The notes below the pieces were generated by a model. That model was not told the DNA's origin, searched no databases, and saw nothing but the letters and a program-made list of their open reading frames with translations. A DNA stretch of 64,000 nucleotides, taken from Macrostomum lignano. Taxonomy: Eukaryota. The DNA is taken from contig NIVC01001608.1 in the NCBI GenBank assembly GCA_002269645.1, forward strand, positions 162,494 through 226,493, read 5' to 3'. The position numbers and the translations under genes are program-made. Shown here one piece after another: positions 1 through 64,000 of the stretch (positions within the stretch are counted from its first letter, which is position 1; every line of letters begins with the position of its first letter).

Positions 1-75
1 CTTGCGGCCAAGCCTGCCCGCCACGTCCTCGCCGTCAGGCATCGGATTGAACTCCTCCTTCTTCTGGATGTTGTA
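1..75 (-). CDS. cpx: Complexin exon 3 (partial, continues beyond the window edge)
   Basis: The minus strand after the acceptor ccgcag reads [25 protein letters not shown]. It joins exon 2 in phase 0 to give [22 protein letters not shown], the complexin central helix signature. Confidence 0.9.
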
Positions 76-80
76 CTGCG

Positions 81-596
81 GTTGGAGTTGGGGTTGGAGT
101 TGGGGTTGGAGTTGGGGTTGGAGTTGGGGTTGGAGTTGGGGTTGGGGTTGGGGTTTGAGTTGGGGTTGGAGTTGGGGTTGGAGTCGGAGTTGGAGTTGAG
201 TTGGAGTTTGAGTTGGAGTTGGAGTTGGAGTTGGGGTTGGAGTTGGGGTTGGAGTTGGGGTTGGAGTTGGGGTTGGGGTTGGGGTTTGAGTTGGGGTTGG
301 AGTTGGGGTTGGAGTCGGAGTTGGAGTTGAGTTGGAGTTTGAGTTGGAGTTGGAGTTGGAGTTGGGGTTGGAGTTGGGGTTGGAGTTGGGGTTGGAGTTG
401 GGGTTGGAGTCGGAGTTGGAGTTGAGTTGGAGTTTGAGTTGGAGTTGGAGTTGGAGTTGGGGTTGGAGTTGGGGTTGGAGTTGGGGTTGGGGTTGGGGTT
501 GGGTTTGGAGTCGGGGTTGGAGTTGGGGTTGGAGTCGGAGTTGGAGTTGGGTTGGAGTTTGGGTTGAAATTGGGGTTGGAGTCGGGGTTGGAGTTA
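81..596. repeat. Hexamer tandem repeat (GGAGTT/GGGGTT)n in complexin intron 2
   Basis: Directly visible mixed hexamer array of about 85 units, starting 3-4 nt from the exon 3 acceptor. Confidence 0.95.
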
Positions 597-848
597 GAGC
601 TCAGAATAAACCGGCTCATAGGCTCAACTATCCGAGACATACTTTCCAATCTTTCCCAATCACATTTCAGGGCGCCTTCACACCCATTTTTATTAGAGGC
701 AGGTGGCTGTGTGCCCTGGCGCACTTTAAGCGACACTGTCGCGCAACCGGCGAGAGGCATTGCTGCATGCCCATTCCGCCGACTCCCCTGAGCAGGCACA
801 CAAGCGTGCGGATACGTACGCAGTCATACGCACAGGCACACACTCACA

Positions 849-922
849 CAGGAGTGCACAGCGGCCCTAACTTTATTTATCGTTAGGCATGTACACTTCA
901 CTGTGCCTTGGGGGTTGGCCCT
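849..922 (-). repeat. Dispersed ~75-bp repeat copy (inverted partner of the copy ending at about 2012)
   Basis: The reverse complement reads ccccaaggcacagtgaagtgtacatgcctaacgataaataaagttagggccgctgtgcact. Similar sequences lie at about 1245-2012 (+), 12920-12984 (+), 36136-36161 (+) and 63717-63790 (-). Confidence 0.6.
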
Positions 923-1256
923 GAAGGGCGTTAATTGCACGAGCAGAGCCAAGCCGAGATTCCAATTTAGCCACAAACTAATGCGATGCGATTGCACTTG
1001 GAATCGAGCCTGGGCCGCTGGCGCATCAGAGCGCCGCGCTGGACCACTGGGCTACGGCCCCCCTTTCACACCCTTTGGATTTCAGCTTTTTGTGAGAAAT
1101 TTGCCGAGTGGTTCGGATATTCCATCATAGTTCATATCTCGGCCGCCCATCTCCCGAAATTCATCTTTAAAGCAGTGAGCTGGCTCGCTGCCCTGCTCAA
1201 TAGGAAATTAATTGCTTTTGCATTGAAAATCGGCTTTTTCTCGACCCCCTCACAGT

Positions 1257-1976
1257 GGAGAGTGTACATGCGGAGAGTGTACATGCGGAGAGTGTACATG
1301 CGGAGAGTGTACATGCGGAGAGTGTACATGCGGAGAGTGTACATGCGGAGAGTGTACATGCGGAGAGTGTACATGCGGAGAGTGTACATGCGGAGAGTGT
1401 ACATGCGGAGAGTGTACATGCGGAGAGTGTACATGCGGAGAGTGTACATGCGGAGAGTGTACATGCGGAGAGTGTACATGCGGAGAGTGTACATGCGGAG
1501 AGTGTACATGCGGAGAGTGTACATGCGGAGAGTGTACATGCGGAGAGTGTACATGCGGAGAGTGTACATGCGGAGAGTGTACATGCGGAGAGTGTACATG
1601 CGGAGAGTGTACATGCGGAGAGTGTACATGCGGAGAGTGTACATGCGGAGAGTGTACATGCGGAGAGTGTACATGCGGAGAGTGTACATGCGGAGAGTGT
1701 ACATGCGGAGAGTGTACATGCGGAGAGTGTACATGCGGAGAGTGTACATGCGGAGAGTGTACATGCGGAGAGTGTACATGCGGAGAGTGTACATGCGGAG
1801 AGTGTACATGCGGAGAGTGTACATGCGGAGAGTGTACATGCGGAGAGTGTACATGCGGAGAGTGTACATGCGGAGAGTGTACATGCGGAGAGTGTACATG
1901 CGGAGAGTGTACATGCGGAGAGTGTACATGCGGAGAGTGTACATGCGGAGAGTGTACATGCGGAGAGTGTACATGC
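1257..1976. repeat. Perfect 15-bp minisatellite (GGAGAGTGTACATGC) x48
   Basis: 48 units, no variants seen by eye. Confidence 0.97.
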
Positions 1977-2159
1977 CTGACGATTAGAAAGTCAGGGCCC
2001 CTGTGCACTTTGAGTGAGCGTGCGTGCTCATGGATCATCAGCGGGATGGGCCTGACTGCTTGCCTCCTTGCTGTTTGGGGGCGGACTGTCACCTGTGAGT
2101 TGTGGGAAATTTACCAACTAAACTTGAAGAGCCCGCATTTTAGTATCAAGTACCTGGTA

Positions 2160-2312
2160 CCGCATCTCCTCCCGCTCAGCCTCACCTTGTCCCGAATCCC
2201 CTGCCGTATCTCCTCCCGCTCAGCTTCACCTTGTCCCTAATCCCCTGCCGCATCTCCACCCGCTCAGCCTCACCTTGTCCCGAATCCCCTGCCGCATCTC
2301 CTCCCGCTCAGC
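2160..2312 (-). repeat. 44-bp tandem repeat spanning the complexin exon 2 end and its splice donor (~3.5 copies)
   Basis: Unit on the minus strand is GCTGAGCGGGAGGAGATGCGGCAGGGGATTCGGGACAAG|GTGAG. Confidence 0.93.
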
Positions 2313-2440
2313 CTCCATTTTCCGGTGCTTTTCGTCCCGCTTTCGTTTCTCCTCGGCGAGAGCCTCGGCGATTTCCGCTTGCCTTTCGGCGAGCTTCTCG
2401 GCCTCTTCAGGACTCATCTGCTCCGAGTTGCCCATGGCGC
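2274..2440 (-). CDS. cpx: Complexin exon 2 (accessory and central helix)
   Basis: Acceptor ccccgcag at 2442-2441, donor AAG|gtgagg at 2273. 167 nt, encoding (G)AMGNSEQMSPEEAEKLAERQAEIAEALAEEKRKRDEKHRKMEAEREEMRQGIRDK. Confidence 0.93.
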
Positions 2441-2620
2441 CTGCGGGGACAGCGGGATGGAAGCGGAAGAGGGGATAATTTCCTCCAAGCTTTAAAGCCG
2501 AATCTCACTGAAATTTATCCTCAGATCGATTATCAACAGCTGAAAATCGGCCTGTTTCAAGGCTTTGCTGCTTACTTTATCTGTTTGAGCGGAATTGCAT
2601 GGAGAGATCTGCCGCAGTCT

Positions 2621-2722
2621 GCCTCTGTCTGTCTGCCTCTGTCTGTCTGCCTCTGTCTGTCTGTCTGTCTGTCCGTCTGTCTGTCTGTCTGTCTGTCCGT
2701 CTGTCTGTCTGTCTGTCTGTCC

Positions 2723-2772
<50 letters not shown>
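2621..2772. repeat. (TCTG)n microsatellite
   Basis: Direct observation. Confidence 0.9.
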
Positions 2773-3276
2773 ATGTAATGTCTCTCCGCTCTCTTTATCC
2801 TTAGAATTTTTGTCTTACTATTTTTCCGGCATAAATTCCCAGGAAAAACATACGGAAATTATCACCTCAAGCCCTATCAACCCGCTCTGCTCAGGAGTTT
2901 AATAAATGAGTTAGATAATGAAACAGCCAAATCCAGCCGGTAACTCAGCCAGTCGCTATCCCCCCCCCCATCCTGTTTGTGACTTGCGCGCCGGGGTCCG
3001 CCTGAGACGGCTGGGCTTTTCTCTCCAGTCGGATTTGACACGAGAAACCACGAGGCTTAACAACCAAAAAATGGGATTAACCCGCGCACCGCCGCTCCGT
3101 TCTCGGCCATTTAGCGCCGAGCAAAATCCCCCTTGGGGGAAACGCGGCCTGACCCCCATTTACTACCTCGGTTTTCTCCTTTGCCTCTCGCTTTTCGCTC
3201 GTTTCCTGATTCACTCCTTTTACTTCCGCTATTCGCATTAGAGAGACATGTCGCCACCCGCCTGGTCTCACCAACA

Positions 3277-4640
3277 CTGTCTGCCTCTCACTGTCTGCCT
3301 CTCACTGTCTGCCTCTCACTGTCTGCCTCTCACTGTCTGCCTCTCACTGTCTGCCTCTCTCACTGTCTGCCTCTCACTGTCTGCCTCTCTCACTGTCTGC
3401 CTCTCACTGTCTGCCTCTCACTGTCTGCCTCTCTCACTGTCTGCCTCTCACTGTCTGCCTCTCACTGTCTGCCTCTCACTGTCTGCCTCTCACTGTCTGC
3501 CTCTCTCACTGTCTGCCTCTCACTGTCTGCCTCTCACTGTCTGCCTCTCACTGTCTGCCTCTCTCACTGTCTGCCTCTCACTGTCTGCCTCTCTCACTGT
3601 CTGCCTCTCACTGTCTGCCTCTCACTGTCTGCCTCTCTCACTGTCTGCCTCTCACTGTCTGCCTCTCACTGTCTGCCTCTCACTGTCTGCCTCTCTCACT
3701 GTCTGCCTCTCACTGTCTGCCTCTCTCACTGTCTGCCTCTCACTGTCTGCCTCTCACTGTCTGCCTCTCACTGTCTGCCTCTCACTGTCTGCCTCTCTCA
3801 CTGTCTGCCTCTCACTGTCTGCCTCTCACTGTCTGCCTCTCACTGTCTGCCTCTCTCACTGTCTGCCTCTCACTGTCTGCCTCTCACTGTCTGCCTCTCT
3901 CACTGTCTGCCTCTCACTGTCTGCCTCTCACTGTCTGCCTCTCTCACTGTCTGCCTCTCACTGTCTGCCTCTCTCACTGTCTGCCTCTCACTGTCTGCCT
4001 CTCACTGTCTGCCTCTCACTGTCTGCCTCTCTCACTGTCTGCCTCTCACTGTCTGCCTCTCACTGTCTGCCTCTCTCACTGTCTGCCTCTCACTGTCTGC
4101 CTCTCACTGTCTGCCTCTCACTGTCTGCCTCTCACTGTCTGCCTCTCTCACTGACTCACTCTCTCACTCTCTCACTCCCTATCTCCCTCACTCCCTCACT
4201 CTCTCACTCTCTCACTCCCTATCTCCCTCACTCCCTCACTCCCTCACTCCCTCACTCCCTCACTCTCTCACTCTCTCACTCTCTCACTCTCTCACTCCCT
4301 ATCTCCCTCACTCTCTCACTCCTTCACTCTCTCACTCTCTCACTCTCTCACTCACTCACTCTCTCACTCCCTCACTCCCTCACTCTCTCACTCTCTCACT
4401 CTCTCACTCCCTCACTCCCTCACTCTCTCACTCTCTCACTCTCTCACTCCCTCACTCCCTCACTCCCTCACTCTCTCACTCACTCACTCTCTCACTCCCT
4501 CACTCCCTCACTCTCTCACTCTCTCACTCTCTCAATCTCTCACTCGCTCACTGTCTCACTGTCTCACTGTCTCACTCTCTCACTCACTCACTCTCTCACT
4601 GTCTCTCTATCTCATTCTCTTATTATCTCACTCTCTCCCT
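3277..4640. repeat. Composite minisatellite: 14/16-bp (CTCACTGTCTGCCT[CT]) grading into 8-bp (CTCACTCT/CTCACTCC)
   Basis: Direct observation. The unit changes near 4150. Lies in complexin intron 1. Confidence 0.92.
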
Positions 4641-4864
4641 CATTCTTCCGTTCACTCTAAATTCCCTGTGCTCAAGCGGCGCACATTAAAGTCATGAGTA
4701 GCCTCCTGTATTTTATCGCGAACTCAGCGCCGCGTGAGCATAAATCAACAAGATTCGCTTACTCATATCTCTAAATTTTTATTCGTTCAAATTTTCAAAT
4801 TTTCCTTATCTTCACAAATATAAATCCTGTTGTTCGTAAAATATAACAAAATTTGCATGCTTAC

Positions 4865-4919
4865 CTTTAACACTGTCCATCTGCTTGCCAACTAGTTGCT
4901 TAGCAATGAAGCTGGCCAT
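4865..4919 (-). CDS. cpx: Complexin exon 1 (N-terminus)
   Basis: ATG at 4919 gives MASFIAKQLVGKQMDSVK-G|gtaa, matching the invertebrate complexin N-terminus (MAAFIAKQMVG type). The phase-1 intron fits exon 2. Confidence 0.92.
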
Positions 4920-5302
4920 GAATTGGAGAATCGCTCAAGCGCTTCGGGGATCGAGAAACAGAATGAGGCACCTCAGGCCGCTTGCAAATCTCTGTTGGCT
5001 TTTTAAATAACGGGGATGAAAATAAGGGGGAGGATGAGGGAGAGCCAATCGCATCGATGCAGACCCCCATGCCCCCCAATGACAAGGATAGAGTTTTATG
5101 GCTTCTGGAATGGTCAGCCAAAAAGAGATTAGGATAGTACTATATGGAGTGAATGGGGACAGTTAAATGCATCTCGGGCACGAGTCTGCAACGTTCTGGA
5201 TGAAGGGGTCAGGGTGGAGGTTTATAACATCTGACTTGGCTGAGATAACAGACCGGTTCGGTCCCTCTGGTGTTCACGCTGCAACCCATTGCTGCAGTAC
5301 CC

Positions 5303-5783
5303 TCTCCCATCTCCCTTTCCCATCTCCCTCTCCCATCTCCCTCTCCCATCTCCCTCTCCCATCTCCTCTCCCATCTCCCTCTTCCATCTCCCTCTCCCAT
5401 CTCCTCTCCCATCTCCCTCTCCCGTCTCCCTCTCCCATCTCCATCTCCCATCTCCCTCTCCCATCTCCCTCTCCTATCTCCCTCTCCCATCTCCCTCTCC
5501 CATCTCCCTCTCCTATCTCCCTCTCCCATCTCCCTCTCCCATCTCCCTCTCCCATCTCCCTCTCCCATCTCCCTCTCCCATCTCCCTCTCCCATCTCCCT
5601 CTCCCATCTCCCTCTCCCATCTCCCTCTCCCATCTCCCTCTCCCATCTCCCTCTCCCATCTCCCTCTCCCATCTCCCTCTCCCATCCCCCTCTCCCATCC
5701 CCCTCTCCCATCTCCTCTCCCATCTCCTCTCCCATCTCCCTCTCCCATCTCCCTCTCCCCATCTCCCTCTCCCATCTCTCCCT
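5303..5783. repeat. 13-bp minisatellite (CTCTCCCATCTCC)n
   Basis: Direct observation. Confidence 0.92.
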
Positions 5784-6204
5784 CTACACCTGTTAGGTCA
5801 ATCTGCTCCTCCAACATGGCAGCTTTTTTGCTTCCATTAAAAGCAGAAAGAAGCCCCAAAGAAATGACTGCAGCAAAATTTGTCCCGGGGCTGCCCTGAT
5901 CTCCGAATGCCAGCTGCAGCCATGAAGTCAGCCCGGCAGCTGAGCCTGAGGCGATGCTGAGGGGATGCATCATCTCTGAGCTGCCCCCGTGGCCGGATCC
6001 CTCGAAGCAGCGGCTCGGAGCCTGGATATGATGGAGAAGGCGGTTTGGGGTTGACAGCTGCATTGGGAAGTGGAAGCCCGCTTGGGGATCTGTATCTGGG
6101 AGGGGGAGCAGGCCCTGACGACAGACTTGGGAAATAGGGAGATCAGCCGGCATGCGGCCTGACTGGCCGACTCGAAATTCATGCGATATCGATTCCCACG
6201 ATTA

Positions 6205-7131
<927 letters not shown>

Positions 7132-7619
7132 AGCACTTCGGTGAAAGCTTAATTATCGGGCAGAACAGAAAGCTCCAATTAAGAGATTAGCTCTTCAATC
7201 AGTCCTTCCGGCCGGTGTGGGTTCTTCCCCACTCGAGCTCAGGAAGGGTTAGAATGATTTTCTCGTGACAAAGGTTGGAGTCAGCGCACCTTTTACAGGA
7301 GCGGATCGCAAGGGTGCTTGAAAATCCCGCGGTAAAAAGAAGCGGTCAGGATAATTCGGGGGGCAATGGGCTGCTCATCCCGGCTGACACGCAAAGTGGA
7401 CCGCCGCAGATTTGAGCTGGAAGTAGCTGGCTCACCTGCCTGTCTGCTCAGATGTGCGCCTGATTCTGGCAGACATTCACATCTGCATCCCAGCTGAACT
7501 GGCTGGCGCGTTTGCCGTTCTGGGACCAGTTTTATTCTAATTGGACCCGTCACTGCATCGACGCCTGCCACCGCTTCCAGGCCTGTCTGTCCCTCTAACA
7601 CTGTCTGCCCCTGTCACTT

Positions 7620-8700
7620 CCTGTCTCTCCCTGTCTCTCCCGGTCTCTCCCTGTCTCTCCCTGTCTCTCCCTGTCTCTCCCTGTCTCTCCCTGTCTCTCC
7701 CTGTCTCTCCCTGTCTCTCCCTGTCTCTCCCTATCTCTCCCTGCCTCTCCCTGCCTCTCTCTGCCTCTCCCTGCCTCTCTCTGTTTCTCCCTGTCTCTCC
7801 CTGTCTCTTCCTGTCTCTCTCCCTGTCTCTCCCTGTCTCTCCCTGCCTCTCCCTGCCTCTCCCTGTCTCTCCCTGTCTCTCCCTGTCTCTCTCCCTGTCT
7901 CTCCCTGTCTCTCCCTGTCTCTCTCCCTGTCTCTCCCTGTCTCTCTCCCTGTCTCTCCCTGCCTCTCCCTGTCTCTCCCTGTCTCTCCCTGTCTCTCTCC
8001 CTGTCTCTCCCTGCCTCTCTCTGTTTCTCCCTGTCTCTCCCTGTCTCTCTCCCTGTCTCTCCCTGTCTCTCCCTGTCTCTCCCTGTCTCTCTCCCTGTCT
8101 CTCCCTGTCTCTCCCTGCCTCTCTCTGTCTCTCCCTGTCTCTCCCTGTCTCACCCTGTCTCTCTCCCTGTCTCTCCCTGTCTCTCCCTGTCTCTCTCCCT
8201 GTCTCTCCCTGTCTCTCCCTGCCTCTCTCTGTCTCTCCCTGTCTCTCCCTGTCTCACCCTGTCTCTCTCCCTGTCTCTCTCTGTCTCTCTCTGTCTTTCC
8301 CTGTCTCTCCCTGTCTCTCCCTGCCTCTCTCTGTCTCTCTCTGTCTTTCCCTGTCTCTCCCTGTTTCTCCCTGCCTCTCTCTGTCTCTCTCTGTCTTTCC
8401 CTGTCTCTCCCTGTCTCTCTCCCTGTCTCTCCCTGTCTCTTCCTGTCTCTCTCTCTGTCTCTCCCTGTCTCTCCCTGTCTCTCCCTGTCTCCCCCTGTCT
8501 CTCTCCTCTAACCTACCCTTGTCTCTTTCTCTCCCATAATCTTGCCCTCCCTGATCAATTTCCCTTTTGCATCTCCCTGTCTCTCCCTGTCTCTCCCTGT
8601 CTCTCCCTGCCTCTCCCTGTCTCTCTCCTCTAACCTACCCTTGTCTCTTTCTCTCCCATAATCTTGCCCTCCCTGATCAATTTCCCTTTTGCATCTCCCC
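7620..8700. repeat. CT-rich 10/12-bp minisatellite (CTCCCTGTCT)n with a duplicated ~75-bp terminal block
   Basis: Direct observation. The block ctctctcctctaacctacccttgtc...ttttgcatctccc occurs twice, at about 8500-8577 and 8622-8699. Confidence 0.88.
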
Positions 8701-9171
8701 GTCTCCGTCCATACTCTCACCAATCCAATATCCGTCTCATCTGTCTAATCTCTCCGCTCCGTCTCTCGTTGCTATCGCCAGCGCACTCTATTGTAGTATA
8801 TAGCTTCTCATAAATCTCGTTAAAGCAACGAAATCCAATGATTTTGTCAGCTTATTGTTGTTGGCTCCAAGCTGTCAGCCAGTGTTCTTCAGCAGCTTCG
8901 CTGTTAAAATTTATTTTTTCATTTCCTCGAAAAGAATTTCTCGTTGTCCTTGCGTGCGTGACGACTGCACCCAGTCACCCGTTCGAGCCGGGCCTCAGCT
9001 GGTTCTCATGGGCCGCTGTGAATTTCCCGAGAGGCTTTCGTCGACTTCCTAGGCGACTGCTGACTCTTCTTCTAATATCTGAAAATTTAGTTTAGAATTT
9101 ACCAGGCAAATATTGATCTTCAGGGGCATCGAACATCGGGATAAAGGCCACATTGTGGGTATTAGGCGGAC

Positions 9172-9692
9172 ATGGACATTGGGCATTAGACAGGCGGGGA
9201 CATTAAGCATTAGACAGGCGGGGGCATTGGGCATTAGACAGGCGGGGACATTAAGCATTAGACAGGCGGGGGCATTGGGCATTAGACAGGCGGGGACATT
9301 AAGCATTAGATATAAGGCGGGGACATTGAGCATTAGACAGGCGGGGGCATTGGGCATTAGACAGGCGGGGGCATTAGGCATTAGATATAAGGCGGGGACA
9401 TTGAGCATTAGACAGGCGGGGGCATTGGACATTAGACAGGCGGGGGCATTGAGCATCAGACAGGCGGGGGCATTGGGCATCAGACAGGCGGGGGCATTGG
9501 GCATTAGACAGGCGGGGGCATTGAGCATCAGACAGGCGGGGGCATTGGGCATCAGACAGGCGGGGCATTGGGCATTAGACAGGCGGGGCATTGGGCATTA
9601 GACAGGCGGGGGCATTGGGCATTAGACAGGCGGGGGCATTGGGCATTAGACAGGCGGGGGCATTGAGCATTAGACAGGCGGGGGCATTGGAC
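9172..9692. repeat. 24-bp minisatellite (GGGCATTAGACAGGCGGGGGCATT)n, about 21 copies
   Basis: Direct observation. Confidence 0.92.
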
Positions 9693-10301
9693 ATAGTAAT
9701 CATATTGTAAAAAACATTCTAGAGCCACTACTTCGAAAGATTTTAGTTCGAATTTTCGCTATCATCTACTATATGTAGTAGTGCCAGTAGTGAATTGTTG
9801 GCTAAATTATTAAAGATGCTAAAATTATTTTAGAAGCACAGAAACGTACAAAATTTTATAAATATCACGGCAGTACTGGAGGAGAATAAGTTTGCTTTGT
9901 AAATTAAATTTGGTTCGAAAATCCGATACCCGAATGTAGCAATCGTGTTCGCTGAATCCAATGAAAGCAATCCTTACTTAATATGGCAATCAGATCCTCA
10001 GCTGAATATTAAATTTGCCTTTGCCTTCTTATTATCGAATTTCACAGAATTCTGCAAATCTCTCTTAGTGGAATTTTCTCTTCCTGTTTCAAAATTCGGA
10101 ACATTTTTTTAATTCGATTCAGAAGCTTGGGTACCAGCTGCCTGATTAGTACGCAGGACCTTGTTCCGTTGGATACACAGCTGCCGTTCTGTGTTTATCA
10201 TTCCTAACGAGCTTTCAGCTTGGCGATTGGGGAGCTTTGCTACCTTGCAGCCTGACCTGCATTCGGCTTCATTGACAGCTGTTTTACAGCAGTGCGAAGC
10301 C

Positions 10302-11570
10302 GATGAACCGGGGTTACTTGATATCCCAACAGGTGAACCGGGGTTACTTGATATCCCAACAGGTGAACCGGGGTTACTTGATATCCCAACAGGTGAACCG
10401 GGGTTACTTGATATCCCAACAGGTGAACCGGGGTTACTTGATATCCCAACAGGTGAGCCGAGGTTACTTGATATCCCAACAGGTGAACCGGGGTTATAAT
10501 CAAATATCCGAACAGGTAAACCTGTGTTATTATCCAATATTCTCACAGTTGAACCGGTGTTATCATATAATATTCTCACAGGTAAAACGGTGTTATCATA
10601 TAATATTCTCACAGGTGAACCGGTGTTATCATATAATATTCTCACAGGTAAACCGGTGTTCTTTTCCATTATTCTCACAGGTAAACCGGTGTTATCATCC
10701 ATTATTCTCACAGATAAACCGGTGTTATCATTAAATATTCTCACAGGTAAACCGGTGTTATCATTAAATATTCTCACAGGTAAACCGGTGTTCTTTTCTA
10801 TTATTCTCACAGGTAAACCGGTGTTATCATTAAATATTCTCACAGATAAACCGGTGCTATCATCCAATATTCTTACAGGTAAACCGGTGCTATCATCCAA
10901 TATTCTCACAGGTAAACCGGTGCTATCATCCATTATTCTCACAGATAAACCGGTGCTATCATCCAATATTCTCACAGGTAAACCGGTGTTATCATCCAAT
11001 ATTCTCACAGGTAAACCGGTGTTATCATCCAATATTCTCACAGATAAACCGGTGCTATCATCCAATATTCTCACAGGTAAACCGGTGCTATCATCCAATA
11101 TTCTCACAGGTAAACCGGTGTTATCATCCAATATTCTCACAGGTAAACCGGTGTTATCATCCTATATTCTCACAGGTAAACCGGTGCTATCATCCAATAT
11201 TCTCACAGGTAAACCGGTGTTATCATCCAATATTCTCACAGGTAAACCGGTGTTATCATCCAATATTCTCACAGGTAAACCGGTGTTGTCATCCAATATT
11301 CTCACAGATAAACCGGTGCTATCATCCAATATTCTCACAGGTAAACCGGTGCTATCATCCAATATTCTCACAGGTAAACCGGTGTTATCATCCAATATTC
11401 TCACAGGTAAACCGGTGTTATCATCCTATATTCTCACAGGTAAACCGGTGCTATCATCCAATATTCTCACAGGTAAACCGGTGTTATCATCCAATATTCT
11501 CACAGGTAAACCGGTGTTATCATCCAATATTCTCACAGGTAAACCGGTGTTATCATCCAATATTCTCATA
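10302..11570. repeat. Adjacent related arrays: 30-bp unit x~6 (10302-10495), then 33-bp unit x~32
   Basis: Units are GTGAACCGGGGTTACTTGATATCCCAACAG and AGGTAAACCGGTGTTATCATCCAATATTCTCAC. Confidence 0.92.
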
Positions 11571-11796
11571 TTTAAACAGGTGTTATCATTCAATATCGCC
11601 ACCGTACAGAGAGTATATTTTTAAAAGGATAAAGAGACCTGACATTCTAAAAAAATTAAAATATTAATATCCATATTGACTGACTCCTCAGTTTTATTTC
11701 GAATTTTTACTTCAATAGGTACTCTCTGCAGGTTCAATGATTTCATTAAGTCGTCTGGAATCTGCTAATCAAGGTGAAAGCTTTTATCTTGCTGCT

Positions 11797-13091
11797 CTAC
11801 CAGTCCGTCACGAACCGCTTTTTGGCTGCTGGGTACTGGCGCTCCATCATTAGCTGATCCAGTACGAAGTCCTCCCAGGTCATGGGACCGATGCTCGGCG
11901 ACTGCCTGCTAGGTTGAGCACAAGTTGAGTATAGGTTGAGTATAGGTTGAGCATAGGTTGAGCACAAGTTGAGCATAGGTTGAGCATAGGTTGAGTGTAG
12001 GTTGAGTATAGATTGAGTACAGGTTGGGCATAGGTTGAACACAGGTTGAGTGTAAGTTGAGCATAGGTTGAGTATAGGTTGAGCACAGGTTGAGCACAGG
12101 TTGAGCATAGGTTTAGCATAGGTTTAGCATAGGTTGAGCACAGTTTAAGCATAGGTTGAGCATGAGTATGCTGAGTATAGGTTGAGCACAGGTTGAGCAT
12201 AGGTTGAGCACAGGTTGAGTGTAGGTTGAGCATAGATTGAGTACAAGTTGGGCACAGGTTGAGCACAGGTTGGGCATAGGCATGAAATGTAACTAGACAA
12301 TTCGCAGACCAGCAATACCTGTACCAATGGTGTCCATCTGCCTGTCTCCCAAGGTGAGGTTCCTCATCTGTAAGCCAAACGATCAATATAAAAGGGTACA
12401 TGAAACGAAAGAAATTATGACTGCAGCTGCGGCTTACCATTCGTATTGTAACTTGTCTCAGACAATACTTCTGAAATAGATACAAATAGTTTTATTAAGA
12501 AAAACTTAATTAGTGCATTAATTAGCGACTATAATTAGAAAATGCTCACCTAGCAGGCAGCAGGACACGGTCAGGAGAGCAATTAACGTTAGTGACGCAG
12601 AATGCATTGTGCGACGCCTAACAGTTGATAGTCTTAATAGTTTTTTTCTATGCTTTACAAAAAAGCTGAGAGCGCCGCCGCTGCAATGATCCCCCAGAAA
12701 TTGGGATTATTTTAAATTGAATTTCCTTCACATTGCTCAGGTTTGAGCGCCTGCCATTGGCTGTCGGAATTGGTCATTAGAGACACTGTTGGCTGCGGCA
12801 AGCACCTGCCAGCACACTGCAGGCAACCCATGCCCGAAGTCTTTCTCGTGGGCGGTGTAGTAATGGGCTCAAGGCCCAGTAGAATTTGCTGAATAAGAAG
12901 TTAGCCACAACTTGGGCACAACCCCCAAGGCGCAGAGATTGTACATGCCGGATGATTTGAAAGTCAGGGCCGCTGTACACTCTGATACATTCTCGGCGTT
13001 GTCAAGCAGGCCGGTCTCGACCACCTGCTCGACCACGAACAAATTTAGATGACAAAAAACTGCTGTAATCTGGACGCGGTCCCCAGAAAAC
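11797..13091 (-). CDS. Putative small spliced ORF of unknown function (exons 13091-13025, 12367-12319, 11905-11797), 5' end unresolved
   Basis: Three GT-AG-bounded unique blocks join in frame (phases 1 and 2) to give VFWGPRPDYSSFLSSKFVRGRADEEPHLGRQADGHHWYRQSPSIGPMTWEDFVLDQLMMERQYPAAKKRFVTDW*. No family recognised. Confidence 0.4.
11909..12280. repeat. Degenerate ~10-11-bp minisatellite (GCATAGGTTGA-like)
   Basis: Direct observation. It fills the putative intron and abuts the acceptor at 11907-11906. Confidence 0.85.
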
Positions 13092-13446
13092 CTAGAAAAG
13101 TAAAAACTATAGAAAAAGCAGTCAGAAACTGTTGCTGCCACTAGCAGTAGTGTGCTTCTGATGCTGTTCCAAGTGCGTTAAAAATCGAACAAAAGTCAAC
13201 AAGAATCGCAAAATGTTTTTTTTTCTGCCTACAAAGCTGATTAGCATTGTCTAATGATGGCAATTCATTAGAGAAATTTGACTGAAAAGACGAATGAGTC
13301 TGATTGACAAATCCGATTGAAAGCTGCATCTCATCGCAAACTTTGAACTTAAATTTTTAAGCTGACAGGTCTAAACTCACTTGACTTGATTAGAGTTTTT
13401 CCAGAGGCTTAAGAAAGCTAGAATGTGAATTTTTCTTTATTAAAAC

Positions 13447-14133
<687 letters not shown>

Positions 14134-14134
14134 G

Positions 14135-15290
14135 GCAGGATGAGATGTAGCTGGATGAGAGCAGATTTTCTAGCATTCCTGATTAAGCAATCAGAGCATC
14201 TTTGAATATTCAGGATGCTTGTTAGGCTTCTGCTGGCTTCATCAAAGTCGTCTTTAAACGTGCAACGGTGAGCGTAACGGAGGAACTGAGCTTTCAATAT
14301 AACCTTGAATGTTTGCTTTGGTTGAAATGACTCCGGATGCAAGAGCTGGCGTGAATCGGTGGGTTTGAAGTAGATCGAGCACGAAAGTCTCTTTGTGTTG
14401 TTGACTTCGTCAGTCAGACTGACACGGCAGTCCAGGAAGTGAAGCTTCTCTCTGCTGTATTGCACCGTGAGTGGGACGGATTTCCAGGCAGACATAAAGA
14501 TGTTGGCGTAGGATGGCGCAAAGGCCTTTTCCATGCATGTGCCTTTGACTTGAAGATAGCGCGCGTCGTTGAAAACCAAAATCAATTTCGTTGAAGTTAA
14601 TGTCCAGGTGCACAAGTAGATGGTTATCTGGCCTTGAGGTTTGCGGAACTTTTTGAAAGGCATCTCTAATGACGTCCGTCCCCTTATCAGTGGGAATATT
14701 GGTGTACAGGGATTCAACATCCATTGTAACCAGAAAGGCATTTTCGTCTTAGTCAAAAATCAAATGATTGACAGCAGCTTGGAAAGTGGTCCGTGTCTCG
14801 GATGAAGGAGTCTTGTAGGAAGAGATCGATAAATTTGGCTCTTACGTAACTTTCCGAGCTGCAGTCCGAGACGAGATAAAAAATTGCGAGTATTGAAAAA
14901 TGGTTTTAATAATGGCACTGGTCTGGGTGCTCATTGCGAAGTCAAGAGGTTGGTAGAAGGTTCCTGTTGGAGAGCTTCATGATGACTATATTGCTGGCCT
15001 TGTCGGCAGGTTTAATGACGATGCTGCTGTTGCCTCGAAGAGTCTTCAGTGCCATTCTCTGCTGCTCCTGAAGGCTTGGCATGTTGAGTATGATTCTTGG
15101 AATACTGATCTTGTCTAGGATTTCAAAAAAGTCCCCGTGAGAGCGCCACTTGTCCAAGTTGATGTTGGGGATTGAAGCTCGTCCAGAGTAAGGGGTGTTG
15201 ACAAAGTTCTTGCCCAATTCTATAATTTCGGTTTCGCAGTCAAAGAGACGATAATTCGATAAATTCAAGACTTGGCTGCGTGGTCGCATT
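14135..15290 (-). mobile_element. Degenerate Penelope-like retroelement (RT fragment with frameshifts and deletions)
   Basis: Penelope-type RT motifs appear in shifting frames: VLNLSNY..LGKNF..TP, IVIKPADK, SFIRDTDHF, DVESLYTNIP, YLQVKGT.M...APSYANIFM, HFLD, YFKPTDSRQLLH, K.Q.LRY. The YxDD segment is missing and no GIY-YIG domain was seen. Confidence 0.85.
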
Positions 15291-15709
15291 CCTTGCCATA
15301 GACAATATTGAAGACTTTCAAGACGGATCGGTCAGATAGTGTGACACGTGACCCTTCCGGTTGAGATTCTGGGCATGTCGGCTCAATTTGTCTACAGTGT
15401 TTCGGATGCTGCCTGTTGCCATGACATCCCCCGCTGAGTCAAGTGTGTAAATATTTGCCTTCTGAAAAGGCCTTGCGACAATGATTACCGATTTTTGTTA
15501 GCTGCTTGTCGAGGACACCTTCGAATAGTCTCTGCAGGTCATGACAGCCGGCAGGGCAGCCGGACCAATCCCAGCCAGCCCAGGCCGTCTCTCTCGCAGC
15601 TCCCCACCGGGCTTAAAAGCTAACCTGCAGCAGCTGTGTCCAGCGCCCCAGCGGACCTCATCGAACCCTGAAACGCAGCAGCTTCCTCCAAGTCAAGCGT
15701 CGAGAAACA

Positions 15710-16074
15710 ATGAACGCCACTCCGGTTCTCAATGGCAGCGCGCCTGTCGGCGTGGGCGCCACATCTCTTGGCGCCACCGTCCTGGTCTCGGCGCTGTACC
15801 TGGCCATCATGCTGGTGGGACTGTTCGGCAACAGCCTGGTCATCGTCACCATCCTGATGGACAAGAGGATGCGCGCCTCGGTGACAAATTTGTACATCCT
15901 CAACCTGGCCTGCTCCGACCTGCTGTCGTTGCTGCTGGCTCTGGCGGAAATCGGCTTCCGGTTGGCCTCGCAGCACTGGTTCCTCGGGCTGGCCGCCTGC
16001 AAGCTGCTGCGCTTCATCATGACCGCTGCGTTTTATACGTCGGTAATCACCTTGACAACCGTGTGCGTTGAGCG
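15710..16074 (+). CDS. Class A (rhodopsin-like) peptide GPCR exon 1 (TM1-TM3)
   Basis: GN in TM1, TNLYILNLACSD in TM2, ACKL (C3.25), ending CVE-CG|gtgagt. The phase-2 intron falls inside the E/DRY motif. Confidence 0.92.
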
Positions 16075-16122
16075 GTGAGTGCAAGCCGGATTATACGGGA
16101 GCGAATGGCGGGGGGTTTTTGA

Positions 16123-17410
16123 GTGTCAGGTGTGTCAGGTATGCTTTAATGTGTGTGTCAGGTATGCTTTAATGTGTGTGTCAGTTGTGCTTTAATATGT
16201 GTGTCAGGTGTGGTTTAATATGTGTGTCAGGTATGCTTTAATGTGTGTGTCAGGCGTGTCACGTATGCTTTAATGTGTGTGTCAGGTGTGCTTTAATGTG
16301 TGTGTCAGGTGTGTCAGGTATGCTTTAATGTGTGTCAGGCGTGTCAGGTATGCTTTAATGTGTGTGTCAGTTGTGCTTTAATATGTGTGTCAGTTGTGCT
16401 TTAATATGTGTGTCAGGTGTGGTTTAATATGTGTGTCAGGTGTGCTTTAATGTGTGTGTCAGTTGTGCTTTAATATGTGTGTCAGTTGTGCTTTAATGTG
16501 TGTGTCAGGTGTGCTTTAATGTGTGTGTCAGTTGTGCTTTAATATGTGTGTCAGTTGTGCTTTAATATGTGTGTCAGGTGTGCTTTAATATGTGTGTCAG
16601 GTGTGCTTTAATGTGTGTGTCAGTTGTGCTTTAATATGTGTGTCAGTTGTGCTTTAATGTGTGTGTCAGTTATGCTTTAATTTGTGTGTCAGTTGTGCTT
16701 TAATATGTGTCAGTTGTGCTTTAATATGTGTGTCAGGTGTGCTTTAATGTGTGTGTCAGTTATGCTTTAATATGTGTGTCAGTTGTGCTTTAATATGTTT
16801 GTCAGGTGTGCTTTAATATGTGTGTCAGGTGTGTTTTAATGTGTGTGTCAGGTATGCTTTAATGTGTGTGTCAGGCGTGTCAGGTGTGCTTTAATGTGTG
16901 TGTCAGGTATGCTTTAATGTGTGTGTCAGGCGTGTCAGGTATGCTTTAATGTGTGTGTCAGGTGTGCTTTAATGTGTGTGTCAGGTGTGTCAGGTATGCT
17001 TTAATGTGTGTGTCAGGCGTGTCAGGTATGCTTTAATGTGTGTGTCAGTTGTGCTTTAATATGTGTGTCAGTTGTGCTTTAATATGTGTGTCAGGTGTGC
17101 TTTAATATGTGTGTCAGGTGTGCTTTAATGTGTGTGTCAGTTGTGCTTTAATGTGTGTGTCAGGTATGCTTTAAAATGTGTGTCAGGTGTGTGCCATACT
17201 GTGTGTCAGGTATGCCATACTGTGTGTCAGGTATGCCGTACTGTGTGTCAGGTGTGTGCCATACTGTGTGTCAGGTATGCCATACTGTGTGTCAGGTGTG
17301 TGCCATACTGTGTGTCAGGTATGCCATACTGTGTGTCAGGTGTGCCATACTGTGTGTCAGGTGTGCCATACTGTGTGTCAGGTATGCCATACTGTGTGTC
17401 AGGTGTGCCT
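16123..17410. repeat. ~23-bp GT-rich minisatellite (GTGTGTCAGGTATGCTTTAAT core), changing to a CCATACTGTGTGTCAGG variant after about 17190
   Basis: Direct observation. Starts about 50 nt into GPCR intron 1. Confidence 0.92.
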
Positions 17411-18169
17411 TACTATGCTTACAATTCGAGATGATGTATTACAGACATAACAATGTGCCAAGTTAGTGTCACTATGCATAGCGCTATGCGAAGCAGCTGA
17501 TGCACACACTCGGGGACCCGACCGCAATCTGCGGCAGTACAAGTCACTGCCCAGCTGTCATGGTCCCGCCATCCTACACTCAGACCAGCAGTTTTGTAAA
17601 CTTCTGTCTGCCTACTGCTAGAGAGAGTCCGGAGGGCCGACGGGAGCTCGACCAGATGCAAGGGACAGGTCTCTCGTTGCTGGGGACTTTTTTTTACATT
17701 TTTTACCTTCACTGGCTGTAGAGTTTGCCCTGAGAGGAGAGGGAATGATGGCGAAGGAGGGAGGGAGGGAACGTAAGGGACGGAAATGGCTAATCCTTCC
17801 TCTTTCAGGGTTTCGTCTTCGAGTTTGCATTTATGGTTACTGGGGACAGGGGAAGCTGCGATGAGGCCCAGCTGCCTCTCTCCTCCCTGCCGCTGTTGCT
17901 TGTGCGCGAGAAAGATCAATAGTAGCAGCATTCTGGGGGGGGGGGTTCTGCAGACAATCGCTTTCTAAGCAGAGCTCCACTTGCTGGGAGTTGCCACTGC
18001 GCGTTGCTTTCAGCCTTGCCGACACTTTGGTAGGCGGTTCGGGTTGCCCGCTCCGGCACATGCAGCCTTCGCTACTCTGTGAAAATCGGACTGAGAAACT
18101 GCTGCGAGAGAGCGCAAGTATGCTCTGGTCTGAATCAAATCAAGAGAAATGCACTGCTCAAGAAAGCCT

Positions 18170-18964
18170 GAATCCGAATCTGAATCTGAATCCGAATCTG
18201 AATCTGAATCTGAATCTGAATCCGAATTTGAATCCGAATCTGAATCTGAATCCGAATCTGAATCTGAATCTAAATCTGAATCCGAATCCGAATCTGAATC
18301 TGAATCTAAATCTGAATCCGAATCTGAATCCGAATCTGAATCCGAATCTGAATCCGAATCCGAATCTGAATCTGAATCCGAATCCAAATCCGATTCTGAA
18401 TCCGAATCCGAATCTGAATCCGAATCTGAATCCGAATCCGAATCTGAATCCGAATCCAAATCCGAATCCGAATCCGAATCTGAATCCGAATCTAAATCCG
18501 AATTCGAATCCAAATCCGATTCTGAATCCGAATCCGAATCTGAATCCGAATCCGAATCTGAATCTAAATCTGAATCCGAATCCGAATCTGAATCTGAATC
18601 TAAATCTGAATCCGAATCTGAATCCGAATCTGAATCCGAATCTGAATCCGAATCCGAATCTGAATCTGAATCCGAATCCAAATCCGATTCTGAATCCGAA
18701 TCCGAATCTGAATCCGAATCTGAATCCGAATCCGAATCTGAATCCGAATCCGAATCCAAATCCGAATCCGAATCTGAATCCGAATCCGAATCCGAATCTG
18801 AATCTGAATCTGAATCCGAATCTGAATCCGAATCTGAATCTGAATCCGAATCTGAATCTGAATCCGAATCTGAATCTGAATCCGAATCCGAATCCGAATC
18901 TGAATCTGAATCTGAATCCGAATCTGAATCCGAATCCAAATCCGAATCCGAATCTGAATCCGAA
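18170..18964. repeat. Hexamer repeat (GAATCC/GAATCT)n
   Basis: Direct observation. Confidence 0.95.
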
Positions 18965-19431
18965 TTAAAGGTTCCATAAAGCCGAGCACAATTGTGCAAA
19001 CCGCCAGCTAGCTGCTAATCTCCCTAATCCCAGTCAGCAAGTCATTAATATTTGTGCACGTAAGCGCAAGCTGCATCAGTTGACGGACAGCTCATCGGGA
19101 GCAATCAGCGCAGCTATACGAGTATTCATTCGGGTTAGTGGTACATTTTGGTCCGGTATCGAGTGAGCAAATCCTGACCTGCATGCCAATTAGCCTGGGG
19201 CAGCTCTGGCTCTCGTCTCTGTGCCAGCCAGCCTTCTTCCTCAAGTTGTTATCCGACGCGATCGATGCGACTTATTTTCGGGAGTTGTTGACTGAGTAGC
19301 TTCTCACATTGAGTAGCTGCTGACTGCCCGAGATATGGGAGCTCAGATTTGGAAAAGGATCATGGAAGACATTACCGGTGGCCAAAATCTGTGCCAGAAA
19401 GGAGGTGTAAAAATAAGTTTGCGTGAAAGAA

Positions 19432-19569
19432 TCAGTGTCAGAGGTGATAGAATGAGTGTCAGAGGTGATAGAATGAGTGTCAGAGGTGATAGAATGAGTG
19501 TCAGAGGTGATAGAATGAGTGTCAGAGGTGATAGAATGAGTGTCAGAGGTGATAGAATGAGTGTCAGAG
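19432..19569. repeat. 21/20-bp minisatellite (GAGTGTCAGAGGTGATAGAAT), left part, split by the LTR element
   Basis: The same unit resumes at 27754. Confidence 0.95.
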
Positions 19570-20534
19570 TGTTGTATCCCCCTTCCTCGCTGGCACGGCC
19601 GGGTTGGGCGACGGGTAGCGGTGTCGGGGTTCGGGTACTGGACTGCCCAGGGCTTACGAGCTCGATCGGCGACCCCGAGGCGTACGGACACTTCGGGGGG
19701 AGGTCAAGGTTGAGAAGTCGAGAGAGAGGGGAGGGGCGGCTGTGGGCGGGCGGCCACTCGACAGCCTGGTGAGTCAAGGAAGAGAGAGAGGGCTGCGGGC
19801 GGTCGGCCACTCGACAGCCTGGTGAGTCAAGGAAAAGAGAGAGGGCTGTGGGCGGGCGGCCACTCGACAGCCTGGTGAGTCAAGGAAGAGAGAGAGGGCT
19901 GCGGGCGGTCGGCCACTCGACAGCCTGGTGAGTCAGACTGAGGAGAGAGTGAGAGAGAGAGAGATCAGGAGAGCGACCCGAGGAACACAGGCAATTGTCT
20001 CGACAGCTTACCGGGCCGGGTCGATTATAGCACTCATACACGGGAAGGCCGATCGATTGCAATAAATTGAGTCTTCGCAGTAAGAGACCGTCTCTACGGT
20101 TGATCGCTGGTCACGTTCGTTTATTTATCGCGGTGGGCGCAAATGGGCGCAGGCACGGTGAGAAAAGGGGCGGGGTCTGAGCGTCGCCTTAAATAACGAG
20201 TAAAAAGGGGCAGGGGCGCAAACAAGGGGGGGGAGAAAGGGCTTAAACAATGGAGCTGATTGACAGCTGATTGGCTGCGGCGAGGGAGGGTGGAAGCGCG
20301 CACGGCCAGGGAGAGGGAGAGAGAGCAGAGGCCCAGCCAATCAGCACGGCTAGCCAAAGGGCTAAACAGCCAAGGCGAGAGAGAGAGAGAAAGAGAGCAG
20401 AGGCTCAGCCAAAGGGCTCATAGCTCCAGACTGGCTTGAGCCGGGGGGGGGGGGGTAACAATAATCAACTACCAAAGTCAACAACTATCAAAGTGCACTT
20501 GCACCAGGGGAGCACTGTGACACAGGTCACAACA
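19570..20534 (-). repeat. 3' LTR (965 bp)
   Basis: Direct repeat of 26786-27753, preceded on the minus strand by the PPT. Confidence 0.96.
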
Positions 20535-20545
20535 CCCTCCCCCCT
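20535..20545 (-). promoter_or_regulatory. Polypurine tract
   Basis: AGGGGGGAGGG immediately before the 3' LTR. Confidence 0.9.
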
Positions 20546-20630
20546 AAAAAAAAGAAAACGACGCGCTTTGACTAAATGAAAATGAAAAAAAATGTAATGA
20601 AATGAAACTGAATGAAAGAGACCAAGAGTG

Positions 20631-21374
20631 TCAGGCAGCGGCCGAGAGCGCAGGACAGGGGCCGAGGATGTCGGACAGGCCGAGAACACCGGGCACGGCC
20701 GAGAATGCCGGACTGTGGCCGAAAACGCCGGGCATGGCCGAGAATGCCGGACAGCGACCAAGAATGCCGGGCAGCGGCCGAGGACGCCTGGCATGGCCGA
20801 GAATGCCGGACAGCGGCCGAGAATGCCGGGCAGCGGCCGAGAATGCCGGGCAACGACCGAGAATGCCGGGCAGCGGCCGAGAATGCCGGGCAGCGACCGA
20901 GAACGCCGGGCATGGCCGAGAGTGCCGGACAGCGGCCGAGAATGCCGGGCAGCGGCCGAGAATGCCGAGCTCTTCTTCCTCTGACTGCGTGATTTCACAG
21001 CAGCTCTGAGCAGTCTCCTCGCCGCCGCAACCACCACGCTCGCTTCCTTCCGACTCCCTGTCCTCGTCTGACTCTTCTGTTTCGTCTTCAATCGTTACGA
21101 CAAACTCCTCCGGGACGCACATCCCATCCGGCGGGACAAAATACCGGGCGCACTCGAGCGGGTTGCTAACGGCATCCTGCCCGAACCGGTCGTACAGCGC
21201 TCGTCGAAACGGACACAGCAGGACCGCACTCGCATGCTGCAGCCTCTGGAAATTCTCCGTTCCACCGGGTCCACACTTGTCGGGGTGCCGTCGCAGGCTC
21301 TCACGGCGGTACGCACGTCGCAGCTCCTCCTCCGTCGCGAAGGGGCTGACACCAAACTCGGCGTAGAGGTCCAT
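20631..21374 (-). CDS. J-domain (DnaJ/Hsp40-type) protein inside the retrotransposon, about 247 aa: J domain, acidic tract, repeat-encoded tail
   Basis: MDLYAEFGVSPFATEEELRRAYRRESLRRHPDKCGPGGTENFQRLQHASAVLLCPFRRALYDRFG aligns by eye with the J-domain consensus, including HPD and R..YD..G. Confidence 0.9.
   Translation of the reverse strand: MDLYAEFGVSPFATEEELRRAYRRESLRRHPDKCGPGGTENFQRLQHASAVLLCPFRRALYDRFGQDAVSNPLECARYFVPPDGMCVPEEFVVTIEDETEESDEDRESEGSERGGCGGEETAQSCCEITQSEEEELGILGRCPAFSAAVRHSRPCPAFSVAARHSRPLPGILGRCPAFSAAARHSRPLSGILGHARRPRPLPGILGRCPAFSAMPGVFGHSPAFSAVPGVLGLSDILGPCPALSAAA
20638..20970. repeat. ~20-bp GC-rich repeat (GGCCGAGAATGCCGGGCAGC) in the 3' part of the J ORF
   Basis: Direct observation, about 15 variant copies. 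Confidence 0.88.
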
Positions 21375-21572
21375 GCCCGGAAAGCAGTGCCTGCAACAAC
21401 CACGACTCACTTTTGAGAGCAGGGCAATGGTTCCTTCGAGCCTCTTTGGGGCGCCGATCCTTCATCCCTGATGGCAGGGTTGGGCAGGTGGGACCTCCAC
21501 TGACGGGCCTTAAGAGGGGAAATATATATTTTTGTTTGTGAAGCAGAGGCAATAACACGAGCCCAGTTTTCA

Positions 21573-21812
21573 ATAACGCGGGTGATGACGCAGACGATGC
21601 TTCGAACCAAATGTTGATGACGCAGGTGATGACGCGGATGATGCTTCGAACCAATTATTTATGACACAGGAGATGACGCGGATGATGCTTCGAGCCAATT
21701 ATTTATGACGCAGGAGATGACGCGAATGATGCTTCGAACCACTTATTTATGACGCAGGAGATGACGCGGATGATGCTTCGAACCAATTATTTATGACGCA
21801 GGAGATGACGCG
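21573..21812. repeat. 44-bp tandem repeat (4 full plus 2 partial copies) between pol and the J ORF
   Basis: Unit ATGACGCAGGAGATGACGCGGATGATGCTTCGAACCAATTATTT starts at 21617, 21661, 21705, 21749 and 21793. Confidence 0.93.
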
Positions 21813-21839
21813 ACATTGCGCACGCACTCACGTCCGCTC

Positions 21840-24800
21840 TTAATAATAAACGGGCGTTCCATAACGCTGCGGAACCCTTCGATCCCTCTGGGGTCGACCT
21901 TCGATGACTTCAACTGGCGCTTCCGGCTGCGGCTGCACTCCTGGCTGCTGCACATCCATTGGTTCTCCCTCCTCTCGAACCCGCCCGGAATGTCGCCACC
22001 ATCGCTCCTCATCCTCATCGTCCGATTCCTGCGAGTCCTCCCTGACGGATTCCGTCTCTTGAGCAGGACCTGGGTGGTACCTCCTTGGTGCAGGACGCCG
22101 AGGGCCACCGGTGCCGTCGACCGGGTACTTCCGGTACCGAGGCAGGAGGTTGTTAAAGTGCACCACCTTGATCGGCTTCCGTCGACCTTCCTGTCGAATC
22201 CTATAGCGCGTCTCCGACAGCTTCTCGAGAACTACGGCAGGTCCGGTCCAGGGTGAGTGGAGCTTCGCTTTGGCACCGGCCTTCAACACGGGGTTGTAGA
22301 CGAACACCTCGTCGCCAGCCACGAATTCTCGACCCTTCACCTTCCGGTCGTACCAGTCTTTCTGCACTCGTTGATATGACGTTATTCTCTCACGCACCAC
22401 CCGATGGGCTTCCACGAGCGTCTCCCGCAGGTTCTGGACTTCCTCGCAGTACGGTTCGATGTCCAGTGGGCGCGCCACTCCCAAGTCAACTGGCAGAGAC
22501 ATCTCGCGACCATGCAGAAGGAAGAAGGGTGAGTAGCCGGTGCCGCGGTGCACACTGGAGCGATACGCCATGAGCGCCGGGGCAACGAATTCGTCCCACC
22601 GCCTCTGATCCGGCTCCTTCACCAGGTGCGCCCGGATCACTGCAGTCAGCGTCTTATTGAAGCTTTCCACTTGGCCGTTTCCAGAGGGGTGATAGGCGGT
22701 CGTACGCGTCTTTCGGATATTCAGACTTTCGCACAGCTGGCCGATCAATTGCGACTCGAAATTGGCTCCCTGATCCGAGTGGATTGTCCTGGGGCTCCGT
22801 AGTGACAGACCCACTCCTCGAGCATTGCCCTTGCACAGGTGCTGGCCGTCTGATCTGGCACCGGTACTGCCACTGGCCACTTACTGAACGCGTCCTGCAT
22901 CGTCAGTATGTATTTGTTGCCTCGGACGCTGGTTGGCAGTGGTCCAATCAAATCCACCATCACTCTTTCAAACACATGGCTGCTGGGAATCGGCTCCAAT
23001 GGGGCCTTCCGCCGCATCCCGGGCTTGCTCCGGTTACAGTCGTCACACCTTCGCACAAACTCCTCGACCTCTCGCTTCAAGCCGGGTCTCCAGAATCGGT
23101 TCCTGACTTTCTCCAGAGTCTTTGCTACGCCGAAGTGTCCACCTCCTGGTCCAGAGTGCAGCGTCTGCAGAGCGTCGGGGATCAATTTCTTCGGGAGAAC
23201 AGCCCGCGGTGGGTGACGTCCCAGATCCTTGATGACGAGGGTGTTGTCCACAATTTCCAGCCGAGGCTTTTGTGCCCAGATGGCTCGGGTCGTTGGTGAC
23301 GCACCCCGAGGTGGCTCTTCGTTTGCTCGGCCGGCGTGCATCGACTGGTAAACTGGAGCGATGTCGTTGTCCACAGCTTGTGCTGCTGCCAGCTCATCTC
23401 GGCTGAGCAACCCGAGCAGCGTCGTTACCCTGACCCCGGGGAGGTCATCAGTCCGGCACGACGGGCAGTTATCCATTTCGGGATGTCGTCGCGGCGGCTT
23501 GCGTGACAGCGCGTCCGCATTCTGATGACGCGCCCCTGGCCGATGCTCCACTGCGAAGTCGAATGGCGCCAACCTCTCCATCCACCGAGCCAACTGGCCT
23601 TCCGGCTGCCTCATACTTCGGAGCCACTGCAGACTTGCGTGGTCGGTGCGCACCCGGAACCTCCGGCCAAGTAGATAGTACCGGAACCTCTCTGCGAATG
23701 TCACCAGCGCCAGGAGCTCGATTCGTGTCGTGCAATAGTTGAATTCGGCCCCTTGCAGACGCCGACTCCCGTACGCAATAACCCGCTCTGACCCGTCTTC
23801 TTGTACCTGCGACAAGACTGCTCCGAGACCCTGTCGGGTACTTCCATCGGTATCCAAGATGAACTCACCAGCCGTGGGGTCGAAGTTCGGGTAGGCCATC
23901 ACGCGGCAACCGGTCAATTCTTCTTTCAGCTTTTTGAAGGCCTCATCGTGTTCCTCTCTCCAACTGAACGGCTTGTCTTTCTTTGTCAGATCAAAAAGTG
24001 GTGCAGCGACTATCGAGAATTCTGGTATGAAGTTTCGGTAGTAACCAGCCAGACCCAGGAACGACTGAAGGTCTTTTGCATTTCTTGGAATGCTCCAGTC
24101 ACGGACTTCCTTGATCTTCTCCGGGTCGACATCGATTCCGTCCTTTGACACGACGTGGCCAAGGAATTTGACCTCATCGGCCAGGAATCTGCACTTAGAT
24201 GGCTTTAGCCTCAAGTTGGCTGCGCGCAGGCGCTGGAATACCGCCTCGAGATTCGTTAGATGCTCGCTGACAGTTCGGGACCAAATGATGATATCGTCGA
24301 TGTAGACGAGCGCCATTTTCCACAGAAGGTCGTGTAGTACCATATTCATCAACCTTGTGAATGTCGCCGGCGCATTGGTCAATCCGAAGGGCAGCACCTT
24401 GAACGCGAATTGCCCCCGATGCGGAATGACAAAAGCAGTCTTTTCTTGATCCTCCCTTTTGACCTTAACTTGCCAATAGCCGGAGCAAAGGTCGAGCGTC
24501 GAAAATACAGCCGCACCTCCGAGCGCTTCAAGTGCGTCATCGACACGCGGGATTGCTATGGCGTCCTTGACAGTTCGTTGATTCAACTCTCTGTAGTCGA
24601 CACACAGTCGCAGTTCCCCATTCTTCTTACGGACACAGACCACTGGCGAACTCCACGGCGATTGGGTCGGTTCAATCATCTTCGTTGCCAAAAGCTCGTC
24701 GATTTGTCGGTCGACTTCGCCGCGCCAATGTGGCGGTAGCCGTCGCGGAGGCTGTTTTACGGCTGTTCCGGTGGTCTCAATTTCATGCTGCACGATGTCC

Positions 24801-25837
24801 GTCGTCCCGAGGCGCGCTGTACTCTCTGCGAAAACATCTGCGTATCGATTCACCAATCTTAGGAAACTCGCTTTGTCTGCCCCCGTGAGCTGCTTGGAGC
24901 CGTGCTGGTTCAGTGCCGCCTCTGGGTCCCATGGATCGCAGCTGGGTCGTAAAACCGACGCTTGCTCTTCGATGCTGGCTACCAGAACCTCTTGAGCCGG
25001 ATCTGATGGTCGAAACCAGCCGATGACAGCTCCCTTCCGCAGCCGCAGCTCGGAGTCCGTGACATTCGCGAAGTGAACTGGTAGGGTGTTGCCCTGCTGG
25101 ATGAGGCAGACGCTCCTGGCTAGCATTGGTCTCTCATCGCTCTTCAGTTTTTCGTCTGGCTCGGCGACGCCGAGCACTCCGGAATTCTGTGTCGCTGTTC
25201 TCCGAATCCTGGCTGAGACGGTCCGTTCGTGATTGGCCGGAATGATCAAGTTTTCGTTCAGGTACAACCGGCAGACGACTGGTTTGTGCTTGGTCTCTCG
25301 GATTGGCACACGTGAACCGTTCACGCGGAAAACTCCTCCGGCGAAATCGATTTGGCACCGGTGGCGGCGTAAGAAGTCGGTGCCTAGCAACAGTTCGTAG
25401 CCGACCCCTTGGACCACCGCAATTGGCGTCTGTAAAGTTTCTGATCCGAACTGTAGGGGAAGCGACGCGCATCCTAACACATTCATGGGAGTTCCGTTCG
25501 CTGAGATCAGGTGGGTTTCCGAAGGGCTGAGTTCAACTCGAACCGACTTGCTCAACTGCCGCCAGGTCCTCTCGTTCACCAGCGACATGACCGAGCCCGA
25601 ATCCAACAGACACGGCAACTCAATCTCGCCAATTTTTACCGACACGTAGATTGACACGGGATTAAAAGCTGTTGCAGGTTGATCTCTATCTCTTGAGCAG
25701 TCCGCCGGACATCCTGCTGCACGTCGCTCCGGGGCTGCATCTTCGTCTCGGGTTGGGGCCTCTACTGTCTCGGCGGAACTCCCTCGCCCCTGCGGAAGTT
25801 CCCCTTGCCGTTTCCCTGTTGCTGACGGGTTGGGCAG
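21840..25837 (-). CDS. pol: pol (protease, RT, RNase H, integrase) in the -1 frame to gag, with a 1-nt frameshift at about 22791-22794
   Basis: Motifs LLDSGS, RLCVDYRELN, YIDD, LDTDGS..GLGAVLSQ, H..H..C..C zinc finger, VDLIGP, HSDQG, NGQVE, GYSPF. The integrase is split where GCCCCA lacks one C. Confidence 0.93.
25755..25816 (-). promoter_or_regulatory. Candidate -1 programmed ribosomal frameshift signal
   Basis: G GGA AAC in the gag frame (25816-25810), a 7-nt spacer, then stem GGAACT/AGTTCC. The pol frame is open only from 25837. Confidence 0.75.
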
Positions 25838-26742
25838 TTAGTCGCGATGTGCCCTGGCTTGTTGCAGAAGAAGCAGCGAATTCCTCCCGTTCGTCGAGGC
25901 TTCTGATGGTCGCCTTCGTCGGAGTCGGTCGGTCGAGCTGCGGCGCTGCTATGCGGTTCCGCTCTCAGCGACTCGAGCTGAACTACTTTGCCTTGAAGCT
26001 GCCTCACCAGTTTCTTCAACTCCTCGAGCTCTTTGTCCTTTTCTTGGGAGTAGGCTCCATCCTCCCGAGGCACAGATTCCGCCGCGCCGCTCACCACGAA
26101 GACTCCTCGGTGGCCGCTGCCAGTTGCTCCAGCCGATCTCGGTCCCTTCGCCGCCTTGGACGCCGCCTCGAGCTGCCTCACCGCGCGTTGTGCTGCCACC
26201 AGACCTTCGGGCTGCTGCAGGTAGAGCTTCTCTCGCTGGAGGTCGGAGAGTCTCACCCCTTGCATGAAGCGATCCTTCGCGAGGTCGTCCTGCAGCTCGG
26301 CAGTTGCCGCCGGGTAGGCACAGCGCACCAGTTCAAGGAGAGCATCTGCGTAGGCCTCCAACGACTCGCCATCCTTCTGATCTCGGGTTTTTAGCTCGAC
26401 CTTGCTGTCCTGCTCTGTCCGGTACCGGGAGAAGCGAGCCTCCAACCGGGCGGTGAATCCCTCGTAGTCCAGCGGATCCACAGGATCGTCGGGTCCCGGC
26501 AGGTTCAGATTATCGACCGCAGCGTACGCCGTAGCGAGATCCAGCATGCTCATCAAGTGCTCGCGGCGATGCTCCTCGTCAATCTCGGCGGAGTCGCAAT
26601 AAGCGTTGAAAGAGCGCAGCCAGAGTCGAAAATTCATGCTTGACGTGTACTTCACGGGCTTCGGGAGTCTCGGTGGCTGGGCTGGTCCATCCGCTCACAG
26701 ACGCTCGGCTAGCAGCCGAATCAGTTCGTCCACATTCGCCAT
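25762..26742 (-). CDS. gag: gag (capsid-like region plus CCHC zinc knuckle), with an in-frame TGA at codon 16
   Basis: ATG at 26742 gives MANVDELIRLLAERL*ADGPAQPPRLPKPVKYTSSMNF... in the same frame as the 297-aa ORF. Knuckle CFFCNKPGHIATNC. Confidence 0.88.
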
Positions 26743-26766
26743 GACAGCTCACAAGCAAACTGAGCA

Positions 26767-26784
26767 GTCCCTGTTCGGGCGCCA
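26767..26784 (-). promoter_or_regulatory. Primer binding site complementary to tRNA-Lys(UUU)
   Basis: TGGCGCCCGAACAGGGAC lies 1 nt after the 5' LTR and is the 18-nt complement of the tRNA-Lys3 3' end. Confidence 0.92.
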
Positions 26785-26785
26785 A

Positions 26786-27753
26786 TGTTGTATCCCCCTT
26801 CCTCGCTGGCACGGCCGGGTTGGGCGACGGGTAGCGGTGTCGGGGTTCGGGTACTGGACTGCCCAGGGCTTACGAGCTCGATCGGCGACCCCGAGGCGTA
26901 CGGACACTTCGGGGGGAGGTCAAGGTTGAGAAGTCGAGAGAGAGGGGAGGGGCGGCTGTGGGCGGGCGGCCACTCGACAGCCTGGTGAGTCAAGGAAGAG
27001 AGAGAGGGCTGCGGGCGGTCGGCCACTCGACAGCCTGGTGAGTCAAGGAAAAGAGAGAGGGCTGTGGGCGGGCGGCCACTCGACAGCCTGGTGAGTCAAG
27101 GAAGAGAGAGAGGGCTGCGGGCGGTCGGCCACTCGACAGCCTGGTGAGTCAGACTGAGGAGAGAGTGAGAGAGAGAGAGATCAGGAGAGCGACCCCGAGG
27201 AACACAGGCAATTGTCTCGACAGCTTACCGGGCCGGGTCGATTATAGCACTCATACACGGGAAGGCCGATCGATTGCAATAAATTGAGTCTTCGCAGTAA
27301 GAGACCGTCTCTACGGTTGATCGCTGGTCACGTTCGTTTATTTATCGCGGTGGGCGCAAATGGGCGCAGGCACGGTGAGAAAAGGGGCGGGGTCTGAGCG
27401 TCGCCTTAAATAACGAGTAAAAAGGGGCAGGGGCGCAAACAAGGGGGGGGAGAAAGGGCTTAAACAATGGAGCTGATTGACAGCTGATTGGCTGCGGCGA
27501 GGGGAGGGTGGAAGCGCGCACGGCCAGGGAGAGGGAGAGAGAGCAGAGGCCCAGCCAATCAGCACGGCTAGCCAAAGGGCTAAACAGCCAAGGCGAGAGA
27601 GAGAGAGAAAGAGAGCAGAGGCTCAGCCAAAGGGCTCATAGCTCCAGACTGGCTTGAGCCGGGGGGGGGGGGGGTAACAATAATCAACTACCAAAGTCAA
27701 CAACTATCAAAGTGCACTTGCACCAGGGGAGCACTGTGACACAGGTCACAACA
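26786..27753 (-). repeat. 5' LTR (968 bp)
   Basis: TGTTG...CAACA termini. Minus-strand TATTTAA at 27412-27406, AATAAA at 27342-27337, CCAAT and GC boxes. Identical to the 3' LTR except for three 1-nt homopolymer length differences found by eye. Confidence 0.96.
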
Positions 27754-28298
27754 AGAGTGATAGAATGAATGTCAGAGGTGATAGAATGAGTATCAGAGGT
27801 GATAGAATGAGTGTCAGAGGTGATAGAATGAGTGTCAGAGTGATAGAATGAGTGTCAGAGGTGATAGAATGAGTGTCAGAGTGATAGAATGAGTGTCAGA
27901 GGTGATAGAATGAGTGTCAGAGGTGATAGAATGAGTGTCAGAGTGATAGAATGAGTGTCAGAGGTGATAGAATGAGTGTCAGAGGTGATAGAATGAGTGT
28001 CAGAGGTGATAGAATGAGTGTCAGAGGTGATAGAATGAGTGTCAGAGGTGATAGAATGAGTGTCAGAGTGATAGAATGAGTGTCAGAGGTGATAGAATGA
28101 GTGTCAGAGTGATAGAATGAGTGTCAGAGGTGATAGAATGAGTGTCAGAGTGATAGAATGAGTGTCAGAGGTGATAGAATGAGTGTCAGAGGTGATAGAA
28201 TGAGTGTCAGAGGTGATAGAATGAGTGTCAGAGGTGATAGAATGAGTGTCAGAGGTGATAGAATGAGTGTCAGAGGTGATAGAATGAGTGTCAGAGGT
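27754..28298. repeat. 21/20-bp minisatellite, right part
   Basis: About 26 units directly after the LTR end and TSD. Confidence 0.95.
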
Positions 28299-29170
28299 GC
28301 TAAAACCATTGTCAGGAGTCAGTGACAGGGTCCAGAACCATGCCTGTGATGAACTGTGTCCGGATCGAGCAGCGTCAGGAGCAACAACAGCAAGAGATGA
28401 ATACTTTAACAAAAGCTTAACCTAAAAACGTCAAAAATGGCATTTTTGCAGCAGTAATTTGAGCTCAGGAGACTGCTAGCAGAGCAAGCCGGACACCCGA
28501 GCGGTGACACCCTCAGCCCCATCCCCCATCATGCAGCATCACTGGCAGAAAGAGTCGGTTCTGCTCAACAGAGAGCGCTGTGAATCAATGTTGGCGCAAC
28601 ACACACAAACACCCACACACACACACACACGGAAAAGCTCGACCCCCATCATTACCCTCTAAATATGGATTTTGTTAGCAAATTACCGGAGGCGAACCAT
28701 CGCGCCTTAGGATCGAGAGATCCCAGTGGGCTACTGGGAAGAAGGAGAAACGGGGGGGGGGCGAAAGGAGCTACCGGATACGAATAGGAAGGATTTTACA
28801 ATGCTCCCATTTTTACTAGAAATTGAGCTGGAAATATGGCTTCTGTCGCCTATTCCGGTCAGGGAGCCGCCATCGCACACGGAGCGGTCAGCTCAGAGGA
28901 AATATGCTGCTAATGATTAGCTTTCCAAATTTTCGCCAAGACGAGCTCAGATGCTGATAATAGTTCATTTCAGGATCTTGCTATCCCAGTTTTGTATTTT
29001 GTACTCTGTGTAATTTATATAGCATAATTAGTCTGGAGATTGTGTACCCATGATAATAAGGTTGCATTAGAAAAAACCTAGCTAATAAATGCAAAAACAT
29101 TCAATTACTGATTTTGTGACAATTTTGTATTGGTGCAAGATTCGTTCATATATTTCCAATATACCAAGCT

Positions 29171-29431
29171 GGGTCTCTTTGATCTTTGCCGCGCCAGAAG
29201 TGGGACTGTCTGAATGGGTGCATTGTGACTGGTCGGGTCTCTTTGATCTTTGCCGCGTCAGAAGTGGGACTGTCTGAATGGGTGCATTGTGACTGGTTAG
29301 GTCTCTTTGATCTTTGCCGCGCCAGAAGTGGGACTGTCTGAATGGGTGCATTGTGACTGGTCGGGTCTCTTTGATCTTTGCCGCGTCAGAAGTGGGACTG
29401 TCTGAGTGGGTGCATTGTGACTGGTCGGGTC
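29171..29431. repeat. 64-bp tandem repeat x4
   Basis: Units start at 29171, 29235, 29299 and 29363, with no spacers. Confidence 0.9.
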
Positions 29432-29994
29432 AGTCTGCCTAAAAGTGGAATTGATAGCTACTTGGCGTGAATCAAGCATCAGTCCATTCGACTTCGATTT
29501 CCAAATATGGCAGAGACAGAGCCTCCATTAATGGCCCAGGGGGATCTGGTGTCTATTGCTGCACTCCCTGCAACCCCAGTCCACTCAGTGACGATCACTT
29601 TCCATTCTGGTTTAGCGGCCTTCCGGTCCCGCGCTGCCAGAACTCAAGAAACGGAAGCGCTAGGCAAGCCTGCCTGCCCTTCATCTGCAGTCTTGACCCA
29701 GTGCGCGCGGGTGATTTACGGTTGGCAATGTAGACAGGGCCTCTCTCTGATGGGCGCACCGCGGAAGTCCGCAGCTCCTGCTTGATAGACTGATAGATTG
29801 TTATGACAGAGATGGAAGAAAGGTGACTGTATATTTACATCGTACTACTATACCATATAGTACTCTATTGCCCAATATTTAACGTCAAAAACGTAAAAAA
29901 CTTTGTGAGTACAAGTGTATAAGTATACACGTAATAAAATTAATTACGCATCAATTGGCGAGAAAGAGAGAGAAACGGATGCAAGATAGATAAC

Positions 29995-31085
29995 TAAGAA
30001 AGGAAGAGGGAGAGGTAGACGGAGAGGGAGAAGGAGAAAGAGACAGAGAGGGGAGACAGAGAGGGAAGATACAGAGAGGGGAGAGAGACAGGGGGAGAGA
30101 CAGAGAGGGGAGAGACACAGATGGGAGGGACAGAGAGGGGAGAGACAGAGAGGGGAGATACAGAGAGGGGAGAGACAGAGGGAGAGACAGAGATGGGAGA
30201 GACGGAGGGAGAGACGGAGGGAGAGAGAGGGGGACAGACAGAGGGAGATGGAGAGGGAGAGAGAGAGACAGAGTGGAGATACAGAGAGGGTAGACAGAGA
30301 GGGAAGAGACAGAGAGGGGAGAGACAGAGATAGGAGAGACAGAGGGGAGATACAGAGAGGGAAGAGACAGATGGGAGAGACAGAAAGGGGAGAGACAGAG
30401 ATGGGAGAGACAGAGAGGAGAGAGACAGAGAGGGGAGAGACAGAGATAGGAGAGACAGAGGGGAGATACAGAGAGGGGAGAGACAGAGATGGGAGAGACA
30501 GAGAGGGGAGAGACGGAGATGGGAGAGACAGAGAGGGGAGAGACAGAGATGGGAGAGACAGAGATGGGAGAGACAGATGGGAGAGACAGAGAGGGGAGAG
30601 ACAGAGATGGGAGAGACAGAGATGGGAGAGACAGATGGGAAAGACAGAGAGGGGAGAGACAGAGATGGGAGAGACAGAGATGGGAGAGACAGATGGGAAA
30701 GACAGAGATGGGAGATACAGAGAGGAGAGAGACAGAGAGGGGAGAGACAGAGATAGGAGAGACAGAGGGGAGATACAGAGAGGGGAGAGACAGAGATGGG
30801 AGAGACAGAGATAGGAGAGACAGAGAGGGGGAGACAGAGATGGGAGAGACAGAGATGGGAGAGACAGATGGGAGAGACAGAGAGGGGAGAGACAGAGATG
30901 GGAGAGATAGAGAGGGGAGATACAGAGATGGGAGAGACGGAGGGAGAGACAGAGGGAGAGAGAGGGGGACAGAGGAAGAGACAGAGGGGGGAGATGGAGG
31001 GAGAGGCAGAGAGAGATAGAGAGGGAGACAGAGAAGAAGAGAGGGAGAGGGGGAGAGAGAGATGGAGAGGGAGCTGAGAGGCGGA
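29995..31085. repeat. GA-rich low-complexity composite repeat (GGGAGAGACAGAGAT/G-like)
   Basis: Direct observation. Confidence 0.9.
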
Positions 31086-31736
31086 GAAGTGATGCATCAA
31101 TGGAAATTACCCTCCAATTGAGACGTGTGGCCAAAATTCCCAAAATGCAAAATGCAGTTTTTCTCTGAACTGCATCAGCCAGTTCAAAGAAAATCAAGAA
31201 AATCAATGGCTCTCGTATTAGCATTCATTTTCATAGCTAATTACACGTACTACGAGCAGTGGCTAGCGTAAAAGCACTAAGCTAAGCAAGTTCTTGCTCT
31301 CCGGAGACGCTAAATAGGCCTTTAGCAATCGTAAATGCCGATTATGGAGAGGAGAAAAGTGGAGGCAGCCGCCCGGACATCCGGGTTGCGCCCAGAACGG
31401 CTCCTTTATGTTGATTGATGGCGAGACTTGCTGCAGCTCCGAAGCGCATTGCTCACTTGCTGCTTGTACGGACAGGATGTGCTCAGCGCGGTCAGACATA
31501 AGGGTGCAGTGAGCTTTTTCGCAGCAATAATGCTCAGGTGCTTATTTATAAGTGCTCGTAGTAGCTCGTAAAAGCTTTTCCGGCAAGGTCTCTCAGAATC
31601 TACTCAAATCGCGAAAGGTTTCTCCTTTTTTTAAGCATAGAGATCGCCCAGTATCAGCTCTCACCTGAAGTGCTGAGGCCTTAGTTACTCTCATTATAAG
31701 CTGAAGTCTAAGCGATTTAAAAGTTCAAAGGGGCAA

Positions 31737-31770
31737 AAAGTTAGTTAGTTAGTTCGTTAGTTAGTTATTC

Positions 31771-31801
<31 letters not shown>

Positions 31802-31874
31802 CAGTTATTCAGTTAGTTAGTTAATTAGTTAGTTAGTTATTCAGTTATTCAGTTAGTTAGTTAGTTAGTTAGTC

Positions 31875-31955
<81 letters not shown>

Positions 31956-32262
31956 TTCAGTTAGTTAGTTAGTTAGTTAGTCAGTTATTCAGTTAGTTAG
32001 TTAATTAGTTAGTTAGTTATTCAGTTAGTTAGTTAGTTAGTTAGTCAGTTATTCAGTTAGTTAGTTAATTAGTTAGTTAGTTATTCAGTTAGTTAGTTAG
32101 TTAGTTAGTCAGTTATTCAGTTAGTTAGTTAGTTAGTTAGTTAGTCAGTCAGTTAGTTAGTTAGTTAGTTAGTTAGTTATTCAGTTAGTTAGTTAGTTAG
32201 TTAGTTAGTTATTCAGTTAGTTAGTTAGTTAGTCAGTTATTCAGTTAGTTAGTTAGCTAGTC
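31737..32262. repeat. (TTAG)n microsatellite with TTATTCAG variants
   Basis: Direct observation. Confidence 0.93.
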
Positions 32263-32994
32263 AATTTAACTTGGCAGCGAGCGGAATCGAACCCGGGTAC
32301 AATGGAGCTTTACAGTCGGGAGGGTTACAGCGAACTTAGTTTGCAATAACTGAGTTTTAACTGCTGGGGAATGTTGGACCGAACAAAGGCCAAGGCAGCA
32401 TGCAGAGGCCAGGCGGGCAGCTGATGCTAATTCGCTGATGGATCGCTAAGCTACCTCCCCCTCCCCCCAGTGAAACGTGATTATTGCCCCATTATTGACG
32501 GCCGGAGGTCGCCAAGGGACCAAAGACGAACCCCTGAACCAGGCAGCGCAGCACAAGCGGCGGAATCGAACCCTGAGAGATGTCTTTCCCAGAAACCTCA
32601 GGAAGCTGAAATGCGCGAAGGCAAATAATGGCCAGAGCTTAGGGGAAGATTGGTATTCTGGCGGCCAGATGGAGAGCGATTCGGTTTTTGGCGTAGCAAC
32701 AGCAGCGGCGGCAGTAAGAATTTGACAATTTGACGAGTCTCTGGGACTGTTGGCCAGACTGCCAGCAGCTTCCACAAAAGCCAAATTCTTTGCAAAGGCC
32801 TTCCTCTGGCAGTGCTGTGGCATGCTGCAGGCTGCGTATTTAATAACTTTTAGTCCATGGATAAAAAATGCTGTATAGATGAAGTACAGAAGAATGTAAT
32901 CTACTGTAGCTCGTATGTGAAGCAACGATAAAAAAATTAACTTTCGGCAAAATATCTACAATTTTAATGTTTCGGTATACTGAATGCTTGCAGG

Positions 32995-33305
32995 CGGAAT
33001 GGAGTGGGTGCGGATTGGGGTGGGTGCGGAGTGAGGTGGGTGAGGAGTGAGGTGGGTGCGGAGTGAGGTGGGTGCGGAGTGAGCTGGGTGCGGAGTGAGC
33101 TGGGTGCAGAATGAGGGGGTGCGGAGTGGGGTGGGTACGGAGTGAGGTGGGTGCAGAATGAGGGGGTGCGGAGTGAGGTGGGTGCGGAGTGAGGTGGGTG
33201 CGGAGTGAGGTGGGTGCGGAGTGAGGTGGGTGCGGAGTGAGGTGGGTGCGGAGTGAGGTGGGTGCGGAGTGATGTGGGTGCGGATTGAGGTGGGTGCAGA
33301 TTGGG
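32995..33305. repeat. 16-bp G-rich minisatellite (GGGTGCGGAGTGAGGT)n
   Basis: Direct observation. Ends about 65 nt before the GPCR exon 2 acceptor. Confidence 0.9.
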
Positions 33306-33372
33306 GTGTGTACAGACAGTAATTACGATAAAAGGTGCGAAAATGATCGCTTTAAAACGATTTATCCCGCAG

Positions 33373-33741
33373 CTACGTGGCCATTGTCCACCCGATGCGC
33401 GCCCACCTGTGGTTCTCTCGTCGGCGCACCATCCTAACCCTGGCCTGCTGCTGGTTTCTCGGCCTCGGCTTAGCCTCACAGAGTCTCGTATTCCTCACCG
33501 TGATGCCCGTGCCGCCGCAGATGCACAGGCGCTGTGTGTCCAGATACGCGGACACCCTGGCCGAGCAGATGCGGATCAGCAACGCCATCGGCATGGCGGA
33601 GCTGGCCGTGTTCTACTTTCTTCCCCTGTGCCTGCAAGTGGTGCTCTACAGCCGAATGAGCGCCGCTCTGTTTGGCTCGTTTGGCGCCCACGCTCAGCTT
33701 AGAATCAACTGCGCTGGACAGCAGCAGCAGGCGGTTGCCAG
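33373..33741 (+). CDS. GPCR exon 2 (ERY to ICL3)
   Basis: Acceptor cccgcag. Completes ERYVAIVHPMR, contains the TM4 Trp, ECL2 Cys and TM5 FYFLP...Y. Donor AG|gtgagg. Confidence 0.92.
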
Positions 33742-33790
33742 GTGAGGGCTGATAGATAAGCAACCTTTTTTATTCCTTGATCGTCAGTGC

Positions 33791-34856
33791 TGGCTAGACT
33801 AGCAATCCATTCTGTTCCATCATCCCTAATTGGCTAGACTAGCAATCCATTCTGTTCCATCATCCCTAATTGGCAAGTCTAGCAATCCATTCTGTTCCAT
33901 CATCCCTAATTGGCTAGTCTAGCAATCCATTCTGTTCCATCATTTCTAATTTGCTAGTCTAGCAATCCATTCTGTTCCATCATCCCTGATTGGATAGACT
34001 AGCAATCCATCCTGTTCCATCATCCCTAATTGGCTAGTCTAGCAATCCATTCTGTTCCATCATCCCTAATTGGCTAGTCTAGCAATCCATTCTGTTCCAT
34101 CATCCCTGATTGGCTAGTCTAGCAATCCATTCTGTTCCATCATCCCTGATTGGATAGACTAGCAATCCATCCTGTTCCATCATCCCTAATTGGCTAGTCT
34201 AGCAATCCATTCTGTTCCATCATCCCTAATTGGCTAGTCTAGCAATCCATTCTGTTCCATCATCCCTGATTGGCTAGACTAGCAATCCATCCTGTTCCAT
34301 CATCCCTAATTGGCTAGTCTAGCAATCCATTCTGTTCCATCATCCCTGATTGGCTAGTCTAGTAATCCATTCTGTTCCATCATCCCTGATTGGATAGACT
34401 AGCAATCCATCCTGTTCCATCATCCCTAATTGGCTAGTCTAGCAATCCATTCTGTTCCATCATCCCTGATTGGATAGACTAGCAATCCATCCTGTTCCAT
34501 CATCCCTAATTGGCAAGTCTAGCAATCCATTCTGTTCCATCATTCCTAATTTGCTAGTCTAGCAATCCATTCTGTTCCATCATCCCTGATTGGATAGACT
34601 AGCAATCCATCCTGGTCCATCATCCCTAATTGGCAAGTCTAGCAATCCATTCTGTTCCATCATCCCTAATTGGCTAGTCTAGCAATCCATTCTGTACCAT
34701 CATCCCTGATTGGATAGACTAGCAATCCATCCTGTTCCATCATCCCTAATTGGCAAGTCTAGCAATCCATTCTGTTCCATCATCCCTAATTGGCAAGTCT
34801 AGCAATCCATTCTGTTCCATCATCCCTAATTGGCTAGACTAGCAATCCATCCTGTT
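33791..34856. repeat. 40-bp minisatellite, about 26 copies, filling GPCR intron 2
   Basis: Unit CTAGCAATCCATTCTGTTCCATCATCCCTAATTGGCTAGT/A. Confidence 0.95.
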
Positions 34857-34875
34857 CCCCATCCCCCCCCAACAG

Positions 34876-35470
34876 GAGCCAGGCCGTTCCTAGCTCCGCT
34901 GCAATGAGCGGCCCAAGTGCCATCACTGTTCAGCAGCAGCCGCAGCAGCAGCAGAAGCCGAAGCGTCGACAGAAGCGCAGCGACAATCCAGCGATAGCCG
35001 GCCGGCAGCAGGTGGTGAAGATGCTGATTGCCTGCGTGATTGTGTACTTTGTGTGCTACCTGTCCAAGCTGCTGGAGGTGGTGTTCCGCATCGCCGGCTA
35101 CCAGCCGATCCGGCCGGACACGGCCAAGACGGTCGTGATGGCGATGATCTACGCCAATTCGGCCGTTAATCCCCTGCTGTACACGGCGTTTAGTCGCAAT
35201 TTCCGGCGTCAGTTCCGGTTGACATTTAGCCGCTGCGGCTGCTGCCGGTCGGAGCTTCGAGCTCAGGGCCGCGGCGGCGGTGGCGGCGGCGCCAGGCAGA
35301 TGCTGGGCGGCCGCAGTGGGTTCGGCGGGGGCACCACGCTGCCAGCCGCCTCCAACTGGCACGCCAGTGACGCGGTGGAGTCCGCCGTCGGCCCGGAAGC
35401 AGCTGCAGGTGCCCGGGCGGAAGTGCAGATCCCGATGCTGCCGCTGCGGGCCACCGGCCGACTGGATTGA
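34876..35470 (+). CDS. GPCR exon 3 (ICL3, TM6, TM7, tail); whole protein about 442 aa, neuropeptide-receptor-like
   Basis: Acceptor caacag, in frame. Contains RQQVVKMLIACV, NSAVNPLLY (NPxxY), helix 8 SRNFRRQF and CGCC. RxxVVKML is typical of TRH/pyrokinin/ghrelin-type receptors, but the subtype is not assignable by eye. Confidence 0.9.
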
Positions 35471-36693
35471 TGGCGACTCGGCGCTCTTGAATTTTTTTAA
35501 CAGCTACTATAAGTAGTTAAGAGCTGAAGAAGTATTGAAGAAAGTACGCTCGTAATTGGCAATTGTGTAGAACTCCTCAATAAACAAGCCGACTGAAAAT
35601 CTTCATGTACGCTAAGCGTCGATTCATAGCCTCTATATTTAGATTATTTATATTAGTGTCTATACTGCATTATATTTTACTGTACAAGCCTCTGCAAGTG
35701 GGACGGGACAGTTAGTTTGAAGAAAAAATTTGGGAAGGGCTAAATTTTCTTAACAAAATATGCACGGCTGAGATAGGAACTTTCTTAGTATTTAACATAA
35801 ATATTGTGAAACTGGTTTCGTATATTTCCGTATATTTCGCTAATATTTGCGTATCATATTTTCCCTAACATTCCCTCAATGTTTTATGCACAGGCGAGAT
35901 GGATATCCGTGTATTGGTATTAATATTAAATATATTATCTGTTGTGTTATAATGCACTCTGCTTTCTAGTTTGGCTCTGGATGTCTTAAGAGAAATTATA
36001 CGCATTGATACACCATAGTTTAATTTAACAGTTATGCGCATGTACCCTGGCCACTCACAAGATCTATGCTTAAAATATAAGTTTATTTAATATCTATCAA
36101 ATATCGTGCAATACCATTGGGCTTCAAGTGCCAAGCCCCAAGGTACGGAGAGTGTACATGCTAGAATTACAGTCAGACAAACCAATACACCATCATCCCC
36201 TCTGCAAGTGTCGCAGTGCAACAACTATGTACGTCTTGTGCAATAAAATATTCAGATAATGTTCTAACTGCACTACTAAAGGACCACTCACTAGTGTTGG
36301 GCTATCGTTAATCCTAAATCCTAATCAGCGTTTATTCGTTACAACGTGAACTTTAAAAAAAACCTCTAGCTTTCGATTTGGTCATTGCATGGACGTCACT
36401 TTGTGCCCTTGTTGACTCAGTCTAGTGATGAAATTTCATAAGTTTATCGACAATGTGAAAGAGCACCATAAATTTTGTGCCTTCTGGACGAATGTATTCT
36501 TGTCAGAAGCTTCTGTGCAACATCAGATGCATAATAATCATTAATGGTATGCTTTAATAATCTTGTATTGTCAAATCAAGGACCACTAGCAGAATATACC
36601 ACAGAACTTACACGTACAGTGATGTGTTCCTTATTACCAGACTTATCTGTAACCAAAGAACACTCACTTCTAGCTACTTAGCTAGGCAACAAC

Positions 36694-39284
36694 CCCGGGT
36701 AGCATTTTGACGTCAATTTGCGGTTGCGTTGACGTCGCAAAAATTACCTTCGCAAATCTATTCACCCCAGCCCGTCTTCGTTGATATTGTAGTTTATTTT
36801 TGCAGAATTAGATGCCAGAGTCAATATGCATTTATAGTCATCATTTTGCTAGCTCAATTATACCTGTAAAATAGCAAAGAAGTAACCGTAAAATATTCGT
36901 TGAAAGTAGGTTGAAAAATCAACGTCAAACTTTAGTCATTATGGAACCCAACATTTGACGTTTCTATGCTGCATTACTATATAATAACGTAGATTGAATG
37001 ATTTTTATAACACTGAAAAAAGTAAGGGAAAAAGTAAGGCTCGTTTTTTAACAGTTTTATTTTGTTAATACGTATTATTAAACTCGTACATATTTGAATA
37101 TTTTGCTGCATGATAAATCGCTTTATATATATAGAAGATCATAAGTGGCGTTGCTTTTTTATTTAGTTAGTGTTACCTGCTATATGATTTTTAATTCTAC
37201 TACTTTCTCTCTTCCCATTTCCTATCAGTACTGCTGTTTATATTGGAAATATACAGTAATAATAGCCTTGCCTACCACAAGTATTGCATTGATTACAACT
37301 ACTAGAGTTAAACATTATTCCTATCAAAACAATAATTGTCTGGAAATCAAATTCCTACATACATACAGTTTGCAGAGAACTGCTTGATTTTCGAATCAGT
37401 CTTACTCTCAGCCTAATCATATATAATCATTGGACCTTAGATATCATTTCCAAGATTCAATTTCAAATTTTTATTTGGAAGGTGCAGTTGTTCTAGCATT
37501 TCTAGGCCTATCATACAAAAAATCTTGGCATACTTGGTTTGAAATTAAATTTTCTTGTTTCTTAGTTTTACTAATCAGCCATTTAATGAGATAATATTTA
37601 TTATACATGCTAAGTTCCTGTTAGGCCTAGCATTTAAAATATACTTTAGTTTCCTAGTTAGCTCATTAAAATCTTTAGTAGGCCCTAATTTCTCATTGTA
37701 GCACTCTTAGAGCTACAATTTCCTTAACAAACTTATGCTTAGCTATATTCTATATTAAAACATATATTTATTAATGTTTTGCCCCATTAAGTAGCCTATA
37801 GTTTGTTAATCATATTTAGACATATTTTAGACATTATTATAGCATTGCTAGGGCACTATTGTTTAATTTGTGGTTGAGCAGATTTTTTAGTTGAATAGAA
37901 AGTCTGAACAAAAGTAAAAAGATTTATAGGATAGAAATGTATAGAAATCCTAAGACTAAGAGTAAGGCTAAAGACTTCTGTATAATATAGTTTTATATAT
38001 TGCAATTTATGGATGTATAAAATATAACTTTACCAATGCAAAGGTCAAAATCAAAAATATACTTTTTTCTGCCTATTTCAGATGGCCACCTGGGTGAAGA
38101 GGACAGGAGAGATTGCTACTATATGCCATCAATGATACTAATTCCAACTCCTAGATGAGGAGGAGAAAATTCATTCCTATGATGACATCATCCCTGCTTA
38201 TTGGAACAGGTTGTCATGAAGGGATGTCAGCTAGTCAATTTGAGGAAGGAGTTGTGGAAGAGGATAACAATTCACCATTTGATTCAGTCTCCTCCAATTC
38301 AGAGACTGAGGACTATCAAGAATTTGATGTAGATCTTCTGAGTGAAAGACTGGGCAATATGCAGCAATATGCAACTACTCTCTATTTATTTATTCTACAG
38401 TTCTGTTGTTTGCTGCCTTCATCCTTATATTTGTTTCAATGACACTGTTTTCAACATTCTATTCTGTTTTGTCAGTACTGTCGTTTTTGGCACTATTGTA
38501 ATTTTTTCAACTTTTAAAATTTAATTTATTACCATCCTTTTCATAAATTTTCATATGCAAGCATCAACTTAATTTGTGTTAAAAATAACAATTTACGAAG
38601 AGAAGTAACATCCTATATCTAAATATACCAGTACTAAATCTCTAAGGTTTGTATGCTTGCTTGTCCATAATATAACTTCTAAATCCAATGTCTACAATAT
38701 GTATGTATACAAGAGAAGATGAATATAAGGCTTTGTCCGCATGTATTCTTGTTTAATATTTTCTGGTAAAAATGTAACTATTAGCCAGAGGCGTAGCCAA
38801 GTGGGGTCATTGGGGTCATGAACCCCCTAGCCGGCTGATCCAGGCCAAATACAGGCAGCAGCCCCCCTCCCCCGTCGCAGAGGCCTAGCACCCCGCCCCC
38901 GGTTGCCGCTGTGACTGTGACCCCCAGAAGGAAATTCCTAGCTACGCCACTGCAATTAGCTTCTAGAAATAAGATGGGTACATGTACTGCCTACACACAT
39001 TCAAAGAAAGTTGACTTCAGAATGCAAAGATAACCATCAATCATAAAGCCAGCAACATTTGTTTTCTTAAGACATCATACCAGTCATTTCGTGCATTCAA
39101 AAGCCATTAAAAATATTAAATAAAGACGGTAAAATTTCGGTACATTTTGACGTCAAAACAACGTCACAGATCTAGGTCAAAATTACGTAAAAAACATCGA
39201 CAGAATTGACGTCATTTCGACGTTACACTTTGACCTATTTTCAACGTCATTTTGACGTCGCGCAACGTCACTTTGCTACCCGGG
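36694..39284. mobile_element. Non-autonomous DNA transposon, CACTA/EnSpm (CMC)-like, 2591 bp
   Basis: TIR CCCGGGTAGCA / TGCTACCCGGG, AAC on both flanks, clustered GACGT(C) subterminal motifs at both ends, AT-rich interior with no transposase ORF seen. Confidence 0.6.
38786..38952. mobile_element. hAT-type MITE (167 bp) nested in the element above
   Basis: TIR CAGAGGCGTAGC / GCTACGCCACTG, 8-bp TSD ctattagc / caattagc (7 of 8 match). Confidence 0.7.
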
Positions 39285-41494
39285 AACCCAGTTATCAGAT
39301 AAAGGTACTTCTTACCTTGACTTCGATTGGAGATATCTCTTCAGGAGTTCTCTTTTAGATCTCGCTTGGATCTCTCTTTGATCTCGTAGATCAGGCGCCT
39401 TGGTTCTCCTGTTGCCCTGGTCTTGGTTTTCTTGTACTTCCGATGAAGCGACTTCCGGCCGGTATCTGCAGTCAGGACCAATCAGAGGCCTCGTATCAAA
39501 CAATGAGTACCCTGCGCCAAATAGCGGTTTCTCCTTAGCCTTCTAGTAGTGCCTCTATGCACTCTAGGTAATGCCCCGGTAATCTCTAATAGATCCTCTA
39601 AGATCTATTAGGGTAAGTCCTTCGGGTGACTACAGCCAATGGAGTCTCAAATGGACTCAAGAGTCTCAACAGACTCTAACACTATAACAATAGTGAGTCG
39701 ACTCAACAACAACTGGTGCAAATGAGAAAGGCTTACCGCAACAATTCGACCGAGTCTCGATTGACTTGGTGATCAGGAAGTCCTCCTAAGGCTTCCTCTT
39801 TGGAGCTTCTCCTATCGTCGGGAGTTGGCTCCGGGTCCGCTTCGGACCACTTGTATTTATAGAGAAGCAGACCCCTCGTGAGGTCGTCCATCACCTTTTT
39901 CGAAAATGTCAAAAGGTCACGCTTTGGTTGTTGTCAAGCATGACAGGGTAGAAAGTTAAGCAACTAGTCTAGTGTAAGCGCGCATGATTCATTACCGTAG
40001 CTGAGCTATTTTTAGATACTTCGATGGGTTCATCTGAGTTCAAGCAAATGATGAATCGTAGGTGGGGTTTGAACTGACAATTGTAGGTCACACGTGATTG
40101 GTTGGTTGCTAAAATTAGTAACATGATTCATCTTTTAGGTGCGCATGCATGCATTAGCTTACTTATAGTAGTGTTCTACTACGATTGACTTATTTTACTT
40201 ATGCGGGAGATATAACACTCTACAACAGAATGCTCAATCAGTACAATGTCTATGACTCCGAAATGCATGCGCGTGCACTGCACTACTTTTTCGATCAAGG
40301 CGTTGAAACCGAAAGCAGTGCAGAGGATACTGATAAAGCATCATGTTTAATAGACGTCTCACCATCAATAGATATGAAAAACTGGTAAGCAAGCTAAACT
40401 GGTAAAAACCGGCTCATATGAAGTATGCTAAGACAAAACTTACTATACTGAACTCAAGCGACACAAAATGAACGCACTATTGCACAGTTGACATTATCTG
40501 CAATGTGAATAGGCCCAACAGATTAGTATGAGCAATAGAGAAACTGCTAAATGCCAATCTCAATCACTTACATGTAACGGTCAAAATCTGATGGGAAATT
40601 GTGAAACCTTGTTTGTGGTGGACATCTGTATGCGCAAGTTACGGCATCCAAAAGTGGCGCGCTGAGTCCCTGATTTACTGTCAGCCGACAACTTTTTTGA
40701 TTAACTTAAAGCTCTTCAAGATGAGAAACCGTAGGGGGAGGCAGAGAAGTAAATCTGTCTGACCCCTGGTTCGATTCAACATTCCTTTAGGGCTTGTGTG
40801 CAGGAACATTGGGGACCCAGGGGTTCGTCGTGCGATTCACAGCCTTGAGGGCCAATTGGGATGATGTTGTTTGACAACCTCGGCCACTTTAACAAACTCG
40901 AAAGTGCATTCTGGTCAAAATTTCATAATCCACGAAGTCTATCTAACTGTAGTCTCTTTCGCCAATTAAAAGACTATGGCAATAACCTTGCACACATTTT
41001 TGAATTTCTACAGTATATAGAAGCATTGCAGCCACGGACGGTAGCTGACAAGCCGTGTATGTGCATAATATATTGTATTTTTTGTTTCAACCGAGACGAA
41101 CTAGAAATTACGATGGCAAAATTATAGAGATAAAGGATACGGTGCAGCCAGCGGATAGGCATAATAAAAGACCTACTGAATTATTAATTGCATTGACGTT
41201 TAACATTTTGGCGAATCTTCTTAATTAATAAAAATAGAAACACGAGCAGTTAGACCAAAGTTTATGATTTACCAGCCAGAAATACTGGCATTGGGGATAC
41301 ATACACAAAGCAAAGTCATTTCTATGTATAACATAAGTATATTAACCGGCAATAAACAGGCTTGATTGAAGTAAAACTACTAAAGCATGTATTTTCTATT
41401 CTTATGTTCAAATAACAGTTCAATTAATGCACATTGGCTGTCCAAATTAAAAATGGAATTATTACTTTCAGCTTCGTTATCGTTTTCTGGCTGA

Positions 41495-41815
41495 GTCATA
41501 AAGCCGGATATCCTTGTAGGTTTATTGATTTACTAGGCGGGGTCATAAACCGTATATCCTTGTAGGTTTATTGATTTAATAAGGGGGGTCATAAACCCGT
41601 ATATCATTGTAGGTTTATCTATTTACTAGGCGGGGTCATAAACCCGGATATCCTTGTAGGTTTATAGATTTAATAAGGGGCGGGGTCAAAAGCCCGTATA
41701 GCCTTGTAGGTTTATCGATTTAATAAGGGAGGGTCATAAACCCGTACATCCTTGTAGGTTTTATCGATTTTCTTGCTGGGTCATAAACCTACCTGCCCGT
41801 GTAGGTTTATTGATT
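41495..41815. repeat. ~47-bp degenerate tandem repeat x~7
   Basis: Unit GTCATAAACCCGTATATCCTTGTAGGTTTATTGATTTA...GG. Confidence 0.85.
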
Positions 41816-42024
41816 TTCTGGTTGGGACAATTAACACACCTAATTTTTCACCTCAGCTTGTGCAGCACTGCGAGTCTAAGATAAGTGCAATTTCTGGTTT
41901 ACTAATTAATCACTGACGCTAAATCCTAACATTGAGTTTGAGTAGATCATGAAATGCCTACACTGTCTTCACAATGACAAACGCTTTCATTCGAAAAGTC
42001 AACACATTTCAAAGCAAACGCCTA

Positions 42025-42420
42025 CTAAAAATTATGAATGCTAAGCCGAAACACGTGATTCACAATGGCGAAATTGCCGCCAAAATTGCGCAATAAAAAT
42101 GACTCGCAGAAGGCCAACGCCTGTGGCGAATCGTCCACTTTCAGCTGGCCATTGACAGCGATGAGCACGCCATTCTCCATTGGCTGGTAGTCGGCATTGG
42201 TCACCGCAGCGGCGATCCGTTGAAACGACAACGACTTGTACTTTTCAAGGATGCCAGCTTTGCCTTGGACCTGGCTACCCTCGTAGGTTAGCATAGCCTG
42301 GTCGTGATAGAAGTTCACCAATTGCTCCTTGTTAGTCTGCAGGGTGCCATAGAATGCCTCGGTGAATTGCTGCCCAATTTGGGCGAAGTTCGGTGGGAAT
42401 AGACAGGGATTGAGAGCCAT
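42025..42420 (-). CDS. NTF2: Nuclear transport factor 2 (131 aa, intronless CDS)
   Basis: MALNP...IGQQF..FY, MLTYEGSQVQG, SLSFQ, DYQP, GVLI.V.GQLKVDD, F.E.FLL, VFRLSIHN. Colinear with NTF2 family proteins. Confidence 0.92.
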   Translation of the reverse strand: MALNPCLFPPNFAQIGQQFTEAFYGTLQTNKEQLVNFYHDQAMLTYEGSQVQGKAGILEKYKSLSFQRIAAAVTNADYQPMENGVLIAVNGQLKVDDSPQALAFCESFLLRNFGGNFAIVNHVFRLSIHNF

Positions 42421-45400
42421 GCAATGATTGGGAAACTTACTCTGCAATTACTGTTGCTAAGCTGACTTTGCAGCTGATGAAAACATGTTGAAAATTAAAA
42501 AAAAATTGTATCAGCAAAACAAGATTAACACTCATAAAAAATCCATGTAGCTCATAGTCTATGCAGAAATTTAAAAAAGTATTAAGACTTCACCACATTC
42601 TCAAATCTTGATCCTAGACCTAATTTCAAGCTTTCAAGGAAAAAGACAAAAAAACAGTTTAAATCTTTATAAGACATAAAACAAAACAAATTTAGGTTGT
42701 CAAAATCAAAGATGATGTTATGACATTCCTATAATATAAAAGGCTAGTGTATAATTTCAGCTTGACTGAGAATTTTTTCTAGACCCATGTTGCATAGCAA
42801 GTAAACCTGTATTCCATTTGTTATACCTATGCTTATTAGCTAGGCATGCTTATTCCAAACATTAGAATAGAATATCCATTGCAAGAAGCCTCTTTTTTTG
42901 CAAGCATACAGTTTTTCTATAAATATTATTCTTTAATAATATAACTTTATTCAATAAATTTTTATGTTCAATATACAGTTTTAGCATTTTTTCCTTTAAC
43001 TATTAATAAGAATAAGTTTAATACAACCAAAACAGTCAAAACTAATGTAACTATGCTAGAAAAAGTTAGCTTTACTAGGCCTAAAATGCATAAGAAGGCT
43101 ATAGTATTTTTTAGCTATATCCAATGTCTAATTTCTTTTTCCTTTTATAGTAAACATGATTGAGCATAAAACAAGAAGTTGTTTCTTTACTAAGGGAAAT
43201 AAGGCTAACTTAAGACAACAAGAAGTTTGTTAAAACTTTACAAATGTGTATCATATGTGTATCAGTGTGGTCTATTAGCCTGTAGAAATTTAGCCACTAA
43301 TCATATATATTTATTCAATTAATATAAAGATTGGTTAAAAGTTGAAATAGTTTATTGTTAGAGCCTAGCCTATTTTATAATGACATTTTATGTTAGAACT
43401 TACTATTTAGGTTTATATTTAAAAAATAAAAACTTGCACAATATGCATCAGATATTATATACTAGAAATTTCAATGGTAAAGGCCAATTTGACTATAGAT
43501 CTTGACTCAATGCTTTATTAGGGCTATTTAGGCCTACACAATATTTGTTTTAGTGAAAAATATGAAATTGTTGAATTGTCAATATGATATATTATTAATT
43601 TATTAGTAGGTTTTCTAGACTAGATAATTATCTGCCAAAACATATAAAGCCTAGCTCAATTAGGGATTTTGAGCAATGGCTTAGTTTCCCTTCTCCTATT
43701 TTAATACCAAATTTTAAACAAACAAACCAAAATAAGTTTACTAAAATGCACCATGAGTCAAAGTTTAAAGATATATATGTCCTAAGTATGCTTTAGTAAA
43801 CTTGTTTTGGTTCATTTATTTAAAATTTATTGTCAAAATAATTTAATGCAGGAAACTAAAAAATAAGATATTGCCAGATTTTGCATATTTGATATACAAA
43901 AAATCTTGGATTTGGCTGTTGCCTGTTATATTGCCATATATAGTGATTTCCCAAAAGATATTCAGATAGACGATTCAAATAAAGGAGTAGGCCTATTCTG
44001 TTTAACAAAGATATTCAATGCAGACTGTATTTTAGCCATTTTTGTACACATCTGGGAACTTTCTTTTGATCCAAAAGTTTTCATTTTTTATGGTTGAATT
44101 GAAGAAAAAAATGCCAAATACTACAGTTTAGCAACACAAAAGTTTGCAGTGTTACTACTCTGCTTTAAGTTTAAAAGGAATTTTCTGAACTTTATAAAGA
44201 TCTTTTTGAACAGAAAATAATTTCTACACCTTTATATGCCCATCTCATCAACAACAATATATTACACATATAATATTGTGCTGACTCTAGGCCTATAGAC
44301 ATTTTTGTGTTTAAAGCATGCTTGCATATTTTCTGCTCAACTCTAAGTCAAAAAATAAATTCCTGCTCTGCTAAAAGTATTTGCTTTTAATTGACATTGG
44401 GAGTGCTACTCGTCAATGTTTATATTTGGCAAAAATTGCACTAGAATTGTGTCTGGACTAAAACAAAAAAGGCTCTAATAATACTTCAGATATTTTTTTC
44501 ACTAGGCTACACGGCATTGATTTCTTTTGTCTCTGAGTCCTAAATATCAGTTACATATATTTACGCATGTCTTAACTTTAAAATGAAGCCTTGGACACCT
44601 AAAATTACTGAAAAGTTTTTCCTATATACAAAAGCAAACAATATCTTTGTTAAACAGAATACTTCTTTATTTGAATCATCCGTCTAAATATCTGTCAGGA
44701 AATCACTACATTAGGGGCCTATTGCTATAGGTATAGTCCTAGATGGGCTGCTGTGTGTTGCAATATCCAAAACTAGTATGAATACTGCTAGGCCTAGAAG
44801 AATGCTAGGTAGGATAGCAGTGTATAATATAATATAATGTAATCCAAACAAAAGCCAAAGTCTTTGGCCTTGGCCTTTTGCTTACTTAACAATATAGATT
44901 ATAGTTAAGTTATAAAGTCTTAAAAGTTAAATTACTTTAAATTGGGCAATATAAATAATAAATGCAGTAGGGCCTATGCATTCGACCTTGACTTGAGGGT
45001 CAAATAAAACAATCATTTGAAGTTTAATCAACTAAAATTGCTTTGTGGTAGCCAAGTGTTACAAATGTTATTAATAACGACGCCTATGATAATTAATCTG
45101 ATTGCTGTGCCGTTGACAATCAAACGACGCTTGCTAGACTACTACTGACTGTGTACGAAACTCAAACGTGCGCAAACTTGAATTAGTACCTAAACGATTT
45201 ATTTATAATAACGTATCAATATTTTAAAAGCAATTTATGGTGTATATATCCATGTAAAAGCAAACGGCAGACATTTTCTATATTACCTCAATGAAATTAC
45301 AACAAGAGCAACAAATTTTCTGTGTGAATGTTTGGCTATAAATATTTAACATGTAATCGATATATACTTTTCCAAGCTGCATGTATTTCTTTATGCCTTG

Positions 45401-46424
45401 TTTTACATGCCTGCTACTACATATAGTAGACATGTTATCGTTTTTACAGATTTATGTATGATAAACGCTTTTTGCTAATATTTTTCTTTTCTTTTACATT
45501 GTTGTAGACTTGTAGACAGAAGCAACTAAAGAATCGATAAAGGTCTATTATTAAAAGACAGTTAGTATAGTCTCAATGAAACTTTGCCCATCAGAGATCG
45601 GACCAAAAATTTTAAAATATGGTCAGTCAGCCGATAAATGTTTTGCTTATTGTGTTTTCATTTTTGATTTCAATGCTTCAATCTTTTGGACTATGATTTT
45701 AATTGTAGCTAATAACTTATAACCATAAACTTTAATTTATACTTTAAATATGCAAATAAAGTTTTATAAAATCTATTTAGGCTAGACCCTAAGCACTTAT
45801 TTCAAGTTTTATCCAACAAGTAAAAACGAGTTTCTAGGACCACAGAAACTCCAGATTTGAAATACTCTATTTAATAATTTGAACATTAATATCATACCTT
45901 GTGAAATTATTCGTAATAGTACCAAGTATTAAGTCAAAGAACTTACAGTTTAGCTTAGAATTGTAACTTAGTACAATTAGAATTAGATGGCTTATATATT
46001 TGTGATCTTTAGGTATTGTAGGCCTATAGCCTTCAGTGGCTTGCAATTAATAATTTTAAGCAAGGTAAAGAAAGAAAGTAAAGTTTATTATTTTATCTTA
46101 TTCTTATACACAGGCAAATAGTACATAAGGGGCATTGGGAGATGCGCATCAGTTAGTGTGAGTGAGCCTAGTAGATCTCCCTGGCTTAGCAAGCTAGCTA
46201 GCTAATTGTATAAAGCCACCAACCAACCACCTAACTAGGTAGCTTAGAGATTTAAGTATGGCTGCATTAGTACTCACAGGCCATATGCAGTTTAGCTACC
46301 ATTAGCTTATAATGATCAAATTGCAAAGCTTATTATTTTGCATTTTTTCAGCACTTGTTAGGCTTCAGACTCTTCAGCAGCAGTAAGTGAATGATATAGC
46401 CAGGGAATTCTAGCCCAATGCCCA

Positions 46425-46665
46425 ATGCCTAAGGCAGCAAAGTCAGGCATTGGGAGGCAGGAAACTGATTCCCTAGTTGCTAGCCTTCCATCTGCAGCAG
46501 GAGCAGATGCAACTGCTGGCAGCTATCAAGCATTTGCACCTGCACCTCGGCCAGTGGGTTTGGATTCTGAAGATAGCGCCGCAGAAGAAGAGACAGAAGA
46601 TGCAGCAGCATCAGTTGGACTGCTTAGGGATCAGACAGCCAAGTTTCCTGGCACTGCACACTCAG
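46425..46665 (+). CDS. CLCN3: ClC-3/4/5-like exchanger exon 1 (variable N-terminus)
   Basis: The ATG ORF ends TCA G|gtaag, and phase 1 matches exon 2. The sequence is not conserved, so it is assigned on splice and frame logic only. Confidence 0.6.
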
Positions 46666-47323
46666 GTAAGTCTGTTGGCAATGTTGGCTGTGACTCTATG
46701 GAGCTGGATCTACGCTCGTAAATTGGCATAACTTAGCTATATAATATGTAGCCCCCTCTCTGCCACAAGTTGCCCTGTTACCCTTTCTGATAATTCCAGT
46801 AAACCTTAGCTTCAATGCTTGTATAATTCTTCTGACAACAGACATTCTCAAATTTCTTTCGTTTGGTCTGGTATCACATTTACTCTGTTATTAAAGGCTG
46901 TGCAATATCTCTAAACTATATAGTGCCAGCACAAACTCCAACTATTGTAGATTCTGCCCCTAGCAGACCTATTAACCTATCATTAATGCAAAACTTTTTT
47001 TCGTGTAAGATTCTCTAGGCACCACTTATATTACAGATGCCCTAATCAGACGCTAAATAAAACTCACCTGGAAAATATGTAAATCCTGCTATGCGTATTT
47101 GGTTGCATGAATCTTGCTGTAAAGTATGCCAGCTGGAGTTGTGAGGATTTTTGGTGAGGACATGGACAATTAAAGTAGGATGCTACACTCGAATTTCTTA
47201 GAAACGAACTGTAGGCAGGTAAGGAACGAATGCAGAGTCCTACTTCAGTTGTTTATCGACCGTGAAGATTGAAAATCAACGAATAAAGCTGACAGCTGGC
47301 ACTATGTGATTATTGCATACCAG

Positions 47324-47515
47324 ACACTGGAGCCACTGACGACGGCCAATACGACGACTTTGAAACCATCGACTGGCTGAAGGACATCGGCAGGCACAGG
47401 CGGCGCCGGAGGGAGCTGCTGAGGCGAGCGAGGGAGACCTGGCGGGGTCGCCTGACAGTCCTTGTTGACGGCCTCTCCGGATGGCTGTGCGTTGGCCTGA
47501 TCGCGATTGCTGCCG
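47324..47515 (+). CDS. CLCN3: ClC exon 2
   Basis: GQYDDFETIDW...SGWLCVGLIAIAA G|gtgagt. Confidence 0.9.
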
Positions 47516-47978
47516 GTGAGTTGTGATGGCTGCCGGTGAGGGGTGATGGCTGCCGGTGAGGGGTGATGGCTGCCGGTGAGTTGTGATGGCTGCCGGTGAG
47601 GGGTGATGGCTGCCGGTGAGGGGTGATGGCTGCCGGTGAGGGGTGATGGCTGCCGGTGAGGGGTGATGGCTGCCGGTGAGGGTGATGGCTGCCGGTGAGG
47701 AGTGATGGCTGCCGGTGAGGGGTGATGGCTGCCGGTGAGGGGTGATGGCTGCCGGTGAGGGTGATCGCTGCCGGTGAGGGGTGATGGCTGCCGGTGAGGG
47801 GTGATGGCTGCCGGTGAGGGGTGATGGCTGCCGGTGAGGGGTGATGGCTGCCGGTGAGGGGTGATGGCTGCCGGTGAGGGGTGATGGCTGCCGGTGAGGG
47901 GTGATGGCTGCCGGTGAGGGGTGATGGCTGCCGGTGAGGGGTGATGGCTGCCGGTGAGGAGTGATGGCTGCCGGTGAG
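47509..47978 (+). repeat. 20-bp minisatellite containing the exon 2 splice donor (GCTGCCG|GTGAGGGGTGATG), about 23 copies
   Basis: Direct observation. It makes up nearly all of ClC intron 2. Confidence 0.95.
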
Positions 47979-48007
47979 CATTGCAAGCAACTCCAACTCC
48001 TGCTCAG

Positions 48008-48165
48008 GTCTCGTGGCCGGCATAGTGGATGTTGGCACGGCCTGGATGTCTGACCTGCGCGAAGGAATCTGCCCCGGTGCATTCTGGCTGAACCGGGAGC
48101 AGTGCTGCTGGTCGGCGAATGACACTGCAATGGACGCAGCCAATGAAGAGGCGGCTTGTCAACAG
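48008..48165 (+). CDS. CLCN3: ClC exon 3
   Basis: GLVAGIVDVGTAWMSDLREGIC...WLNREQCCW. Confidence 0.92.
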
Positions 48166-48274
48166 GTGGGGGATTGCTCCAGGCAGTAATATTGCAACTA
48201 ATTTTGTTTTAATTCAATTAAAACTATGAGATTAGTTGCGTCCTACGGTACTGAGTACTGAGATCATCAAATCA

Positions 48275-48825
48275 ACACCCGAGCTAGCTCCCATCCAATC
48301 AGCACCCGAGCTAGCTCCCATCCAATCAGCATCAAACTGGCTCCCACCCAATCAGCATTGAACTAGCTCCCATCCAATCACCATCCGAGCTAGCTCCCAT
48401 CCAATCAGCATCAAACTGGCTCCCATCCAATCAGCATTGAACTAGCTCCCATGCAATCAACATCAAACTGGGTCCCATCCAATCAGCATTGAACTAGCTC
48501 CCATCCAATCAGCATCGAACTAGCTCCTATCCAATCAGCATCGAGCTAGCTACCTTTAATCAGCATCGAACTAGCTCCCATCCAATCAGCATCGAACTAG
48601 CTCCCATCCAATCAGCATCGAAATAGCTCCCATCCAATCAGCATCGAACTAGCTCCCATCCAATCAGCATCGAAATAGCTCCCATCCAATCAGAATCGAA
48701 CTAGCTCCCATCCAATCAGCATCGAAATAGCTCCCATTCCAATCAGCATCGAACTAGCTCCCATATAATAGGCATCCGAACTAGCTCTCGTCCAATCAGT
48801 ATCGAGCTATCTTCTATCCAATCAA
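48275..48825. repeat. 26-bp minisatellite (GAACTAGCTCCCATCCAATCAGCATC) in ClC intron 3
   Basis: Direct observation, about 20 variant copies. Confidence 0.9.
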
Positions 48826-48851
48826 AGCTGATGTTCCGCATTATTTTCCAG

Positions 48852-49577
48852 TGGTATCCTTGGCCGGAGCTAATTTTCGATGCGAGCGCCACAGATCCGC
48901 AGAACTATGCACTGCAGTACTCGCTGTACGTCACCTGGTCTCTTCTGTTTGCCCTGCTGACTGCCACTCTGGTCCGCAGCCTGGCCCCGTACGCCTGCGG
49001 CTCGGGCATCCCGGAGATTAAGACCATCCTATCCGGATTTGTCATTCGCGGCTACCTGGGCTGGTGGACTCTGCTAGTGAAATCTCTGGGTATTATGCTG
49101 GCCGTGGCATCGGGCCTCAGCCTGGGCAAGGAGGGCCCCATGGTGCACATGGCGGCCTGCTGTGGCAACATCATAGCCAGGCTGTTTCCCAAGTACAACC
49201 GCAACGAGGCCAAGAAGCGGGAGGTTCTGTCTGCCGCGGCGGCAGCCGGGGTGAGCATCGCATTCGGTGCCCCGCTTGGCGGCGTGCTGTTCAGCCTTGA
49301 AGAGGCCAGCTACTATTTCCCACTGAAGACTCTGTGGCGCAGCTTCTTCTGCAGCATGGTGGCAGCTTCGGTGCTGAAGCTGGTTAATCCGTTTGGCAAC
49401 GATCATCTCGTGCTGTTCGCTGTCAATTACCGCTCTGCATGGTCGGCCCTGGAGGTTGGCCCGTTTGTACTTTTAGGCATTCTGGGCGGCCTGTTTGGGG
49501 CCGGTTTTGTCAAAGCGAACGTCTGGCTGTGCCGAAGGCGGAAGCTGGGAGCGCTAGGGCGACACCCCATCGCTGAG
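48852..49577 (+). CDS. CLCN3: ClC exon 4 (selectivity and gating motifs)
   Basis: [13 protein letters not shown] (gating Glu), GGVLFSLEE (proton Glu typical of antiporters). Confidence 0.96.
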
Positions 49578-49631
49578 GTTGGTTAGAAGGTTCAGATGCT
49601 TTATCTTTCGTGTCTTCGTGCCGTCATTTAG

Positions 49632-50606
49632 GTGCTTCATCATCCAGATGCTTCATCATTCAGATGCTTCATCATTCAGATGCTTCATCAATCAGATGCT
49701 TCATCATTCAGATGCTTCATCATTCAGATGCTTCATCATTCAGATGCTTCATCATTCAGATGCTTCATCATTCAGATGCTTCATCATTCAGATGCTTCAT
49801 CATTCAGATGCTTCATCATTCAGATGCTTCATCATTCAGATGCTTCATCGTTCAGATGCTTCATCATTCAGATGCTTCATCATTCAGATGCTTCATCATT
49901 CAGATGCTTCATCATCATTCAGATGCTTCATCATCATTCAGATGCTTCATCATCATTCAGATGCTTCATCATTCAGATGCTTCATCATTCAGATGCTTCA
50001 TCATTCAGATGCTTCATCATTCAGATGCTTCATCATTCAGATGCTTCATCATTCAGATGCTTCATCATTCAGATGCTTCATCATCATTCAGATGCTTCAT
50101 CATTCAGATGCTTCATCATTCAGATGCTTCATCATTCAGATGCTTCATCATTCAGATGCTTCATCATTCAGATGCTTCATCATTCAGATGCTTCATCATT
50201 CAGATGCTTCATCATTCAGATGCTTCATCATTCAGATGCTTCATCATTCAGATGCTTCATCATTCAGATGCTTCATCATTCAGATGCTTCATCATTCAGA
50301 TGCTTCATCATTCAGATGCTTCATCATTCAGATGCTTCATCATTCAGATGCTTCATCATTCAGATGCTTCATCATTCAGATGCTTCATCATCATTCAGAT
50401 GCTTCATCATCATTCAGATGCTTCATCATCATTCAGATGCTTCATCATTCAGATGCTTCATCATTCAGATGCTTCATCATCATTCAGATGCTTCATCATT
50501 CAGATGCTTCATCATCATTCAGATGCTTCATCATTCAGATGCTTCATCATTCAGATGCTTCATCATTCAGATGCTTCATCAATCAGATGCTTCATCATTC
50601 AGATGC
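49632..50606. repeat. 16-bp minisatellite (TCAGATGCTTCATCAT) with +CAT variants in ClC intron 4
   Basis: Direct observation, about 60 copies. Confidence 0.95.
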
Positions 50607-50708
50607 TTTGTCTGATTGATGTGATTTTAAATAATGTCCGTTTCTTTCTACTCACTCGCAGGCAGTAGAGAAAACAGCATTTGAAAATCAGCCAATTCAC
50701 TTTACCAG

Positions 50709-50990
50709 GTGGCAGCAGTGGCCAGCCTCACAGCCCTGGCGGCCTTCCCTAATCCCTATACCCGGATGGGGACGGCCCGCCTTGTCCGCCTGCTGTTCAG
50801 CCGCTGCGGTCCCGAGGATGTCAGCGAACTGTGCGACTTTGGCGCCGTGGCGGTCAACGGTACGGCGACAACTGGCACAGGCGCCGCCGTCGTGGTGGCC
50901 GGCGATGCCCGCCTTGATGCAGCCTTGTGGAAGCTGAGCATTGCCTACCTGTTCAAAATTGTGGCCACCGTGTTCACCTTTGGCATTAAG
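50709..50990 (+). CDS. CLCN3: ClC exon 5
   Basis: AFPNPYTRM...LFSRC...FKIVATVFTFGIK|gt. Confidence 0.92.
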
Positions 50991-51277
50991 GTGATTCAGA
51001 AAATTTTGCCTTCATAGAGTATTTAACACAACATATCGTCTGAAAACTTGGCAATTTGGTATCGAAATTTATTACATGCTGATATCCTGTTTACACTACT
51101 GCCGATTCAGTACAAGTAGTAGCAGAAGAACTAGAGCTAAAGTTCAAAGAAAAGTTTTTATTAAAATTTAAATTAAAAACACTCATTGTCACAGGAAGAC
51201 GCAGTATGAATATGATAGAGCGGTCACAAAGAATGTCCATTCGCTTTTCAAGGCAAGCCCTGTTCATGCATATTAAG

Positions 51278-51620
51278 TAGCCCCTGACCGTTGCTGCCCA
51301 CAACTGTCCAATCCGTGTTTATTTAGTAGTCCCTGACCCACCCTTCACCTCCAATCCATGTTCATTTAGTTCCTGACCGCCCTGCTCATCTCTTCAATCC
51401 AGGTCTATTTAATAGTCCCTGACTGCCCTCTTTACCTCTTCAGTCCATGTTTATTTAGGAGTCCCTGACCGCCCTCTTCACCTCTCCAATCCATGTTTGT
51501 TTAGTAGTCCCTGACCGCCCTCTTCACCTCTCCAATCCATGTTTGTTTAGTAGTCCTTGAGCGTCAGGTTTTAAATCCATGTCTGCATGTATTTAGTATT
51601 CCTTGACGTCCCCTCTGCCC
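51278..51620 (+). repeat. ~46-bp degenerate repeat x~7 ending at the ClC exon 6 acceptor
   Basis: Unit AGTAGTCCCTGACCGCCCTCTTCACCTCTCCAATCCATGTTTGTTT. Confidence 0.85.
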
Positions 51621-51624
51621 GCAG

Positions 51625-52243
51625 GTCCCCTCCGGCCTGTTCATTCCCTCCCTGGCTGTCGGTGCCATCGCCGGTCGCATTGTTGGCAGCCTGCTTGAGC
51701 AGCTGGCCGCGCCCAACGCCGCCTATTTCCCATTCAACCGGTTGTGCAGCGCGGCCGCGGTGGCGCAGGGCCAGCCGTGTGTCAACAGCGGCCTGTACGC
51801 CATGGTTGGCGCAGCGGCCGCTCTTGGCGGCGTGACCCGCATGACGCTGTCTCTGGTGGCCATCATGCTGGAGCTGACCGGCGGCCTTGAGTACAGCCTG
51901 CCGCTGATGATCGCCGCCCTCACCAGCAAGTGGGTCGGCGACGGCCTCAGCGGCGGCGGCGGCATCTACGAGGCGCACATCCGGCTGAACGGCTACCCGT
52001 TCCTGGCCAGCTGGGAGCGGCCGGCAGCCGATGCGGCAGCCGCTGATGTGGACGACGCTTCCGCCCTTGCTGGCGACGTGATGCGCCGGCCGTTGCGGGT
52101 GCTGCGCCAGGCTGAAGACACTGTCGACGAGATCAACCGGCTGCTTGCCGAGTGCCAAGTGAATGGCTTTCCGGTGGTGCTATCAGCCGATTATCACTAT
52201 CTGATAGGATTTGTTACTAGGCGGGATCTGGTGATGGCCATTG
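51625..52243 (+). CDS. CLCN3: ClC exon 6 (GLFIP, helix R, CBS1)
   Basis: [56 protein letters not shown]. Confidence 0.95.
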
Positions 52244-52348
52244 GTGAGGCTTTCACTGTTCTCACTTGTGACTCTACTCTAACAAACCTCTGTTAATCTT
52301 CATTCTATTTAGAAACCCAACTAATTTCTATGAATTCCTTGCTAATTG

Positions 52349-52615
52349 AGGGAATTGCAGCCTAGTGGTTAGAGCGTCGGACACACGACTGAAAGGTCAG
52401 GGGTTCGATTCTCGTCCTACTCGATACAATTTGTGTCTTTGAGAAAGACCTGAGGTGCCAGCATTAGATGGGGTAACTGAGGGTGTGTGTGGCGACCCCC
52501 CCCCCCCCAGTCCTTGGACTAAACAGCCGTACGCAACCTTCAGATGCGATGGCTGCGGCTGAGCTGTCGGTTGCACATCTGGCCATTAGGGCAGGCGTAA
52601 TCTGTTATTAAATAT
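52349..52615 (+). mobile_element. tRNA-derived SINE (tRNA-Val-like head) in ClC intron 6
   Basis: A box CAGCCTAGTGG, B box GGTTCGATTC, CACACG..GAAAGGTC as in tRNA-Val, followed by TTGTGTCTTTGAGAAAGAC. A second diverged copy starts at about 63911. Confidence 0.6.
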
Positions 52616-53258
52616 TGATGTACCGTTTATCGTATTCTCTAAAAAAATCACATTAAACCCAATCCCAACACAATTCTAAGCGCATTCCTAAAAAGAAATT
52701 TGAGCTCACGCAGGCAGCCAAAAAAACGCTGAGTCAACTGAGCGAGACGCCAATATTAGGGGCGACGGCGCAGAGGCTAAAGCCCACCCCACCAGGCCAC
52801 CACCCCACAGCGCGGACAGAGGGAGAGAGAAAGTACGCAAGGCGACACAAGGCGGGGGCATAGGAGAGGGGTTTAAAACTGGTTATTGGCTAGTCAAGAC
52901 CAGTCACAAACCAACACATTATTGTAAATTCCTAGAAAATCTCGGTTATTGCAAATTCCTAGAAAATATTAGTCATTACGAGCTACATTCTTATCCTGTT
53001 TCTCCCATTCCCATAAATTCCCGTTTTTGCTGTTTCTTAGAAACTCTCATTCATTCCATTCCTAGAATATCAGGCCATTTATCCTTTTTCAAAAATTTTC
53101 TATTCATTTCGCGTCTCAAAAAGCCTCTCTCTATTAATTTATCCTAGCCCATTCTTAGAATACCACAAGTACCATGCCATGCCATAGTCCATGTGATTCG
53201 TATATTTCACGAAATCCAAAATGCTCAATACAGTGCCGTTACCGTTACTCTACTGCAG

Positions 53259-53404
53259 AATACTACAGGAAGAAAGACGACAGCATAGTCGGCCAGTCCG
53301 TGGTGTACTTTGCGGACACCCCGGCTGCCTTCGCTGACCAGTCGGCGGCACCCAGCAGGCGGAACTCGCCGAAACAGCTGAACCTGAGCCGCATTGTGGA
53401 TCTG
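53259..53404 (+). CDS. CLCN3: ClC exon 7
   Basis: SVVYF...LNLSRIVDL|gtgagt, phases consistent with neighbours. Confidence 0.88.
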
Positions 53405-53963
53405 GTGAGTGCCCACTGGACTGCGGGACCCCCCCTCTTCCATGGAGCTCTAAAGTGTCACATCTGGATTGGAAACCCAGAGGTAACTGTAGTCTGCACA
53501 TTTAGTATTGGCTAGTCTTTCGCCCAAGGGCCGCTGCGTTTAGTAAGACACGGGAAGCATTTTTTAAACGTCTGCAAAGTTTTAACAACTTTTTGTGAAA
53601 AGGTTTTATGAGTATTAAAACAAATAAATTTTCCCAATGTGTGCTAAATTATCGACAGATATTTTAATTTTGGGCCAAGCCAAAGGTAGATCAAACGGAG
53701 AGTTAGGGTTAAGCCATGGCTTACGAGAGGGAGGCTTCAATGCCAAAGCTCACAAGGGATGCTAATATCTTAGGCTAGACAGCCGGCTTTCAGGTCTGAT
53801 GCTTTTTTACTTTATAACATCATTTTCCTTAGGATACTAGCAATAGCGACCGTACACAGTGGCGCAGATCGCTTGTTTCACCTTCATGCATGTATACTCT
53901 GTACCTTGGGGCTCATATATATTCCCAAGGCCAACTGCAGTATTTCCTATCCTAAACTGCCAG

Positions 53964-54119
53964 GCGCCAATCGCTGTTACGGACCAGACGCCAATGTTTG
54001 TTGTCTTGGAAATGTTTCGCAAACTGGGCCTCAGACAGACTCTGGTAACGCGAAACGGTCGCTTATTGGGCGTCATCACAAAGAAGGACGCACTTCGATA
54101 TCTGGAAAATCTTTCTTAG
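53964..54119 (+). CDS. CLCN3: ClC exon 8 (CBS2, stop); total CDS 2520 nt, about 839 aa
   Basis: [39 protein letters not shown]. The symbol denotes the ClC-3/4/5 group, not strict orthology. Confidence 0.93.
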
Positions 54120-54349
54120 CGCGCATTTCGACGGCGCAAAAGTGGAATAACAGGCGGAATTTTATTGATCGGTATTGATTGTGCCTGACCTTTTATACTG
54201 CTAATGCGAATTTGATGACGTAATCGCGCGTGTACTTGTAAGGGCGGGGGGTTGACTAATATTTGAAGAAAGGGTTGGCTGATCTACATTTAGATAGTGT
54301 TGGCTAATGTACTCGTAAATTGGGACAGAAATTTTAGCTAATGTACGCT

Positions 54350-54745
54350 TGGACGGACGGTTAGCTAATGTACATTGGGGCAGAGCATGGATGAAGGAAT
54401 ACACTATATACACTATAGTATTCCTTCATCCATGGGGCAGAAGTTCAGCTAATGTCCATTGGGGCAGAGGTTTAGCTACTGTACATTGGGGCAGATGTTT
54501 AGCTAATGTCCATTGGGGCAGAGGTTTAGCTACTGTACATTGGGGCAGAGGTTTAGCTAATATATGTACATTGGGGCAGAGGTTTAGCTAATATATGTAC
54601 ATTGGGGCAGAGGTTTAGCTAATGTCCATTGGGGCAGAGGTTTAGCTACTGTACATTGGGGCAGAGGTTTAGCTTCTGTACATTGGGGCAGAGGTTTAGC
54701 TAATGTACTTTTAAGCAGAGGTTTAGCTAATGTACGTTTAAGCAG
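54350..54745. repeat. 27-bp minisatellite (CATTGGGGCAGAGGTTTAGCTAATGTA)
   Basis: Direct observation, about 12 copies downstream of the ClC stop. Confidence 0.88.
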
Positions 54746-56702
54746 AGGGTTAACTAATTAAAGTTTGTAACAGAAAGTTAAAAAAAGTTTAATTTCACAA
54801 AAAAAGTCTCGGCAGACATCACTTGTTTACTTACTATTAGGGTGATGGTTTTTTGTAAACTTTCATTGCTCAGTCTGTGCCAATAGCTCATCGACGATAA
54901 AAAGTGAAACATTTATCTAAAGCATTCTTTACATTTATAATAGCTATATTTATTTATTTGCTAATCTGCTGCTCAAACTATGGATAATTCTTGCACTTCC
55001 AAGTGCCTGAAAGCTCTACAGGCTAAAGCTTAACTATATTTTTAACTTAAAAGAATTGCAGGACTTCTTGCTGGTTTCATTCGAAACGCAGCATTTTGGG
55101 ATTCAAATTCTAAGATATTATAAATATCCATGTTGTAAACTTTTATGTATAGATTCCTTAATGGCTTTGCTTCAATATTTATACATATATATTCCTCATC
55201 TTTGGAGAATAATTTTACTTTATTTTTATTGCAATTTATTTTCCTGAGCAAATTTTCTAGTATTTCTATGAACATACTTAGATTTTTTCGATATTTTTTC
55301 CGTTTTTTTCGTCGCTCAGCTTCCTTAAGGTGTGAAAACGGTAGAGAAAGCATTCAAAATAAAGATAAACATTGAAACACATTTACTTGATTTTTTTAAT
55401 AAAACAAGCGTGTCTACTAACAGATTGGGCAGCTCAAACAGTAATATGCATTTCTTAATTTGTTATTTTTTTATTTGCAACACCGTCAAATAGACGCGCG
55501 CTCTCCAGTTACAAAAACAAATTAAGGGACAAAAGTTTTTTGTAAGCAGTGATACCTGTTAGAGTTCATTAATATTAGTTTTTGAATGCAACTATAAATA
55601 TTAAATAATAAAATAGATATTCTGACTGACAATTTAGACCATCCTACATTTGTGTTTATACTTGTAACTCTACAGTATATTTTATACAAGGACTGTTAAA
55701 ATAGAAGTACACGTACACAAATTATACACTACGAGAATATCCATTCTTTGTTTTTATATTGACTGGATTCAGTCACGTGTTAAAATATGTACTTTTAACA
55801 CGTGAATTCTGGACAATAAAACTTTGAAGGCCGATTTTATCTCTGTGTTTGTTAATTAAGGAAGCAATATCTGTTTAACTGTTTAAAATAACAAAAAATC
55901 TCGGTTTGAAAATTAAATCTTAAATAAGCTGACATGCCAATGCCGTCATTCTCACGCAAGCAAAAAGCAGAAAAAATCGTGTACGAACTGCATCATTTGT
56001 TCTGCAGCACAAGAGCAAACAACAGAAATAGCTATGCTTTCGGCCTCTGCAGTTTACCAGGATGGCCAAGCAAGTCTGAAGAGAAAGGCGAAGCAGAAAG
56101 TGAAAAAGAGAACAGCATTTCGTTTCTTAGAAAGGCAAAAAACCGCGAGATTCTGGTGGAATTTAAATTCAAATTTAGTGTAAATTAACAAAAAAAGTTT
56201 TTATGTAGCCGAGATCGAGATTCAAAAGGGGTAACTCTAGGTGTACAACTATTTACTGAGCATTTAAATCGAAAAATATATTCCACGAAATTTTCATGCA
56301 ATTATAACAAATTAATTAGAGCAAACGGTAAGAGGCCCGAAAAGACAATTGACTACTAACCACAAAACTCTTTTTGACCTGTCCTAGACAAAAAGGTAAC
56401 GGTTCTTCGACGAGAATGTGCAGTACATTTACTTTTGATGTCCGTGGTTCGAATCTCTGTTGTCTAATTAGCTTTCCGAATTCCATATAGGGCTATTCTC
56501 TGTCCACAACACGACAACATGGTGCTTTCGTAACAAACACTAAAAAAACAAAAATTTGACAGATGTGCAGAATTGCAGAGCGTGAAAAATTTGAGCGAAT
56601 TTTGACACTATAGCTACGCGTGAACTACTTGCTGAGGAAGCAAGACTTAGTAGCAAAAAGGGCGCAATTGAGTTTTGTCTATAAAAATTACAAATAATAA
56701 GC

Positions 56703-56871
56703 TCAACTAGCCGCCTCGAACATTGAGTAGGGATTGTCCTTTTTTAGCGACTTCTTTCCCTCCTCGCCCGGGCCTTTGGGCACCTCGGTAAGGGCAAACA
56801 GGCGCAGAGTCTGGAAATCGCTGGGCCCGCCTCGGTCTACCAGTTTCGGCGTTAAACGCTCGTTTCGAAGC
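56703..56871 (-). CDS. WDR49: EF-hand/WD40 protein exon 2 (C-terminus); total about 1139 aa
   Basis: Acceptor cgccaag|G, phase 2, giving (R)LRNERLTPKLVDRGGPSDFQTLRLFALTEVPK...MFEAAS*. Confidence 0.75.
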
Positions 56872-56994
56872 CTTGGCGAATTGAGGGTGGAGGTTAAATT
56901 AGGTGCAGTGTGTTTTAAAAAATATCATTTCGAAACTATCAAAAATGGTTCAATAAAAATATCTACAAGGGTCATCCAACAATAAGCTTTGATT

Positions 56995-57335
56995 GAGTAA
57001 GGGATAGAATTCAGGGCTATGCACATCTGCTGCAGCCAATTATCGTCTAGTAAGGGATGGAAATTAGGGATATGCACATTTGTCAGCCAAATGAGCGTCT
57101 AGTAAGGGATAGAATTCAGAGCTTTGCACATCTGTCAGCCAATTAGCGTCTAGAAGGGTATAGAATTCAGATCTATGCACATTTGTCAGCCAATGAGCGT
57201 CTAGTAAGAGATAGAATTCAAATCTATGCACATCTGTCAGCCAATAAGCGAGGACCGAGGAGTAAGAGATAAAGCTCAGAGCTATTTATATCTGCCAGGC
57301 AATGAGAATCCAGTAAGGTATAGAATTCGAGGCAA
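56995..57335. repeat. ~52-bp degenerate tandem repeat x~6-7 in the WD-gene intron
   Basis: Unit GTAAGGGATAGAATTCAG..CTATGCACATCTGTCAGCCAATTAGCGTCTA. Confidence 0.85.
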
Positions 57336-57483
57336 TGCACATACAATTGAGTGGCAAGTAGTTTGCCGATTTCGAGCAGGAATTCATCTGATTCTATTCA
57401 TATATACTACAAGTCAACAAAAAATTTCTACCAAATTAAGAGATCAGTAGGGTGAAAAGGGTTATCCAGAACTTAGTCCTCAC

Positions 57484-60400
57484 CGTTTTCCTTTGCCATC
57501 GACATAGGACTTTTCCCGCACCATGGCGCTGATCTCCGTGTCGTCCAGCAACTTTTGTTGCTTCTGTAAAAATGTCACCTGCTGTTGTTGTGGCTGCTGC
57601 TGTTGCTGCTGCTGCGGCTGTCCGGTGACACTTCCGCCGCTTGCTCCATTCTCATCCAGTGTTGTTTTTTCCTTATCCAGCTCTTTTATGGCTAGTGGCT
57701 CCGGCATGGACTTTGGATCAACGAGCACATCAATCGGCACCTTTAGCGGCCCGAACGAGTCCTCATTGTATAGGCTCCACTCGGTGGATTGGCCAAAGGT
57801 GCCAACGTACTCGCCTCGGCGCGTCCAAATTCGCACGGTGAAATCCTCGGACGCTGTGACTACAAAGACTCGCTTCTGCATCAGCGTCACCACGTCTACT
57901 TGGCTGACAGTTTCCGTATGGGCGCGCCAGCGGAACAGCAGCTCCGGGCAGAGGCTCTCGGGACCGTGCAGCGCGTACTCGTAGATGCTCCAGATGGAGA
58001 CGTGGCCGAACCGGTCTCCGGTAACCAGGATCGTGTCATTGACGTCGACGCTCATGGCGGAGACCATGTGGCCGTGGCCGGGGTGGTTCTGAAACTGCGA
58101 GTACAGCTTGCCGCCCTGGTAGATGTTCCACAGGTGAATGCGACCCCTGGGTCCGGAGGCCAGGAGGCTCGCCGCCTCTCTGTTGCCCGCCCTGGTGCGC
58201 AGGAACAGCACGCGCGTCACCGACAGGTCGCCATCAAGGCACTCGTCCTCGTAGTCTGACGGCGGCGGCGGTGGTGGGATTTTGCAGTAGACGTGGCCGC
58301 TCACCGTGTTCCAGACTATGATGCTGCCGTCGTAGGAGCTGGTGGCCAGGTGGTTGGGCGGGCTGGACGCCACGCTCAGGATGTCCTCGGTGTGCCCTCG
58401 CAGCTTGTCGTCTTTCCAGTAGTTCTCCGGGTACTGCACAGACTGAACGGCCTCGCCGCAGTCGTCCAAGAACAGGCTGATTCTGCGGTCCCAGCCGACA
58501 GCGACAATAAAGCGGTTCTTGCTGACCTCCATGTACAGAACCGCCGTGACCTCGGAGCGGCTGTGCCGGTCGCTCGATCGCAGGTGCAGCTCGCGCAGGC
58601 AGTGGCCGTTATTGTAATTCCAAACCCGGATGCTGCCAGCCCGGGAGCCAGTAACCAGGCGGCGGCCTGTGAAGTCCAGGCAGAGGCAGGTGGTGGCCGA
58701 GCCTTCGTGGCTGGTGAATTCAAACACCTTTTTGCCATTCTCCACCTCCCAGACCTTCACTACGGAGTTCTCTGAAGCGCTGATGACGTGCTTAAAAGTC
58801 GGATTGTAAATCGCGCAGGTGACGGCCTCCTTGTGCGTCAGAGGGATGTCCGCCTGCACCTTCTGCTTCACCTTGATGTTGAGGATGGACACAACGTCTG
58901 TGGTGGCCAGCATCAGGGATTTGCTCTGCGGTGAATAGTGAAAGCTCTGCAAGTCGCCTCGCACTTTGTGACCCTTAGGACGGATAGTGAGCAGGCGGTT
59001 CTGGTCCAGGATGTCCCACACCTCGATGCACTTGTCCTGATAGACGCTGAATAGCCGGTTCTCGTCAGCCGCAATAGTCAGGTAGACAATTGGCGCACTG
59101 TGGCCTTGAAGGGTGCCGATCGGCTTCGAATTGACGTACGGATTCCAGATGCGAATAATGCGGTCCATCCCGCCCGTGACCAGGATGTTCTTCTGCTTGG
59201 AGATGTCGAACGTGCGAACCCCTTTGTGCACATAAAAGACTGTCTGGTCGGTGGCTTTGCGCAGCCGAGGCTGCATGATCGGCGAGATGAAGCTGCCTGG
59301 CTGAGCCTTCGGCGCCTGGACGGCACCGGCTCCCGCTCCAGCTGCAGCCATCGCGTCGCTGTCGCGCGCGGCCGCCCCCGAGCCATCGTGGTGATCCACA
59401 AGCGTCGACCCAATGCTGCAGCCGATCACCAAAGCCGTCGACTCGTCGTTCGAACAGCTGACCACCTGACGCAGAAATTCGTCGAATCGGATCTGGGCCA
59501 CCCAGTCGTTGTGCACCTTCCAGCGGATGTACTCGACCAGGCCTCCACTGTCCAGTGCGCGCTCCAGCGTCACCGCCGCGATGCCTTCGCTTTTCGGCTT
59601 CTTTTTCCAAGTTCGAAGACTTTCGCCAGTCTTGTGCAGCACAAGGATGTTCACGCAGCCGTTTTCGTCGCCCCAGAACAGCATCGACTCGTTGGAGTCG
59701 GTCTTCTTGTGACAAGTGTAGTCAAGGTTGAGGGGCACCGAGTACAGGCCGGTCAGCTTGCAGTACGGCTCAAAGTTCGACAGCTCAAAGAACTCTAACT
59801 CGCGATCGCCGGTAGACACGACAATCTTTGTGAACTCGTTGATGATCATAAAGTGAGTTATCCACTTCTGCTTGGTTCGCTGCGTCTGTTCCGGCGTAAT
59901 AATCGATCTTTTTCGCTTTAATTCGAGTTGCGAGTTCCAGAAAGACACGAGACCGTCTGAGCTGGCGCAGGCGAAACTGCCGTCGCTGAGGCCGACGATA
60001 CGCACGATGGCGTCTCGGTGGATTGTGGTCTTTACCCTGGCGGGCAAGATAAACTTGATCTCCTTGTCCTTGAAGTATTGGCTCTCTTTCTCTTGGAATT
60101 CCAACTGCATGTAGGTGCAGAACTCGTCCCAGCTGATGTAGCCGTTGCTGCTCCAGTCGATCTTCTGGAAGAGAGCGTCCAACTGGTTAAGTTTCGCGGT
60201 CGGCAAGTTGAGCAGGCGCCTCATCTCTTCCTTGAACATCTTCAAATCGATTGACTCGTTCGAGTATTGAGCGAAGATCTTCTTGACCTTCTTCAGCTTG
60301 GCCAGGTCGATGTGCTCTTCGACTTTGCCGCGCAGAATTGAGCCAATTTTTTCGTACTCGACCCGGTTGAGAAAGTACTTGTCTATGGCCTGCAGGTTGT

Positions 60401-60734
60401 CCGTCCGGTCAATGGTCGGCCTGCGCTGCTGCCGAAAGGTCCTCGCCTCGGCACGAGGCGATCGCGGACGTCGGGCAGAGCAACGCGCCTCGGCCGAGCT
60501 GACGACGCTGCCAGCGACCTCAGCTACTGACAGTGCGCCGCCTGCTGTCATCGGCCTGTCAACCAGCTTCGGTTGCATCGACTGTCGCTCGTCCAGCAGG
60601 CCAGTCACGTAGTGCTTTGGATGCGTCTCCAGATAGCCGGAGGCGGTAGCCGGGCGCTGCAGGACGCCGTTTACCAGCATGCTGCTGGGCTTCAGTACCG
60701 GCCCGGGCAGCTGGGTGTGCTCGCGACTCAGCAT
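57484..60734 (-). CDS. WDR49: EF-hand plus WD40 repeat protein exon 1 (WDR49/CFAP337, WDR64/WDY family)
   Basis: 1083 codons. EF-hand-like LFQKIDWSSNGYISWDEF followed by many WD repeats (TGGMDRIIRIW, GHSAPI, GHTEDI, TASEDFTVRIW). Ends AAA CG|gtgagg, so the TGA in the ORF track is intronic. The symbol is a family-level best guess. Confidence 0.75.
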
Positions 60735-63024
60735 TGCGGCGGTCCGGTACCTTAAAACGGAGTTTGGTATAATTTATTTATTAATGCGGTTGTTTGGTTA
60801 AAGTTTTTTTCAGCTTCACAATAGTGTTACAGAATAGATCTTATTTCGCTACACCAAAGGAGCTATTAATGAAATAATGCATCTTTCTACTAATTATATA
60901 ACATAATCAAATAATACATACGTGTAAACATATATACTTGTGAATATATATTTTTATATACCCCGCGTTGAAATCTCCGTGAACGATCCCAACAATCCGG
61001 TTGTGGTTGCACCGACAGCATCTGACAAACCATATAAGTGCACAGTAAAGTACAATACAAAAACTAATAATATTTTTAAATATTGCTCTATAACATCTGG
61101 TAAAATAAAAAACTAAAAATTGTTCCCCGATTAATTTTCTATAATACTATCTAATATTGGGGTCTAATCCACAAAAAAATATAACATCTGAGCATTATAG
61201 GAATATCCCACTGCAATTAAAACAAAACATAAAGTAAGTTTAAATTTATATGAGAAAGGATATCAGTAATATGTCTTAAAAGCATAATCTTCAAAAAAGT
61301 CTAAATGAGTAATAAATGAAAAAGTTACAATTTATGTATTTTAGGGTTTAAAAAAATTAAGACTTGCATAATAAATATATTAAATTTTGAAACTACAGCT
61401 GATATATAATTCATATGATTCATACAGCTGATTTAGAATGACATATAAGCTGTGGTTTATAGTGATCATTACAAAAATGCAGTTCATGGCATGCACTGAG
61501 TTCTATACGAAAATAAATGACAAACTAAGGCGCTTAAGCTTGTTTAAAAAACAGAGGAAGCAATAAAATTCAGAATAAGAAGCAAAAGTTTTTAAAACAG
61601 TCACTTGTTGGGCAGCGCAGCTAGAGCTAGGTAATAGCTATCATGTCTATTGCCATTCTTAAAATCGAAGGATAAAGAGGAGGCTGCTGGATCTTTGATG
61701 TGTACTTTTTACATTTTTATTGTACATTTTGCGATGAATTAACTTGTTATTTACCGTTTTATAAACATTAGTGACGCTGGCTGCCTACAAAATCCAATAA
61801 ATTGAATAAAATTGAAAAAACTGAATTTGATCCGACTCTGGTAATTTCTATAGCAAGATATGTTTATAACAAATTGATAGCAAATAAGCGGTAAGTCTTT
61901 ATTAAATTATATTTTGATAGCTTCAAAATATATTTTAACACTTGCTAAAGTATTAGGTAACAGATAAAGTTTTTATTGATCTCTGTTGATACCATACTGG
62001 TTTAAATTTACGTCGTAATTAGGAGTATTTCAGGCCTCAGCATAGGCCAGACACAGGCAACTTAATTGCCGGGCGCGTATGCATATGTGTGTAGATGGCA
62101 CATAGGTCTGAATTCTGATGAAAAATTGATGATGACATTTTTTCGGAGTCCTTCAGTCTTTCTGGTTTTCAAAAAAAACCGCCAAAAAAGCATACCGCGC
62201 TGCTAAATATCTTATTGTCATAAATGCACTGCATGTATAAATAAGCTTTAATTTCTATATTTAAAAATTATTAACATTTTGGTTTATGCAATTGGGTACT
62301 CGCTGTAAACTTACAACTCAAATACTGTTCCTCTGCATTACATTGAATGCATACATGCAGCTAGCTGTACCCTTAAGGTGTTTATGATCAGTACAAAATT
62401 TTCATACACATTAATTTTTGGCATTATAGGTTTCTCCAAATTACATATAAATGTATACATTATAAACTGTAGTTCTACGGCAGCATACAGTGAACATTAG
62501 ATCTACAGTTGAATCTTGCACAGCTAGCTGCATGTTTACGCTTCGTATTTACAATGTACACGGATTACGACCAAAAGGACGACTACTTAACGATATTTAA
62601 TTCGCCCTTGATTGTTGTTTTACGTTACTTTACTCTAACCCACATTTGCATTGTAACACGTACATGTTATATGTATAGCCATTTAGGTATCCAGATTTCT
62701 ATGAATCTACATGGTATTCGTGGTATCGATTTTACAGCACAGCAAACCATATAACTATATTCATTGTACCATGCATGCTGTACGCTCATTATTTAATTAA
62801 GGCTACTAAAAATACATGATGTGTTTGTGCATATAATTTTGTTATAGAAAATGATTAGTTTTAGTCGCTCGTGAAAAATTAATCAACCATTGTCCACCTC
62901 CAAAACCATATATACACAATCTACCATTAACTTACGACCATAAACAAACTGCAAAGCGGTAAAGATTGAAGGAAAAAAAATAGATTCCACACGCGCAAAG
63001 GAGAAAAATGCCGACGCCGGCAAA

Positions 63025-63312
63025 ATGGACAAGCAGTGGAAAAGTTTCCAAGAATCGCGGAAATCGGTAAGCAGCACAGAGTGGATCACGTTCGATGAAC
63101 TGAGGCTTCACACTGACGAGAACAGCTGCTGGATTGCGTTAGAAGGCCTAGTCTTCGACGTTACCAGCTACTTAAAATTCCACCCAGGCGGCAAAGACAA
63201 GCTGCTGGAAGTGGCCGGCCGGGATGCAACTAACGAGTTCCGCTTGATCCACCGGTACGTGAACTTCAAAGCTGTGCTGCGCAAATTCTACCTAGGAAAG
63301 TTGAAATACTAA
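63025..63312 (+). CDS. Stand-alone cytochrome b5-like heme-binding protein (95 aa, CYB5R4-type b5 domain)
   Basis: CWIALEGLVFDVTSYLKFHPGG..LLEVAGRDAT..F..IHRYVNF. Both heme His ligands are present, and there is a stop straight after the domain. Confidence 0.85.
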   Translation: MDKQWKSFQESRKSVSSTEWITFDELRLHTDENSCWIALEGLVFDVTSYLKFHPGGKDKLLEVAGRDATNEFRLIHRYVNFKAVLRKFYLGKLKY

Positions 63313-63531
63313 CTGTACAAAGCTTTTGTTTGTATTACAAAACTTTCTTGTTTTAAAGCTATAAATAAAATTTAATGCGTGCTCGGAAACAAATCGGTTG
63401 AGATTAGATAAGAGTTTGTCTTCGGTTTTTGCCAGTTGGCCAAGGTGAGGCAACCAAAGGCCCAGCCGCTGCAACTGCAATTGGACCTGATCATGGTGAC
63501 GCAAGTCTATTCAGTTGCGTGATAACCACAG

Positions 63532-63625
63532 CAGGGGCGTCGCTACCGAGGGGGGGGGGCAGGGGGACATATTCCCCCATTAAAATCTATGGGGGGACAT
63601 CCTAAAGCTTTGTCCCCCCCCACTA
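63532..63625. mobile_element. Possible hAT-type MITE end
   Basis: CAGGGGCGTCGCTA followed by G-runs, similar in style to the 38786 MITE. No matching right TIR found. Confidence 0.3.
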
Positions 63626-63910
63626 CACCATGACCTGTTATGGAAATCAGTAGTTTTGCTTCAGGGCTAAATTGCTAATTGCTAATTTGAGTGTATGCGG
63701 CGCTAAAAAGCGCTTACAGAGTGTACATCGATGGCCCTGAATTTCTAATCGTCAGGCATGTACACTCTCTGAGCTTTTGGAGTTGGCCCTCATGGGTGCA
63801 GCGAATCGTATTCGTACATCAATGCAGGCCAATTAGAGATTTTTAGTACGAGATTTTTCCGTGTGACTCTTGCGCCACGACTCCTGGATCGATGCATCCG
63901 TGCCCATAAG

Positions 63911-64000
63911 GAAGGGTTGTAGCCTAGTGGTCAGAGCGTCGGGCTCACGAATTAAATTTCGAGGTGGCGATTCTCCACTCACTCGGAACAATTTGTGTCC
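63911..64000 (+). mobile_element. Second, diverged copy of the tRNA-derived SINE (truncated by the window edge)
   Basis: TAGCCTAGTGGTCAGAGCGTCGG ... ACTCGGAACAATTTGTGTCC parallels 52358-52440. Confidence 0.6.

Follow-up and report, generated by a model that had tools for sequence, protein, structure and literature searches.

A conserved J-domain accessory gene in one clade of Ty3/gypsy retrotransposons from the flatworm Macrostomum lignano

One clade of Ty3/gypsy retrotransposons, found in Macrostomum and in hosts outside it, carries a conserved accessory gene, ORF3, between pol and the 3' LTR. From its sequence and structure models, the product is predicted to be a class-C-type J-domain protein with three parts: the J domain, a long acidic disordered linker and a basic five-helix domain. 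An earlier note on this DNA had proposed an element-borne J-domain accessory gene, and that proposal is now strongly supported by multiple copies with different TSDs and by at least five deeply split families. We consider it highly probable that ORF3 is functional and selected.

The insertion in the window and its copies

The window is the whole stretch that was analysed, 64,000 nucleotides of M. lignano contig NIVC01001608.1. Its minus strand from 27753 to 19570 is a complete Ty3/gypsy-type insertion of 8.2 kb. By Pfam, gag is followed by pol in the order PR-RT-RNase H-integrase, which is the Ty3/gypsy arrangement, and the other hallmarks of the group are present: paired TG...CA LTRs, a PBS that we take to be of the tRNA-Lys type, a PPT and a short TSD. 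From the 5' end of the element, the features are:

27754-27757, with its partner at 19566-19569: TSD CTCT, within a 21-bp minisatellite
26786-27753, minus strand: 5' LTR, 968 bp, TG...CA
27337-27345, minus strand: TATA-like ATAAATAAA, also containing AATAAA, 29 nt upstream of the spliced-leader-like stretch
27275-27316, minus strand: AUG-less host spliced-leader exon copied into the LTR; it agrees with genomic SL RNA genes at 41 of 42 nt
27224-27228, minus strand: candidate 5' splice donor GTAAG, inferred from sequence only
26767-26784, minus strand: PBS, identical in family L061 and with one mismatch in L064
25762-26742, minus strand: gag (weak Retrotrans_gag/PNMA match, zf-CCHC)
21840-25837, minus strand: pol, order PR-RT-RNase H-integrase, stop at 21840
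21573-21813: 44-nt tandem repeat in the pol-ORF3 spacer
21391-21396, minus strand: candidate splice acceptor TTGCAG, 16 nt upstream of the start codon of ORF3
21105-21374, minus strand: J domain of ORF3 (residues 1-65, HPD present), then a conserved segment that ends near residue 90
20967-21104, minus strand: first half of the ORF3 acidic linker; a deletion starts at 20967
20614-20966, minus strand: 3' non-coding 20-nt tandem repeat, read in frame only owing to the deletion
20535-20545, minus strand: PPT, with a T-tract just before it
19570-20534, minus strand: 3' LTR

Alignment of the LTRs (27753-26786 with 20534-19570) over 968 columns gave 0 mismatches and three single-base gaps (99.7% alike). 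As there is not a single mismatch between them, the insertion is very young. The earlier description of an ATG-initiated, sense-strand ORF between pol and the PPT/3' LTR, enclosed by near-identical LTRs and a TSD, was borne out. The ATG at 21374 opens a 247-codon minus-strand frame that runs to 20631, between the pol stop (21840) and the PPT (20545-20535). The complete J domain that had been read from the letters was also recovered, with residues 2-62 matching PF00226 (E 1e-12, 48.4 bits against a cut-off of 27.8), an intact HPD and an acidic tract behind.

The lesions reported in gag and pol are both present, as an in-frame stop at 26697-26695 and a frameshift near 22786, respectively; contigs of four sequencing runs disagree with the window at both sites. 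ORF3 itself had been taken to be intact, but this was a misreading. Alignment to copy L006 shows that about 645 bp are missing from the window copy after 20967. The deletion takes codons 137-293, comprising the rest of the linker and the basic C-terminal domain (157 residues), together with the stop codon, and the last ~110 residues of the open frame are the 3' non-coding 20-nt tandem repeat read through. All three genes are damaged in this copy.

When the spacer-plus-ORF segment was searched against the genome at the DNA level (30 candidates scored), it yielded, beside the window copy, 19 near-identical J-bearing copies, some of which are possibly allelic as the assembly may be redundant. The family protein has 293 aa, and 12 of the 19 copies keep the ATG, the HPD and the full 293-aa frame. 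The other seven are damaged: one lacks the ATG, one reads HPY, one has a 10-residue deletion over the HPD and four are frameshifted. In two further copies the J part is gone. Matching 4-bp TSDs, each different, were found in four of six other copies checked (one of the remaining two was tandem, one mismatched). These different TSDs therefore mark independent insertions with ORF3 inside. Several insertion flanks were AT-rich or microsatellite.

The element lies between coding pieces of a rhodopsin-family GPCR (15617-16078 and 34838-35470, plus strand), antisense to them, and probably sits in a GPCR intron. A perfect three-unit HSE was not found in 19570-27753, and an Rfam search of the LTR gave nothing useful. 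Elsewhere in the window are CLC chloride-channel exons (48705-52296, plus strand), an intron-free frame of 1,097 codons that begins EF-hand-like and contains WD40 repeats (57480-60773, minus strand), and decayed fragments that by eye resemble a Penelope-type reverse transcriptase (13440-15331, minus strand; no Pfam match in the two frames scanned).

Distribution of ORF3 and selection on it

A PF00226 search of the genome, in which 150 of 336 candidates were scored, returned J-domain matches in groups of equal score: at least 22 places at 68.8 bits, at least 21 at 60.6 bits, and smaller groups. One member was fetched from each of four score groups (L061-L064). All four proved to be gypsy elements in which gag and pol are followed by a J-domain ORF ahead of the 3' end. 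Best local alignments among the five families (these four and that of the window) gave identities of 58-64% for RT-RH and 24-35% for ORF3. The RT and ORF3 trees of the five families share the same unrooted topology, weakly supported. Long in-frame tandem repeats lie between gag and protease in two of the fetched elements (L061:6000-7000 and L064:5759-6006).

An RT tree built with 32 database pols, hand-picked from 120 listed and including no named reference RTs, united the five families with M. lignano P0107 and two JGI pols (SH-aLRT 97); the sister clade includes cnidarian elements. The PBS of this element, taken to be of the tRNA-Lys type, would fit Osvaldo; Gmr1 has integrase before RT, an order absent here.

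When a profile of the C-terminal domain was run against 1.84 billion representatives, it matched eight proteins: two are gene models of M. lignano in which pol and ORF3 are fused, and the other six are Logan or JGI proteins. P0004, an outside homologue, is at best 46% identical to anything within this genome; therefore, the ORF3 family reaches other lineages, P0004 being the one homologue so compared. A JGI pol (P0096) and a JGI ORF3 (P0007) come from one source, both from contigs of length 7,008, and both are closest to family L064; it is likely that they lie on one contig. Word-based homologue searches returned no match with the first 127 aa of ORF3 and, with alignment A3, only two full-length members, the remainder being J-only matches.

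We then probed seven integrase-positive loci without a J match for ORF3. L095 (family F) carries a diverged ORF3, with a J-like part lacking HPD (PF00226 E 0.002), a weak C-domain match (E 0.003-0.004) and a TatD-like module, the fusion being noted at L095:720-2201; family F has nine 571-codon frames of this kind. L102 and L103 combine an HPD-bearing J domain with the C-domain and the TatD-like module, split over two frames, and at L096 and L106 the TatD-like part alone remains. The families that carry the TatD-like module are sisters of those without it. ORF3 was absent within 2.2 kb of the integrase at L097, L099, L100 and L101. L098 was set aside as uninformative on absence, as another retroelement-like ORF interrupts the locus. 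The probed loci indicate that the C-domain is the most constant part of ORF3, that the HPD is the rule with one exception, and that the gene can be lost.

Two other sets of frames were encountered in these searches. J-domain matches at 56.2 bits lie in open frames of up to 1,449 codons (G000:C575:335814, C3488:57828 and 89405, C1744:6568, C1901:447), which could belong to another mobile element or to a large host gene. An F-box/LRR ORF just downstream of a gypsy integrase (L100:1378-2199 and L105; microsatellite-interrupted) was rejected as an element gene, being present at only two near-identical places; it is probably a host gene or a single capture.

Selection was estimated from codon alignments of ten further loci, each set against the family closest to it and restricted to pieces aligned in frame. 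The dN/dS of ORF3 was 0.13-0.37 in nine of ten pairs and undefined in the tenth, in which dS was saturated. These ratios are well below 1, the value near which the earlier note would have placed a neutral capture. For the J part alone, the ratio was 0.08-0.14 in the four divergent pairs that allowed a measurement. The unsaturated pair L088/L062 gave 0.16 (CI 0.04-0.49); for the L089 pair the value was 0.37, its CI included 1, and third positions showed no excess. Third codon positions were the most variable in nine of the ten pairs, and HPDK was kept in all ten J-bearing rows of alignment A3. ORF3 is under purifying selection, of roughly the same order of magnitude as that on the integrase end of the same loci.

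These data bear on the explanation that ORF3 is a neutral passenger, a piece of host DnaJ that was captured a single time and has travelled with the element without a function. Damage to ORF3 in seven of the 19 other copies and in the window copy would suit a passenger, as would the broken or deleted ORF3 of family G and some subfamilies; however, single-copy damage strikes gag and pol too. Further against a passenger are dN/dS ratios far below 1 with saturated synonymous sites, the HPDK motif in ten of ten rows and a C-domain conserved at ~30% identity. The selection signal largely refutes this explanation, to which we give almost no credence.

Predicted protein and expression signals

AF2, run with five sequences, produced a confident J part (1-90), a low-confidence linker and a confident C-domain (179-292), the last built of five helices and reaching pLDDT 91 and pTM 0.83 when modelled alone. 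In all nine proteins compared, the C-domain was basic (net +6 to +16, pI 9.6-11.8) and the linker acidic (net -9 to -47; 27-41% D/E). The same nine contained no strongly hydrophobic segment (highest 19-residue hydropathy 0.94-1.48), and Pfam found no env family in ORF3; thus, the product is not an errantivirus-like membrane fusion glycoprotein with a transmembrane segment. The C-domain matched no Pfam family and nothing in PDB by Foldseek at E 0.001. Its best VIA score, Z 8.6, was to cobalamin-cap helical bundles and is no higher than such bundles usually give, and Atlas matches were all under 0.9.

PF00226 scored above its cut-off in the five families and in the four outside proteins scanned; family F has lost the HPD. 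Among structures, those of the DNAJB1/Sis1 type scored best against the J domain (E 9e-14). A weak resemblance to DNAJC5/CSP had been suspected from the letters, but that comparison scored far lower (4e-8). Class A/B Hsp40 proteins have a G/F-rich region and a DnaJ_C client domain behind the J domain; in ORF3 the linker is acidic, and neither PF01556 nor PF00684 gave a match. Set in a tree with 14 host J domains as possible donors, the J domains of the elements were not monophyletic; their monophyly was not rejected either (p-AU 0.345). The J domain described at the outset stands. What that reading had missed is the basic domain at the C-terminus, the variants with a chromodomain or a TatD-like module, and the family without an HPD.

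The chromodomain occurs in the linker of the L062 (family C) ORF3 (PF00385 E 1e-12), its best matches being Swi6/HP1/CBX chains, and an outside protein, P0008 (76% identical), also has one. PF00385 was absent from the pol of the window element, L061, L062 and L063. At the third aromatic position, aligned with the F/Y of HP1/Swi6 that we take to be a cage residue, the L062-type chromodomain has Val or Leu, and from these residues it is uncertain whether it would read methyl-lysine. The TatD-like module matched PF01026 at E 1e-7 in L096 and L103 and fell below cut-off in L095. By eye, against what we presume to be the TatD catalytic motifs, the module appears to be substituted at several catalytic positions.

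Chromoviruses are gypsy elements whose integrase carries an HP1-like chromodomain at its C-terminus as a fusion, and this chromodomain is thought to pick the chromatin site. In the elements described here, by contrast, the chromodomain lies inside ORF3 between the J and basic domains, and pol has none. ORF3 could then be an integration aid, a separate factor for intasome targeting or disassembly, in which the chromodomain or basic domain picks the site and Hsp70 removes the integrase after strand transfer. The family C arrangement, the DNA-binding-like charge of the C-domain and the AT-rich or microsatellite flanks of several insertions agree with such a role, but a chromodomain in one family only does not, and we find the role doubtful.

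The basic domain and TatD-like module could instead bind small RNAs, and RNAi loading depends on chaperones, as stated in the available part of PMC5985592. ORF3 might accordingly suppress small-RNA defence, as a decoy that diverts Hsp70/Hsp90 from Argonaute or Piwi loading or by sending Hsp70 to unload the complexes. A simple decoy, however, needs no conserved C-domain or chromodomain, and we judge this explanation improbable.

Host Hsp40/Hsp70 activate hepadnaviral RT, and ORF3 might similarly be a chaperone of the element's own RNP or particle. Its C-domain would bind the element's genomic RNA or a Gag-RNA complex, and its J domain would bring Hsp70 for assembly, uncoating or RT activation. 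Consistent with this are the pairing of basic C-domain and acidic linker in all members, the TatD-like nuclease-fold module in families F and G, and the retention of the gene with pol over deep splits, with RT and ORF3 giving the same, weakly supported, unrooted five-family topology. On the other side, an HP1-like chromodomain has no obvious role in a cytoplasmic particle, the related gypsy families L097, L100 and L101 have no ORF3 within 2.2 kb of integrase, and family F has lost the HPD. On balance we consider a particle chaperone unlikely.

Sequence around the ORF3 start was compared across families for expression signals. An acceptor-like AG is found at or near the ATG in six of six families. 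YTNCAG, given as the top trans-splice acceptor motif of M. lignano in the available text of PMC8629364, occurs within 25 nt of the ATG in four of six families, compared with 12 of 345 background ATGs, the length of this search interval having been chosen post hoc; an AG within 1 nt occurs in four of six and 77 of 345, respectively. Cer1 of C. elegans produces a spliced and SL1-trans-spliced subgenomic RNA (PMC3315495, in the portion available). From the acceptor motif near the ATG and the Cer1 precedent, we infer a subgenomic ORF3 mRNA. Run contigs, which drop rare forms, listed no splice joints at the candidate acceptor or donor. Contigs from four runs, three of them presumed to be RNA and one of unknown kind, cover the stretch 20967-27753, which may or may not reflect transcription. 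Two apparent signals were rejected: three joints to 27275, with sides of 20-22 nt, were read as host SL-bearing contigs with chance matches rather than element splicing, and the huge depth at 27096-27322 was read as host spliced leader rather than element RNA.

The LTR reproduces the M. lignano spliced leader, as published, over 33 of its 35 nt and then diverges, losing the terminal AUG; the copy recurs in the 3' LTR (20058-20099, core 20090-20058, minus strand). The hallmarks of an SL RNA gene (terminal AUG, GTAAG donor, intron hairpins, Sm site) are absent in the LTR and present in L067 and L068. The ATAAATAAA box is, by its sequence, a probable promoter and poly(A) signal, and since the spliced-leader stretch follows this TATA-like box by 29 nt, the stretch probably marks the RNA 5' end. 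Searching the genome with the spliced-leader pattern gave 134 matches and, among the 100 listed, many were paired 7-8 kb apart on contigs that hold the window's family. For L061-L064, whose LTRs were covered only in part, the sequence that was fetched did not contain the stretch. The simplest origin is capture through a trans-spliced RNA. This route is suggested for parasitic flatworms, whose LTR and LINE elements contain partial leaders (PMC12582326, available part), and a spliced leader in an LTR is not new in kind.

Further spliced-leader loci were noted. L069/L070 (G000:C2400, 6.7 kb apart) form a second LTR-like pair with unrelated flanks and a spliced-leader exon that keeps its AUG, which suggests repeated capture. 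SL RNA genes occur in arrays with ~11.3 kb spacing (L067 and L068 on G000:C3830 and C4525, and series on C1211-C1214, C3672 and C4853), and the SL RNA gene at L066 has a changed 5' end.

A possible nuclear role, precedents and significance

A J domain places Hsp70 beside a client picked by the rest of the protein. The modules found in ORF3 are of nucleic-acid and chromatin types, not membrane or capsid ones, and this moves weight from particle assembly or RT activation to a chromatin- or nucleic-acid-tethered role. We tentatively favour, at somewhat less than even confidence, a nuclear, nucleic-acid-tethered Hsp70 adaptor that counters silencing. ORF3 would be made from its own spliced or trans-spliced subgenomic mRNA, through the acceptor before its ATG, and would act in trans. 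The basic domain, with the chromodomain where present, would tether it to nucleic acid or chromatin in the nucleus, where the J domain would activate host Hsp70. A repressive complex, whether heterochromatin or small-RNA silencing factors on the element's loci, would thereby be removed or remodelled, and ORF3 would be an anti-silencing or trans-activating factor. The polyomavirus T-antigen J domain strips Rb from E2F, and the proposed role of ORF3 is logically alike.

A more specific version, which we regard as possible but unlikely, is that of a modular counter-defence adaptor. Hsp70 would be brought to heterochromatin or small-RNA silencing complexes at the element's loci and would dismantle them; the basic domain would be the constant nucleic-acid anchor, with the chromodomain and TatD-like module as targeting parts swapped in an arms race. 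In the window's family this adaptor would be paired with the captured AUG-less spliced leader, mimicking host mRNA at the RNA 5' end.

Several observations weigh against an anti-silencing role. The chromodomain is present in only one of five families. Family F keeps the gene without the HPD, and Hsp70 recruitment is thus dispensable there. L096, L097, L099 and L106 have no ORF3 or its TatD-like part only. Judged by its charge, the basic C-domain fits RNA binding as well as DNA binding. Finally, SILENZIO, the host chromatin J protein cited below, represses rather than activates (PMC8616336, available part).

The nearest precedents share parts of this design. In the available text of PMC5408684, the bdelloid rotifer LTR elements Vesta and Juno have, where env would lie, a separate ORF3 whose domain was captured and is of host type (GDSL esterase, DEDDy exonuclease). 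Such ORF3s are typically expressed by way of spliced transcripts, and DnaJ is not mentioned in that text. The flatworm ORF3 differs in having a J domain, in being of one type ancestral to its whole clade, and in being modular. Burro/GYPSM1, a planarian giant gypsy element and so likewise a flatworm one, carries host-derived regulatory domains thought to interfere with host pathways (PMC6431247, available part). Those domains (BIR, BCL2, MATH, ankyrin, SUMO-like, env) are mostly in a giant polyprotein, with no J domain named in that part, whereas the element described here is 8.2 kb long with a stand-alone ORF3.

Among viruses, polyomavirus T/t antigens are J-domain proteins (PMC1945078, available part). 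Our fold search matched giant-virus, phage and baculovirus J proteins in the J domain only, with a whole-query TM-score of at most 0.24. Like the viral J proteins, ORF3 joins a J domain to a putative client-targeting domain in a selfish element and would serve to aim host Hsp70; unlike them, it is carried by an LTR retrotransposon and has a C-domain that is unrelated as far as tested. With respect to silencing, PMC8616336, in the part available, describes SILENZIO with MBD5/6 in Arabidopsis, a chromatin-tethered J protein that acts with HSP70 to control TE silencing and is a host repressor. It also describes VANC21 of VANDAL21, a TE-encoded suppressor of silencing that we liken to ORF3 by function, although VANDAL21 is a DNA transposon and VANC21 is not described there as a J protein.

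A 2025 catalogue of M. lignano LTR retrotransposons lists Mag, CsRN1, Gmr1/Osvaldo and Mdg3 groups (PMC12801592, available part), and the five ORF3 families are very probably already in it by their RT. Its main text, as available, mentions no J domain, Hsp40, DnaJ, chromodomain, ORF3 or chaperone, and in the available part of supplement 2 DnaJ appears only in gene-expression rows. One of these, MligTCv3c-15711.0, is heat-upregulated and annotated with a DnaJ domain only, at a score of 65.2, and the L061 ORF3 scores 65.3 bits; we note it as a lead only. The heat-inducible Gmr1/Osvaldo family id38 of the same source differs from the window's family in its LTR start and its 338-bp LTR. No LTR retrotransposon with a J-domain gene was found in the literature covered, which did not extend to the M. 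lignano classification of Biryukov et al. 2020, Repbase, Dfam or GyDB.

An accessory gene in an LTR retrotransposon is usually env or a gene whose function is unknown. ORF3 is old, selected and clade-wide, and its J domain names Hsp70 as the likely partner. It adds a protein domain without a Pfam family, and it explains the pol-DnaJ fusions in some automatic gene models of M. lignano (P0001, P0002). The swappable HP1-like chromodomain and TatD-like modules point to chromatin or nucleic-acid targets. The resistance of animal LTR elements to silencing becomes testable in a host with transgenesis and RNA-seq resources (PMC12801592, available part). If the proposed role is true, an animal LTR element would here encode an anti-silencing protein that is powered by a chaperone.
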